A stretch of 44,779 nucleotides of DNA. Source: a virus (Duplodnaviria > Caudoviricetes). The stretch is from IMG/VR virus record IMGVR_UViG_3300046495_000080, positions 1 through 44,779 of that record; one strand, written 5' to 3'. Of this stretch, positions 1 to 44,779 are shown in pieces. A model generated the notes under the pieces. It was not told where the DNA came from. It searched no databases and was given only the letters and a program-made list of their open reading frames with translations. Positions within the stretch are counted from its first letter, which is position 1. Each line of letters begins with the position of its first letter. A program made the translations under genes and the position numbers.

Positions 1-142
1 TTCGTGAGCGCCACGCTGCGCTCCCTGCTCGGCGGGCAGTTGGCCAGGATGAGCGTCGCCAGGGTGCGCTGCAGGGTCCGGATCTCCTGGTAGCGGTCCG
101 CCTGGTCCCCCTTCACCGGGTGGAACTCGAAGTCGTTCGCCA
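1..142. repeat. Terminal direct repeat, left copy (circular genome or assembly overlap)
   Basis: 1-142 matches 44638-44779 except T127 vs A44764. Confidence 0.95.
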
Positions 143-251
143 GTCTTTTCGCGTCCACCTCTGTGACCGGGTACTCCGTCTTCGTGGGCGGCTCCGGCGG
201 CGTCGGGGCCGTGTCCTGGTACGCGATCGCCTGCCCTTCCGTCGTTGACAT
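1..251 (-). CDS. Acb2/Tad1-like helical-hairpin protein, 5' part (100 aa in total; ends at 44586 across the origin)
   Basis: ATG at 251 with RBS AAGGAGGAG; MSTTEG...NDFEFHPVKGDQADRYQEIR...CPPSRERSVALTKLEEVGFWANASIARNE; GC3-rich codons; missed by the ORF track because it crosses the contig end. Confidence 0.75.
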   Translation of the reverse strand, partial: MSTTEGQAIAYQDTAPTPPEPPTKTEYPVTEVDAKRLANDFEFHPVKGDQADRYQEIRTLQRTLATLILANCPPSRERSVALT

Positions 252-885
252 GCTCTCCTCCTTCGGGTTGGTGCTGCACCGGCCGCCAGGCCGGGGTCTC
301 GTCGCCGTCGTCGCACCCGGGCTCGCGCGGCGCTGCCGCGGCGCGGATGCGCGCCTGCAGCTCGGCCATCCGCTGCTGGGTCTCCTCGTCCGGGGTCCGC
401 TCCGGGAGCTCGGGGTGGCGGGCGCGGGCCGTGGAGAGAGCCCAGGCCGCACGGGCGTCGTCGCCCGCGGGGAGGACCTCGCCGAACCGGCGCATGGGGC
501 CACCGCGCGAGGGGATCACGGCGTCCTCCGGCTGAGCCGCGCCTGCAGCCACGCCAGGACCTGGTCCCGGCGGAAGGTGCGCGGGAAGGCCTTCCGCGCG
601 GCGAGGCGCGCGATCGCTCGGCGGATCAGCTCGGTGAATGAGTCCTGGAAGGTGATGGCCATCGCGGTGCTCCGGGCAGAAGTCGAGGTCCTTCCCCTCG
701 ACGTGCGTTGCGCAGCGGGTGCAGAGCGGGCGGTCGCAGGACTTCCGCCGCGAGCCGATCGGCGCCGGCCCGTCGCAGAGCGCCCCGGCGCCGAGCTCGC
801 CGCAGATGGCGCAGCGCACGCGCCGCGAGCGGCTGCACACGATTCCGGTCACCCCGTCGGGGAACTGGAGGCGCTCGCAGGGCAT
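1..885 (-). CDS. Cys-rich Zn-binding phage protein; frame stays open across the origin to 44230 (430 aa if translated fully)
   Basis: ATG at 885 overlaps the upstream stop (TGATG); CAIC...LCDG...SCDRPLCTRCA...DFCPEH motif; no in-frame stop before 44230. Confidence 0.55.
   Translation of the reverse strand, partial: MPCERLQFPDGVTGIVCSRSRRVRCAICGELGAGALCDGPAPIGSRRKSCDRPLCTRCATHVEGKDLDFCPEHRDGHHLPGLIHRADPPSDRAPRRAEGLPAHLPPGPGPGVAAGAAQPEDAVIPSRGGPMRRFGEVLPAGDDARAAWALSTARARHPELPERTPDEETQQRMAELQARIRAAAAPREPGCDDGDETPAWRPVQHQPEGGEHVNDGRAGDRVPGHGPDAAGAAHEDGVPGHRGGREKTGERLRVPPGEGGPGGPLPGDPDPAAHPGDAHPGQLPAEQGAQRGAHE
516..662 (-). CDS. Small basic hypothetical protein (48 aa), nested out of frame
   Basis: GGAG 7 nt before ATG; MAITFQDSFTELIRRAIARLAARKAFPRTFRRDQVLAWLQARLSRRTP; GC3-rich codons in this frame only. 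Confidence 0.55.
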   Translation of the reverse strand: MAITFQDSFTELIRRAIARLAARKAFPRTFRRDQVLAWLQARLSRRTP

Positions 886-1196
886 CAGAGCAGGCTCAGC
901 TGGCCGCGCGTCGCCGGCGGCGGAGGAGGCAGTGCCGCCTCGGGCGCGAGCTCGGCGCCGGCGGCGGGGCGGTACAGCGGGGGCGCGTCGGGGCCGAGCG
1001 CCTCCTGCCTCTCCTTGCACCACGAGCACCTGGTGGGTGGCTCCACCGTGGTGACCACGTGGCAGCGCTCGTGCGGGCCATGGGTCCAGGTCACGAGCAC
1101 CGGCCAGCCATCCTGGTGAGGGCGCTCCTGCCCACTCCAGGTCGCGCGGGCCTGCGCGCCGCACACGCGGCAGGTGGCGATCTCGCCGGGCCTCAC
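885..1196 (-). CDS. Hypothetical protein with two CxxC pairs (103 aa)
   Basis: GTGA overlap with upstream gene; CRVC and CSWC; ends GQLSLL, resembling a beta-clamp-binding motif. Confidence 0.65.
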   Translation of the reverse strand: MRPGEIATCRVCGAQARATWSGQERPHQDGWPVLVTWTHGPHERCHVVTTVEPPTRCSWCKERQEALGPDAPPLYRPAAGAELAPEAALPPPPPATRGQLSLL

Positions 1197-1657
1197 CGCG
1201 AAACCCCGTAGCGGCGCTTCGCGGGAGGGAGCGGGTCGGTGGACAGCGCGCGCTCCGGGCTCCAGCCGTACTTCAGCCGCATCCGGATCGTGTTCGCTGC
1301 GATCCCGGTGCGTCGGCCCCACTCCGCGATGGTCCGGGTGTCGCCGTGGAAGGTGAGGAGCACGCAGCTGGAGCGGTGCCCGTTCTGCTCCGTGTTCGTC
1401 GCCCAGCGACAGTTCCCCGGCTCGTAGTTTCCCGAGGCCTCGATCCGGTCCAGCGTCATACCGTCGGGGCGGAGACCCATGTCGCCGAGGAATGCCGAGA
1501 AGCTGCGCCAGCGTTCGCAGACCCGGATCCCCCGGCCCCCGTAGTTCGAGTACTTCGGGTGCTTCTTGCGAGCGCATCGAGCCCACATCGACTGCCAGGA
1601 AACGTAGGTCGGAGAAGGCGTTCCCTGTCCGTCCGTCGACGAGTGTCCGTGGGTCAT
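1193..1657 (-). CDS. HNH-type homing endonuclease (YGGRGI family)
   Basis: PTYVSWQSMWARC...YGGRGIRVCERW..F..F..DMG.RP...TLDRI...GNYEPGNCRWAT; ATGA overlap. Confidence 0.85.
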   Translation of the reverse strand: MTHGHSSTDGQGTPSPTYVSWQSMWARCARKKHPKYSNYGGRGIRVCERWRSFSAFLGDMGLRPDGMTLDRIEASGNYEPGNCRWATNTEQNGHRSSCVLLTFHGDTRTIAEWGRRTGIAANTIRMRLKYGWSPERALSTDPLPPAKRRYGVSR

Positions 1658-2124
1658 GTGGCCTCCGGGTGCTGCGCGCGCTCGAGCGCCAGGGCGCGGT
1701 CCACCTTCAGCGCCTGGGCGGAGTAGGCGCGGTCCAGGACGTGGCGCCGGAAGCGGCGAAGCCACCACACGCGGCTCGGCCGGTTCTCGGTCTTCTCGGT
1801 GTCGCAGAGGGGGCAGAGCATCCAGGTGCCTTCGACGCTCTCCTCCCGGGCCCGGCCCCAGAAGTGGTCCCAGTGCAGGGCGGCGCCCCGGCGCGCGCCG
1901 CAGGCCTCGCAGCACCCGCCCGCTCGCCGCGCGACCTCGGCGCGGATCGCCTTCCGGTCAGCGCGCGCGTCCGAGGCCTCGCCAGCGCGCCGCGCGTCGA
2001 CGTGCGCGACGCTGGCGATCGGCGTCTTGACCACCGGCGCGCGGTCCCAGTCGGCCACGATCGCCTGGGCTTCCTCGTCGCCGGCGTCGGCGAAGCGGCG
2101 GACGCAGCGCTCGGTGCGGTTCAT
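1654..2124 (-). CDS. HNH endonuclease-like protein (156 aa)
   Basis: CEACG...LHWDHFWGR...WMLCPLCD; ATGA overlap, RBS GGAGG. Confidence 0.75.
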   Translation of the reverse strand: MNRTERCVRRFADAGDEEAQAIVADWDRAPVVKTPIASVAHVDARRAGEASDARADRKAIRAEVARRAGGCCEACGARRGAALHWDHFWGRAREESVEGTWMLCPLCDTEKTENRPSRVWWLRRFRRHVLDRAYSAQALKVDRALALERAQHPEAT

Positions 2125-2315
2125 GCGCCCTCCATCGCCGGGCTGAGGCCAGCCCGGGCCAGCCGCGCGCGGCGGGTGCGCTGGTAGGCGGCGCTGGACG
2201 GGGCGCCGAGCCGCCGCGGCGCGGCCGGGCGGCAGCGATCGCAGAGGCCGAGGGGCTTCATCACCCGGCGAGGGCAGGCGCGGCCGGCCAGGAGCCCGGT
2301 GCAGAGCCGGATCAC
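2121..2315 (-). CDS. Small Cys-containing hypothetical protein
   Basis: Start/stop overlaps on both sides; C..C..CDRC. Confidence 0.55.
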   Translation of the reverse strand: MIRLCTGLLAGRACPRRVMKPLGLCDRCRPAAPRRLGAPSSAAYQRTRRARLARAGLSPAMEGA

Positions 2316-2557
2316 GGGCACCCCCTCGCCACCCAGGCGGCGTGGGCCCGAGCCGTGGCGCGCGCGAGGGCCTCTTCCGCCCGCTGGACGCCCGGCGAGC
2401 CGCCCAGCCGTCGGACCAGCTCCTCGCCGCAGACGGGGTCATGGGGCTCGACGAAGAGGTTGGCCAGGCAGGTGGGGCAGCTCCGCTGCACCGCCGGCCG
2501 CGGGGGCAGGAGGCGCAGGCCTGACGGCTCCAGCTCGGCGAGGGCGGCGGGGCTCAT
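2312..2557 (-). CDS. Hypothetical protein (81 aa)
   Basis: ATGA overlap; CPTC...H..C motif. Confidence 0.6.
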   Translation of the reverse strand: MSPAALAELEPSGLRLLPPRPAVQRSCPTCLANLFVEPHDPVCGEELVRRLGGSPGVQRAEEALARATARAHAAWVARGCP

Positions 2558-2787
2558 GCGCCCCTCGCCGCGCGGAGGGCCGCGCCGATCGCACTGTGCA
2601 GGGTCTGGCCGGTGAAGCGGTCGACGCCGGAGCCGTTCGGCTTCACGTCCTCCAGGAGGACGCCGTCCTCGAGGACGTCGACGAAGACCAGGCCGGCCTC
2701 GGACCGGCCCCACCCCAGGTAGCGGTGGCCGACGAGCTGCTCGAGCTCGGCGAGGCGACAGAGGTGGTGGGCGTCGAGGCCGCGCAT
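2554..2787 (-). CDS. Hypothetical protein (77 aa)
   Basis: Tightly packed in the leftward operon; GC3-rich codons. Confidence 0.65.
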   Translation of the reverse strand: MRGLDAHHLCRLAELEQLVGHRYLGWGRSEAGLVFVDVLEDGVLLEDVKPNGSGVDRFTGQTLHSAIGAALRAARGA

Positions 2788-2789
2788 GG

Positions 2790-2984
2790 CTACCGGACCT
2801 TCCGCTCGGCGGCGAGGCAGTCGCGGAGGGACTGGATGGCCTCGCCGTGTTCGAGCTGGAAGGTCAGGGCCAGCCGGCGAGCGCGGTCCGCCTTGAGGAG
2901 GGAGGCGAGGAGCCCGCGGGCGGCCTCGAGGGCGGCCATCCGCACCAGCTCGGCGCGGTCGATGCGGAGGACGACGCTAGCCAC
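2790..2984 (-). CDS. Hypothetical helical protein (64 aa)
   Basis: Overlaps the ParB stop; GC3-rich codons. Confidence 0.65.
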   Translation of the reverse strand: MASVVLRIDRAELVRMAALEAARGLLASLLKADRARRLALTFQLEHGEAIQSLRDCLAAERKVR

Positions 2985-4566
2985 GGCGCGCCCCCTTCTT
3001 CTTCGTGGGCTTCGCCGGCTCGGCCGCCGGCGCCTTCGCCTTGGCGGCGAGCTCGGCCTTCACCTCGGCGGTGAGCTGCTTCTCGTTGATGCCGGCGAGC
3101 TCGCGGATCTGGTCGCGCAGCTCGCCGTACCGGAGGTGGACGGAGAGCACCATGGTCAGCGCCAGGGCGCGGAGTTCGGTGCTGTCGAGCTTGGCGAGGA
3201 TCTCGCGGTGGCGCCTCAGCTTCGCGGTGTAGTCCTCCTTCTCCGGCGGCGGGTACAGGTCGTCGAGGACACCGTCGTCCGTCTGGTCGATCTCGGCCGC
3301 GGCCAGGTACCAGGTCCCGGCGTCATTCACGCTCCGGCGGCACGCCTCGAGAAGCTTCGCCACCATCCGCTTGCTGACGGCGTCCTCGAGCGCGCGGGAG
3401 GCCTTCACTTCGACGGAGCTGCTCCTCGCGCGGCTGGGCGACCGCTCCACCTTGAAGTCGTGCCCGGCCGCCTTCAGCAGCTTCGCCGTCGCGGCCTTCG
3501 GGACAAGCTCGTGCACGTTGCCCTGCGCGTCGCGGGCGAGGACGACCTGGTCCTTGGCCACCTTCCCGACGAGCGTCTTCCAGGGCCGGTACTTCGGGTC
3601 GCGGCTGCAGTTCTCGTCGAGCTTCACGTACTCGCTGGCGTAGGAGCAGGCCTTCTTGGCAGCCTTGCCCTCGAGGACCTCGAGCCCCTTCGCCTTCTGC
3701 GCGCTCGCGCGCCGGCTCCAGGTCTCGTCCGCCTTCGCCCGGTAGCAGCTCGGGTCGGTGCAGAGCTCGCCGTCCTGCTTCGAGACGTCGGCGAAGAGTT
3801 CGGGCTGCGCGCCGGACCTCTTCGGGCAGGTCTTGCAGGGCCCGGCGCCGGGTGCGAGCGTCGCGTCGTCCTTCGAGAACGGCGCCTCGGAGAGGCGGAG
3901 CATGTGATTCCGCACCGCCCAGCTCACCTCGTGGCTGCCCCAGGCCTCGTCGTCCCCGCCGCGACCGCTGAGGTCCTTCAGCACCAGGCGCTGCACGCCG
4001 TGGTCGGGGATCCGGGCGACGAGCAGCGCCGAGCTGGCGGTGAACCGGCCCTTGTAGAACGCCGCCCGAGCCTCCTTGCAGAGGGAGAGCAGCTTCATCC
4101 GGCCGTAAACGTAGCCGGTGGACTTGCCCACCTTCGCGGCGAGCTCGTCGACGGAGTACTCGGCCTCACCGGACTGGCGGAGGGCCTCGAACCCCTCCGC
4201 CTCCTCCATCGGGTGGACGTCCTGCCGCTTCGAGTTCTCGACGATCTGGATCTCGAGCGCCTCGGTGGCGCCGAGCTCGCGCACCATGGCGGGGATGGCC
4301 TCGAGGCCGGCGAGCTTCGCGGCGCGGAACCGGCGGGCCCCGAAGACGAGCTCGAGGAGGTTCCCGTTCATCCCCTCCGGCGAGGCGGCCGGGCGGCAGA
4401 GGATGGGCTGCAGCACGCCGCGCTTCTTCAGGTCCTCGGCGAGGTCCTCGATGTCGGTGAAGGTCTTCCGGGGGTTGGTCGGGCTCTCGATGATCCGGGT
4501 GAGCGGGACGAGTTCGACGATGGCGTGGGGGGCGGCCGCAGCGGCCGGGGCGACGAGTCTGGGCAT
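2977..4566 (-). CDS. ParB/Spo0J-family protein
   Basis: NPRK...LAEDLKKRGVLQPIL...FGARRFRAAKLAGL..IPA...ENSKRQDVHPMEEA followed by an HTH (VDELAAKVGKS..YVYGRMKL). Confidence 0.9.
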   Translation of the reverse strand: MPRLVAPAAAAAPHAIVELVPLTRIIESPTNPRKTFTDIEDLAEDLKKRGVLQPILCRPAASPEGMNGNLLELVFGARRFRAAKLAGLEAIPAMVRELGATEALEIQIVENSKRQDVHPMEEAEGFEALRQSGEAEYSVDELAAKVGKSTGYVYGRMKLLSLCKEARAAFYKGRFTASSALLVARIPDHGVQRLVLKDLSGRGGDDEAWGSHEVSWAVRNHMLRLSEAPFSKDDATLAPGAGPCKTCPKRSGAQPELFADVSKQDGELCTDPSCYRAKADETWSRRASAQKAKGLEVLEGKAAKKACSYASEYVKLDENCSRDPKYRPWKTLVGKVAKDQVVLARDAQGNVHELVPKAATAKLLKAAGHDFKVERSPSRARSSSVEVKASRALEDAVSKRMVAKLLEACRRSVNDAGTWYLAAAEIDQTDDGVLDDLYPPPEKEDYTAKLRRHREILAKLDSTELRALALTMVLSVHLRYGELRDQIRELAGINEKQLTAEVKAELAAKAKAPAAEPAKPTKKKGARRG

Positions 4567-4580
4567 GGTGGTCTCCGGGG

Positions 4581-4670
4581 AGGGCCCGACCTCTCGGGCC
4601 CTGCCTCGTTCCCAGCCGGCGGAGGGGGGGGGATCCGTGCCGGCGAGGCGCCGAGGCAGGGCGCCGAGAG
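4581..4670 (-). promoter_or_regulatory. Structured intergenic leader upstream of the ParB gene (alternative hairpins, C9 loop)
   Basis: 4591-4608 pairs with 4652-4670; competing stem 4581-4602; G9 run at 4624-4632. Confidence 0.45.
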
Positions 4671-4683
4671 ACGGGGTTCGGGG

Positions 4684-5667
4684 TTAGCCTTCGGAACCGG
4701 GCTCGGGGTCGTCGCCGGGCTGGTGCGTCGCGGCCGGGGCGGGCTGCCGGGGCGCGTTGGCGCGCTCCCGGGCGGCCTTGAGCTTCTCCTTCACGCCGGC
4801 GGTGCGCGTCGCCGCGGCGTCCGGCGCCATCCCGTCGACGGTCCGCTCCCAGCGCGCGTCGAGGACCTCGCGCCAGGTCGTCTCGCCGTCCTTGATCGCG
4901 GTGCCGATGCCGCGGAGCTCGTCGATCTCCACCGGCGTCATCGTGTCGGTGGCGTGGCCGAGCCACTCCTTCAGCTGCTCGACCGAGACCCCCACCATGC
5001 GGAAGGCGTCGAGCAGCTTCTTCTTCGCGGCATCCGGGTCCGCCGCGTCGGTCCGCTCGCGGATGGCGCGGATCACGGTCATGCACTCGTCGACGAGCCA
5101 GCCCGGGACGAGCCGGAGGCCGGTCGTGCGAAGCGCCTTCGAGACGAGGGCGTTCTCGGTGTTGAGCATCTCTTCGTCGGAGGCGGCCACGAGGTAGGTG
5201 GTCCGGTTGCGGCTGTTCGTCCTCGAGGAGATCGGGACCTGCCCGTCGCGCAGAGAGGTGCGCTCCACGCGCTTCAGGATCGTCACGTCCTTCGAGTGGG
5301 TGACGTTCGTCTCCATGTCGGAGACGGTGACGCGCAGGATCCGCTTCTCGGCGTCGTCGTAGATGGCGGGCGTGTCGATCGCGAGGTTCCCCATCGCCTG
5401 GATGGCCGCCTCGGCGAAGCGGATGCTCGGGCCCTCGACGCCCTCGCCGATCGGCTTGTAGTAGATGGCCACCGCGGCGAACGAGGGGCGCTGGCACTCG
5501 CGCATGAGCCTGGAGCGGACCACGTCCAGGTCCCGCGGCTGGATGCGGGCGATCTCGAACCGGGCGGAGACGAGGGCCTTCGCCTGGGCGGCGAGGACGG
5601 TGGAGGCGGTCTCGCCGGAAGGGGCGAGGGCCTGCGGGGTGGCGGGAACGATGCCGGTGCTGGCCAT
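4684..5667 (-). CDS. Putative ssDNA-annealing recombinase partnered with YqaJ
   Basis: Directly downstream of YqaJ; PRD...C.R..FA..A.Y.KP...EGPSIRFAE pattern seen in phage recombination partners. Confidence 0.65.
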   Translation of the reverse strand: MASTGIVPATPQALAPSGETASTVLAAQAKALVSARFEIARIQPRDLDVVRSRLMRECQRPSFAAVAIYYKPIGEGVEGPSIRFAEAAIQAMGNLAIDTPAIYDDAEKRILRVTVSDMETNVTHSKDVTILKRVERTSLRDGQVPISSRTNSRNRTTYLVAASDEEMLNTENALVSKALRTTGLRLVPGWLVDECMTVIRAIRERTDAADPDAAKKKLLDAFRMVGVSVEQLKEWLGHATDTMTPVEIDELRGIGTAIKDGETTWREVLDARWERTVDGMAPDAAATRTAGVKEKLKAARERANAPRQPAPAATHQPGDDPEPGSEG

Positions 5668-5670
5668 GGG

Positions 5671-6681
5671 CTACTCCTTCGGCGCCGCGGCGAGGCGGAG
5701 CACCCGCGCGCCGGGCTTGGTGGTGGTGAAGTCCTGGACGACCTTGGCCCACAGGGCGCGGGCCCGCTCGCGGCCGAAGCCCTCCTCCTCGAGGAGGCAG
5801 AGGAAGCCCTCGACGGCGTGCTCCACGTCGAACTTCGTCCCGTCCTTGTTCGCCTTCCAGGTGCAGAGGCCCTCGAACCCGAGCGCCTCGCCGAGGGCGG
5901 CCTTCACGAGCTGCGCGGCGAGGGCCTCCTCCGCCTCGGCCGCCTTCAGGACGGCGCGCGCCTCGCGAAGGCGCTTCGCCATCGCGGCGGCCTCCGGGGT
6001 GGCCGGGAGGAGCGGCGCCTTCTCGCGGGCGAAGCGCTTCGAGAGGAAGTCGCCGTAGGAGTCGGAGCCGTCGACCGCGGGCGGGACGCCAGCGACAACG
6101 TGGTCCGTCCAAAAGCGCTCGGCCGCCTCGATGAGCATCCCGCCGAGTTCGCGGTCTCGGTGGATGGGGTACGGCCGGTAGTCGCCGTTCACCAGGGCGA
6201 CGAGCTCGGCCTCCTCGACGTTGCAGACTTCCTCCTGCCACTGGACCTGGAGAAGGTGGCGCTCCGGGACCTCGTCCTCACCCTCGCCGTACTCCTTCGC
6301 GGAGAAGAAGACGGTCTTGATCTCCAAGAGGGAGAGCCACTGCTCGCGGGGCGGGCGCCCCAGGCCGGCCGGCGCGACGACTCGGTCCGGCGACGCGAGC
6401 GCGATGGGGTGCTCCGGGTGGCGGAGGGTGCCCGGGGTGTAGACGCGGAGGCCGGGGTGCCGCTCCGCCCACGCCTCGCCGATGACCCGCTCGATGCGGT
6501 GGCCGAACTCGGTGAGGCTGTTCCCCTCGAAGGGATCCGCCTGCCCGGTCTTCTCGAGCCACACGTCGATCGGCTTCTTGGTCGGGTGCGCGCCGACGAT
6601 GGCGGCGATCTCCGATGCGCCGATGCCCTGCATCCGCATCGCCTGCTGCTTCTCGCTGAGTCCCAGCTTCGTGGTGGCCAT
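5671..6681 (-). CDS. YqaJ-like viral recombinase/exonuclease
   Basis: GIGASEIAAIVG...VWLEKTG...GHRIE...ASPD...LEIKT...QVQWQ. Confidence 0.92.
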   Translation of the reverse strand: MATTKLGLSEKQQAMRMQGIGASEIAAIVGAHPTKKPIDVWLEKTGQADPFEGNSLTEFGHRIERVIGEAWAERHPGLRVYTPGTLRHPEHPIALASPDRVVAPAGLGRPPREQWLSLLEIKTVFFSAKEYGEGEDEVPERHLLQVQWQEEVCNVEEAELVALVNGDYRPYPIHRDRELGGMLIEAAERFWTDHVVAGVPPAVDGSDSYGDFLSKRFAREKAPLLPATPEAAAMAKRLREARAVLKAAEAEEALAAQLVKAALGEALGFEGLCTWKANKDGTKFDVEHAVEGFLCLLEEEGFGRERARALWAKVVQDFTTTKPGARVLRLAAAPKE

Positions 6682-7107
6682 CTACCTCTCCTTTCGCTTC
6701 ATGGTCAGGGCTTCTGCGGCGCTCATCCGGGACAGTCGCCCGCGGAGCGCCTGCTTCGTGATCCCGAGCCGCGCTGCCCAGTCGGTCTGCGTCATCCGAA
6801 GGCCGGCGTGCTCGAGGTAGACGTTCTGGCGGGTGTTGCGACGCTGCTCCGGAGCGGAGGCCCACCGGCAGTTGCTCGGCTCGTAGCCCCGGTCGTTGTC
6901 GATGCGGTCGAGGCTCGTGCGCGGCGGGCGCTCACCCATGTCGGCGACAAAGTTCTCGAAGGAGCGCCACCGTGCGCACACCGTGATGCCGCGGCCGCCG
7001 TAGTTCTCCCAGGCGTGGTGCCGCTGGCTGGTGCAGCGCTCGACCATGTGCATCCAGGTCCGGTAGGTCGGCGTGCGCGGCGAGGAGTGGCCGTGTCCAG
7101 TGGGCAT
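6682..7107 (-). CDS. HNH-type homing endonuclease (YGGRGI family), paralog of 1193-1657
   Basis: PTYRTW..M..RC...YGGRGITVCARW..FENF..DMGERP...SLDRIDND.GYEPSNCRWA. Confidence 0.85.
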   Translation of the reverse strand: MPTGHGHSSPRTPTYRTWMHMVERCTSQRHHAWENYGGRGITVCARWRSFENFVADMGERPPRTSLDRIDNDRGYEPSNCRWASAPEQRRNTRQNVYLEHAGLRMTQTDWAARLGITKQALRGRLSRMSAAEALTMKRKER

Positions 7108-7109
7108 GG

Positions 7110-7301
7110 CTAGACCTCCAGTGCGGCTTCGGCTGTGGTGTCGTACGGGCCCGGCGGGTCAGCCGGGTACATGAGGGACTCGGTGCGGAAGACGTCGCCG
7201 GCGGCGTCGAAGTGCTCGACCATCTCGGCGAGCTCGCGGAGCACGCTGGTGCTGGACCAGTGCTCCCCGCCGATGGTCCCGTAGCGGCCGACGGCGCTCA
7301 C
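7110..7301 (-). CDS. Hypothetical protein (63 aa)
   Basis: GTGA overlap with upstream gene; GC3-rich codons. Confidence 0.6.
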   Translation of the reverse strand: MSAVGRYGTIGGEHWSSTSVLRELAEMVEHFDAAGDVFRTESLMYPADPPGPYDTTAEAALEV

Positions 7302-7492
7302 CGGTGCGCTCCAGCGAAGAGGACGGCTCCGTTCGGCCGCGGCGCGCCGGCGGTGACGCCGAACGAGCCGCAGAACGGGCACTCGGGGAGGTCGACCCCG
7401 GGAGCCGCCGTCCAGGTGCGGCCGCAGTCGACGCAGCGCGCCTTCGCCTGGAAGGCGGGCTGCGGGTGGTGGGGCTTCTTGCTGGTGGCCAT
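7298..7492 (-). CDS. Zinc-ribbon protein, first gene of the leftward operon
   Basis: CVDC...CPFC; RBS GGAGGGGAG. Confidence 0.7.
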   Translation of the reverse strand: MATSKKPHHPQPAFQAKARCVDCGRTWTAAPGVDLPECPFCGSFGVTAGAPRPNGAVLFAGAHR

Positions 7493-7528
7493 CGCGCTCC
7501 CCTCCGTCTCGTGCTGCGAACGGAGGGG

Positions 7529-7564
7529 AGCCTAGCGAGTGCTAGATGACGTTGCAAGTGCTAG
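7529..7564 (-). promoter_or_regulatory. PL-like sigma70 promoter overlapped by two operators
   Basis: Minus strand TTGCAA(7557-7552)-17 bp-TAGGCT(7534-7529); operators CTAGCGAGTGCTAG 7532-7545 and GTTGCAAGTGCTAG 7551-7564. Confidence 0.75.
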
Positions 7565-7605
7565 GAGACGGAATCGTGGAACCCAGGAACACCACGAGGG
7601 TTTCG

Positions 7606-7899
7606 CTACTCGACCAACTCGCCGCGGGCTCGAGAGAGTTCCCACGCGGCGGTCGCGAGCTGGCGGTAGCCGGCCGCGACGCGGTTCGAGTACTCCTCGA
7701 CGAGCCCCAGGTCCGCGAAGTCGATGAGCGCTACCGCCGCGCCTATCTCAGCGGCGTGTCGTCGCGACTGGTCGTACTCCGCCTCTCGACGGCGCAGGTC
7801 CTCGAACCGCGACCTGCGAACTTCGGTGGTGCTGCTTCCCCCCGCAGATTCGGGCGCCACGCGCTGCGCGGCGGCTGCGGACCCAGAGCATCGGGCCAT
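7606..7899 (-). CDS. Hypothetical protein in the immunity region (97 aa)
   Basis: Helical C-terminal half with plausible codon usage; start uncertain. Confidence 0.5.
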   Translation of the reverse strand: MARCSGSAAAAQRVAPESAGGSSTTEVRRSRFEDLRRREAEYDQSRRHAAEIGAAVALIDFADLGLVEEYSNRVAAGYRQLATAAWELSRARGELVE

Positions 7900-7986
7900 G
7901 CGGGGACCCTACCTGAATGGGCGGACAGCGGTATCGGATGACCTAAATCAATCAGCGGTTCGCGCTGTGATCACGCGGGGATCCCG

Positions 7987-8376
7987 CTACGGGCAGGCGT
8001 TCCAGTACCGCGCGACATCCGGCTGCAGCTGGACCTCGCGTGCCTCGCGCTCGCATGAGGCAGCGTCCGCACAGCCTCGGCACGCGGCGATGAAGCCGGC
8101 GCGCCGCTCGCGGATCTGGTCGTCCGAGTGAACCCACGTCTCCTCGTCGCGCGAAGAGAGCTTGTCACCGCGCGCCATGCGAAGGTCGAGCATCTTCACG
8201 ACGCTCACGGTGGCAGCGAAGCGCTCGCGCTCCTGCTGTTCCTTCCTGCGCGCGGCGGGGTCTGCCGACCGTTGGGCCAGGACCGAGTCGACGGCAGCGT
8301 CGAGAGCGTCTGGCGGCGGCGCGCGCGGGCGGCAAGCGAGCGCAAAGCCGAGTATCCACCAGGCGCGACGCATCAT
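7987..8376 (-). CDS. Lipoprotein coupled to the repressor; candidate superinfection-exclusion protein
   Basis: MMRRAWWILGFALA-C lipobox; ATGA overlap with the cI stop; four further Cys; DALDAAVDSVLA shared with the ejection protein. Confidence 0.75.
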   Translation of the reverse strand: MMRRAWWILGFALACRPRAPPPDALDAAVDSVLAQRSADPAARRKEQQERERFAATVSVVKMLDLRMARGDKLSSRDEETWVHSDDQIRERRAGFIAACRGCADAASCEREAREVQLQPDVARYWNACP

Positions 8377-8669
8377 CCACCCTTGCCACTGGCGTGGCTC
8401 GGATCCCAGTCGTTCGGGAAGGTGTCGAGCAGGTCATCCGCGCTGCGGTGCAGCTTCCGGTGCATCGCGATCACCAGGTCGAGGCCGGCCGTGCGCTTCG
8501 CGTTGAGCACGTTGGTGATGGTCGGCTCCTTCATGCCGAGCTCGTCGGCAAGCCGCTCGTTCGTCCAGCCCCGCGCGCGCTTGTAGTGCCATAGCCAGGC
8601 GCGGACGTGCTCCCGAGTCTCCTGGTCGACGTTCTCGCGGGGCGGCATTCTGACTGAGACTACGGGCAT
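8373..8669 (-). CDS. CI-like XRE HTH repressor (no C-terminal peptidase domain)
   Basis: RGWTNERLADELGMKEPTITNVLNAKR HTH; divergent from the cro-like gene. Confidence 0.8.
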   Translation of the reverse strand: MPVVSVRMPPRENVDQETREHVRAWLWHYKRARGWTNERLADELGMKEPTITNVLNAKRTAGLDLVIAMHRKLHRSADDLLDTFPNDWDPSHASGKGG

Positions 8670-8693
8670 TTGAGAACCCTTTGGCTAGGAGTC

Positions 8694-8721
8694 CTTGCGA
8701 GTGCTACCTAGCGAGTGCTAG
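8694..8721. promoter_or_regulatory. Two tandem operators between cI and cro
   Basis: CTTGCGAGTGCTAC 8694-8707 and CTAGCGAGTGCTAG 8708-8721, the latter identical to 7532-7545; CTAGC-N4-GCTAG symmetry. Confidence 0.8.
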
Positions 8722-8731
8722 GAAGGAGGCC

Positions 8732-8962
8732 ATGAACGGACGCGCGAAGCTCCGCCGGTTCCTCAAGCAGCACGGGCTCACGCAGGAGGCCTTCGCCGAG
8801 AAGGCGCACGTTCCCGGCCCACAGGTCTCGCTCTGGCTCTCCGGGAAGCGGCGCCCCGGGCCCGACTCCATCGCGAAGCTCCGCGACGCCACCGGCGGCG
8901 AGATCACGTTCGACGACTGGGTTCGCCGCGGTGGTCGCGGCACGTCGGGCGACCTGGCCTAG
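8732..8962 (+). CDS. Cro-like HTH regulator (76 aa)
   Basis: RBS AAGGAGG; LTQEAFAEKAHVPGPQVSLWLSGKRRPG...ATGGEITFDDW. Confidence 0.85.
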   Translation: MNGRAKLRRFLKQHGLTQEAFAEKAHVPGPQVSLWLSGKRRPGPDSIAKLRDATGGEITFDDWVRRGGRGTSGDLA

Positions 8963-8993
8963 CACCCCTGCAACCACCTCGAGGAGCTTCTTC

Positions 8994-9467
8994 ATGGCTG
9001 AAACGCTGCCAGCAACCCCGAGTGAAACGCAGTGTAAAACCGCACTGAACGCGGTTGAAAACCCCTCTCGGCCGATGGTGGAAAACGACCAGGTTCTGCT
9101 GGGTTCGCCCGATGAAAAGTGCCGCGAGGCGGCCGCCCTGGTGAGCGCCGCGGTGCGGGAGGCAATGCGGGAGAACGGGTTCTCGCTGTCCACCATCGGC
9201 GGCGTCATCGGCAAGGACGCGGTCGCGGCTCACCGAGCGTTCGACGTGACGGAGCCCTCGACGGTGCTGCAGCTCCTCGCCGCGGTCCTCCGGCTCGACA
9301 GGAAGGGGATCGTCCTGCGCTGCCTGGCCCGGCTCGTCGGCTGCGAGGTGGTAGTGAAGCCGAAGCTCACCACGGAAGAGAAGCTCGCCCGGCTCGAGAC
9401 GAAGCTCCGCGAGCACGGGCGGATGGGCGAAGCGGTCATCGAAGAAGCCTACGGGGAGGACACCTGA
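8994..9467 (+). CDS. Putative CII-like regulator
   Basis: Position after cro; RBS GAGGAG; HTH-like SLSTIGGVIGKD...; helical C-terminus. Confidence 0.5.
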   Translation: MAETLPATPSETQCKTALNAVENPSRPMVENDQVLLGSPDEKCREAAALVSAAVREAMRENGFSLSTIGGVIGKDAVAAHRAFDVTEPSTVLQLLAAVLRLDRKGIVLRCLARLVGCEVVVKPKLTTEEKLARLETKLREHGRMGEAVIEEAYGEDT

Positions 9468-9697
9468 TGCTCGCGCTCACGGTCGGAGGAGGGTGGTTCG
9501 TCGTCTCGGTGGTCGTCGCGGTGGTGACCACGGTCGCGGCGCGGCGCCGGCGTCGGGCCGCTCCACTCGTCCCTGACCCGGACCTGCCGCAGCCGCTCGC
9601 GGTGGTGTCGTTCCAGGCGCGGCTCACGCCCGACGAGCTACGGGCGGTGCTCGGGCGCCTGCAGCTGAACCGTGGTCGGCCAGTGGCGAGGGCCTGA
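9467..9697 (+). CDS. Small membrane protein (76 aa)
   Basis: TGATG overlap; N-terminal TM helix followed by RRRRR. Confidence 0.6.
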   Translation: MLALTVGGGWFVVSVVVAVVTTVAARRRRRAAPLVPDPDLPQPLAVVSFQARLTPDELRAVLGRLQLNRGRPVARA

Positions 9698-9699
9698 CC

Positions 9700-10110
9700 A
9701 TGCGCGACCACCTGCCGACTCCCCTGGCCATCTTCCTCGCCGGCGCGCTGGCCGCCGGCCTGGTGTCGAGCTGCTCGCCAGCGCCGGCTCGGCCGCGGCT
9801 CCTTGGCGCCGAGCTGCTCGACCAGGTCGACGAGCTCGAGGTCCGGCTGCTTCACGGCCGCGAGCTCGTGGCGCGCGACCAGGCGCTGGCCTTCCTCAAC
9901 GACCCGGCGCTCGCGCTGGGCCTGCCCCCGGCGCGGGGGGCTGCAGGACCAACGGGGAGCGCGCCTTCCCCCGCTGGTAGGTCCGAGTCCACGAACCGGG
10001 ACCAGGGCGCAGGCCTGAAGAGCCTGGCTGCTCTGCCCAACCACAACCTCCTGCCCGGTGCGGCCGCGGACCTCGGCCGCGCCGGTCGTTCACCTCGAGG
10101 TGGCCGCTGA
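9700..10110 (+). CDS. Hypothetical exported protein or lipoprotein
   Basis: Hydrophobic N-terminus ending LVSS-C. Confidence 0.55.
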   Translation: MRDHLPTPLAIFLAGALAAGLVSSCSPAPARPRLLGAELLDQVDELEVRLLHGRELVARDQALAFLNDPALALGLPPARGAAGPTGSAPSPAGRSESTNRDQGAGLKSLAALPNHNLLPGAAADLGRAGRSPRGGR

Positions 10111-10751
10111 TGGCCAGGGCCCCGCTCGACCTGTACGCGACCCCAGCCGAGCCGGCGCTCGAGATCTGCCGTCTCGCCAAGGCGCAGGGGATCGAGCCGG
10201 CGACGATCATCGAGCCCTCCTCCGGGCCCGGGCGCTTCGTCGCCGCGGCGCTCAAGGTGTGGCCCGGCGCCTCTGTCATTGCCGCCGACATCGACGGGGC
10301 GCACCGGGATGCGTGCCTGGCCGCCGGCGCGGACGTCTTCATCGAGGGCGACTGGCAGGTGGTGGCGGTGCGCCTGCAGCGCGAGACCCTGGCCGGCCCG
10401 GTGCTCATCCTGGGGAACCCTCCATTCTCCCGCGCCCAGGCCCACGTCGAGGCCGCCCTGGAGCTGCTCCGGGAAGGCGAGCACCTGGTCTTCCTCCTCC
10501 GCCAGAGCTTCCGTGGCTCGAAGGAGCGGGTGGCCTTCTGGCGTCGCAGCCCGCTGCTCTGGACCTCCACCGTGGTGCCCCGGATCCCCTTCACCGGCGA
10601 GGGCGGGGACATGGCGGACTGCGACGTCTTCTGCTGGCGGAAGGGCTACCGCGGCCGCGCTGAGAACCTCCCGCCGATGCTCTGGGGCACGGCGCTGGCC
10701 GAAGACCTCGCCACCCAGGACCAGCTCGAGCTGGTCGGGAGGCCCGCATGA
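10110..10751 (+). CDS. Amino (N6A/N4C) DNA methyltransferase
   Basis: DLYATP, IIEPSSGPG (motif I), GNPPF (motif IV). Confidence 0.85.
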   Translation: MARAPLDLYATPAEPALEICRLAKAQGIEPATIIEPSSGPGRFVAAALKVWPGASVIAADIDGAHRDACLAAGADVFIEGDWQVVAVRLQRETLAGPVLILGNPPFSRAQAHVEAALELLREGEHLVFLLRQSFRGSKERVAFWRRSPLLWTSTVVPRIPFTGEGGDMADCDVFCWRKGYRGRAENLPPMLWGTALAEDLATQDQLELVGRPA

Positions 10752-11146
10752 CCGTCAGGCTGCACGGTCCTCTCCCGCTGAGCCTCTTCCCCCGCGGCGG
10801 GGGCGAGCTCGCGCGCCTGGCTCGGCCGGGCGGGCACATGCGGAGCCTCCTCCGCCGCCGGCCCGGCGCCGCCTTGGTGGTGGTGGCCGTGCGCGACGAG
10901 GCACGCGTGGTGGGCTGGGCCGCCGCCGAGCTCAAGGGCTGCCGCTACCTGCTCGCCGTCTTCGTCCACCCCCGGCACCGCCGGCGCGGGGTGGGAGACG
11001 CCCTCATGCGCGCAGCTTGGACCTTCGCGGCTGCGCGGTGGCCGAAGGCCGGTCCCCTGGCGCGCCCGGCCGACGCGGCCGGAGAGGCGCTGTACCGCGG
11101 GGCGGGGTTCGAGTCCGAGGTGGAGCTGGCGAGGAGGGCAGGGTGA
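10748..11146 (+). CDS. GNAT acetyltransferase
   Basis: VFVHPRHRRRGVGDALM acetyl-CoA motif; ALYRGAGF. Confidence 0.85.
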   Translation: MTVRLHGPLPLSLFPRGGGELARLARPGGHMRSLLRRRPGAALVVVAVRDEARVVGWAAAELKGCRYLLAVFVHPRHRRRGVGDALMRAAWTFAAARWPKAGPLARPADAAGEALYRGAGFESEVELARRAG

Positions 11147-12081
11147 CGGTAGAGGCGCGCGAGCGCGGCTTCATCGTGCTTCTGCGGCGGGTGCAGTCGT
11201 CCGCCCTGTGGCGCAGCCTGCGCGCCGACCAACGCGGCGTGTTCGTCACGATGCTCCTCTTGGCGAACTGGAGGACCGCCAAGGCTCGCTGGAGGGACCA
11301 GTGGTACGCCGTTGAGCGGGGCGAGTTCGCGCACACCCTTCAGACCATCGCCGTCGAGGCAAACGCCTCCGTCGCGGTGGTCCGCTCGACCCTTGCGGCT
11401 CTCATGGCAGACGACACCTGCGCCGGAGGCAACGGACCCACGATCGTCGAGCGCTACCCGATCCCTAACACGGGTCCCGGCACGGGTCCGCGCGTCCTAA
11501 GGTGGGTAAATTACGCTAGATTTCAGGATGTTCCGGATCGAGACGACACGGCGTCTCACACAGGCCTAACACAGGTCTCGCACGGACCTCGCACGGACCT
11601 CGCAGAGAGAGAACCAGTAGAACAAGAAGAACCAGAAGCTCTCTCTCCCGCGGGCGCGCGCGAGGCGGCCCCGCTGACCCCGCGAGACCTCGGCGCGCTG
11701 CACCGCGAGCTGATGCGCCCGGTCGTGCTCCCGGAGACCTGCCGGCTCCTAGCCGAGCTCGAGCGGCGCGGGTTCGAGGCGCAGGTGCCGAAGCCAGCCG
11801 CGGCGAAGGTCGTCGAGGCGGCGATCCTGGCGGTGACGGTTCCTGTCGCGGCCGACCGCGTGATGGCGCTCGTCGAGGCGGACCGGGCGCTGAGCGTCCT
11901 GCCGCGGCCGTTCCTCGGCTGGTATCTCGACGCGATCTCGGGCCGGAAGCCGAGCGAGCCGCGGGCCATCGTTGCCCGCAGCCTCTCCCCGATGCCCGCG
12001 GGCGCCCCGCCCCCTGAGCGCAAGCCGTTCATCCACCCCGTCACCGGCGAGCTCATCGTCGCCAGGAAGGCCATCCCGTGA
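11143..12081 (+). CDS. Phage replication initiator (312 aa)
   Basis: GFIVLLR...LW...LLLANW...VERGEF...L..IA N-terminal winged-helix pattern; iterons within the gene; GTGA overlap. Confidence 0.75.
   Translation: MTVEARERGFIVLLRRVQSSALWRSLRADQRGVFVTMLLLANWRTAKARWRDQWYAVERGEFAHTLQTIAVEANASVAVVRSTLAALMADDTCAGGNGPTIVERYPIPNTGPGTGPRVLRWVNYARFQDVPDRDDTASHTGLTQVSHGPRTDLAEREPVEQEEPEALSPAGAREAAPLTPRDLGALHRELMRPVVLPETCRLLAELERRGFEAQVPKPAAAKVVEAAILAVTVPVAADRVMALVEADRALSVLPRPFLGWYLDAISGRKPSEPRAIVARSLSPMPAGAPPPERKPFIHPVTGELIVARKAIP
11555..11646. other. Putative replication origin: 11-bp iterons plus purine-rich tract
   Basis: CTCACACAGGC CTAACACAGGT CTCGCACGGAC CTCGCACGGAC CTCGCA, then AGAACCAGT AGAACAAGA AGAACCAGA flanked by AGAGAGAG/CTCTCTCT. 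Confidence 0.7.
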
Positions 12082-12419
12082 GCGTCCAGGTCTCCGAGGG
12101 CTACCTGCTGGTCCCCTTCCCGCTGGCCATCCCGCCGGAGTTCTGGGAGCGGCTCAAGGCGCGGATGACCGCCGAGCAGCTCGGCGAGTTCCGCGGCGAC
12201 TACGACCGCGAGCGGGCGCTGGCGGTGGCGGCGCGCTCGACTTCGACGGCCTGGAGCCCGGTCGACGCCGAGCTCGAGCGCGAGGACCGGTTCTTCCGGC
12301 GCTGGGCGGAGCGGGTGTGCGGCCCGCAGGCGCTCTGGCCCTGGGAGCAGGGCTGGACCGCGGAGCTCGCCGCGTCCTACCTGCTGGCGCCGGCGGCGCG
12401 GGAAGGGGTCGCGGCGTGA
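12078..12419 (+). CDS. Hypothetical protein (113 aa)
   Basis: GTGA overlaps; GC3-rich codons. Confidence 0.7.
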   Translation: MSVQVSEGYLLVPFPLAIPPEFWERLKARMTAEQLGEFRGDYDRERALAVAARSTSTAWSPVDAELEREDRFFRRWAERVCGPQALWPWEQGWTAELAASYLLAPAAREGVAA

Positions 12420-12712
12420 GGCCCTGCTCGAACGAGACCCCCTGTCTCTCCGACGGCCGCGGCGCTCACAGCCCGGTGTGCCTCCGCCTGGTGGCGCAGG
12501 GGGCGAAGCCTCGGCCCCAGGCGCCTCGCCCGGTGCGCGCGGCGGCCCCTCGGCCCGGCGCGGTGCCTGAGCTCGTGCAGGGCGGACCAGCTTCGTTCAT
12601 CGGCTGCGGCTGCGGCCAGGAGTGGGTCCCCGACCGGACGACCTCGGTGGTGAGGGACGGCGTGGTGCACCGGTACGGCCTGCAGTGCCGGCCGGCGAAG
12701 GCGAACCCGTAG
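12416..12712 (+). CDS. Hypothetical Cys/His-containing protein (98 aa)
   Basis: GTGA overlap; CGCG...H....C. Confidence 0.6.
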   Translation: MRPCSNETPCLSDGRGAHSPVCLRLVAQGAKPRPQAPRPVRAAAPRPGAVPELVQGGPASFIGCGCGQEWVPDRTTSVVRDGVVHRYGLQCRPAKANP

Positions 12713-12715
12713 CGC

Positions 12716-13027
12716 GTGGAGGCGGTCATGGAAGCCTTGATTCGACTCGGCGGCGTGCTGGCGTTCACGGTGATGGCCCTGTCGGTGTACCGGCTGGCGC
12801 GGGTGCTCGAGCCGGGGCCCGACGGGATCCCCGAGCTGCGCCCTCCGGTCCGCCGCCGCAGCGCGCGGCTAGAGCTCGAGGTGCACAACCACTCCGAGCG
12901 GCGGCGCCGCCCTCGGTTCCGGCGCTTCCAGGCGGGTCTCGCCGGCTGGGCGCTGCACCTCCCGCTGCCCTGGACCCACTGCCGGTGCCTCTGCGTCGAG
13001 TATTTCCGGGAAGGGAAGCGCCCGTGA
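12716..13027 (+). CDS. Hypothetical membrane protein
   Basis: N-terminal TM; start may be ATG 12728. Confidence 0.6.
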   Translation: MEAVMEALIRLGGVLAFTVMALSVYRLARVLEPGPDGIPELRPPVRRRSARLELEVHNHSERRRRPRFRRFQAGLAGWALHLPLPWTHCRCLCVEYFREGKRP

Positions 13028-13275
13028 GCGAGTCCGTGCGCCTGGCCACGCGGACTCCGCGCGAGGACCTCCAGGAGACCATCGTCGGCCAGCTGGAGCG
13101 CCTGCTCGAGCGGGCGCGGCGCGGCGAGCTGGAGTCGTTCGCCGCGATGTACGAGACCTCGGACTTCGAGGGGATGAACTGGATTGGCGGCTCGACGCTG
13201 AGCCGGTCCCAGACCATCGGCCGCTTCGAGATTCTGAAGGCGCGGCTCATCCACGAGCTGCTGGAGGGCGAGTGA
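13024..13275 (+). CDS. Hypothetical protein (83 aa)
   Basis: GTGA overlaps; LERLLERARRGELESFAA pattern. Confidence 0.7.
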   Translation: MSESVRLATRTPREDLQETIVGQLERLLERARRGELESFAAMYETSDFEGMNWIGGSTLSRSQTIGRFEILKARLIHELLEGE

Positions 13276-14111
13276 GCCTCGACGACCTATTCCGCTGCCC
13301 GGCGATCGGGAAGGCGCTGGCCGTGAAGGCCTGCCTCCGTCGCCAGGACGAGCCGAAGCAGCGGCCGGAGTGCCAGGGCTGCGCGGTGGGCGTGGGGAAC
13401 CGCGCGGCGTGCGACCCGCTTCCGGTGGTGGCGGCGGTCGAGGGGCCTGTGCTCCCCGGACGTCCGCTGCCCCCCGTGTTCCTGTGGGCCGGCGAGGTGC
13501 CGGACGTGCCCCTCGGCGCGCCGCCAGCGAGTGGGGCGAAGCCGGATCCGAGCTACGGGATCACTGGACGCCCGCCGAAGCGCCGCTTCGTGGGCGGGCT
13601 GCTCTTCGAGGCGGACGAGCTGGAGCCGGATGCGCCTCATACCGAGGTCGAGAAACAGGTAGTGGCCCAGGAACCACCCGAAATCACCAGGAATATTCCC
13701 AGGCATATTCCGACACCCCCGGCGCCCCTCGCGCCGGTCACCCAGCACCAGGAGGAACCCATGGCCGCACACCCGCCGTGCCCGAAGTGCAAGAGCTCAG
13801 GTCGCCATCGCTCGGACTGCCCGCGCCTCGCGGAGATCGCCGCGGGAAAGGGGAAGCCGGCGCCAGCGAAGCCCGCGGCCGCCCCGCCGCGAGCGGTGGC
13901 CAGCCCGCGGCCGCCCCGCCGCGAGCGGGAGGGGTTCAGCGTGCTCGACGAGGTCCAGGAGCTGCAGGGGCGCGCGCGCGACCGGCTGGCCGAGATCGAG
14001 GCCGAGGTCGGCGACCACAAGGCGGCCATCGGGGACCTGGGCGAGGAGGCGGAGCAGCTCCGCAACTTCCTCGGGCTGGACCGGGCAGTGCCCGCGCGAG
14101 CGGTGGGATAG
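13272..14111 (+). CDS. Hypothetical protein with Cys clusters; probable internal start at 13761
   Basis: GTGA overlap; internal CAGGAGGAACCC-ATG before CPKC...H..DC; C-terminal coiled coil. Confidence 0.65.
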   Translation: MSLDDLFRCPAIGKALAVKACLRRQDEPKQRPECQGCAVGVGNRAACDPLPVVAAVEGPVLPGRPLPPVFLWAGEVPDVPLGAPPASGAKPDPSYGITGRPPKRRFVGGLLFEADELEPDAPHTEVEKQVVAQEPPEITRNIPRHIPTPPAPLAPVTQHQEEPMAAHPPCPKCKSSGRHRSDCPRLAEIAAGKGKPAPAKPAAAPPRAVASPRPPRREREGFSVLDEVQELQGRARDRLAEIEAEVGDHKAAIGDLGEEAEQLRNFLGLDRAVPARAVG

Positions 14112-14120
14112 GGAGGCCTG

Positions 14121-14315
14121 ATGCACGACACGGCGACAGAGTCGCGCCCGCTGCGCGTGAACACGGTGGCGCTCCGGCTGGGCTGCTCGGAGCGCATGGT
14201 GCGCAAGCTCCTGGACGAGGGGAAGCTGCGCGGGTGGCGGGTGGGCGTCGAGTGGCGCGTCTCGCCGGAGGCCGTGGTCGAGTACCAGCAGAGCGGCGTG
14301 GACGAGGCCGAATGA
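14121..14315 (+). CDS. Excisionase-family (HTH_17-like) DNA-binding protein
   Basis: LRVNTVALRLGCSERMVRKLLDEGKLRGWRVGVEWRV; RBS GGGAGG. Confidence 0.85.
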   Translation: MHDTATESRPLRVNTVALRLGCSERMVRKLLDEGKLRGWRVGVEWRVSPEAVVEYQQSGVDEAE

Positions 14316-14347
14316 GGGGCGTACCCTTCGCGTGGGAGGGGTACGCC

Positions 14348-14686
14348 ATGCGCCTGGCTCTGCTCGGTGTTGCTGCGCTGCTCGCGTGCGGTGGCGGTTC
14401 GGTCGAGCGCTGGGGCGAGGTACGTGACTCCTACCGCCTCGGCAGCGATGGACTCGTCGAGTGCGATGGCGCTCGCAAGGTCCTCCACCCGGACCCCGGG
14501 GGCCAGGTCTGCGTCTGGTACTGCGCCGAGCTGGACGGAGAGCCCGTCGACGAGGTCGCCATCGTGTTCCTCAGCGCCCCCTACTGCACGGTGTGCGTTG
14601 GCGGCGTGGTGTCCGAGTGCCCATCCCTCGGCGGCGACTGGTGGGTGGAGGGCGAGGTCGTGAAGTCGACCGGCAACTGCGGCTGA
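14348..14686 (+). CDS. Cys-rich lipoprotein (112 aa)
   Basis: MRLALLGVAALLA-C lipobox; seven further Cys; alternative coupled start at 14312. Confidence 0.75.
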   Translation: MRLALLGVAALLACGGGSVERWGEVRDSYRLGSDGLVECDGARKVLHPDPGGQVCVWYCAELDGEPVDEVAIVFLSAPYCTVCVGGVVSECPSLGGDWWVEGEVVKSTGNCG

Positions 14687-14691
14687 TGGTT

Positions 14692-14721
14692 CCGCGTATG
14701 CCGCCTATGCCGCGTATGCCG
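14692..14721. repeat. 9-bp tandem repeat upstream of terS
   Basis: CCGCGTATG CCGCCTATG CCGCGTATG CCG. Confidence 0.75.
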
Positions 14722-14787
14722 AGAATCTGAACCCCCGGTCGGTCGCGCGCTTCCTGCGCACACACTGCGCGTGGCACATGCTCCGCA

Positions 14788-15378
14788 ATGGGGCGCGGTC
14801 GAAAGGGCGAGGAGCCGCGCGGCCTGAAGCCGCTCCACCGCCTGTTCGCGTTCGAGGTTCTGGGTGGCGCCAGCGCGGCTGAGGCCTACCGGGCCATCTA
14901 CCCGAAGGCGAGCCCCGCGACCGCTGAGACGAACGGTCCCCGGCTGCTCAGGACTGCTCAGGTGGCCGCCTTCGTCGAGGAGCGCCGCGCCAAGGTCCTC
15001 GAGAAGGCCGAGCTCGGCTGCGAAGTGAAGTTGGAGCGCATCCTCCTCGAGCTGCACCGGATCCTCGACATCGACCCGCTGGCCATCTGGGACGACCAGC
15101 TCACGCTGAAGCGGCTCGAGGACATCCCGCAGGACCTTCGTCGCGCCATCGCGAGCATGAAGGTCACCGAGATGTTCGACGGCCAGGGCGACGAGCGCGA
15201 GCTGGTCGGCTACCTGCGCGAGGTGAAGTTCCACCCGAAGACGGAGGCCTCGAACCAGCTCCTGCGGGTCCTCGGCGCGTACAAGGACAAGCTCGAGGTC
15301 GAGGTGGTAGGCCACGCCGACCTGGTGGCCGAGGCCGTGAAGCGGGCCCGCGCGGCCTCGGCAGGGAGCGCGCGGTGA
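14788..15378 (+). CDS. terS: Terminase small subunit
   Basis: F..E.......EAYRA.Y......A..N..RLL N-terminus; EVKFHPK..A...L; upstream of terL. Confidence 0.88.
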   Translation: MGRGRKGEEPRGLKPLHRLFAFEVLGGASAAEAYRAIYPKASPATAETNGPRLLRTAQVAAFVEERRAKVLEKAELGCEVKLERILLELHRILDIDPLAIWDDQLTLKRLEDIPQDLRRAIASMKVTEMFDGQGDERELVGYLREVKFHPKTEASNQLLRVLGAYKDKLEVEVVGHADLVAEAVKRARAASAGSAR

Positions 15379-16979
15379 CCGCTTCCCTGCTCCTCGCAGC
15401 CCTGCTCGCCGCCGGCCCCATCGACCCGGTGATCGTGGCGCAGATGCGCGCGCCGCCGGCGGCCGAGACGCAGGCGAGCTCGGCGCCGCCCTGGACCGGG
15501 ACCCAGGAAGAGGCGATCGAGGCCATCGCCCGCTGGTGGGGCGACCCCGTCGCCTTCGTCCGGGAGATGTTCGGAGCCATCCCCGACGCGTGGCAGGCGG
15601 ACGCGCTGCGCGCCGTCGCCTCCGACCCGCGCGTCGGGATGAGCGCGTGCAAGGGCCCGGGGAAGAGCTGCGCCCTCGCCTGGGTCATCTGGTGGTGGGA
15701 GTACACGCGCCGCGACGCGCAGGTGATCTGCACCAGCATCACCGGCGACAACCTGAAGGACAACCTCTGGAAGGAGCTCGCCTACTGGTACTCGAAGGCG
15801 CCGGCGCTGCAGCAGGCCTTCGAGGTCAAGGCGGAGCGGATCACCCACCGGCAGGAGCCGCGCACCTGGTGGTGCTCGGCCCGCACCTGGGCGCGCGGCG
15901 CGGACCCGTCGCAGCAGGCGAACAGCCTCGCCGGCTTCCATGGCCGCGCGGTGATGGTCGTCCTCGACGAGATGGGCGACTACCCCGACGGCGTGGTGGT
16001 CGCCGCCGAGGCCATCTTCGCGAACCAGGACCTCGACGAGGCAAAGCTCGTCGGCGCCTGGAACCCCACCCGGACGGACGGCCCCGCCTACCGCGTCTGC
16101 ACGACCGACCGCCGCCGGTGGACGATCATCCACATCACCGGGGATCCCGACGACCCCCGCCGCTCGCCCCGCATCTCCAAGGTGTGGGCGCAGCAGATGA
16201 TCGACGACTGGGGCCGAGACAACGACTGGGTCCGGGTCAACGTCCTCGGCCTCTTCCCCAACGCGGCCGAGGATAAGCTCCTCGGTCCGAACGACATCCA
16301 GCTGGCCTGCGAGCGGGACGCAGCGCCGATCACGTACGTCGAGGAGCCGATCGTCTACGGGCTCGACGTCGCCCGCTTCGGCTCGGACTCGAGCCGGCTC
16401 CGCTCGAGGCAGGGCCCGGTCCTCTTCCGCGGCCACACCTTCCGCGGGCTCGACGGCCCGACGCTGGCGCAGAAGGTCCACTTCATCATCGAGCAGGACA
16501 TCAAGGATCGCTGGAAGGGCCGGCGGCCCGACTACGTCTTCGTCGACGTCACCGGGGTGGGCGCCTCCGCCTTCGACCACCTGGTCCTGCTCGGCTACCG
16601 GGACATCTCGGTGCCGGTGGACTTCGGCGGCTCGGCCGACGACGACAAGAAGTTCGCCGACAAGCGCGCGGAGATGTGGTGGCGGGCCGCCCGGTGGACG
16701 AAGAGGGTCGGCTGCTTCCCCTCCGACTCGGCCGAGCTCGGCTCTCAGCTCTGCGGCCCTACCTACAAGTTCGCCGCCCGTGGAAAGCGCACCTGCTTCG
16801 TCCTCGAGTCGAAGGCGGACATGAAGGCCAGGGGCCTTCCCAGCCCCGACGACGCCGACGCGTTCGCCGTGACCTTCCACACCGAGCCGCTCGTCCGGCG
16901 CGGGATGGACCTCTTCAGCGGCGGCGCCGGTAGCGGAAACCACGCCGTCACCGACTACGACCCGTACGCGCGGAGCTGA
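15375..16979 (+). CDS. terL: Terminase large subunit
   Basis: PDAWQ adenine motif, CKGPGKS Walker A, VVLDE Walker B, GLDVARFGSD nuclease motif, SPDDADA. Confidence 0.95.
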   Translation: MTASLLLAALLAAGPIDPVIVAQMRAPPAAETQASSAPPWTGTQEEAIEAIARWWGDPVAFVREMFGAIPDAWQADALRAVASDPRVGMSACKGPGKSCALAWVIWWWEYTRRDAQVICTSITGDNLKDNLWKELAYWYSKAPALQQAFEVKAERITHRQEPRTWWCSARTWARGADPSQQANSLAGFHGRAVMVVLDEMGDYPDGVVVAAEAIFANQDLDEAKLVGAWNPTRTDGPAYRVCTTDRRRWTIIHITGDPDDPRRSPRISKVWAQQMIDDWGRDNDWVRVNVLGLFPNAAEDKLLGPNDIQLACERDAAPITYVEEPIVYGLDVARFGSDSSRLRSRQGPVLFRGHTFRGLDGPTLAQKVHFIIEQDIKDRWKGRRPDYVFVDVTGVGASAFDHLVLLGYRDISVPVDFGGSADDDKKFADKRAEMWWRAARWTKRVGCFPSDSAELGSQLCGPTYKFAARGKRTCFVLESKADMKARGLPSPDDADAFAVTFHTEPLVRRGMDLFSGGAGSGNHAVTDYDPYARS

Positions 16980-16981
16980 CG

Positions 16982-17179
16982 ATGGGCGGACCCAAGTACC
17001 ACGCACAGCCTCTGCCGGCCCCGCCGCCCGACTACGCCGACCAGGCGGCGAAGGTGGCGAACCAGGTCCGCACGCCGGGTAGCCGCCGCCGCTCGTTCAT
17101 GCCCAGCGCCTCGACTTCGGCCGCCCCCGCCACCGCCGGGATCGCGTCCTTCGCCGGCAAGCAGCTCACGGGGACCTGA
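16982..17179 (+). CDS. Small protein upstream of portal (65 aa)
   Basis: Typical podovirus pre-portal ORF ending GKQLTG. Confidence 0.7.
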   Translation: MGGPKYHAQPLPAPPPDYADQAAKVANQVRTPGSRRRSFMPSASTSAAPATAGIASFAGKQLTGT

Positions 17180-17182
17180 CCA

Positions 17183-18985
17183 ATGGCCGAGTCCGACAAG
17201 GCGCGTTGCACGCGGAAGCTGAAGCAGCTGCGCCACGACTTCGCCTCCTGGCAGCCGCACCTCAAGGAGCTCGCCGACCACATGGCGCCGCGCCGCGCGC
17301 GCTGGAGCCGGACCGACTTCAACCGCGGCACGAAGATCAACAACACCATCATCAACAACACCCCGCTCCTCGCCGCGCGAACGATGGCCTCCGGCTTCAT
17401 GGCCGCGGTGACGAACCCGATGTCGGAGTGGTTCCGGCTCACCCCGCCCGACCCTGACCTCGGCGAGTACGGCCCGGTGAAGCGCTACCTGCACGTCCGG
17501 GAGGAGCGGCTCCGCTGGGCCTTCTCGATGGGGAGCTACTACCGTGGGCTCGCCGACGGCATCTACCCCGACCTCGGCCTCTTCGGCTTCGGCTGCGGGC
17601 TCATGGACGAGGACCCGGTCCGGATCCTGTCGCTCAAGCCCTTCTCCATCGGCGAGTACTACCTCGGCGCGAGCTCGAACGACGAGGTCGACACGGTGGG
17701 GCGCGACGTCCCGATGACCGTGCACCAGTTCGTCGAGAAGTTCGTGCTCCAGCCCGACGGCTCCCTCGACTGGTCCCGCGCCTCCCGGGGCGTGAAGGGG
17801 CTCTGGGACGCGGGTTCTCACGAGCACGTGGTCGAGGTCGCGCACCTGGTCGAGCCGTCCTGGAACTGGGAGCCGGGCACGCTCGGCCCGCGCGGCATGC
17901 GGTGGACGAGCTGCTGGTGGGAGCCCAAGGGCGACGAGGACCGGCTGATCCGCAGGGGCGGGTTCGAGCAGTTCCCCTTCCTCGCCCCCCGCTGGTCGCC
18001 GCGCGACGGTGAGGCCTACGGACGCAGCCCTGGGCAGGAGGTCCTCGGCGACGCGAAGCAGCTGCAGCACCACGAGAAGGAGCTCGCGCGCCTCATCGAC
18101 CTCTCCGGCAAGCCGCCGACCGTGGCCGACGAGAACATGCGGGGCGCCCGCCTCTCGCTCGTCCCCGGCGACAACACCTACGTTCCGCGCGGCCAGACCG
18201 AGGGCTTCCGGCCGGTCTTCCAGGTGAACCCCGCGGCGATCACCGCGCTCCTCGAGCACATCAGGCGCTGCGAGGACCGGATCGACAGGGGGATGTTCGC
18301 CGACCTCTTCGCCCGCATCCTGCGCGACGACCGATCCCAGCGTGCCACCGCGACGGAGATCGACCAGATCTCGCAGGAGGTCGCGAGCATGGTGGGGCCG
18401 GTCCTGTTCCGGCTCGACGCCGAGCTCTACGCGCCCTCCATCGAGCGGGCGAGCGCCATCCTCGAGCGCCGCGGCTTCTTCCCGCCGCCGCCCCCGGAGC
18501 TTCAGGGGCAGCCCATCAAGGCCGAGTTCATCTCGGTGCTCCACCAGGCGCAGAAGGGCGTCGGGCTGCAGCCGCTGCGCGTCTTCGTCTCCGAGGTGCT
18601 GGCGCTGGCCTCGGCGCGCCAGGACGCGCTCGACAAGCTCAACGCGGACGAGATCGTCGACGAGATCGCGAACCTCACCGGCGTGAAGCCCGACCTGGTG
18701 CTCTCCGACGACGAGGTGGCCAAGCTCCGTGCCGCGCGCCAGGCCCGCCAGCAGGCCCAGGAGCAGGGCCAGGCGATGCTCGCTGCGGCGAAGGGCGCGA
18801 AGGACCTCGGCACGACGCCGGCGCCGTCCGGGGACAACCTGCTCGGCGGCATGCTCCCGCCGGCGGGCCAGCTCTCCCCGGCCGGCTCGAGCACCCTCGG
18901 CGCCATCCTGGGCAACCTCACGCCCTCGGGCGCCACCGCCGGCGCCGTCGCTCCGTTCGGCTCCGTCGCTGGAGGCCTCGCGTGA
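17183..18985 (+). CDS. Portal (head-tail connector), T7 gp8/BPP-1-like
   Basis: LAARTMASG...WFRL...PRW....GEAYGRSPG...TATEI. Confidence 0.95.
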   Translation: MAESDKARCTRKLKQLRHDFASWQPHLKELADHMAPRRARWSRTDFNRGTKINNTIINNTPLLAARTMASGFMAAVTNPMSEWFRLTPPDPDLGEYGPVKRYLHVREERLRWAFSMGSYYRGLADGIYPDLGLFGFGCGLMDEDPVRILSLKPFSIGEYYLGASSNDEVDTVGRDVPMTVHQFVEKFVLQPDGSLDWSRASRGVKGLWDAGSHEHVVEVAHLVEPSWNWEPGTLGPRGMRWTSCWWEPKGDEDRLIRRGGFEQFPFLAPRWSPRDGEAYGRSPGQEVLGDAKQLQHHEKELARLIDLSGKPPTVADENMRGARLSLVPGDNTYVPRGQTEGFRPVFQVNPAAITALLEHIRRCEDRIDRGMFADLFARILRDDRSQRATATEIDQISQEVASMVGPVLFRLDAELYAPSIERASAILERRGFFPPPPPELQGQPIKAEFISVLHQAQKGVGLQPLRVFVSEVLALASARQDALDKLNADEIVDEIANLTGVKPDLVLSDDEVAKLRAARQARQQAQEQGQAMLAAAKGAKDLGTTPAPSGDNLLGGMLPPAGQLSPAGSSTLGAILGNLTPSGATAGAVAPFGSVAGGLA

Positions 18986-19371
18986 GCCGCTCCGGCTACA
19001 CCGTCGACACGGCCGTTCAGGACGCGGAGCGCGCCCTCGACCGGAAGCTCACCGCGATCGAGCTCGCCGACCTCGAGGAGTTGCTCCGGCAGCCCTGGGG
19101 CCGGCGGCTCTACTACCGCTTCGTCTTCACGCTCGGGCGCCTCGAGGCGCCGAGCTTCGACCCGGGGATCAAGGACGGCGTCTGCAGCGCCATCCACATG
19201 GGCCGCAACGAGGGGCTGCGCGAGTACGCGGCGGTCCTCGCGAACGAGGCCCAGGCGTACTTCCCCATCTTCTGGCTGCAGATGTTGCAGGAGCGCGTCG
19301 CCGCCGCCGAGCTGGAGCAGCGGAAGCGGTACAAGGCGCGAAACCCCACCACCACGGAAGGTGACACATGA
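18982..19371 (+). CDS. Bbp19-like protein
   Basis: DLEELLRQPWGRR...NEGLR motif, position after portal. Confidence 0.75.
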   Translation: MSRSGYTVDTAVQDAERALDRKLTAIELADLEELLRQPWGRRLYYRFVFTLGRLEAPSFDPGIKDGVCSAIHMGRNEGLREYAAVLANEAQAYFPIFWLQMLQERVAAAELEQRKRYKARNPTTTEGDT

Positions 19372-20081
19372 CGACTCCCGCCGCCGCTCAGGCTCCCGCC
19401 GACCCGGCCAAGCCGGAGACCACGCCTGCCCCTGCGCCCACGGCTCCCGCCGCGACGCCCGAGCCGGTGAAGCCGCAGGACCCCGCGAAGCGCAGCGTGC
19501 TCGCGGAGAAGCCGCAGGAGCCGGAGCCGGGGAAGAAGCCCGACGCCGCGGCGCCCGAGGGGAAACCCAACGACGGGACGCCCGACGCGTACGAGGTGAA
19601 GGTCCCCGAGGGCGTGAAGGTGGACGAGGCCGAGCTCAAGCAGTGGACGGGCACGGCCAAGGAGCTGGGCCTCACGCCGGAGCAGGCGTCGAAGCTCATC
19701 TCCCTGAACGACCAGCGGTCGAAGGCCGCGGTTGACGCGCAGGCGCAGGCCTGGGCGAAGCAGGGCGACGACTGGTACGGGGCGCTCGAGAAGGACCCCG
19801 AGTTCGGCGGAGCGAACCAGAAGGCGAGTGAGGCGGCGCTGCAGACGGCGCTGAAGCGCTTCGACCCGAAGGGCGAGCTCGCGGCCGACCTCGAGCGGTA
19901 CGGCATCGAGAACCTCCCGTCCCTGGCGAAGCTCCTGCGTCGCATCGGTCTCGCCGGCGCCGAGGACAAGGTCGTGGTCCCCAGGGCGCCCGAGAAGCAG
20001 CCCACCGGCGAGGACACGCGTCTCGCCAAGAAGTACCCGTCCATCAAGGGAATCCAGCCCGGCTCCCGCTCCGGCGGATAG
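19368..20081 (+). CDS. Capsid scaffolding protein
   Basis: Pro/Ala-rich N-terminus; AKELGLTPEQA, DPEFGG, IG...ED; precedes the capsid gene. Confidence 0.85.
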   Translation: MTTPAAAQAPADPAKPETTPAPAPTAPAATPEPVKPQDPAKRSVLAEKPQEPEPGKKPDAAAPEGKPNDGTPDAYEVKVPEGVKVDEAELKQWTGTAKELGLTPEQASKLISLNDQRSKAAVDAQAQAWAKQGDDWYGALEKDPEFGGANQKASEAALQTALKRFDPKGELAADLERYGIENLPSLAKLLRRIGLAGAEDKVVVPRAPEKQPTGEDTRLAKKYPSIKGIQPGSRSGG

Positions 20082-20130
20082 GCCGCAGGGCGGCACGGGC
20101 TGAAAGCCTCACCTCGAAGGAGCACTGGAA

Positions 20131-21144
20131 ATGGCAGCCACCGACAACAGAAGCACCCTCGCCGACGTCGCCCGGATGAAGGATCCGGACGGCACGCTCG
20201 CTCAGACCATCGAGCTCATGAACCAGTTCTCGCCGATCCTGCAGGACGCGCCGGCCTTCCCGACCAACGCGCCCTACGGGAACCGGACCACGCTCCGCCG
20301 GTCGCTGCCTGCCGTGGGCACGGCGAAGATCAACCGCGGCGTGCAGCGCTCGAAGAGCACGACCGACCAGCGCACCGACCCGATTGGCTTCTTCTCGGGC
20401 CGATCGGAGATCGACGCGCGGATCCGGAAGGTCGAGGGCGACGCTGCCTTCGCCAAGCGGCGCGACGACGAGGACAAGACCTTCGAGGAGGCGCTCGTCC
20501 AGGCCATCACGAACGCCGCGTTCTACGGCAACGTGGCGACCGACGAGGCGGCCTTCGACGGCCTCCTCACCCGCATGAACTCCATCAACGCGGGCACCTC
20601 CCTGCTGGCGCCGCAGGTCTTCAACCAGGCGTCGGGCCAGGCGGTGGTCGGCGGCGACGGCTGCTCCATGGTCATCGTCGACTGGGGCGAGCGCGCCGTC
20701 TCCCTGGGCTACCCGCCCAACACCATCGCCGGCCTCGACGTCCAGGACCTGGGCGAGATCCCGGTCAACGACGACGACGGCAACTCCTTCCAGGCCGGGA
20801 CCACGCTCTACGAGTGGTTCGTGGGGCTGGTGGTGAAGGACCCCCGGCACATGGCCCGGCTCGCCAACATCGACCTGTCGGACTCCGCGATCGACACGCC
20901 GCTGCAGGGCAAGCTCTTCGACAACCTCGAGCGGATCTTCTCGCTCATGCCCGACCCGGGTTCGGCGCAGCGGGTGATCTACTGCCCGCTCCGGCTCTAC
21001 TCGAGCTTCCTGAAGCAGGCCCGCACCGTCTCCAACCTCGCGCTCTCGATGGGCGAGTACCTGGGCAAGCAGACGCCGATGGCCTGGGGCTACCCGCTCC
21101 GTCGCAGCGACCAGCTCTCCATCACGGAGGGCACGATCAGCTAG
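20131..21144 (+). CDS. Major capsid protein (BPP-1 Bbp17-like)
   Basis: TLADVARMKDPDG...IELM....PILQD...LP......N.GV; RLANID. Confidence 0.92.
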   Translation: MAATDNRSTLADVARMKDPDGTLAQTIELMNQFSPILQDAPAFPTNAPYGNRTTLRRSLPAVGTAKINRGVQRSKSTTDQRTDPIGFFSGRSEIDARIRKVEGDAAFAKRRDDEDKTFEEALVQAITNAAFYGNVATDEAAFDGLLTRMNSINAGTSLLAPQVFNQASGQAVVGGDGCSMVIVDWGERAVSLGYPPNTIAGLDVQDLGEIPVNDDDGNSFQAGTTLYEWFVGLVVKDPRHMARLANIDLSDSAIDTPLQGKLFDNLERIFSLMPDPGSAQRVIYCPLRLYSSFLKQARTVSNLALSMGEYLGKQTPMAWGYPLRRSDQLSITEGTIS

Positions 21145-21220
21145 CCAGCTGACGATTCCCGGACTCGAGGGCGGCCCGCACGGCGCCCAACCAACCCCTC
21201 AAGCGCAAGGAAAAGACAAG

Positions 21221-21679
21221 ATGCCGATCATCGATTACGGCGACGAGCTGACCTACACCGCGGGGCCGCCCGCGACTTCCAAGCAGTCCTTCATCGGCGT
21301 CGCCGGCACCGCCATCGTGGGCGGCCGCGTGAAGGACGGCGTCGGTGCCAAGGACTGGGGCGCGGGCGAGATCCTCTGGGCCATCGTCCGCATCGTGACC
21401 GCCCTCGTGGGCGCCACCGGCGGCGTGACCTTCGACATCGTCGGCGCGGACAACGCGGCGCTCACCACCAACCCGGTGGTCTTCGCCACCCGCACCATCC
21501 CGGCCGCGTCGCTCCTCATCAACACCGTGTTCAGCATCGGCGCCATCCTGCCCGGGTCCAACAAGCGGTACCTGGGCGTGAAGATGACGCCGCTCACCAG
21601 CAACTCGACCGCCGGCGAGGCGGTCGTCGCGCTCGTCCCGCCCGACGCCAGGCCCCAGGACGGCGTGAACATGCTGTAG
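21221..21679 (+). CDS. Capsid cement/decoration protein (Bbp16-like)
   Basis: MPIID..., D.GAGE, ADNAAL, KRYLGV; follows the capsid gene. Confidence 0.75.
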   Translation: MPIIDYGDELTYTAGPPATSKQSFIGVAGTAIVGGRVKDGVGAKDWGAGEILWAIVRIVTALVGATGGVTFDIVGADNAALTTNPVVFATRTIPAASLLINTVFSIGAILPGSNKRYLGVKMTPLTSNSTAGEAVVALVPPDARPQDGVNML

Positions 21680-21689
21680 CGGCTCGACC

Positions 21690-21721
21690 GCGGTCGGGCC
21701 CGGTGCACTGGGCCCGACCGC
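21690..21721 (+). terminator. Strong hairpin after the head genes (terminator or processing site)
   Basis: GCGGTCGGGCCC...GGGCCCGACCGC 12-bp perfect stem; weak U-tract. Confidence 0.55.
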
Positions 21722-21745
21722 ACTTCCCTCGTGGAGGCTTCACCC

Positions 21746-22195
21746 ATGGCAGCTCCCCAGTACCAGGTCATGATCCCGCCCGGCGCGCCCGTCCCGGGCG
21801 TCGGCTTCGTTCGGCACGGTGAGCAGTTCACCGCGCCGCCCGACTTCGTCCCTTCCATGACGTTCATCCCCATCAACGATGAGGCCGTCGTCGAGCTCAA
21901 GAAGGTGAAGCAGAACCTGCTCGACCGCGCCGCCGACCTCAAGAAGAAGCTCGGCGACACCAGCCTCACCAACGACGAGAAGGCGTCGGCTCGCCAGCTT
22001 CTCTCGAGCCTCGAGGACAACGCCCAGGCGGTGCGCCTCACCATCCCCACCGCGGCGCCGGAAGCGCCGGCCATCCGGCCCGGCATCCCGCTGTCCGAGC
22101 TCGGCAAGGGCCAGGACGGCGGCGACGGCCCCCCGGGCGACCGGACCAGCACGCCGGACCCGAAGGGGAAGGGCAGCCGCGCCGCCGACAAGTAG
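21746..22195 (+). CDS. Hypothetical protein in the virion module (149 aa)
   Basis: RBS GGAGG; GC3-rich codons. Confidence 0.75.
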   Translation: MAAPQYQVMIPPGAPVPGVGFVRHGEQFTAPPDFVPSMTFIPINDEAVVELKKVKQNLLDRAADLKKKLGDTSLTNDEKASARQLLSSLEDNAQAVRLTIPTAAPEAPAIRPGIPLSELGKGQDGGDGPPGDRTSTPDPKGKGSRAADK

Positions 22196-22203
22196 CGTAC
22201 GAC

Positions 22204-22261
22204 CGCCCGGGGCGGCTGGGCTCTCCGCCCATACCGCAGATGCCCCAGCTCGCCCCGGGCG
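22204..22261 (+). promoter_or_regulatory. Long intergenic hairpin
   Basis: CGCCCGGGGCGGCTGGG...CCCAGCTCGCCCCGGGCG. Confidence 0.45.
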
Positions 22262-22278
22262 AGCAGCACGGAGGATCG

Positions 22279-22929
22279 ATGGCCAGCGAGACGATGTACG
22301 ACATCGCGAACCGAGCGCTCCTCAAGATTGGGGAGAACGTCCGGATCGAGGGTCCCGACGACAAGAGCATCGCCGCGCGCGTGCTCGCCCAGGTCTACGA
22401 CGACGCCCTGGGCGAGCTCCTCGAGGACTTCCCCTGGTCGTTCGCGAAGGCGCAGGCGACTCTCGCCGAGCTCGCCGCCGTCTCCCGCATCGGTTGGGAG
22501 CACGCCTACCAGCTGCCCAGCGACTTCGTGGCCCCGCGCGCCATCCTCGCAGGCGGCACCCGCTACAGCCTCATCCCGGGCGAGTGCCGTACGCCCTACG
22601 AACTCCAGGCGGGCGACGCCTCGGGCACCGGGGAGCGCGCCTCGAGGATCTTCTGCACCGACGAGGACCTCGGCTCCTCCACCCTCGAGTACACGACCGA
22701 CGCCGTCGCCGTGGTCGCCTTCCCGCGCCTCTTCGTCGAGGCCCTGGTCTGGCGTCTCGCGGCCGAGTTCGCCCTGGGCGTGAAGCACGCCGCGGAGCAG
22801 GCCGAGGCCATCCTCGACGACCGCGGCGGGGTCTTCGTCCGGGCGTTCGCCAAGGCAGCCACCGCCGATCTGCGCGGCCGCGGTGAGGACCCCGAGGTCG
22901 ACCCGCCGTCCATCCGAGCGAGGCTCTGA
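22279..22929 (+). CDS. Tail tubular protein A / adaptor (T7 gp11-like)
   Basis: IANRALLKIGE...PWSFA...W..AYQLPSD...F..AL...LAAE. Confidence 0.88.
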   Translation: MASETMYDIANRALLKIGENVRIEGPDDKSIAARVLAQVYDDALGELLEDFPWSFAKAQATLAELAAVSRIGWEHAYQLPSDFVAPRAILAGGTRYSLIPGECRTPYELQAGDASGTGERASRIFCTDEDLGSSTLEYTTDAVAVVAFPRLFVEALVWRLAAEFALGVKHAAEQAEAILDDRGGVFVRAFAKAATADLRGRGEDPEVDPPSIRARL

Positions 22930-22933
22930 GCCG

Positions 22934-25582
22934 ATGCCCGTTGAGCGCATCCGACAGCCGAGCTTCGCGAAGGGCGAAATCGCTCCCGAGTTCTACGGGC
23001 GGAGCGACCTCGCCGCGTACGCGATCGCGCTGAAGACGCTCCGCAACTTCATCGTGAAGCCCTCTGCGGCTTGCGCCTCGCGGCCGGGCACCCGCCTCAC
23101 CGCGCAGACCAGGGGCGACGGAAAGGCTCTGCAGGTCCCATTCGTCTACTCGGACGAGGACGCCCTGGTCCTCTGCTTCACCGACCACGCCGTGCGCTTC
23201 TACCGGACCGACGTGGCGAGCGGCCTGCCCGGCGCCATCACGCCACCGACTGCAGCTTCGGCCTGGGATGGGGGCACCGCCTATACGTCCGGTGGCTACG
23301 TCTCGTACGCGGGCCGGATCTACCTCTCGAACGGCGGGCAGGGTGGAGCGCCCACGACGATCGGGATCGCCCCCGACTCCATCAACCCCAGCTGGCAGGA
23401 GTGGACCGACGTCGGGCCCGTCGGCGGGCCGATGAACCCGCTCGAGCTCTGGACGCCGTACGTCGAAGCGGACCTCCCGCGGCTTCGGTGGGCGCAGGTT
23501 GGCGACGTCGTCACCCTGGTGCACCCGAACTACCTGCCCAAGGAGCTCGTGCGCACGTCGGCGTCGACCTGGCTGCTGCGCGACGCGAGCACGGTCCCTG
23601 GCATTGCCGCCCCGTGGCCCGCGTTCCTCGGCGTGCCCCTGCAGGCTGCTCCCGACTCGGCGCATCCCGTGAAGGAGTGGGGGTGGCAGGTAACGGCCAT
23701 CTTGGCCGACGGCACGGAGAGCAAGCCATCGATCGTCCTGCGGCCGGCGGCGACGACAGGGGCCAACAGCAGGCAGATCGTGCTCTACAGCGACAATCCG
23801 GTGGCTCTCTATTGGGCGTCGATCGACGGGGCCGTGGCCTACAACGTCTACCGCGGCCGCTCCGGGGTCATGGGCTGGGTGGGCCAGGCCTCCGAGGTGA
23901 GCGGCGGATACGTCCGGTTCCGCGACGACGGCGACAAGCCGGACTACACCCGGAAGCCCCCGCGCTGGACCTCGGTCTTCACCACCGACGCCTGGTCGGC
24001 GTTCACTCGGTATGAGGTGGGAGACCGCGTCACGAACGGTGGGCGCGTCTACGAGTGCACTCAGGGCGGGACGAGCGCCTCCGCCGGCGGGCCCACCGGC
24101 ACGGGCACGGCGATCGCGGATGGCTCCGGCGCAGCCTGGGTAGCCGGCGCCACCTACGTCGTTGGCGCGGTGGTGACCAACCAGGGGGAGACCTACCGGT
24201 GCGCCGTGGGGGGCGTGGCCTCGGCGGTAGTCCTCGGCCCGTACGACGTCCTGGGCGGCAACATCTCAGACGGAACGGTCAAGTGGAACTGGAAGGGGCA
24301 CGGGGGCGCCGCGGCGTGGAAGTACGTCGCCGAGGCCCCGGCGCAGAAGAAGTTCCCCTCCGTCGTCGGCTTCTACGAGGGCCGCCGCGTCTTCGCGAAC
24401 ACCGAGGAGGATCCGTCCTCGATCCGCTTCTCGAAGGTCGACGCCTACGACGTCTTCGAGGAGTACTCGAACGAGCCGTCGGACGGCGCCACCAGCACCG
24501 CCATCGCCTCGCAGCGCCTCGAGGAGATCCGCGCGCTGGTGCCCCGCGGTGCCCTCATCGCCCTCACGAGCTCTTCGGAGTGGGTCATCGTCGGCGCCGG
24601 CCAGGGTGAAACCATCTCGCCCGGGCGCATCGCGGCGCACCCGGGCACGGAGCACGGCACCAGCTGGACGCAGCCTGTCACCGTGGCGACGAGCGTCCTC
24701 TTCATCCAGCGCAAGGGCGCCGTTCCGCGCGCCATGATCTTCTCGAACGAGGCGGGCGGGTACGACACCGTCGACCTGTCGCTCTTCTCCCGGCACCTCT
24801 TCGACGGCCGGCAGATCGTGCGGTGGGCCTACGCCGAGGACCCGTGGTCGGTGGTGTGGGCGGTCACCGACGATGGCGAGCTGCTCTCCCTGACCTTCGT
24901 GAAGGACCAGGAGCTCGTCGCCTGGGCGCGCCATGACCTCCCGGGCGGCCTGGTCGAGGACGTCTGCACGATCCCCGAGGGCGACGAGGACGCCGTCTAC
25001 CTGGTGGTGAAGCGGGGCGTGCACCGGTATGTCGAGCGCCTCGCGACCCGGCGCATCCTGGACGTGAAGGAGGCGGTCTGCCTCGACTCGTCGCTCACCT
25101 ACCGGGGCGTCGGCGCGAAGCACTTCTCCGGGCTGGACCACCTCGAGGGGCAGGAGATCTGGGTCCTCGCCGACGGCTCGGTGGCCGGCCCGTTCACGGT
25201 CGCCGGCGGCGCCTTCGACCTGGACGACGAGCGCTTCCCGGACGGCGCCTCCATCGTCACCGCGGGGATCCGTTTCGACTGCGACTGGGGCTCCTTGCCG
25301 CCGATGCACGAGAAGCAGCGCGTGAAGGCGGTCCGGAAAGTGTGGGTGGAGTGTGAGGCCTCCCGCGGGACGCAGGCCGGGCCCGACTTCGACCACCTCG
25401 AGGAATGGAAGCAGCGCGACGTCTCGCACGGCTTCGAGGCGAGCCCGCTCGAGACGACCATCGCCGAGATCAACACCGTCGCCACCTGGAAGGACGGAAC
25501 GGTCGTCATCCGCCAGAAGGACCCGCTCCCCCTCACCATCCTCGCGGTGACCCGCGAGGTCGAGTACGGGGGCGTCCCGTGA
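22934..25582 (+). CDS. Tail tubular protein B / nozzle (T7 gp12-like) with inserted carbohydrate-binding-like repeats
   Basis: QPSFAKGEIAP...R.D...Y...L.N...RPGT; PSVVGFYEGR; AWARH; GLDHLEG; PLPLTILAV. Confidence 0.9.
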   Translation: MPVERIRQPSFAKGEIAPEFYGRSDLAAYAIALKTLRNFIVKPSAACASRPGTRLTAQTRGDGKALQVPFVYSDEDALVLCFTDHAVRFYRTDVASGLPGAITPPTAASAWDGGTAYTSGGYVSYAGRIYLSNGGQGGAPTTIGIAPDSINPSWQEWTDVGPVGGPMNPLELWTPYVEADLPRLRWAQVGDVVTLVHPNYLPKELVRTSASTWLLRDASTVPGIAAPWPAFLGVPLQAAPDSAHPVKEWGWQVTAILADGTESKPSIVLRPAATTGANSRQIVLYSDNPVALYWASIDGAVAYNVYRGRSGVMGWVGQASEVSGGYVRFRDDGDKPDYTRKPPRWTSVFTTDAWSAFTRYEVGDRVTNGGRVYECTQGGTSASAGGPTGTGTAIADGSGAAWVAGATYVVGAVVTNQGETYRCAVGGVASAVVLGPYDVLGGNISDGTVKWNWKGHGGAAAWKYVAEAPAQKKFPSVVGFYEGRRVFANTEEDPSSIRFSKVDAYDVFEEYSNEPSDGATSTAIASQRLEEIRALVPRGALIALTSSSEWVIVGAGQGETISPGRIAAHPGTEHGTSWTQPVTVATSVLFIQRKGAVPRAMIFSNEAGGYDTVDLSLFSRHLFDGRQIVRWAYAEDPWSVVWAVTDDGELLSLTFVKDQELVAWARHDLPGGLVEDVCTIPEGDEDAVYLVVKRGVHRYVERLATRRILDVKEAVCLDSSLTYRGVGAKHFSGLDHLEGQEIWVLADGSVAGPFTVAGGAFDLDDERFPDGASIVTAGIRFDCDWGSLPPMHEKQRVKAVRKVWVECEASRGTQAGPDFDHLEEWKQRDVSHGFEASPLETTIAEINTVATWKDGTVVIRQKDPLPLTILAVTREVEYGGVP

Positions 25583-26064
25583 CGACCGTCCGGATCGTCT
25601 CCGCCACGCGCGAGCTCGCCGCCGAGCTCGCCCCGCACGTCCGGCCCGACGAGGTCGCCGAGGTGCTGGCCATGGACGGCGCCACGCCGCTTGAGGCGCT
25701 GCTCGCCGGGCTCGAGCTCTCCGACCCGGTCCGGGCCGCGCTGTTCGACGGCGAAGTGGCGGCGATCTGGGGCGTGGTGCCGGGCGGAAAGAGCGTCCTG
25801 CGCGGCCGGGTGGGCGTCGCGTGGATGCTCACGTCGGCCGCGGTGGAGCGCCATCCCAAGGCCTTCTGGCGCGGCTGCCGCGCCGAGCTGCCGAAGCTCT
25901 TCGAGCGGTACGACACGCTCGCCAACGCCATCGACGCCCGGCATCGGAAGGCCCTCGGCTGGGCATGCCGACTCGGCTTCCAGCTCGGGCAGCCGGCGCC
26001 GATGGGGATCGCCGCTCTGCCGTTCGCGCGCTTCATCGTGCGCAAGGAGGACCTCCGTGTGTGA
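25579..26064 (+). CDS. GNAT-fold internal virion/assembly protein (T7 gp13-like)
   Basis: R.DEV.E...GVAWMLTS...N.ID..H..A..W..RLGF; conserved position. Confidence 0.8.
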   Translation: MTTVRIVSATRELAAELAPHVRPDEVAEVLAMDGATPLEALLAGLELSDPVRAALFDGEVAAIWGVVPGGKSVLRGRVGVAWMLTSAAVERHPKAFWRGCRAELPKLFERYDTLANAIDARHRKALGWACRLGFQLGQPAPMGIAALPFARFIVRKEDLRV

Positions 26065-26533
26065 GCCCGTCACGATCAGCCTCATGGTGGCGTCGGCGGG
26101 GTCGGCGGGGATCGCCGCGTACAGCGCCTACCAGCAGGGCCAGGCCCAGAAGCAGCAGGCGCAGGCCAACCAGGACATCTCGCGGGCGCAGACCGCCGAC
26201 GCGCTGCAGCGCGGCGCGGAGGGCGCCGGTGACGCGCGCTCGCAGGGCACGCAGGTCCTGGGCGCCCAGCGGGCCGCCACCGCGGCGAACGGGGTGAGCC
26301 TCGACTCGACGGGTTCGCGGAACCTCTTCGACTCCACCCAGACCAACAGCGAATACGACGCCGGCCTCGCCCGCGCGAACGCCGCGCGCGAGGCCTGGGG
26401 CCACCAGGTCGAGACCGAGAACTTCCGCCTGCAGAAGGACTACGCCCGCCGCTCCTCGGTCCTCGGGCCGCTCGCCGCGGTCATCGGCGGCGCCTCGCGG
26501 ATCGCCGGCTTCGGCTACCAGGCGACGGGGTAA
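26057..26533 (+). CDS. Ejection protein (T7 gp14-like)
   Basis: MCEPVT start, hydrophobic ends, G.QRA..AANGV. Confidence 0.8.
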   Translation: MCEPVTISLMVASAGSAGIAAYSAYQQGQAQKQQAQANQDISRAQTADALQRGAEGAGDARSQGTQVLGAQRAATAANGVSLDSTGSRNLFDSTQTNSEYDAGLARANAAREAWGHQVETENFRLQKDYARRSSVLGPLAAVIGGASRIAGFGYQATG

Positions 26534-26536
26534 CGC

Positions 26537-28408
26537 GTGCCCAGCCCGACCATCCCGATCCCCAGCTACCGCCGAACCGAGCAGCTCGCGCCGCTTCCGG
26601 GCGAGCGCGCCGTGGTGCGCCCTGACGACTCGCTCTCGGCGGTCGGCCAGGCCGTGGGGCAGGCCGGCGACGTCGCCCAGGGCATCTACCTGAAGGAGAA
26701 GAAGGACACCCAGGACGCCCAGATCGCCGACGCGTACAAGCAGCTCGCCGAGCAGCGCATCGCGATCGAGGGGAAGTACCGCGCGCTGAAGGGCTCCGAC
26801 GCCCTCGAGACGGACGTGACCAGCGCCGCTGCGCAGGAGGTGGAGAAGGCGGCGGGGGACATCTCCGCGAACGTCCTCAAGGACGACCGCACGCGGGCGG
26901 TCTTCAGACAGCGTTTCGCCGACCCGGCCAGCATCGGCGTCCGGGACGCGATCGCCGGTCACGTGGCTCAGCAGAACGACGTCTTCAAGGCTCAGTCCTG
27001 GGCAGGCGCGCGGGCCGTGTCCGTCGACCTGGGCGTGCAGGCCGTGGGCGCGGCGCCGGCGGGCGCGGCCGCCGACTCGAAGGAGCTCACCGCGGCGCGG
27101 GACGGCGTCCTCTCCGCGGTCACTATGCAGACGAAGCAGATGCCCCCGGAGGCGCAGGCGGCGGAGCGCACCGCGGCGCTCACCGACCTGCACGCCAAGG
27201 CGCTCGACCGGCTCCTCGCCGACCAGCGCCCGGCGGACGCGGAGCGCTACCTCACCCGGTGGCGAGGCGAAATGGACCCCACCGCGGTGGGGAAGGCCGA
27301 CGCTGCCCTGCGGCAGACCTCCCAGGGTGCGGCCGTCGAAGCGAAGGCCACCTCGATCATGAAGGACGCCTCGATCACCGGGTACACCTGGAAGGACCCG
27401 GCCAAGGCGCTCGCCGCGGTGGAGGCGATCCCGGACGACGACCCGACGAAGCCCCACGTGCGTCAGCTGGTGGAGCAGCAGGTCTCGAAGGCAGAGCAGC
27501 TCCGAACGCTCGCCGGGAAGGAGCAGCTGAACCTCGCCCAGTCGCTGCTCTCGAAGGGCGCTCCGCTCGAGGGTGCGGCCATCGCGCCGATCAAGGCCTG
27601 GATGCTCGACCCGGCGAACGGCGCGGCCGGGCTCTGGGAGGTGCTGCAGCGGAACGACGCCGCCGAGGCGCGGGCCGCCCGGGCGGCGAACGCGACGGAC
27701 CGAGCCGCCGCCGCGGCGCGCCGCGAGCAGGCGGAGGCCGACAAGCTGGCCGTCGAGACGTACCGCTCGCTCGATCTGAAGGGCTCGGACGGCCAGGACC
27801 AGCTCACCATCGACCTCGCCCAGGCGTTCCCCGACGTGAGCCCCACGGGCAGGGCGCTGCTGCAGATCGAGAAGAAGAAGGCCGAGAAGGAGTGGGGGAA
27901 GGACCAGGGTCGCTCGAGGACGCAGTTCCTCGACCAGGTCACGAACGTCGCGACCGCCTTCAAGTACGCGAAGGGCGCGAAGGGGAAGTCCGGGGATTTC
28001 GAGCAGTTCAGCTCCTACATGCTCGACCAGCTCGGGCAGTGGCAGGAGGCGAACCCAACGAAGCCCGCTCCCACCCAGCCGGACGTCGACGGGATGATCC
28101 TCAACGCCGTCTCGAAGTGGGAGAGCGGGAGCACCTTCACCGCGAACAAGGAGCACTGGAAGCTCGCCCGCGCGCGCTCGCTCGGCGACAGCGCCCACGT
28201 GCTCCCGGACACGGAGCAGCCGGACGCGGTGAAGGCGCTGCGCGGGCCGGCCCCGGCGCCCGGCGCGTCGCCCGCCACCGCTGCGGCCCCGGGCGGCATC
28301 CCGGCGGACGTGCGGAAGGCACTCGTCGAGAAGTTCAAGAGCCGGGGCGTGGATCCCACCGACGAGCAGCTCGCCGCGGCCTACGCGCGCCTGCAGGGGG
28401 GCCAGTAG
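26537..28408 (+). CDS. Ejection protein (T7 gp15-like), helical
   Basis: MP..IP.Y start, Ala-rich helical content, position between gp14-like and gp16-like genes. Confidence 0.7.
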   Translation: MPSPTIPIPSYRRTEQLAPLPGERAVVRPDDSLSAVGQAVGQAGDVAQGIYLKEKKDTQDAQIADAYKQLAEQRIAIEGKYRALKGSDALETDVTSAAAQEVEKAAGDISANVLKDDRTRAVFRQRFADPASIGVRDAIAGHVAQQNDVFKAQSWAGARAVSVDLGVQAVGAAPAGAAADSKELTAARDGVLSAVTMQTKQMPPEAQAAERTAALTDLHAKALDRLLADQRPADAERYLTRWRGEMDPTAVGKADAALRQTSQGAAVEAKATSIMKDASITGYTWKDPAKALAAVEAIPDDDPTKPHVRQLVEQQVSKAEQLRTLAGKEQLNLAQSLLSKGAPLEGAAIAPIKAWMLDPANGAAGLWEVLQRNDAAEARAARAANATDRAAAAARREQAEADKLAVETYRSLDLKGSDGQDQLTIDLAQAFPDVSPTGRALLQIEKKKAEKEWGKDQGRSRTQFLDQVTNVATAFKYAKGAKGKSGDFEQFSSYMLDQLGQWQEANPTKPAPTQPDVDGMILNAVSKWESGSTFTANKEHWKLARARSLGDSAHVLPDTEQPDAVKALRGPAPAPGASPATAAAPGGIPADVRKALVEKFKSRGVDPTDEQLAAAYARLQGGQ

Positions 28409-31400
28409 ATGGCCGACGCCCTCGACGCCGCGGTGGACGAGGTCCTCGCCCGGCAGCCGGCCGCCGGCGAGCTCGGCGTGACGGAGCCCGTGCCGGCCCG
28501 CCCTCTCGCCGCGGGGGAGACCCTCCACCTGGTCCGGGCCGGAGCGGACGTCGCGCCGCCGGCGCCGCCGCCCGGCCCTGATCCGCTCGACGCGGCGGTC
28601 GACTCGGTCCTGGCCCCGCCGGCCCAGGGCGACCTCCCGGAGGTGCAGGCCCTCAGGCGCCAAGCGAAGGGCGTCGCCGCGGCACGCGAGGCCGTCGCGG
28701 CCACCTACGGACGCGCCAGCTACACTCCCACGGCCGAGGATCTCGCGGCCGAACAGGCCGTGGCGGCAGGCGGCGACGTCGAGCGCGGGCTCGCCTACCA
28801 CCGGCTCCTCGCCGACCACACCGAGCTGAACCTCGAGCAGCAGGCGCAAGCCAAGCAGCTCACCGCGGCGACCGGGCTGCCCGCCGACCTGGTCGTCAGG
28901 AACCTCCCAGCGCTCTGGAAGCGCTTCAGCGCCCAGCGGACCGACGCCCAGCTCCAGGCCCTCATCGCCGCGCACCCGGCCCTGAAGGAGGACCTCGCCA
29001 CCGATCCGGCCATGTACCGGCAGGTCCGGGACGCCTCGGCCGACGTCACCGACTGGCTGCACTACGTCGTCGGCCACCAGGAGCCGATGAAGACAGCCGC
29101 CGAAGCGGCGAAGGACCCGAACGCGCCGGAGTGGGTGAAGGAGACCGCGAAGCAGTTCCCCGACATGCTCCTGCCGGACTACCGGCAGGGCGTGGTCGGC
29201 GCGTACGTGCGCGACAAGTGGACGAAGGACGTCCCGCTCCAAGCGCGGAAGACGGCGCAGGCGGAGACGGCGGCGCCGCACGGCCTCTTCGACAACCCGA
29301 ACCTCTCTCCGTTCGAAGTGGACACCCTCCGCGAGGAGGCCGGGCAGGCTCCGCTCGCCGCGCCGCCCCGGCCCGGGATGGTTGCGCCCTCGGAGCCCGC
29401 CTTCCCGGACTGGCGCGCCGAGAACGCGGCGAAGATCGCTGAGCTCGAGAAGGAGACCACGGGGGCGAAGGACTACGGTCCCCTCTCGCGGCGTCTGATG
29501 GGCAAGGTGCTGACCGCTCCGGCGAGGATGTCCGACGTGCTCGTGGGTAACGCTCTGGCGGCCGCGGCCGGGCCCCAGGGCGTCTTCATGTTCAACTGGG
29601 GCTACGGCTACGGCCCCCTCGCCTACGACCTGCAGCAGCAGAAGGGCCCGGACGGGAAGCCCGTCGACCCTGCCAGCGCGAATCGGATCGCCGGTGGCGC
29701 GTCGGCGCTGGGCGCCGCGGCCTTCTCCGTCCCGATCGTGAAGATCGGCGGTCGCCTCCTCACCGGCGCAGAGCAGCGCGTGCTTGGACAGGCCACCGCT
29801 GAGGCCACGGAGCGCGCCCTCGCGATCCCGGCGGTCTCGCAGCTGCTACTCCGCACCGCGAAGGCCTCCGGCGAGGAGTACGCCGGTGGCATGCTGGGGA
29901 TGGTCTCCCAGGCCATCGCGGAGGAGGGTGGGCGGCAGCTAAACGCTGGGACGTTCGACCCCGCCAAATTCGCGGAGACCGTGCAGGCGACGGCGAAGCA
30001 GGCAGCAGCGGACCTGCTCCTGCTCTCCGCGGGCGGCGCGGCCCACACGGTGGTACGCGACGTCGCCGCGCGGCAAGCCGCGCTCCGGAGCCAGGTGGCG
30101 CTGCGCGGCGTCGCGACGCCTGGGACGAAGCTGTCCCAGGTCCTCGAGGCGGCGCCGGACGGGGGCCGGGAGCTCCTCGTCCGGCTCGCGCAGAGCAGCC
30201 GGGTGGAGTCTCCGGATGCGGTCACGGCCATCCACCAAGACCTCGCCCAGTGGGACGCCTACTGGACGGCGCAGAAGCTCGACCCGCGCGCGGCCGCGGC
30301 AACGGCGATGAGGGACGGCGGGAAGGCGTACGACCAGGCCAAGGCGGAGCACGCCACCCGCCTCGAGATCCCGGTCGCGGACTGGACCGCCACCTTCGGC
30401 GTCGGGGAGAACGCGAAGCACGGCCAGGCGCTCCTCGAGGACGCCGCCACCGCGGCGACCGTGAACACCCCGCGCCAGCAGATGGCGCAGGCCGAGGCCG
30501 ACCAGGCCCGTGCCGCCGAGCTCGCCAAGCTCGAGCCCGACAAGATGGAGGCGGACCACCGGGCGGTCTTCGAGGAGTACCGCCGGCAGGCGCTCGAGGC
30601 GGACGAGACCGACGCCGAGGCCACCTCCAACGCGAAGATCGCGGCGGCCGGCTACAAGGCGTTCGCCGAGCGCGCGGGGCGGGGCGAGAGCGCCTGGGAC
30701 CTGTGGCAGGCGTACCCGATGCGGATCATCCGCGGGGAGGGCAGCGTGGGGCCTGGCGCGAGCCAGCCCTCCCAGGGCGAGCGGCTGGCGCAGATCGATG
30801 CGCGGCTCTCGGAGATCACGCCGGCGACCGCCGCGCGCGACCTCACGACGAAGTACCTCACCTCGAGCCCCGAGCAGCAGGCCGAGATCTACTACCGCGA
30901 CCCGAAGACGGGCCTCCTCAACGACCGGGGTCTGTGGGATGCGCCCCCCGACCCCGAGCGGCCGCTCCTCGCCCAGGTGCAGATCTCGGGGAAGAAGCTC
31001 GCCAACGACAAGGCGGGCCACGAGGCCCTCGACCGCATTTTCCGCGCCGTGGGGCGCGAGCTCGTCGACGCCGGCGGCGACCACGTCGCGAAGGCGGGCG
31101 GGGACCTCTACCTGCGCGTGAAGGACCAGGCCGAGCTCGACCGCGTCATGGGGGTAGTTCGGGCGAAGCTCCCGCAGTGGGTGGAGCTCTCCGCTGGACT
31201 GGGGGACCGGAAGGCGGCCCTCCGCGAGACGATCGACGGCATCAACGCCGTGCACAACCCCGTGGTGGAGAAGCGGCGCGCCGCCGGCACGTTCGCGCAG
31301 CGGGAGGGCTACCCGGCTGCGTTCACGGGCAAGAAGGCCGCGAAGGCCTACGCGAAGGCGATCTCCGAGCTTCCCGACGGCAACGCCGCGGTGCCGCTCA

Positions 31401-34400
31401 CGGCCGCGCTGCGCGAGAGCCACGCCGCCCTCGAGCCGCGTGCGGCGGCCGAGACGGCCTTCCGGACGGCGGGCGGGCTCCTCACCGAGACCGCCTGGCA
31501 CGAGATGCGCCAGCCCGGCCGGGCGAAGCGGTGGGTCGCCTCGATGGACCTGCGCTCCATCAAGAGGATGAACGAGGCGCTCGGGGTGGACGCAACGGAC
31601 GCGGTCCTCCTGGCCATCGAGCGGAAGATGGGCGAGATCGGCGGCGCCGCGGTCGACGCGGCCCACCGGTCCGGTGACGAATTCGCATGGCAGCACGACG
31701 ACTTGCAGGCTCTACACGCGTACGGCTTGCGCCTTCGCGACGTGGGTAGGATGATGTCCTACACGGTGACCGACCCGGTCACCGGAGAGCGAAAGACCCT
31801 CCGCGGGGTAGAGTTCGCGATCGGGGAAGGGAAGACCTTCGATGAAGCCGACGGACCTAAGCTCAAGGCCGACAAGCGAAGCCTCGACACCGAGCTCGGC
31901 GCCGGCTGGTTCGAGCGACGCCTCACCCCTGGAGAACCTGGTGACGGTGGACGACCTGGCAGCGGCGGTGGAGAAGCATCCGGGCCGGTTCAGGGTCGAG
32001 GAGATCAAGTTCGGGAACGAGGTGGTCTGGAGCCGGGACAAGGCCCCGCCCAAGACTTCCCCGGCCTCGGCCCCGACCGAGTCGAAGAAGTAAGGGCCCT
32101 CCTCCGGGAGCGCGCCGCGCTCACCGGGGCGGTGGAGCTGAAACAGGGCTCCCGCATCGCCGACATCGATGGCGAGCAGCTCGTCTTCCACCAGGACGGC
32201 GAACGCGGCTTCATCCGCTTCCCGAAGGTCCTCGCCGAGGGGCAGCCGGTCGCCCTCGATCTGCACCTGCTCAACAGCGACAAGAGCACCCTCGCGCACG
32301 AGACCTTCCACGGGCTCTCGGTGGTGCTCGGCCAGCTCGCGACGCGCCCCGACGCGCCCGCTGGGCTCCGCGCTGACTACCAGGGCCTCCTCGAGGCGAT
32401 GGGGTACCAGGACCACGCCGAGCGCCTCTCCGCGCGCGACGCGGCCAAGGAGGAGCGCGCCAGCCACCTCTGGGAGATGTACCTCGCCGAGGGGCGGGCG
32501 CCGTCGAAGGAGCTCCGGCCGGCCTTCACCCGCTTCAAGGGGTGGATGCAGAAGATCTACGGCGGCCTCCTCGGGATCTCCGACCAGTACGAGAAGCGCT
32601 TCGGGAAGCCCCTCGAGCTCTCCGACGACGTCCGGCGGATCTTCGACCGCATGCTCGCCGCCGACGACCAGGTCGACCGGGCGCGCGCCGAGATCGAGCC
32701 CGCGGCGGCCCCGGCTGACGTCGGCGAGATGCCGCCGGCCGACCAGGCCGAGTACCAGCGCCTCGACCAGGAGGACCGCGAGGTCTCGCGCGAGGAGCTC
32801 GTCCGGCGCGCGGCCGAGGACGACCAGAGCGAGGCGCGCAAGGCGGCCGCGGCGGAGGCGCAGCGGATCCGTGGCCAGGTGGAGGTGGACGTCGCCGCCG
32901 GCGACGAGGGGCACCGCGCGCTCGCGCACCTGCAGCGCGGGGAGATCCCCGGCCAGCCGGACCCGATGGGCGTCCTCAAGGACGACGAGGGCCACCCGGT
33001 GAAGCTCGACCGGAAGAGCCTGGTGCGGGAGATCGGGGCGGAGGCCGTCGCGGCGCTTCCCCGCGGCATCTTCGCGAAGCCGGACGAGGGCGGCATGGCC
33101 GCCGGCGAGGTGGCGCTGCGCCTCGCCTTCCCGAACGCGGAGGCGTTGCTCGACGCGATCCGGGGGAAGGACTTCGACGCCGCGGTGAAGGACGAGGTCG
33201 GCCGGCGGGTGGACGAGAAGTTTGGTCCGGCGCTGCTCGACGACCCCGCGCGGGCGCCGGCGGCCGCCCAGGCGGCGCTCGCCACCGAGGCGGGGGCGAA
33301 GAAGCTCATGCTCCGGCTGGCTGCCATCGCGCGCGCCCTGGGTCCCGAGGCGGAGCGGCGGGTCCGCGGGATGAGCCTGCCCGCGATGCACGACCAGGCG
33401 CGCGAGCTCCTCCAGGGCACCCCGATCCGTCAGGTCTCGGCGGACCGGTACATGAACATGGAGGCCGCGGCACACGACCGGGCCACCGAGGCGTGGAAGG
33501 CGGGGAAGCGGGACCAGGCGCTCCAGGAGGTCGAGGCCGCGGTCTGGAACCACGTCTTCGCCCGCGCCGCGCGCGACGTACGCGACCTGGTCGACCGCGC
33601 CGAGCAGCGCGTCCGGGGCACCCGGGGCGACGCCTGGCGCGCCGCGCTCGGGAAGGCGTCGCCGGCGTACCGCGACGGCCACGACGCGATCCTAGCCGGC
33701 GTGAAGATGGGGCACGCCCGTCCGGACGCCGCCGGCGACGTGCAGAAGCTGCTCCTGCAGCTCGTCTCGGACGCCTCCGGGACCGTGGTGAACGGCGAGG
33801 TGGTCCCGGACGGCGGCTGGGACCCTCAGGGCGTCCGGGAGCTCGCGGCGAAGCCGAGGGCGTGGTCGGAGCTCACGCCCGAGGAGGCGCTCAACGTCGC
33901 CGACGCGGTGGCCAACATCCGCCACCACGCGAACGACCTCAACGAGATCACCACCGCGGGGAAGCGGCTCGACCGGGAGATGACCATCGACGAGGGGATC
34001 GCCGCCCTCGAGAAGAACCTCCCGAAGCAGCCGAAGATCCAGGACGACCCGCTGCTCGACCAGCTGAAGCGCAACCCGCTGCGCCTCGCCGGCCAGGCCG
34101 CGGACGCGCTCGAGCTCGACATCAAGACCTACGCCCACCTCATGGATGGCGGGGACCGGGACGGCATCTTCCACCAGCTCTTCATCGATCGGCGCCTCGT
34201 CGCGCGGGACAAGCGCAACGCGCTCACCCGGCGCTTTCTCGAGGACCTCCTCCCGAAGTTCGAGAAGAGCGGCCTCGACCGCGCCCGCCTCACGGAGGCG
34301 ATCGACGTCTCGGCCGACCTGCCCCTCGACGCGCGCCTGGCGGAGCTCCGCGAGGGCAAGCTCCGCACCAGGTCGAACCTCCTGATGATGCTCCTCAACC

Positions 34401-36262
34401 TCGGGAACGACTCGAACGCCGAGCGCTTCCTGGGAGGCTACAAGTGGACCCGCGAGCAGGTCCTCGGAGCGCTCTCGAAGCACCTCAACGGCAAGGAGCT
34501 CCGCTGGGTGAACGACGTCTGGGCCGCGCTCGAGAAGGGCGGGGCGAAGGAGGGCGAGCAGTCCCTCTACCAGGAGATGGCGAAGCTGCACGAGGATGAG
34601 GAGGGGATCGCGCCCGAGAAGATCAAGGCGAAGCCCTTCACCATGAAGTCCTCCGACGGCGAGCTCGTCGAGATGACCGGCGGCTACTTCCCGGCCCGGT
34701 ACGACCCGCGCCCCGGCGCCGAGCGGCGCACCGGAGAGAAGCAGGTCGCGGCGGACGTCGCCTCCTTCTTCCAGCAGAACTACACGCGCGCGCCGTCGGT
34801 CGCGAGCCCGCACGCGAAGAAGCGCGCCGCCCACTTCGAGGACCTGGTCAACCTGAACTGGGGCATCGTCCCGGCGCACGTCTCGCAGGTGATCCATGAC
34901 ATCGCCTACCGGCGGTTCGTGAAGGAGACGGCGGCGCTCCTCCTCAACGACCGGATGGACAACGCCCTCACGCAGCACCTGGGCGTGGTGCGAGTGAAGA
35001 CGCTCCGGTCCTGGCTCCGGGCCGTCGCGAACGCCCGCGCGGACTCCCTGCCGGAGCACCTCGAGTTCACGGGCCAGCTCATGTCGGGCCTGAAGAGCGG
35101 CGCCGCGAAGGCCGCGCTCGGCTTCTCGGTGCCGCGTGCGATCTCGGACGTCGTTTCCGACCCGGCCATCGCAGTGGCGACCGGCCACATCCGGCCTGAC
35201 TACATGGCGAAGGCCTCCGCGAAGGTGCTCACGCCCGCCCGCTGGCGGGAGGCGCGTGACTGGGTCGTCGCGAACATCCCCGAGGTCCGGGACCGCTCGG
35301 AGAACCTCCGCAGCGAGATGAACAAGGCACTCGGCAAGATGGGCGGGCGGCAGGTGCTGCAGAACCCGACGCTTCGCGCGGTCCGCGACTCCGCCTTCAT
35401 CACCATGGAGCTGGGCGACGCGCTCATCAGCACGCCGATGGCCCTCGCCAAGTACCAGCAGGCCCTCGACGGCTATCGCGCGGAGGGCCGCGCCGCCGAC
35501 GAGGCGCACCGCCTCGCCGTGCGCGACGCCGGGGACATGATCCGGGAGGTGATGCCGCCGCACGACATCGCCGACAAGCCCGCCCTCATCCGCGACCACC
35601 AGGTGCTCGGGGCGCTCCTGCTCTTCCACGGCCACGCCAACAAGATCGGCGGCGTCCTTCGCCGGCGCGGCGCCGACGTCGCCCGGGCGTTCCGATCTAG
35701 CGAGTCGAGCATCGGCGACAAGGCGGCGCCGGTGGCGAAGCTCATGGGGACGGTCGTCGGGCTCGCCATCGCCAACGGGATCTACGCCGAGTACTTCGCC
35801 GGCCGCGGAAAGACGGAGGACGAGACCTACGAGCAGTGGGTGGCCCGGAAGAGCATCGGCGCCGTCCTCTACCCGGTGCCCTTTCTGAACGGCCCCCTCG
35901 AGGCGCTCGTTTCGAAGTGGATCACCGGGGAGACGAAGCCGGTCTCGATCCGCGGGGCGCCAGGCTTCGACTTCGCGATGCGCACCCTCAAGAAGATCGG
36001 GGAGGGCGTCTCGAAGTGGTTCGACGGTGACGGCGACGCCGGGCTGGCAGCGCAGCAGGCCGCGGAGACGCTCCTCGGCATCGCCGCCGGCGCGCCCACC
36101 CGGCAGGCCCACGACACCACCGAGTACGTGCGCCAGCTCGCCTCGGGGGAGGCGGACGCCCGAGGGCCGCTCGACGTCCTGGGCGGCCTCATCTACGGCA
36201 ACGACCCGCGGAACGGCGCCAACCCGCTCACCGACCTCCAGTCCATCTTCTCAGGAGACTGA
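28409..36262 (+). CDS. Large ejection/polyvalent protein (2617 aa) with tandem GGDEF domains and an HExxH domain
   Basis: gp16-like position; DPKTGLLN...K.AND..GH...D...GGDLY; DL..IK.MN...G....D...RSGDEF; LAHETFH...EE.A...E.YL.EG.AP; GGYFPARYDP. Confidence 0.88.
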   Translation: MADALDAAVDEVLARQPAAGELGVTEPVPARPLAAGETLHLVRAGADVAPPAPPPGPDPLDAAVDSVLAPPAQGDLPEVQALRRQAKGVAAAREAVAATYGRASYTPTAEDLAAEQAVAAGGDVERGLAYHRLLADHTELNLEQQAQAKQLTAATGLPADLVVRNLPALWKRFSAQRTDAQLQALIAAHPALKEDLATDPAMYRQVRDASADVTDWLHYVVGHQEPMKTAAEAAKDPNAPEWVKETAKQFPDMLLPDYRQGVVGAYVRDKWTKDVPLQARKTAQAETAAPHGLFDNPNLSPFEVDTLREEAGQAPLAAPPRPGMVAPSEPAFPDWRAENAAKIAELEKETTGAKDYGPLSRRLMGKVLTAPARMSDVLVGNALAAAAGPQGVFMFNWGYGYGPLAYDLQQQKGPDGKPVDPASANRIAGGASALGAAAFSVPIVKIGGRLLTGAEQRVLGQATAEATERALAIPAVSQLLLRTAKASGEEYAGGMLGMVSQAIAEEGGRQLNAGTFDPAKFAETVQATAKQAAADLLLLSAGGAAHTVVRDVAARQAALRSQVALRGVATPGTKLSQVLEAAPDGGRELLVRLAQSSRVESPDAVTAIHQDLAQWDAYWTAQKLDPRAAAATAMRDGGKAYDQAKAEHATRLEIPVADWTATFGVGENAKHGQALLEDAATAATVNTPRQQMAQAEADQARAAELAKLEPDKMEADHRAVFEEYRRQALEADETDAEATSNAKIAAAGYKAFAERAGRGESAWDLWQAYPMRIIRGEGSVGPGASQPSQGERLAQIDARLSEITPATAARDLTTKYLTSSPEQQAEIYYRDPKTGLLNDRGLWDAPPDPERPLLAQVQISGKKLANDKAGHEALDRIFRAVGRELVDAGGDHVAKAGGDLYLRVKDQAELDRVMGVVRAKLPQWVELSAGLGDRKAALRETIDGINAVHNPVVEKRRAAGTFAQREGYPAAFTGKKAAKAYAKAISELPDGNAAVPLTAALRESHAALEPRAAAETAFRTAGGLLTETAWHEMRQPGRAKRWVASMDLRSIKRMNEALGVDATDAVLLAIERKMGEIGGAAVDAAHRSGDEFAWQHDDLQALHAYGLRLRDVGRMMSYTVTDPVTGERKTLRGVEFAIGEGKTFDEADGPKLKADKRSLDTELGAGWFERRLTPGEPGDGGRPGSGGGEASGPVQGRGDQVRERGGLEPGQGPAQDFPGLGPDRVEEVRALLRERAALTGAVELKQGSRIADIDGEQLVFHQDGERGFIRFPKVLAEGQPVALDLHLLNSDKSTLAHETFHGLSVVLGQLATRPDAPAGLRADYQGLLEAMGYQDHAERLSARDAAKEERASHLWEMYLAEGRAPSKELRPAFTRFKGWMQKIYGGLLGISDQYEKRFGKPLELSDDVRRIFDRMLAADDQVDRARAEIEPAAAPADVGEMPPADQAEYQRLDQEDREVSREELVRRAAEDDQSEARKAAAAEAQRIRGQVEVDVAAGDEGHRALAHLQRGEIPGQPDPMGVLKDDEGHPVKLDRKSLVREIGAEAVAALPRGIFAKPDEGGMAAGEVALRLAFPNAEALLDAIRGKDFDAAVKDEVGRRVDEKFGPALLDDPARAPAAAQAALATEAGAKKLMLRLAAIARALGPEAERRVRGMSLPAMHDQARELLQGTPIRQVSADRYMNMEAAAHDRATEAWKAGKRDQALQEVEAAVWNHVFARAARDVRDLVDRAEQRVRGTRGDAWRAALGKASPAYRDGHDAILAGVKMGHARPDAAGDVQKLLLQLVSDASGTVVNGEVVPDGGWDPQGVRELAAKPRAWSELTPEEALNVADAVANIRHHANDLNEITTAGKRLDREMTIDEGIAALEKNLPKQPKIQDDPLLDQLKRNPLRLAGQAADALELDIKTYAHLMDGGDRDGIFHQLFIDRRLVARDKRNALTRRFLEDLLPKFEKSGLDRARLTEAIDVSADLPLDARLAELREGKLRTRSNLLMMLLNLGNDSNAERFLGGYKWTREQVLGALSKHLNGKELRWVNDVWAALEKGGAKEGEQSLYQEMAKLHEDEEGIAPEKIKAKPFTMKSSDGELVEMTGGYFPARYDPRPGAERRTGEKQVAADVASFFQQNYTRAPSVASPHAKKRAAHFEDLVNLNWGIVPAHVSQVIHDIAYRRFVKETAALLLNDRMDNALTQHLGVVRVKTLRSWLRAVANARADSLPEHLEFTGQLMSGLKSGAAKAALGFSVPRAISDVVSDPAIAVATGHIRPDYMAKASAKVLTPARWREARDWVVANIPEVRDRSENLRSEMNKALGKMGGRQVLQNPTLRAVRDSAFITMELGDALISTPMALAKYQQALDGYRAEGRAADEAHRLAVRDAGDMIREVMPPHDIADKPALIRDHQVLGALLLFHGHANKIGGVLRRRGADVARAFRSSESSIGDKAAPVAKLMGTVVGLAIANGIYAEYFAGRGKTEDETYEQWVARKSIGAVLYPVPFLNGPLEALVSKWITGETKPVSIRGAPGFDFAMRTLKKIGEGVSKWFDGDGDAGLAAQQAAETLLGIAAGAPTRQAHDTTEYVRQLASGEADARGPLDVLGGLIYGNDPRNGANPLTDLQSIFSGD
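31842..32093 (+). CDS. Nested out-of-frame small protein (83 aa) inside the ejection gene
   Basis: Purine-rich GGAAGGGAAG before ATG; GC3-rich codons switch to this frame while the host frame reads as G/R/P-rich linker. Confidence 0.6.
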   Translation: MKPTDLSSRPTSEASTPSSAPAGSSDASPLENLVTVDDLAAAVEKHPGRFRVEEIKFGNEVVWSRDKAPPKTSPASAPTESKK

Positions 36263-36264
36263 CC

Positions 36265-38493
36265 ATGCGCACCTTCGCAGCCCTCTGCCTCGCCCTCGTC
36301 GCCAGCCTCGCCCGCGCGGCCGTCCCGACGACCACCAGCATCGTCGAGTACACCTGCAACAGCAGCCAGAAGGTCTTCGCCGTCACCTACAAGTTCCTCG
36401 ACGCTTCGAGCCTCCGGGTCTCGAAGCTGCTCATCGCGTCGCCCTACACGGAGACGGTGCTGGCCAGCACCACCGACTACTCGGTCGCCGGCGCCGGCGA
36501 CGCGGGCGGGACGGTCTCCACCACGGCCGCGTGCGCCACCGGCTACAAGCTCCGCATCCGGCGCCTCACCAGCCGCACGCGGCTCACCCGGTTCTCGACC
36601 TCGGGGCCCTTCAACCCGGCCGCCCTGGACGCGGACCTCGACCGGCAAACGATGATCGCGCAGGAGCTCAACGACGGCGCCCTGGTCTCTACCCAGAACT
36701 TCAGCTTCGTGGGGCCAAGCGCGGACGCGGGCGTCGTGACCGCGTCCGGTGCCACTACCGCGCGCCCTCTCGCGGCTCGGTTCTCCGAGACCGTGAACGT
36801 GAAGGACTTCGGGGCAGCCGGGAATGGCGTCACCGATGACACGGTGGCGATCCAGGCGGCGTTCGCCGCTACCGCCGACGGGAGCACGATCGTCTTTCCC
36901 GCCGGGTCCTACGTGGTAGCCCCCGTCGCCACCGTCCAGTACCACGACCTGGGCGCCCCCAACGGCGTCCGGAAGACCGCGGTCACCGTGACCGGCAGAA
37001 AGAACCTCACCGTTCGCGGCGACGGCACGGTGAACATCATCGTGAATGGGACGGGCACGGAGCGGGTGGCCTTCTTCTTCACGGGCTGCACGAACGTGAA
37101 GATCGAGGGCCTCGGCTTCGGCCTCACCAACGTCGCCACCTCCGTGGGTGGCGGGTCGATCCTGGCGAGCGAGGACTGGTACCCGATCGCCCTGGAGGGG
37201 AACGACGGCGTCGAGGTGGCGCGCTGCAAGTTCGTGACGCCCCGGTGCGCTGTCTTCGCGGACTCCTTCAACGGAGCCGCCAACAAGAACATCAACGTGC
37301 ACGACAGCACGTTTATGAATGTGACCTACTCCTCCCTCCTCACCCGGAACGCCAGCGGCGTCCGTTTCGCCGGAAACTACTGCGAGGGCACCGGGCGCAA
37401 CTGGCACACCTACGGTGAGGACGTGGCGCTCGCCGACCTGACCACTAACTCGGTCGTCTCGGACAACCGGTTCGTGAACCCCAACGGCATCCAGTCGCGC
37501 GTCACCCCGTCCACCAACCTGGGTCCCACAGCGATCACGGGCAACGTGAAGAGCGGGGGAGGCATCTTCGTCGAGATCTACCAGGCGTCAAACGTCACCG
37601 TTTCCGGGAACACCTCGACCGGGACCGGCACCGCGGAGCACATCCTCTTCACCAACGCGACCAACACCGCCAACGAGAACGTCTCCATCACCGGGAACAC
37701 CTTCCTCAACGGCGGCCGCGTCGTGAACGATTACTTCGCCGGGTCCAACACCAAAGACGGGCTCATCTTCTCCAACAACGTTTGCCAGAACACATATGGT
37801 CCGATTGCCAATAGCGCGCGTTCGGGCGTTGTGGTCACGGGCAACCGTTTCAACCTGAGTTCCTCGGGGCAGGAGATCCGCTTCGCCGGCCAGGGCCTCG
37901 TCTTCAAAGGCAACGTGGTGAAGAACGGCTACCTGAGCCTCCTCGACAACAACGAGGCGATCGTGGAGGGGAATTACTTCCTCGGCAGCTTCGGAACCCC
38001 GCCGGCTGTCGCGCTCAACATCTCCGGTACGACGCAGCACACGGTCAGAGGGAACCGCTTCGAGCCGGTCTCCTACACGAATATCTTCTCCACCACCCCA
38101 ACCCTGGCGATCGGGTTCAAGTTCCTGGACGCCGGAAGTGGCGGTAGTCCCGGCGCGATGGGCGTGAAGCTGACCGCCGCCGTGGGGGACACGTGGTGGA
38201 GCGATTCCCCCGTTGCCGGTGCCACCCCAGGCTGGGTCTGCACCGGGGCAGGGACGCCTGGGACCTGGGTTCAAATGGCGCCTGCCCTGTCCACCGCCGG
38301 CAACTTCTCGGTCCCCTTCAGCATCAGCCCTGGAACTCCTGGGGGCTCGACGCAGGGCGGAAATATATGGATGGGCTCTGGCGTGCCGTCGGGCGGCAAC
38401 AACGGCGACGTCTACTTCCGCACCGACACCCCCGGCACAGCGAACCAGCGCCTGTACGTCAAGAGTGCCGGGGCGTGGGTCGGGATCCTCTGA
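36265..38493 (+). CDS. Tailspike: signal-like peptide, T7 gp17-like anchor, pectin-lyase-like beta-helix
   Basis: Y.CN....F...F...L.V...DY.V.G.G..GG.V...L.I.R...LDR.TM..QE anchor; NVKDFGAAGNGVTDDT.AIQAA; repeated ..GN.F rungs. Confidence 0.9.
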   Translation: MRTFAALCLALVASLARAAVPTTTSIVEYTCNSSQKVFAVTYKFLDASSLRVSKLLIASPYTETVLASTTDYSVAGAGDAGGTVSTTAACATGYKLRIRRLTSRTRLTRFSTSGPFNPAALDADLDRQTMIAQELNDGALVSTQNFSFVGPSADAGVVTASGATTARPLAARFSETVNVKDFGAAGNGVTDDTVAIQAAFAATADGSTIVFPAGSYVVAPVATVQYHDLGAPNGVRKTAVTVTGRKNLTVRGDGTVNIIVNGTGTERVAFFFTGCTNVKIEGLGFGLTNVATSVGGGSILASEDWYPIALEGNDGVEVARCKFVTPRCAVFADSFNGAANKNINVHDSTFMNVTYSSLLTRNASGVRFAGNYCEGTGRNWHTYGEDVALADLTTNSVVSDNRFVNPNGIQSRVTPSTNLGPTAITGNVKSGGGIFVEIYQASNVTVSGNTSTGTGTAEHILFTNATNTANENVSITGNTFLNGGRVVNDYFAGSNTKDGLIFSNNVCQNTYGPIANSARSGVVVTGNRFNLSSSGQEIRFAGQGLVFKGNVVKNGYLSLLDNNEAIVEGNYFLGSFGTPPAVALNISGTTQHTVRGNRFEPVSYTNIFSTTPTLAIGFKFLDAGSGGSPGAMGVKLTAAVGDTWWSDSPVAGATPGWVCTGAGTPGTWVQMAPALSTAGNFSVPFSISPGTPGGSTQGGNIWMGSGVPSGGNNGDVYFRTDTPGTANQRLYVKSAGAWVGIL

Positions 38494-38495
38494 CC

Positions 38496-38855
38496 ATGAC
38501 GCCCACCAAGGCGGAAATGGAGCACACCACCGGGTGGGAGAAGCTCGCCGGCGCGGCCGCGGCGTACCTACCGCGCGCCGAGGGCCGCCGCTCGCGCGAC
38601 AAGCAGCGCTGGTGGGTGACCGCGGCGGTGCAGGGCGGCTTCGCGCTCCTGTGCTGGCGCCTCGTCTCGGCCGGGATCGACACGCTGCGCGTAGAGCGCG
38701 AGCTCCGGGACCAGCAGCACCAGGCGCTGGTCCACGTGCTGGACGAGCAGGCCCGCGCGCTCCGGGACCTCTCGGCGGAGATCCGGGCGAACACGCAGTC
38801 GGATGCCGAGGAGCGGGCCGCGGCCCGGGCCCGGCGGGAAGGCGCGAAGCCGTGA
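38496..38855 (+). CDS. Membrane protein with coiled coil (lysis cassette)
   Basis: One TM (WWVTAAVQGGFALLCW) plus coiled coil. Confidence 0.65.
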   Translation: MTPTKAEMEHTTGWEKLAGAAAAYLPRAEGRRSRDKQRWWVTAAVQGGFALLCWRLVSAGIDTLRVERELRDQQHQALVHVLDEQARALRDLSAEIRANTQSDAEERAAARARREGAKP

Positions 38856-39100
38856 TGACCTGGTGGCAGTTCCTGCTCCTCTCCGGGGCCGTCGTCGGGG
38901 TGGTGGAGTACCGCATGCGCGGGATCCGCGACCTCTTCAAGGATTCACTCGTGCAGAGCGCTTCGATCGACGCAGCCCTCTCCGCGCAGAACGGCAGGAT
39001 CAAGGCGGTCGAGGATCAGCAGCGCGAGACGGCCGCCGCGGTGGCGGAGCTGCACGGTCGCGTCTTCGCGCTGGAGCAGCGCCCCGCTCCGATGAGGTGA
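38855..39100 (+). CDS. Small TM plus coiled-coil protein (holin/antiholin candidate)
   Basis: TGATG overlap; N-terminal TM. Confidence 0.6.
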   Translation: MTWWQFLLLSGAVVGVVEYRMRGIRDLFKDSLVQSASIDAALSAQNGRIKAVEDQQRETAAAVAELHGRVFALEQRPAPMR

Positions 39101-39612
39101 CCGTGGACCCCCTGAATCTCCGCGAGCTCGTCTCTCCGCACTTCTCCTGGTCCGAGCTCACCACCACCCAGAACCGGGACCCGGGGATCGTGGTGATGCA
39201 GGAGAACCCGCCGGAGCTGATCCGCACGAACCTGCTGCGCCTGGCGCGGACGCTCCTCGAGCCCGCGCACGACCTGGTGGGCAGGCTCCAGGTGAACTCC
39301 GGCTATCGGTGCGCGCAGCTCAACGCGGCGCTGCCTGGGTCGTCGAAGACGAGCGCACACATGCTGGGGCTCGCGGCCGACCTGGTGCCGCTCGAGCAGG
39401 GGCTCGTCGAGGCGTTCGAGGCGATCGCCGCGGCGCACTTGCCGGCGCTCGACCAGCTCATCTTCGAGTTCGGGCGCTGGGCGCACCTCGGCGCCGCGCC
39501 GCTCGGACGCGCGCCCCGGGGGCAGCTCCTCATGATCTTCACCGGAGGCAAGTACGAGCTCTGGAACCCGCAGGACGAGCGCGTGACGGCGCTCAGGGAG
39601 GTGGTCACGTGA
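39097..39612 (+). CDS. Endolysin, peptidase M15A family
   Basis: SPHFSWSEL...SGYRC..LN...S.H..G.AAD...WAH. Confidence 0.9.
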   Translation: MTVDPLNLRELVSPHFSWSELTTTQNRDPGIVVMQENPPELIRTNLLRLARTLLEPAHDLVGRLQVNSGYRCAQLNAALPGSSKTSAHMLGLAADLVPLEQGLVEAFEAIAAAHLPALDQLIFEFGRWAHLGAAPLGRAPRGQLLMIFTGGKYELWNPQDERVTALREVVT

Positions 39613-39908
39613 TCCCGGTCATCAAGCGGTTCTTCCACGACCTGCTCTACAGCCCCGAGCGCGCGACGCTCTGGTTCCGAGGCATTTTCACCTGGCTGGG
39701 CGTGTCCGCGGGGCTGCTCGTCGCCTACCCGCCCGAGACGATCGCCGCGTGGCACCTCAAGGACTGGGCGCTCCGCTTCGTCATCGCCGGCGTCACGGCG
39801 ATCCCGGTGATGAAGAAGGCCGGGGACAAGAACCGGTCCGACGACCAGGTGCGCGAGGTGGTCGCGAATCAGCCACCTCCGCCGTCTACCCCTCCCGCGG
39901 CCCTGTGA
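39609..39908 (+). CDS. Putative holin (2 TM)
   Basis: Two hydrophobic segments, charged C-terminus, next to the endolysin. Confidence 0.6.
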   Translation: MIPVIKRFFHDLLYSPERATLWFRGIFTWLGVSAGLLVAYPPETIAAWHLKDWALRFVIAGVTAIPVMKKAGDKNRSDDQVREVVANQPPPPSTPPAAL

Positions 39909-40705
39909 TGACCCCCGCCGAGCTCGAGGCCAAGGTGGAGCAGCTCGAGCGCGCGGCCGCTCCGGCGGCGGTGCGCGCCGTGCGCTGGACCTGGGGGCAC
40001 CTCGCCCTGGTGCTGGCCGGGGTGGTGCTCCTTCTCTCGGCGACCCTGGCGTGGGAGTGCCGGGCCGCCGGCCAGGCCCGCGCCGCAGCCGCCCGGGCAC
40101 CGGAGGTCGCCGCGGCGCACGCCGCCCAGGTCCCGGTGGTGGAGCAGCTCCCGGCCGCCGACGTCGACCATCACCTCGACGAGGCCCTCCGGGGCAACGC
40201 CGAGCTGCAGCTGTCCCTCGCCCGGGCCCGGAAGGCGGTCCCGGGGGCGAAGGTGGGAGGGGTGACGCGGGCGGCGGTCGAGGGCGCCGCCCACGCGTCG
40301 CCGCGACCAGGCGATCCGGCCGGGTCGCCGGCCATGGTCCCGATCCTCGCCGACGGGGACGGCCTCCGCCTCGAGGTGGTGGACGTTCGCCTCGAGGGGC
40401 CGGCCGGGGGACGCTACGCCGCGGGCTCCCAGCGGGCGGTCCGGCTCTCGGACGGCGCCGAGCTGCTCGCCCGGCCGTGGACGGCGCCGGTGGTGGACGC
40501 GGTGGAGGTCGCCCCGCCGGCGCCGGCGGCGAAGCGGGACCTCCGCCTGGGCCTGGTCGGCGGTGGCGCCGCGGGGGCCAGCGGCGCGACCTGGCTCCTC
40601 GGCGGCCAGGTGCTGTACCGGGACCACGTCACCCTGGCGGCCGCGGGCGGGCCCGGGCCGGACCGGAAGGGCGCGGGGGTGGTGCTGGTCGGCGTTCTCT
40701 TCTGA
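39908..40705 (+). CDS. Putative spanin-like protein (265 aa)
   Basis: Last lysis gene; N-terminal TM, Gly-rich beta-strands, terminal Phe. Confidence 0.55.
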   Translation: MTPAELEAKVEQLERAAAPAAVRAVRWTWGHLALVLAGVVLLLSATLAWECRAAGQARAAAARAPEVAAAHAAQVPVVEQLPAADVDHHLDEALRGNAELQLSLARARKAVPGAKVGGVTRAAVEGAAHASPRPGDPAGSPAMVPILADGDGLRLEVVDVRLEGPAGGRYAAGSQRAVRLSDGAELLARPWTAPVVDAVEVAPPAPAAKRDLRLGLVGGGAAGASGATWLLGGQVLYRDHVTLAAAGGPGPDRKGAGVVLVGVLF

Positions 40706-40997
40706 CGGGGCGCCGGCTGCCGCGCTTCGTCGCCCTGGGGCGATCGGCGCCGCGGCCGGGCATCCGGGCGTCCCCCGCTCCGCGAGCGTCCTGGGGCCGC
40801 CCAGCTCGTCGCGCTTCTGCGCTTGCTCTGCGCTACGGCCGGCCGGCCACGTCCCGCTCGGTCCCGCCGCCCGCACGCAACGTCGTGTTTCCAGGCCCTT
40901 CGTCGCGCCACGTCTCGTCGCGTCCCGGACTGTCCCGGCCGAACCCGGACCCGGCTTAGAGGACGACTCCGGTTTTTCTGCCCTTCTTACGCGTGCT

Positions 40998-41014
40998 TGG
41001 CTCCTGGGCAGGGG
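40998..41014 (-). other. Candidate attP core: 3' end of a tRNA (Asn-like or Gln-like)
   Basis: Minus strand CCCCTG-CCCAGGA-G-CCA fits T-stem 3' strand + acceptor + G73 + CCA; lies in the non-coding gap downstream of int. Confidence 0.6.
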
Positions 41015-41035
41015 CCGTTTCTGCATCAATCTGCG

Positions 41036-41539
41036 CTACATGTGTCGCCAGGTGGTCCGCTTCACGATGCGCTGGACCGTCATGGCGTCGAGTCCGAACT
41101 CGCGCGCGAGCGAGCGGATCGAGTCCGGCTGCCGGCCGGGTCCCTGCTCTCTCCCGGGCCGAACCCTGGACCGGATCTCCGCCACGATCGCTTCCGTGAC
41201 CTTCGCGGCGTAGTGCCGTTCGCCCCTAGCCGAGTTGAGCGCCGGACCTCGCGCCTGGCGCCCCTTCGTCACCTTATCGGACATGTTGTCGGCGCAGGTC
41301 CCCAGGAACAGGTGCGCGACGTTCACGCACGCCGGCTGATCGCACCGGTGCAGGACCTGGAGCCCGGAGGGGATCGGGCCGTCCACCATCTCCCATGCCA
41401 GCCGGTGGACGGTACGCGTGTGGCCCTCGATCCCGAGCTGCCCGTACCCCTTCGCGTCTACTGAGCCTGCCCAGAACCAGCAGCCGGAGTTCGGCTCCGG
41501 CGAGACTTTGGCCCAGAATCGCTGCTCCCACTCGCGCAT
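41036..41539 (-). CDS. HNH homing endonuclease (HNH_3-like) with C-terminal HTH
   Basis: RFWAKV...GCWFWAG...GYG...HRLAW...VLHRCDQPACVNVAHLFLGT..DN..D. Confidence 0.9.
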   Translation of the reverse strand: MREWEQRFWAKVSPEPNSGCWFWAGSVDAKGYGQLGIEGHTRTVHRLAWEMVDGPIPSGLQVLHRCDQPACVNVAHLFLGTCADNMSDKVTKGRQARGPALNSARGERHYAAKVTEAIVAEIRSRVRPGREQGPGRQPDSIRSLAREFGLDAMTVQRIVKRTTWRHM

Positions 41540-42693
41540 GGCGTGACCGTAGCGCAGGAGGCCGACAGGTCCACGGCCAGCGTCGAGCGCGCCGCGTCCG
41601 AGAAGTGGCCCGGCACCAGGTGGGCGTACCGCTCGGTGTCGGTGATGGAGGCGTGCCCCAGGATCGCCTGCAGCTCGCGCAGCGAGCCCCCCGCCATGGC
41701 CCACTGGCTCGCGAAGGTGTGGCGCGTCGCCTGGTACCAGGGCTTCGGCTCGAGCGGCGGGAGCTTGAGGTCGACGAGCACGGGGCGGAGGCGCCCCGCC
41801 GGCGTCCGCTTGTCGACGTGCTCGCCGTCGCAGCGAAGCGGCGGGATGACCAGGCCGCGCCCGCCCGAGGAGAGCTTCCAGGCCTTCAGGATCGGGAGCA
41901 GCGGATCGAGGATCGGGACGGGGCGCGGCTCGCGGTCCTTGGTGCGCCCCTTCACCGACTCGGAGACCAGCATCCGGCGGCCCTCGAGGTCGACCGAGGT
42001 CCAGCGCAGCGCGAACACCTCGCCGGTGCGCAGCCCGCCGAGCGCGCCGATCGCGTAGGCGACGTTCAGCGGCTCTTCGAGGGCGAGGAAGATGCGACGC
42101 ACGTCCTCGAGCTGCTCGACGAAGGCGGTAGTGCGCGGGTCGTGGTCGGGCCGGAGGAGGCGAAGGATGCTCTTCGGCAGATGGCGGGCCGGGTTCCGGG
42201 TCGCGAGGTGGCGCTCGAGGAGATCCTCGTACAGCGAGGAGAGGAGCGAGACGCAGACCCGGAGCGACGCCGGCGACTGCTTCCCGTCGAGCGGCTGGCC
42301 GGGCACGCGGAGGACGTACTTCGATCGCCTGTGCTGCTCCACGAAGGTGCGCACCAGCGAGTCGTCGAGCTCGTCGGGCCGGAGGTGACCGAAGGCAGGC
42401 CCGAGGTACTTGTTCCAGCGCTGGCGATCCTCGGGGCCGTTCGCGTGGGTCTCGAGTCGCCGCTTGAGCCACTCGGGCGCGAGCTCGCCGAGCGTTGGGG
42501 TGAGGCGCGGGTCGGCGGCGACGCCCAGGCGGCGGTTCATCGCCTCGGAGCGGAGCACCACCAGGCGGGCCTCGGCCTCGGCGCGCGTGCGGAAACCGGT
42601 CTCGTACCTCTTCGACTCGTGCGGCCCGTAGCGGATGGAGAAGACGGCGCCTTCGCGGAAGACCGATCCTGAGCCTCTGGGGCGTCGCTTCAT
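41458..42693 (-). CDS. int: Tyrosine integrase (411 aa)
   Basis: RRPRGSGSV arm-binding start; GLRTGE, TK, YQATRHTFAS, LGH, TERY; RBS GGAGG. Confidence 0.93.
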   Translation of the reverse strand: MKRRPRGSGSVFREGAVFSIRYGPHESKRYETGFRTRAEAEARLVVLRSEAMNRRLGVAADPRLTPTLGELAPEWLKRRLETHANGPEDRQRWNKYLGPAFGHLRPDELDDSLVRTFVEQHRRSKYVLRVPGQPLDGKQSPASLRVCVSLLSSLYEDLLERHLATRNPARHLPKSILRLLRPDHDPRTTAFVEQLEDVRRIFLALEEPLNVAYAIGALGGLRTGEVFALRWTSVDLEGRRMLVSESVKGRTKDREPRPVPILDPLLPILKAWKLSSGGRGLVIPPLRCDGEHVDKRTPAGRLRPVLVDLKLPPLEPKPWYQATRHTFASQWAMAGGSLRELQAILGHASITDTERYAHLVPGHFSDAARSTLAVDLSASCATVTPCASGSSDSGPKSRRSRTPAAGSGQAQ

Positions 42694-42716
42694 GGCGGAC
42701 CTCCGGGCGCGAGACC

Positions 42717-42971
42717 CTAGTCCTGCTCGGTCCCGTCGGGCAACACGACGTAGCGAAGCCCTCCAATCGGCACGACTTTCAGCTGCCCGTCCTTGATCCA
42801 GCGATTGACGCTGCGGACGGTCACCCCGAGGCGCCGCGCCGCCTCCGGAATGGGGACGGGGGTGCGGCCCTGCTCGCCCTGCAGCCGGCGGATCTCCTCG
42901 CGCAGCGGCTCCATCGCGCGGCGGATGGTCGCCTCGAGCTCCTCCGTCGTCATCACCAGCGCGACGCCCAT
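42717..42971 (-). CDS. xis: Excisionase
   Basis: IPEAARRLGVTVRSVNRWIKDGQL; directly upstream of int. Confidence 0.8.
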   Translation of the reverse strand: MGVALVMTTEELEATIRRAMEPLREEIRRLQGEQGRTPVPIPEAARRLGVTVRSVNRWIKDGQLKVVPIGGLRYVVLPDGTEQD

Positions 42972-42974
42972 GGG

Positions 42975-43175
42975 CTACTCCCCGCGCGCCGGCAGGAGCC
43001 GGCCCGTCGCGCGCCTGTACGAACGAACCGGTCCGGTGTTCTTCGATCCCCTGAGCGCGCGTCGGTAGTGGGCAGGGCACATGCCCCGTCCGCAGCCGCC
43101 GTTGGCGTCGCCCCGGAACACCGGGCGTCCGCACCCCGGGATGACGCAGGTCCCGTTCTCCTTCTTCGCGCTCAC
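42975..43175 (-). CDS. Small Zn-binding protein (66 aa)
   Basis: CVIPGCGR...RGMCPAHY motif; GTGA overlap. Confidence 0.65.
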   Translation of the reverse strand: MSAKKENGTCVIPGCGRPVFRGDANGGCGRGMCPAHYRRALRGSKNTGPVRSYRRATGRLLPARGE

Positions 43176-43438
43176 GCCGGTTCTCCCTTCAGGGCCGGCA
43201 CGTCGGCCCGCTTCAGCCACCGCTCCAGCGCGGCCACCTCGACGCGGACGACGAGCTCGCCGGCGGCGTTCTCGCAGAGCAGCTCGCCCATCACCCCGGG
43301 GAGGACGCGCACCCGCTCGCCCCGCGGCGGCCGGCCGGAGCGCTTCACCACCAGGGGCACCGAGCCGCCCTCCGGGTGGCGGTCTCGGTGCGCTTCGACG
43401 ACCACGCGGATCGCGGCGACGGCTTCGGCCTGGGTCAC
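43172..43438 (-). CDS. Hypothetical protein (88 aa)
   Basis: GTGA overlaps on both sides. Confidence 0.65.
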   Translation of the reverse strand: MTQAEAVAAIRVVVEAHRDRHPEGGSVPLVVKRSGRPPRGERVRVLPGVMGELLCENAAGELVVRVEVAALERWLKRADVPALKGEPA

Positions 43439-43599
43439 GCGCGCGTCCCCATCTTCGGCGGCGGGTACGCGGGGCAGCCCTCGCAGTTATTCGGGTGCTT
43501 GGCGCATTCCTCGTCGGACGTCTGGTAGCACTTCACCTGCGCGTCGGACGGAGCCTCGCGGTCCTCTTCCTCGCGGCGCCTCGAGGTGGTATCAGCCAC
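43435..43599 (-). CDS. Small Cys-rich protein (54 aa; not in the ORF track)
   Basis: RBS GGAGG then GTG; MADTTSRR...CYQ....CAKHPNNCEGCPAY; stop overlaps the next start. Confidence 0.6.
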   Translation of the reverse strand: MADTTSRRREEEDREAPSDAQVKCYQTSDEECAKHPNNCEGCPAYPPPKMGTRA

Positions 43600-44233
43600 G
43601 GGCCACCTCCTGCTGCTTCGTCTTCTTCAGGTCGACCATGTCCTTCAGCCACCGGGCGACGGCGAGGAGGGTCCGCTCCCGGTCGCGCGAGATCTGCAAA
43701 ACGTGCCCGGCCTGCTCGCCCTCGCGCGGCTCCCGGTACAGGAAGAGGGCGAAGGCCCAACCCGTGCCCGGCACCTCGACCTCCTTGGCGACGAGGCCGG
43801 CCAGACGCGCGGCCTCGAGCCCGAGCTCGTCGAAGTCCTCGGGTAGGCCACGCGGCGGGGGCTGCTCGCCGGGGTCGTAGCCGATGAGGTCGGCCAGGGC
43901 GCGAGCGCGGCGCATGCCCTCGGCCTCGGAGACGCCCAGCTCGCTCGCCTGCAGCATCAGGAGCGCGGCCGCCTCCAGGCGTCGGGCCCGGTCTTCGGCC
44001 AGGTCCCAGCGCAGCTGCAGCGCCTGGGCGTGGTCACGGAGGACGCGGAGCTCCTCGCGCAGCTGCAGGCGCTCGGCGTCCAGCTGGTGCGTGGCGGCCT
44101 GCTCCGCGCCGAGGTCCTCCACCGCCTGGCCGAGGTTCGCGCGCGCGGCGGCAACCTCGGCGGCAAGGTGGTCGCAGCAGATCCACCCGCACCTCGGGCA
44201 GAGGGCGCGGCGGGGCTTCGCGGGATCGGTCAT
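43592..44233 (-). CDS. Hypothetical coiled-coil protein (213 aa)
   Basis: ATGA overlap; CPRC..ICC.H, coiled coil, GWAFALFLY domain. Confidence 0.7.
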   Translation of the reverse strand: MTDPAKPRRALCPRCGWICCDHLAAEVAAARANLGQAVEDLGAEQAATHQLDAERLQLREELRVLRDHAQALQLRWDLAEDRARRLEAAALLMLQASELGVSEAEGMRRARALADLIGYDPGEQPPPRGLPEDFDELGLEAARLAGLVAKEVEVPGTGWAFALFLYREPREGEQAGHVLQISRDRERTLLAVARWLKDMVDLKKTKQQEVARG

Positions 44234-44637
44234 CGGCTCTTCCTCCAGGCCTTCGCCTGGGCGCACGTGGCGTGGTGGGGCATCCGGGTCTTCGTTCCGG
44301 GCGGCGGCTGCTCGTTCTTCTTCAGCACGTAGGCGGTGATGGACCCCTCGCGGTCGCGGAGGATCACGTTGCCATTCAGCGTGGGCGTCGCATCGACGGG
44401 CATCGCCTGCGGGCGGCCGTCCTCCTTGCGCACCAGGACGCCGTCCTCCTCGACGACCTGAGCCCAGAAGATGGGCTGTCCGCAGGACCTGCAGGCCTTC
44501 GGGAGGTGGCGCGGCGGCGGCGCCGGCGCGGCGAAGCCGATGTCCTCGGGGCTGTTGGACCTCGGCTCCGCCGCCGCGGCGGCCCCTACTCGTTCCGGGC
44601 GATCGACGCGTTCGCCCAGAAGCCCACCTCCTCGAGC
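44230..44637 (-). CDS. Zn-binding phage domain; 3' part of the cross-origin ORF
   Basis: CRSCGQPIFW...MPVD..P...GN...PHHATC; no ATG/GTG/TTG between the Acb2-like stop and CRSC. Confidence 0.6.
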   Translation of the reverse strand, partial: ARGGGLLGERVDRPERVGAAAAAEPRSNSPEDIGFAAPAPPPRHLPKACRSCGQPIFWAQVVEEDGVLVRKEDGRPQAMPVDATPTLNGNVILRDREGSITAYVLKKNEQPPPGTKTRMPHHATCAQAKAWRKSR

Positions 44638-44779
44638 TTCGTGAGCGCCACGCTGCGCTCCCTGCTCGGCGGGCAGTTGGCCAGGATGAGCGTCGCCAGG
44701 GTGCGCTGCAGGGTCCGGATCTCCTGGTAGCGGTCCGCCTGGTCCCCCTTCACCGGGTGGAACACGAAGTCGTTCGCCA
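44586..44779 (-). CDS. Acb2/Tad1-like protein, 3' part
   Basis: ...SRERSVALTKLEEVGFWANASIARNE-TAG. Confidence 0.75.
   Translation of the reverse strand, partial: ANDFVFHPVKGDQADRYQEIRTLQRTLATLILANCPPSRERSVALTKLEEVGFWANASIARNE
44638..44779. repeat. Terminal direct repeat, right copy
   Basis: Matches 1-142 with one mismatch. Confidence 0.95.

Follow-up and report, generated by a model that had tools for sequence, protein, structure and literature searches.

Here, we describe a predicted lipoprotein of a temperate phage that carries a copy of a 12-residue motif (the tag) from the N-terminus of the phage's own giant ejection protein. The tag copy is real and lies beyond chance, and it would represent a variant of the known injection exclusions if its function holds. 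The window, by which we mean the whole 44,779-nt stretch analysed (IMGVR_UViG_3300046495_000080), is the complete genome of a short-tailed, temperate phage whose structural module is epsilon15/BPP-1-like. It has a 142-nt terminal repeat and a G+C content of 72%, and the phage is carried by peat metagenomes.

PHROG profiles identify terminase, portal, capsid, tail tube, nozzle and three internal-protein genes, and the portals of epsilon15 and phiV10 are 37% identical to that of the window. The ejection module of an epsilon15/BPP-1-like podophage is present in order and with homology, as nozzle, gp14-like, gp15-like and giant gp16-like genes with profile matches to PHROG 376, 418, 10475 and 9880. 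A tyrosine integrase (41458..42720, minus strand; PF00589 over cut-off) marks a temperate life style, and our guess from G+C content and habitat is that the host belongs to the Myxococcota. Also found were a ParB-like protein alongside the integrase, plus two HNH endonuclease genes (2977-4566, 6682-7107, 41036-41560; PHROG search), a tail fibre/spike gene (36265-38493) that opens with a signal-peptide-like stretch, an exact 27-nt direct repeat with 32-nt spacing (13870-13928) in the ORF at 13272-14111, and, at 11577 in a putative replication gene, a 17-nt repeat spaced by 11 nt.

The shared motif

The tag copy in the lipoprotein (aa 23-34; 8275..8310, minus strand) reads DALDAAVDSVLA, has a net charge of -3 and is amphipathic. 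The gp16-like protein holds the tag twice, at aa 3-14 (copy 1; 28415..28450, plus strand) and aa 58-69 (copy 2; 28580..28615, plus strand), each 11/12 identical to lipoprotein aa 23-34, and a proline run precedes both copy 2 and the lipoprotein copy. An earlier sequence-only reading of this DNA had reported this doubled 11/12 motif, with coordinates and residues that proved right. Among 1035 pairs drawn from 46 phage proteins, a match of 11/12 occurs once, between the lipoprotein and the gp16-like protein, and the next 16 pairs stand at 8/12. Shuffles of the lipoprotein compared with the gp16-like protein never reached 11, whether the whole sequence (0/1500, maximum 9) or local 14-aa blocks (0/1500, maximum 10) were shuffled. 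The 11/12 likeness of this low-complexity motif (A, D, L, V) therefore exceeds chance at the protein level.

As far as the contigs go, the likeness is not an assembly artefact: a 32.3-kb contig from run X2, possibly the source run of the record, contains both tag copies with zero differences, and in runs X3 and X4 the lipoprotein motif is spanned by short contigs for which no substitutions are listed. Candidate phage variants in small-share sequencing runs were rejected because they proved to be this phage at low coverage, the examined run contigs gave no recognisable integration joint, and in both runs contig depth steps down past about 36,000.

At the DNA level, an exact 19-nt match (8274-8292 versus 28598-28616) lies inside a 40-nt, 85% inverted match. 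This identity had been read as a sign of capture, an argument that fails, since 19-mers are ordinary here and synonymous identity is at the level of codon bias. The genome has three exact 19-nt repeats, and repeats of at least 19 nt arose in 1/12, 4/12 and 5/12 runs of Markov-simulated genomes (orders 2, 4 and 5, respectively). Eight of the 12 amino-acid-identical codons shared by the lipoprotein and copy 2 are codon-identical versus 6.8 expected from codon usage (P=0.33), and 6/11 are identical to copy 1 versus 6.5 expected, a comparison that rests on 12 codons and has little power. Because the 19-mer is ordinary and synonymous identity is as codon bias predicts, the likeness is one at the protein level, and codon identity at chance level leaves no trace of recent copying. 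Conserved residues alongside seemingly randomised synonymous sites fit either an ancient capture followed by selection or selection-driven convergence.

Lipoprotein and immunity region

The lipoprotein gene (7987..8376, minus strand, running from 8376 to 7987) encodes 129 aa, comprising a signal (aa 1-14), Cys15, a proline linker, the tag helix (aa 22-37) and a conserved helical core with four cysteines (aa 40-129). A bacterial lipoprotein pattern is found at Cys15, with a basic N-region, a hydrophobic stretch and a lipobox cysteine, and lipidation is predicted; we take the lipobox-type pattern applied to be the PROSITE rule. In the portions of one source drawn on here (PMC3222651), the strict lipobox has Leu at -3, where the window lipoprotein has Ala, and Lys at +2 is common in inner-membrane lipoproteins of M. 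xanthus; the +2 residue of the window lipoprotein is Arg. AlphaFold2 (AF2) places helices at residues 22-37, 40-68, 75-99, 105-115 and 119-126 (mean pLDDT 72, about 56-63 in the tag region), so that the tag is modelled as a separate, low-confidence helix preceding a confident core. 

Family searches with the lipoprotein gave no match in PHROG, NCBIfam or PADLOC and a lone Pfam match at E 0.058, far under the cut-off. No profile match to SieA, Ltp, Cor or Rex was found in Pfam, PHROGs, NCBIfam and PADLOC, libraries that may not model each of these families. Foldseek against PDB and BFVD returned nothing at E<=0.001, and the best VIA-align Z was 5.8, to generic helical hairpins. Database searches yielded three homologs on contigs of 0.7-1.7 kb, namely P0002, which is 63% identical over the core, P0008, and P0006, a C-terminal fragment. 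P0002 and P0008 have lipoprotein-type signals ending in Gly-Cys, and the tag is absent from both of these full-length homologs, which show a gap or a very short or unrelated Pro-rich linker at the tag stretch. Given that both lack the tag, even though P0002 is 63% identical in the core, the basic function of the family is independent of the tag, and the same absence, together with the position of the tag as a separate helix ahead of the core, points to an addition to an older scaffold. No lipoprotein relatives were found in viral contigs, and 1 of 48 phage records has a weak partial match (E 0.004). Matches in L002 and L003 (genome and metagenome contigs) fall outside a matching gene and were rejected, as was P0007, a repeat-protein artefact. 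Two further predicted lipoproteins in the rightward arm (9700-10110 and 14312-14686) are both without the tag.

The start of the lipoprotein gene overlaps the stop of a cI-like repressor gene (8373..8669, minus strand; start possibly 8648) in an ATGA, an overlap already pointed out in the sequence-only reading. The repressor matches Pfam HTH_3 (E 7.5e-7) and PHROG transcription regulators, has an HTH alone with no peptidase domain detected, and is divergent from a second, cro-like HTH gene (8732..8962, plus strand; Pfam HTH_3, E 6e-10); we infer its identity as cI from position. A right operator-like pair (8694..8721, as 8694-8707 and 8708-8721) sits between the divergent HTH genes, and a left pair is found at 7532..7564 (7532-7545 and 7551-7564). 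Both are matches to a 14-nt pattern with 4 genome matches at <=2 mismatches versus 0.31 expected (0/100 shuffles reach 4), a pattern derived from the very sites that it scores. A terminator-like hairpin (7953..7967, minus strand) comes directly after the lipoprotein, 20 nt later; with 1 found versus 0.7 expected in shuffles it is weak alone, and its position fits. Between the operator-like pairs thus lie the repressor, the overlapping lipoprotein gene and the terminator-like hairpin, and this operator-repressor-lipoprotein-terminator order is one that we take to be the lambda cI-rex layout. Such a layout makes expression of the lipoprotein in lysogens likely. No sigma-70 promoter was found, a result that is uninformative given 72% G+C, and codon usage is poorer in the alternative frames that overlap at the locus.

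A 97-aa ORF without a family (7606-7899, minus strand) lies between the terminator-like hairpin and the left operator pair; its codon adaptation is low, and it may not be a gene. In related temperate phages the envelope-gene slot behind the repressor varies, with differing small exported or membrane genes in L106 (G012), L114 (G016), L117 (G019), L138 (G039) and L008 (31511-31726). Inspection of 16 such sites by eye showed several relatives with other small exported or membrane genes in this slot and no tag evident in them.

The tag in ejection proteins

The giant gp16-like ejection protein (28409..36262, plus strand; 2617 aa) is BPP-1 Bbp10-like, matching phrog_9880 (E 9e-143) and, by tblastn, BPP-1 Bbp10, AF gp16, HU1 and others, with the matches to these three named proteins in its C-terminal half. 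BPP-1 Bbp10 itself opens with two copies very like the tag. A sample of N-termini was assembled from 80 nozzle-containing viral loci, 51 of which have two large downstream genes; after 3 mis-picked starts and 6 near-duplicates were dropped, and 6 GenBank and 2 database proteins were added, 50 N-termini remained. With the exact motif, 4/50 N-termini beat 95% of their own internal windows, BPP-1 being first, and a looser pattern, composed post hoc with the sequences in view, matches 8/48 N-termini (3 of them twice) versus 5/876 internal windows. Helix variants of the NPYL or YD-LL type are visible by eye, unscored, at other gp16-like N-termini, and a de novo Gibbs sampler, in which the lipoprotein was not scored, gave a weak result that did not recover the tag motif cleanly. 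Of the 2617 residues, the copied 12 are the sole doubled N-terminal element that recurs in the family. The suggestion that the motif is a docking element is borne out insofar as it behaves like a docking tag, recurring, often doubled, at gp16-like N-termini.

Searches of viral contigs for close relatives of the giant protein or the portal found none or one distant relative, and ESM Atlas gave nothing beyond leads under 0.9. Two tandem GGDEF-like stretches lie at about aa 820-1170 of the giant protein (30869-31918), with matches (Pfam, E 1e-4; NCBIfam, E 1e-6 to 4e-5) that fall short of the curated cut-offs, and this region is seemingly missing from the closest homolog, P0004. Phage polyvalent proteins with GGDEF domains are described in the consulted part of PMC5512222.

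Upstream of the giant gene lie a gp14-like internal virion protein gene (26057..26533, plus strand; phrog_418 internal virion protein, E 1e-30) and, between the two, a gene for a 623-aa gp15-like ejection protein (26537..28408, plus strand; phrog_10475, E 1e-12), the role of which is deduced from synteny. The gp15-like stop (TAG) abuts the gp16-like start in frame (28406-28411), where most relatives have a 4-nt overlap instead. Behind a Pro/Ala linker, the gp15-like protein ends in a two-helix hairpin (aa 588-623; 28298..28405, plus strand) that recurs in related phages and is a candidate tag receptor. The sequence-only reading had listed the gp15-like protein among several possible partners, and a candidate can now be named, the C-terminal hairpin, which co-varies with the tag. 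AF2 models it as two helices (mean pLDDT 80), and a 35-aa terminal element occurs in 28/48 gp15-like proteins, a partly circular count because the profile was built from 25 of them. A PDB sequence search with the hairpin gave nothing convincing.

In 23 phages, selected by eye because they possess the hairpin and compared in non-independent pairs, hairpin similarity is correlated with that of gp16 aa 1-32 once gene-body similarity is removed (partial Mantel r 0.345, p 0.0005). The correlation falls to 0.14, 0.07 and -0.02 for gp16 aa 33-64, 65-96 and 97-128, respectively, and for aa 1-32 stays at r 0.335 with both flanking blocks controlled; gp16 aa 1-32 correlates more weakly with upstream gp15 blocks (r 0.15-0.19). 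The coding sequences of hairpin and tag lie side by side, so linkage can contribute to the co-variation, and in the window's own row the hairpin-tag correlation is not significant (rho 0.18, p 0.43). Complex prediction with the mature lipoprotein (aa 15-129, 4-row alignment) and a 47-aa hairpin (25 rows) scored 0.26 and 0.29 versus a mark of 0.32, and we give it no weight in either direction. In T7, the N-terminal part of gp16 is periplasmic and stabilises the gp15 C-terminus, according to the portions of PMC8954989 cited here, and the T7 and Ar-KM cores have 8 gp15-like per 4 gp16-like subunits in what was available of two preprints (bioRxiv 10.64898/2026.02.16.706137, 10.64898/2026.05.18.726046). 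Two tags per gp16 would suit this 8:4 gp15:gp16 ratio, if a T7-type ratio applies to the window's family.

The copy among relatives

No second copy of a phage's own gp16 N-terminus (first 90 residues) was found in 23 valid IMG/VR records, the best reaching 6-8/12; these are the records with a correct gp16 start out of 24, 12 of which have an integrase, three of which were read to 40 kb only and several of which are incomplete. The whole gp16-like protein likewise has no copy in the remainder of 7 GenBank phages (best 7-9/12). In a cross-phage test of ORFs with a hydrophobic start the window ranks first (z 4.4); own exported ORFs rank first in 1/30 relatives, which is chance level and involves a non-tag word, and the tag pattern occurs in 0/69 lipobox ORFs. 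A DNA pattern for the motif had one viral-contig match, rejected as antisense to a tail-fibre gene. A secreted ORF with a tag-like word in G004 was set aside, as it is near the integrase and the word is inside another protein body, presumably one of HdeA/Rap1a type. Co-conservation of the motif in relatives, on which the sequence-only reading had staked its proposal, is not what was found: P0002 and P0008 are without it and no copy occurs in the 30 related phages, which are distant and without the window's lipoprotein.

Proposed mechanism and alternatives

We lean somewhat towards a reading in which a lysogen-made periplasmic decoy caps the gp15 hairpin and aborts DNA entry of kin phages; binding, expression and exclusion are steps that we infer. 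The lipoprotein would likely be produced together with the repressor in lysogens and would hold the tag off the membrane, in the periplasm, on its short proline linker. The tag would be a docking helix for the gp15 hairpin, and the displayed copy could cap the gp15 hairpin of a kin phage on its way in, while the ejection proteins refold. The gp15-gp16 junction could then not re-form, and gp16 would remain unattached and the DNA outside. The scaffold of the lipoprotein probably predates the tag, which would have been gained in the window's lineage and kept by selection on the protein. This decoy reading is supported by the copy itself, its excess over chance, the layout of the locus, the repeated appearance of both tag and hairpin across the family, and the statistical link between the two. 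The T7 contact between gp16 and the gp15 C-terminus and the escape from P22 SieA through ejection proteins also speak for it. Of the decoy exclusion first proposed from the sequence, the docking tag, a nameable partner and the operator-bounded immunity position stand; capture from the 19-nt identity and co-conservation do not. A more general form of the idea, that in BPP-1-like podophages the gp15 hairpin and the doubled gp16 helix tag are a lock-and-key pair, and that this prophage attached its own key to a lipoprotein unrelated to them, giving a self-matched, reprogrammable decoy with 12-residue specificity, seems to us evenly poised between right and wrong.

It is unlikely, in our judgement, that the tag has no role on a protein whose core works alone and possibly excludes by another route, having been left behind by an ancient capture within the genome or being an acidic amphipathic helix that converged on the motif by chance. 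Homologs without the tag, the lack of a parallel in 30 relatives, the tolerance of linker regions for insertions, the low-complexity composition and the existence of the 40-nt, 85% DNA match are all consistent with such a remnant. Pure chance, however, is excluded by the shuffles (about 1 in 1500 per null) and the gap between 8/12 and 11/12, and a random capture would be unlikely to pick exactly the family's N-terminal tag. A neutral recent copy would also keep synonymous identity and a neutral old copy would lose residues, and neither is seen, in small numbers of codons.

Quite unlikely is a second alternative, in which tag and copy bind a host envelope protein, or a virion part of the gp14 or nozzle type, that gp16 needs for membrane entry, with the lipoprotein excluding by occupation of that factor instead of the gp15 hairpin. 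It accounts equally well for the common motif and the lysogenic position, direct evidence does not name the partner, and gp16 aa 1-32 also correlates with the upstream gp15 blocks; against it, phages that share the tag have unrelated hosts, and the co-variation of the tag is strongest with the hairpin of the same phage. About as unlikely, finally, is that the lipoprotein binds its own phage's ejected gp15 and caps or clears the spent channel after the first infection with no exclusion of later phages, since, although identical binding would be expected and expression would begin early, as lysogeny is set up, most relatives do without such a copy, constant expression from the repressor operon suits defence, and envelope genes behind repressors vary from phage to phage.

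Relation to known systems

A full-text search, which took in few subscription papers, found no published description of exclusion through a copy of a phage's own ejection-protein motif. If the decoy reading is true, a prophage can make exclusion from one helix borrowed from its own virion, and a docking pair would order the assembly of ejection proteins in a large family whose giant ejection proteins lack solved structures. Because the decoy and its probable target are both identified by the 12-residue copy, the mechanism is testable with two peptides.

The proposed contact resembles the T7 junction, where the N-terminal part of gp16 binds the C-terminal region of gp15 in the periplasm; the T7 junction differs in using a transglycosylase domain together with an extended tape (aa 157-228), and the portions of that account cited here describe no short doubled tag or terminal hairpin (PMC8954989). 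HXS, which is bacterial, blocks entry in the periplasm by a different mechanism, as far as the cited part of its description goes (PMC13128918). According to the relevant sections of Leavitt et al. 2024 (PMC10883804), P22 SieA blocks DNA injection, with escape mutations in the ejection proteins gp16 and gp20; it is integral to the inner membrane, with three transmembrane segments predicted, and has no evident signal. Like SieA, the window protein would be a prophage envelope protein of a short-tailed phage for which an injection block is proposed; unlike SieA, it is a predicted lipoprotein, coupled to the repressor and carrying a tag copy, and ejection-protein mimicry is not given for SieA in those sections (PMC10883804). 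SieA is the one studied injection block for short-tailed phages and has no defined binding site. Its topology is not that of the lipoprotein, in which the signal alone is hydrophobic and the remainder is a charged helical domain.

TP-J34 Ltp is a lipoprotein encoded in the lysogeny module. The window protein is likewise a prophage product encoded near lysogeny genes and predicted to be membrane-anchored, and Ltp acts on the DNA-conduit protein of kin phages, its injection block being overcome by tape-measure changes in the account given in part of PMC10883804. Ltp differs in its Gram-positive host, long-tailed phage and tape-measure target, and has no family match to the window lipoprotein. 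To our knowledge, Ltp is not known as a mimic. Cor proteins are also small prophage lipoproteins that give exclusion, which they do through inactivation of the FhuA receptor (work cited in the consulted sections of PMC10883804). Unlike the protein proposed here, Cor acts on a host receptor at adsorption, and there is no sequence match between the two. The lambda rexAB genes, which mediate abortive infection, lie between cI and the left operator and are co-transcribed with cI, with a terminator at the end. No sequence likeness to RexAB was found for the lipoprotein gene, which shares the position of rexAB.
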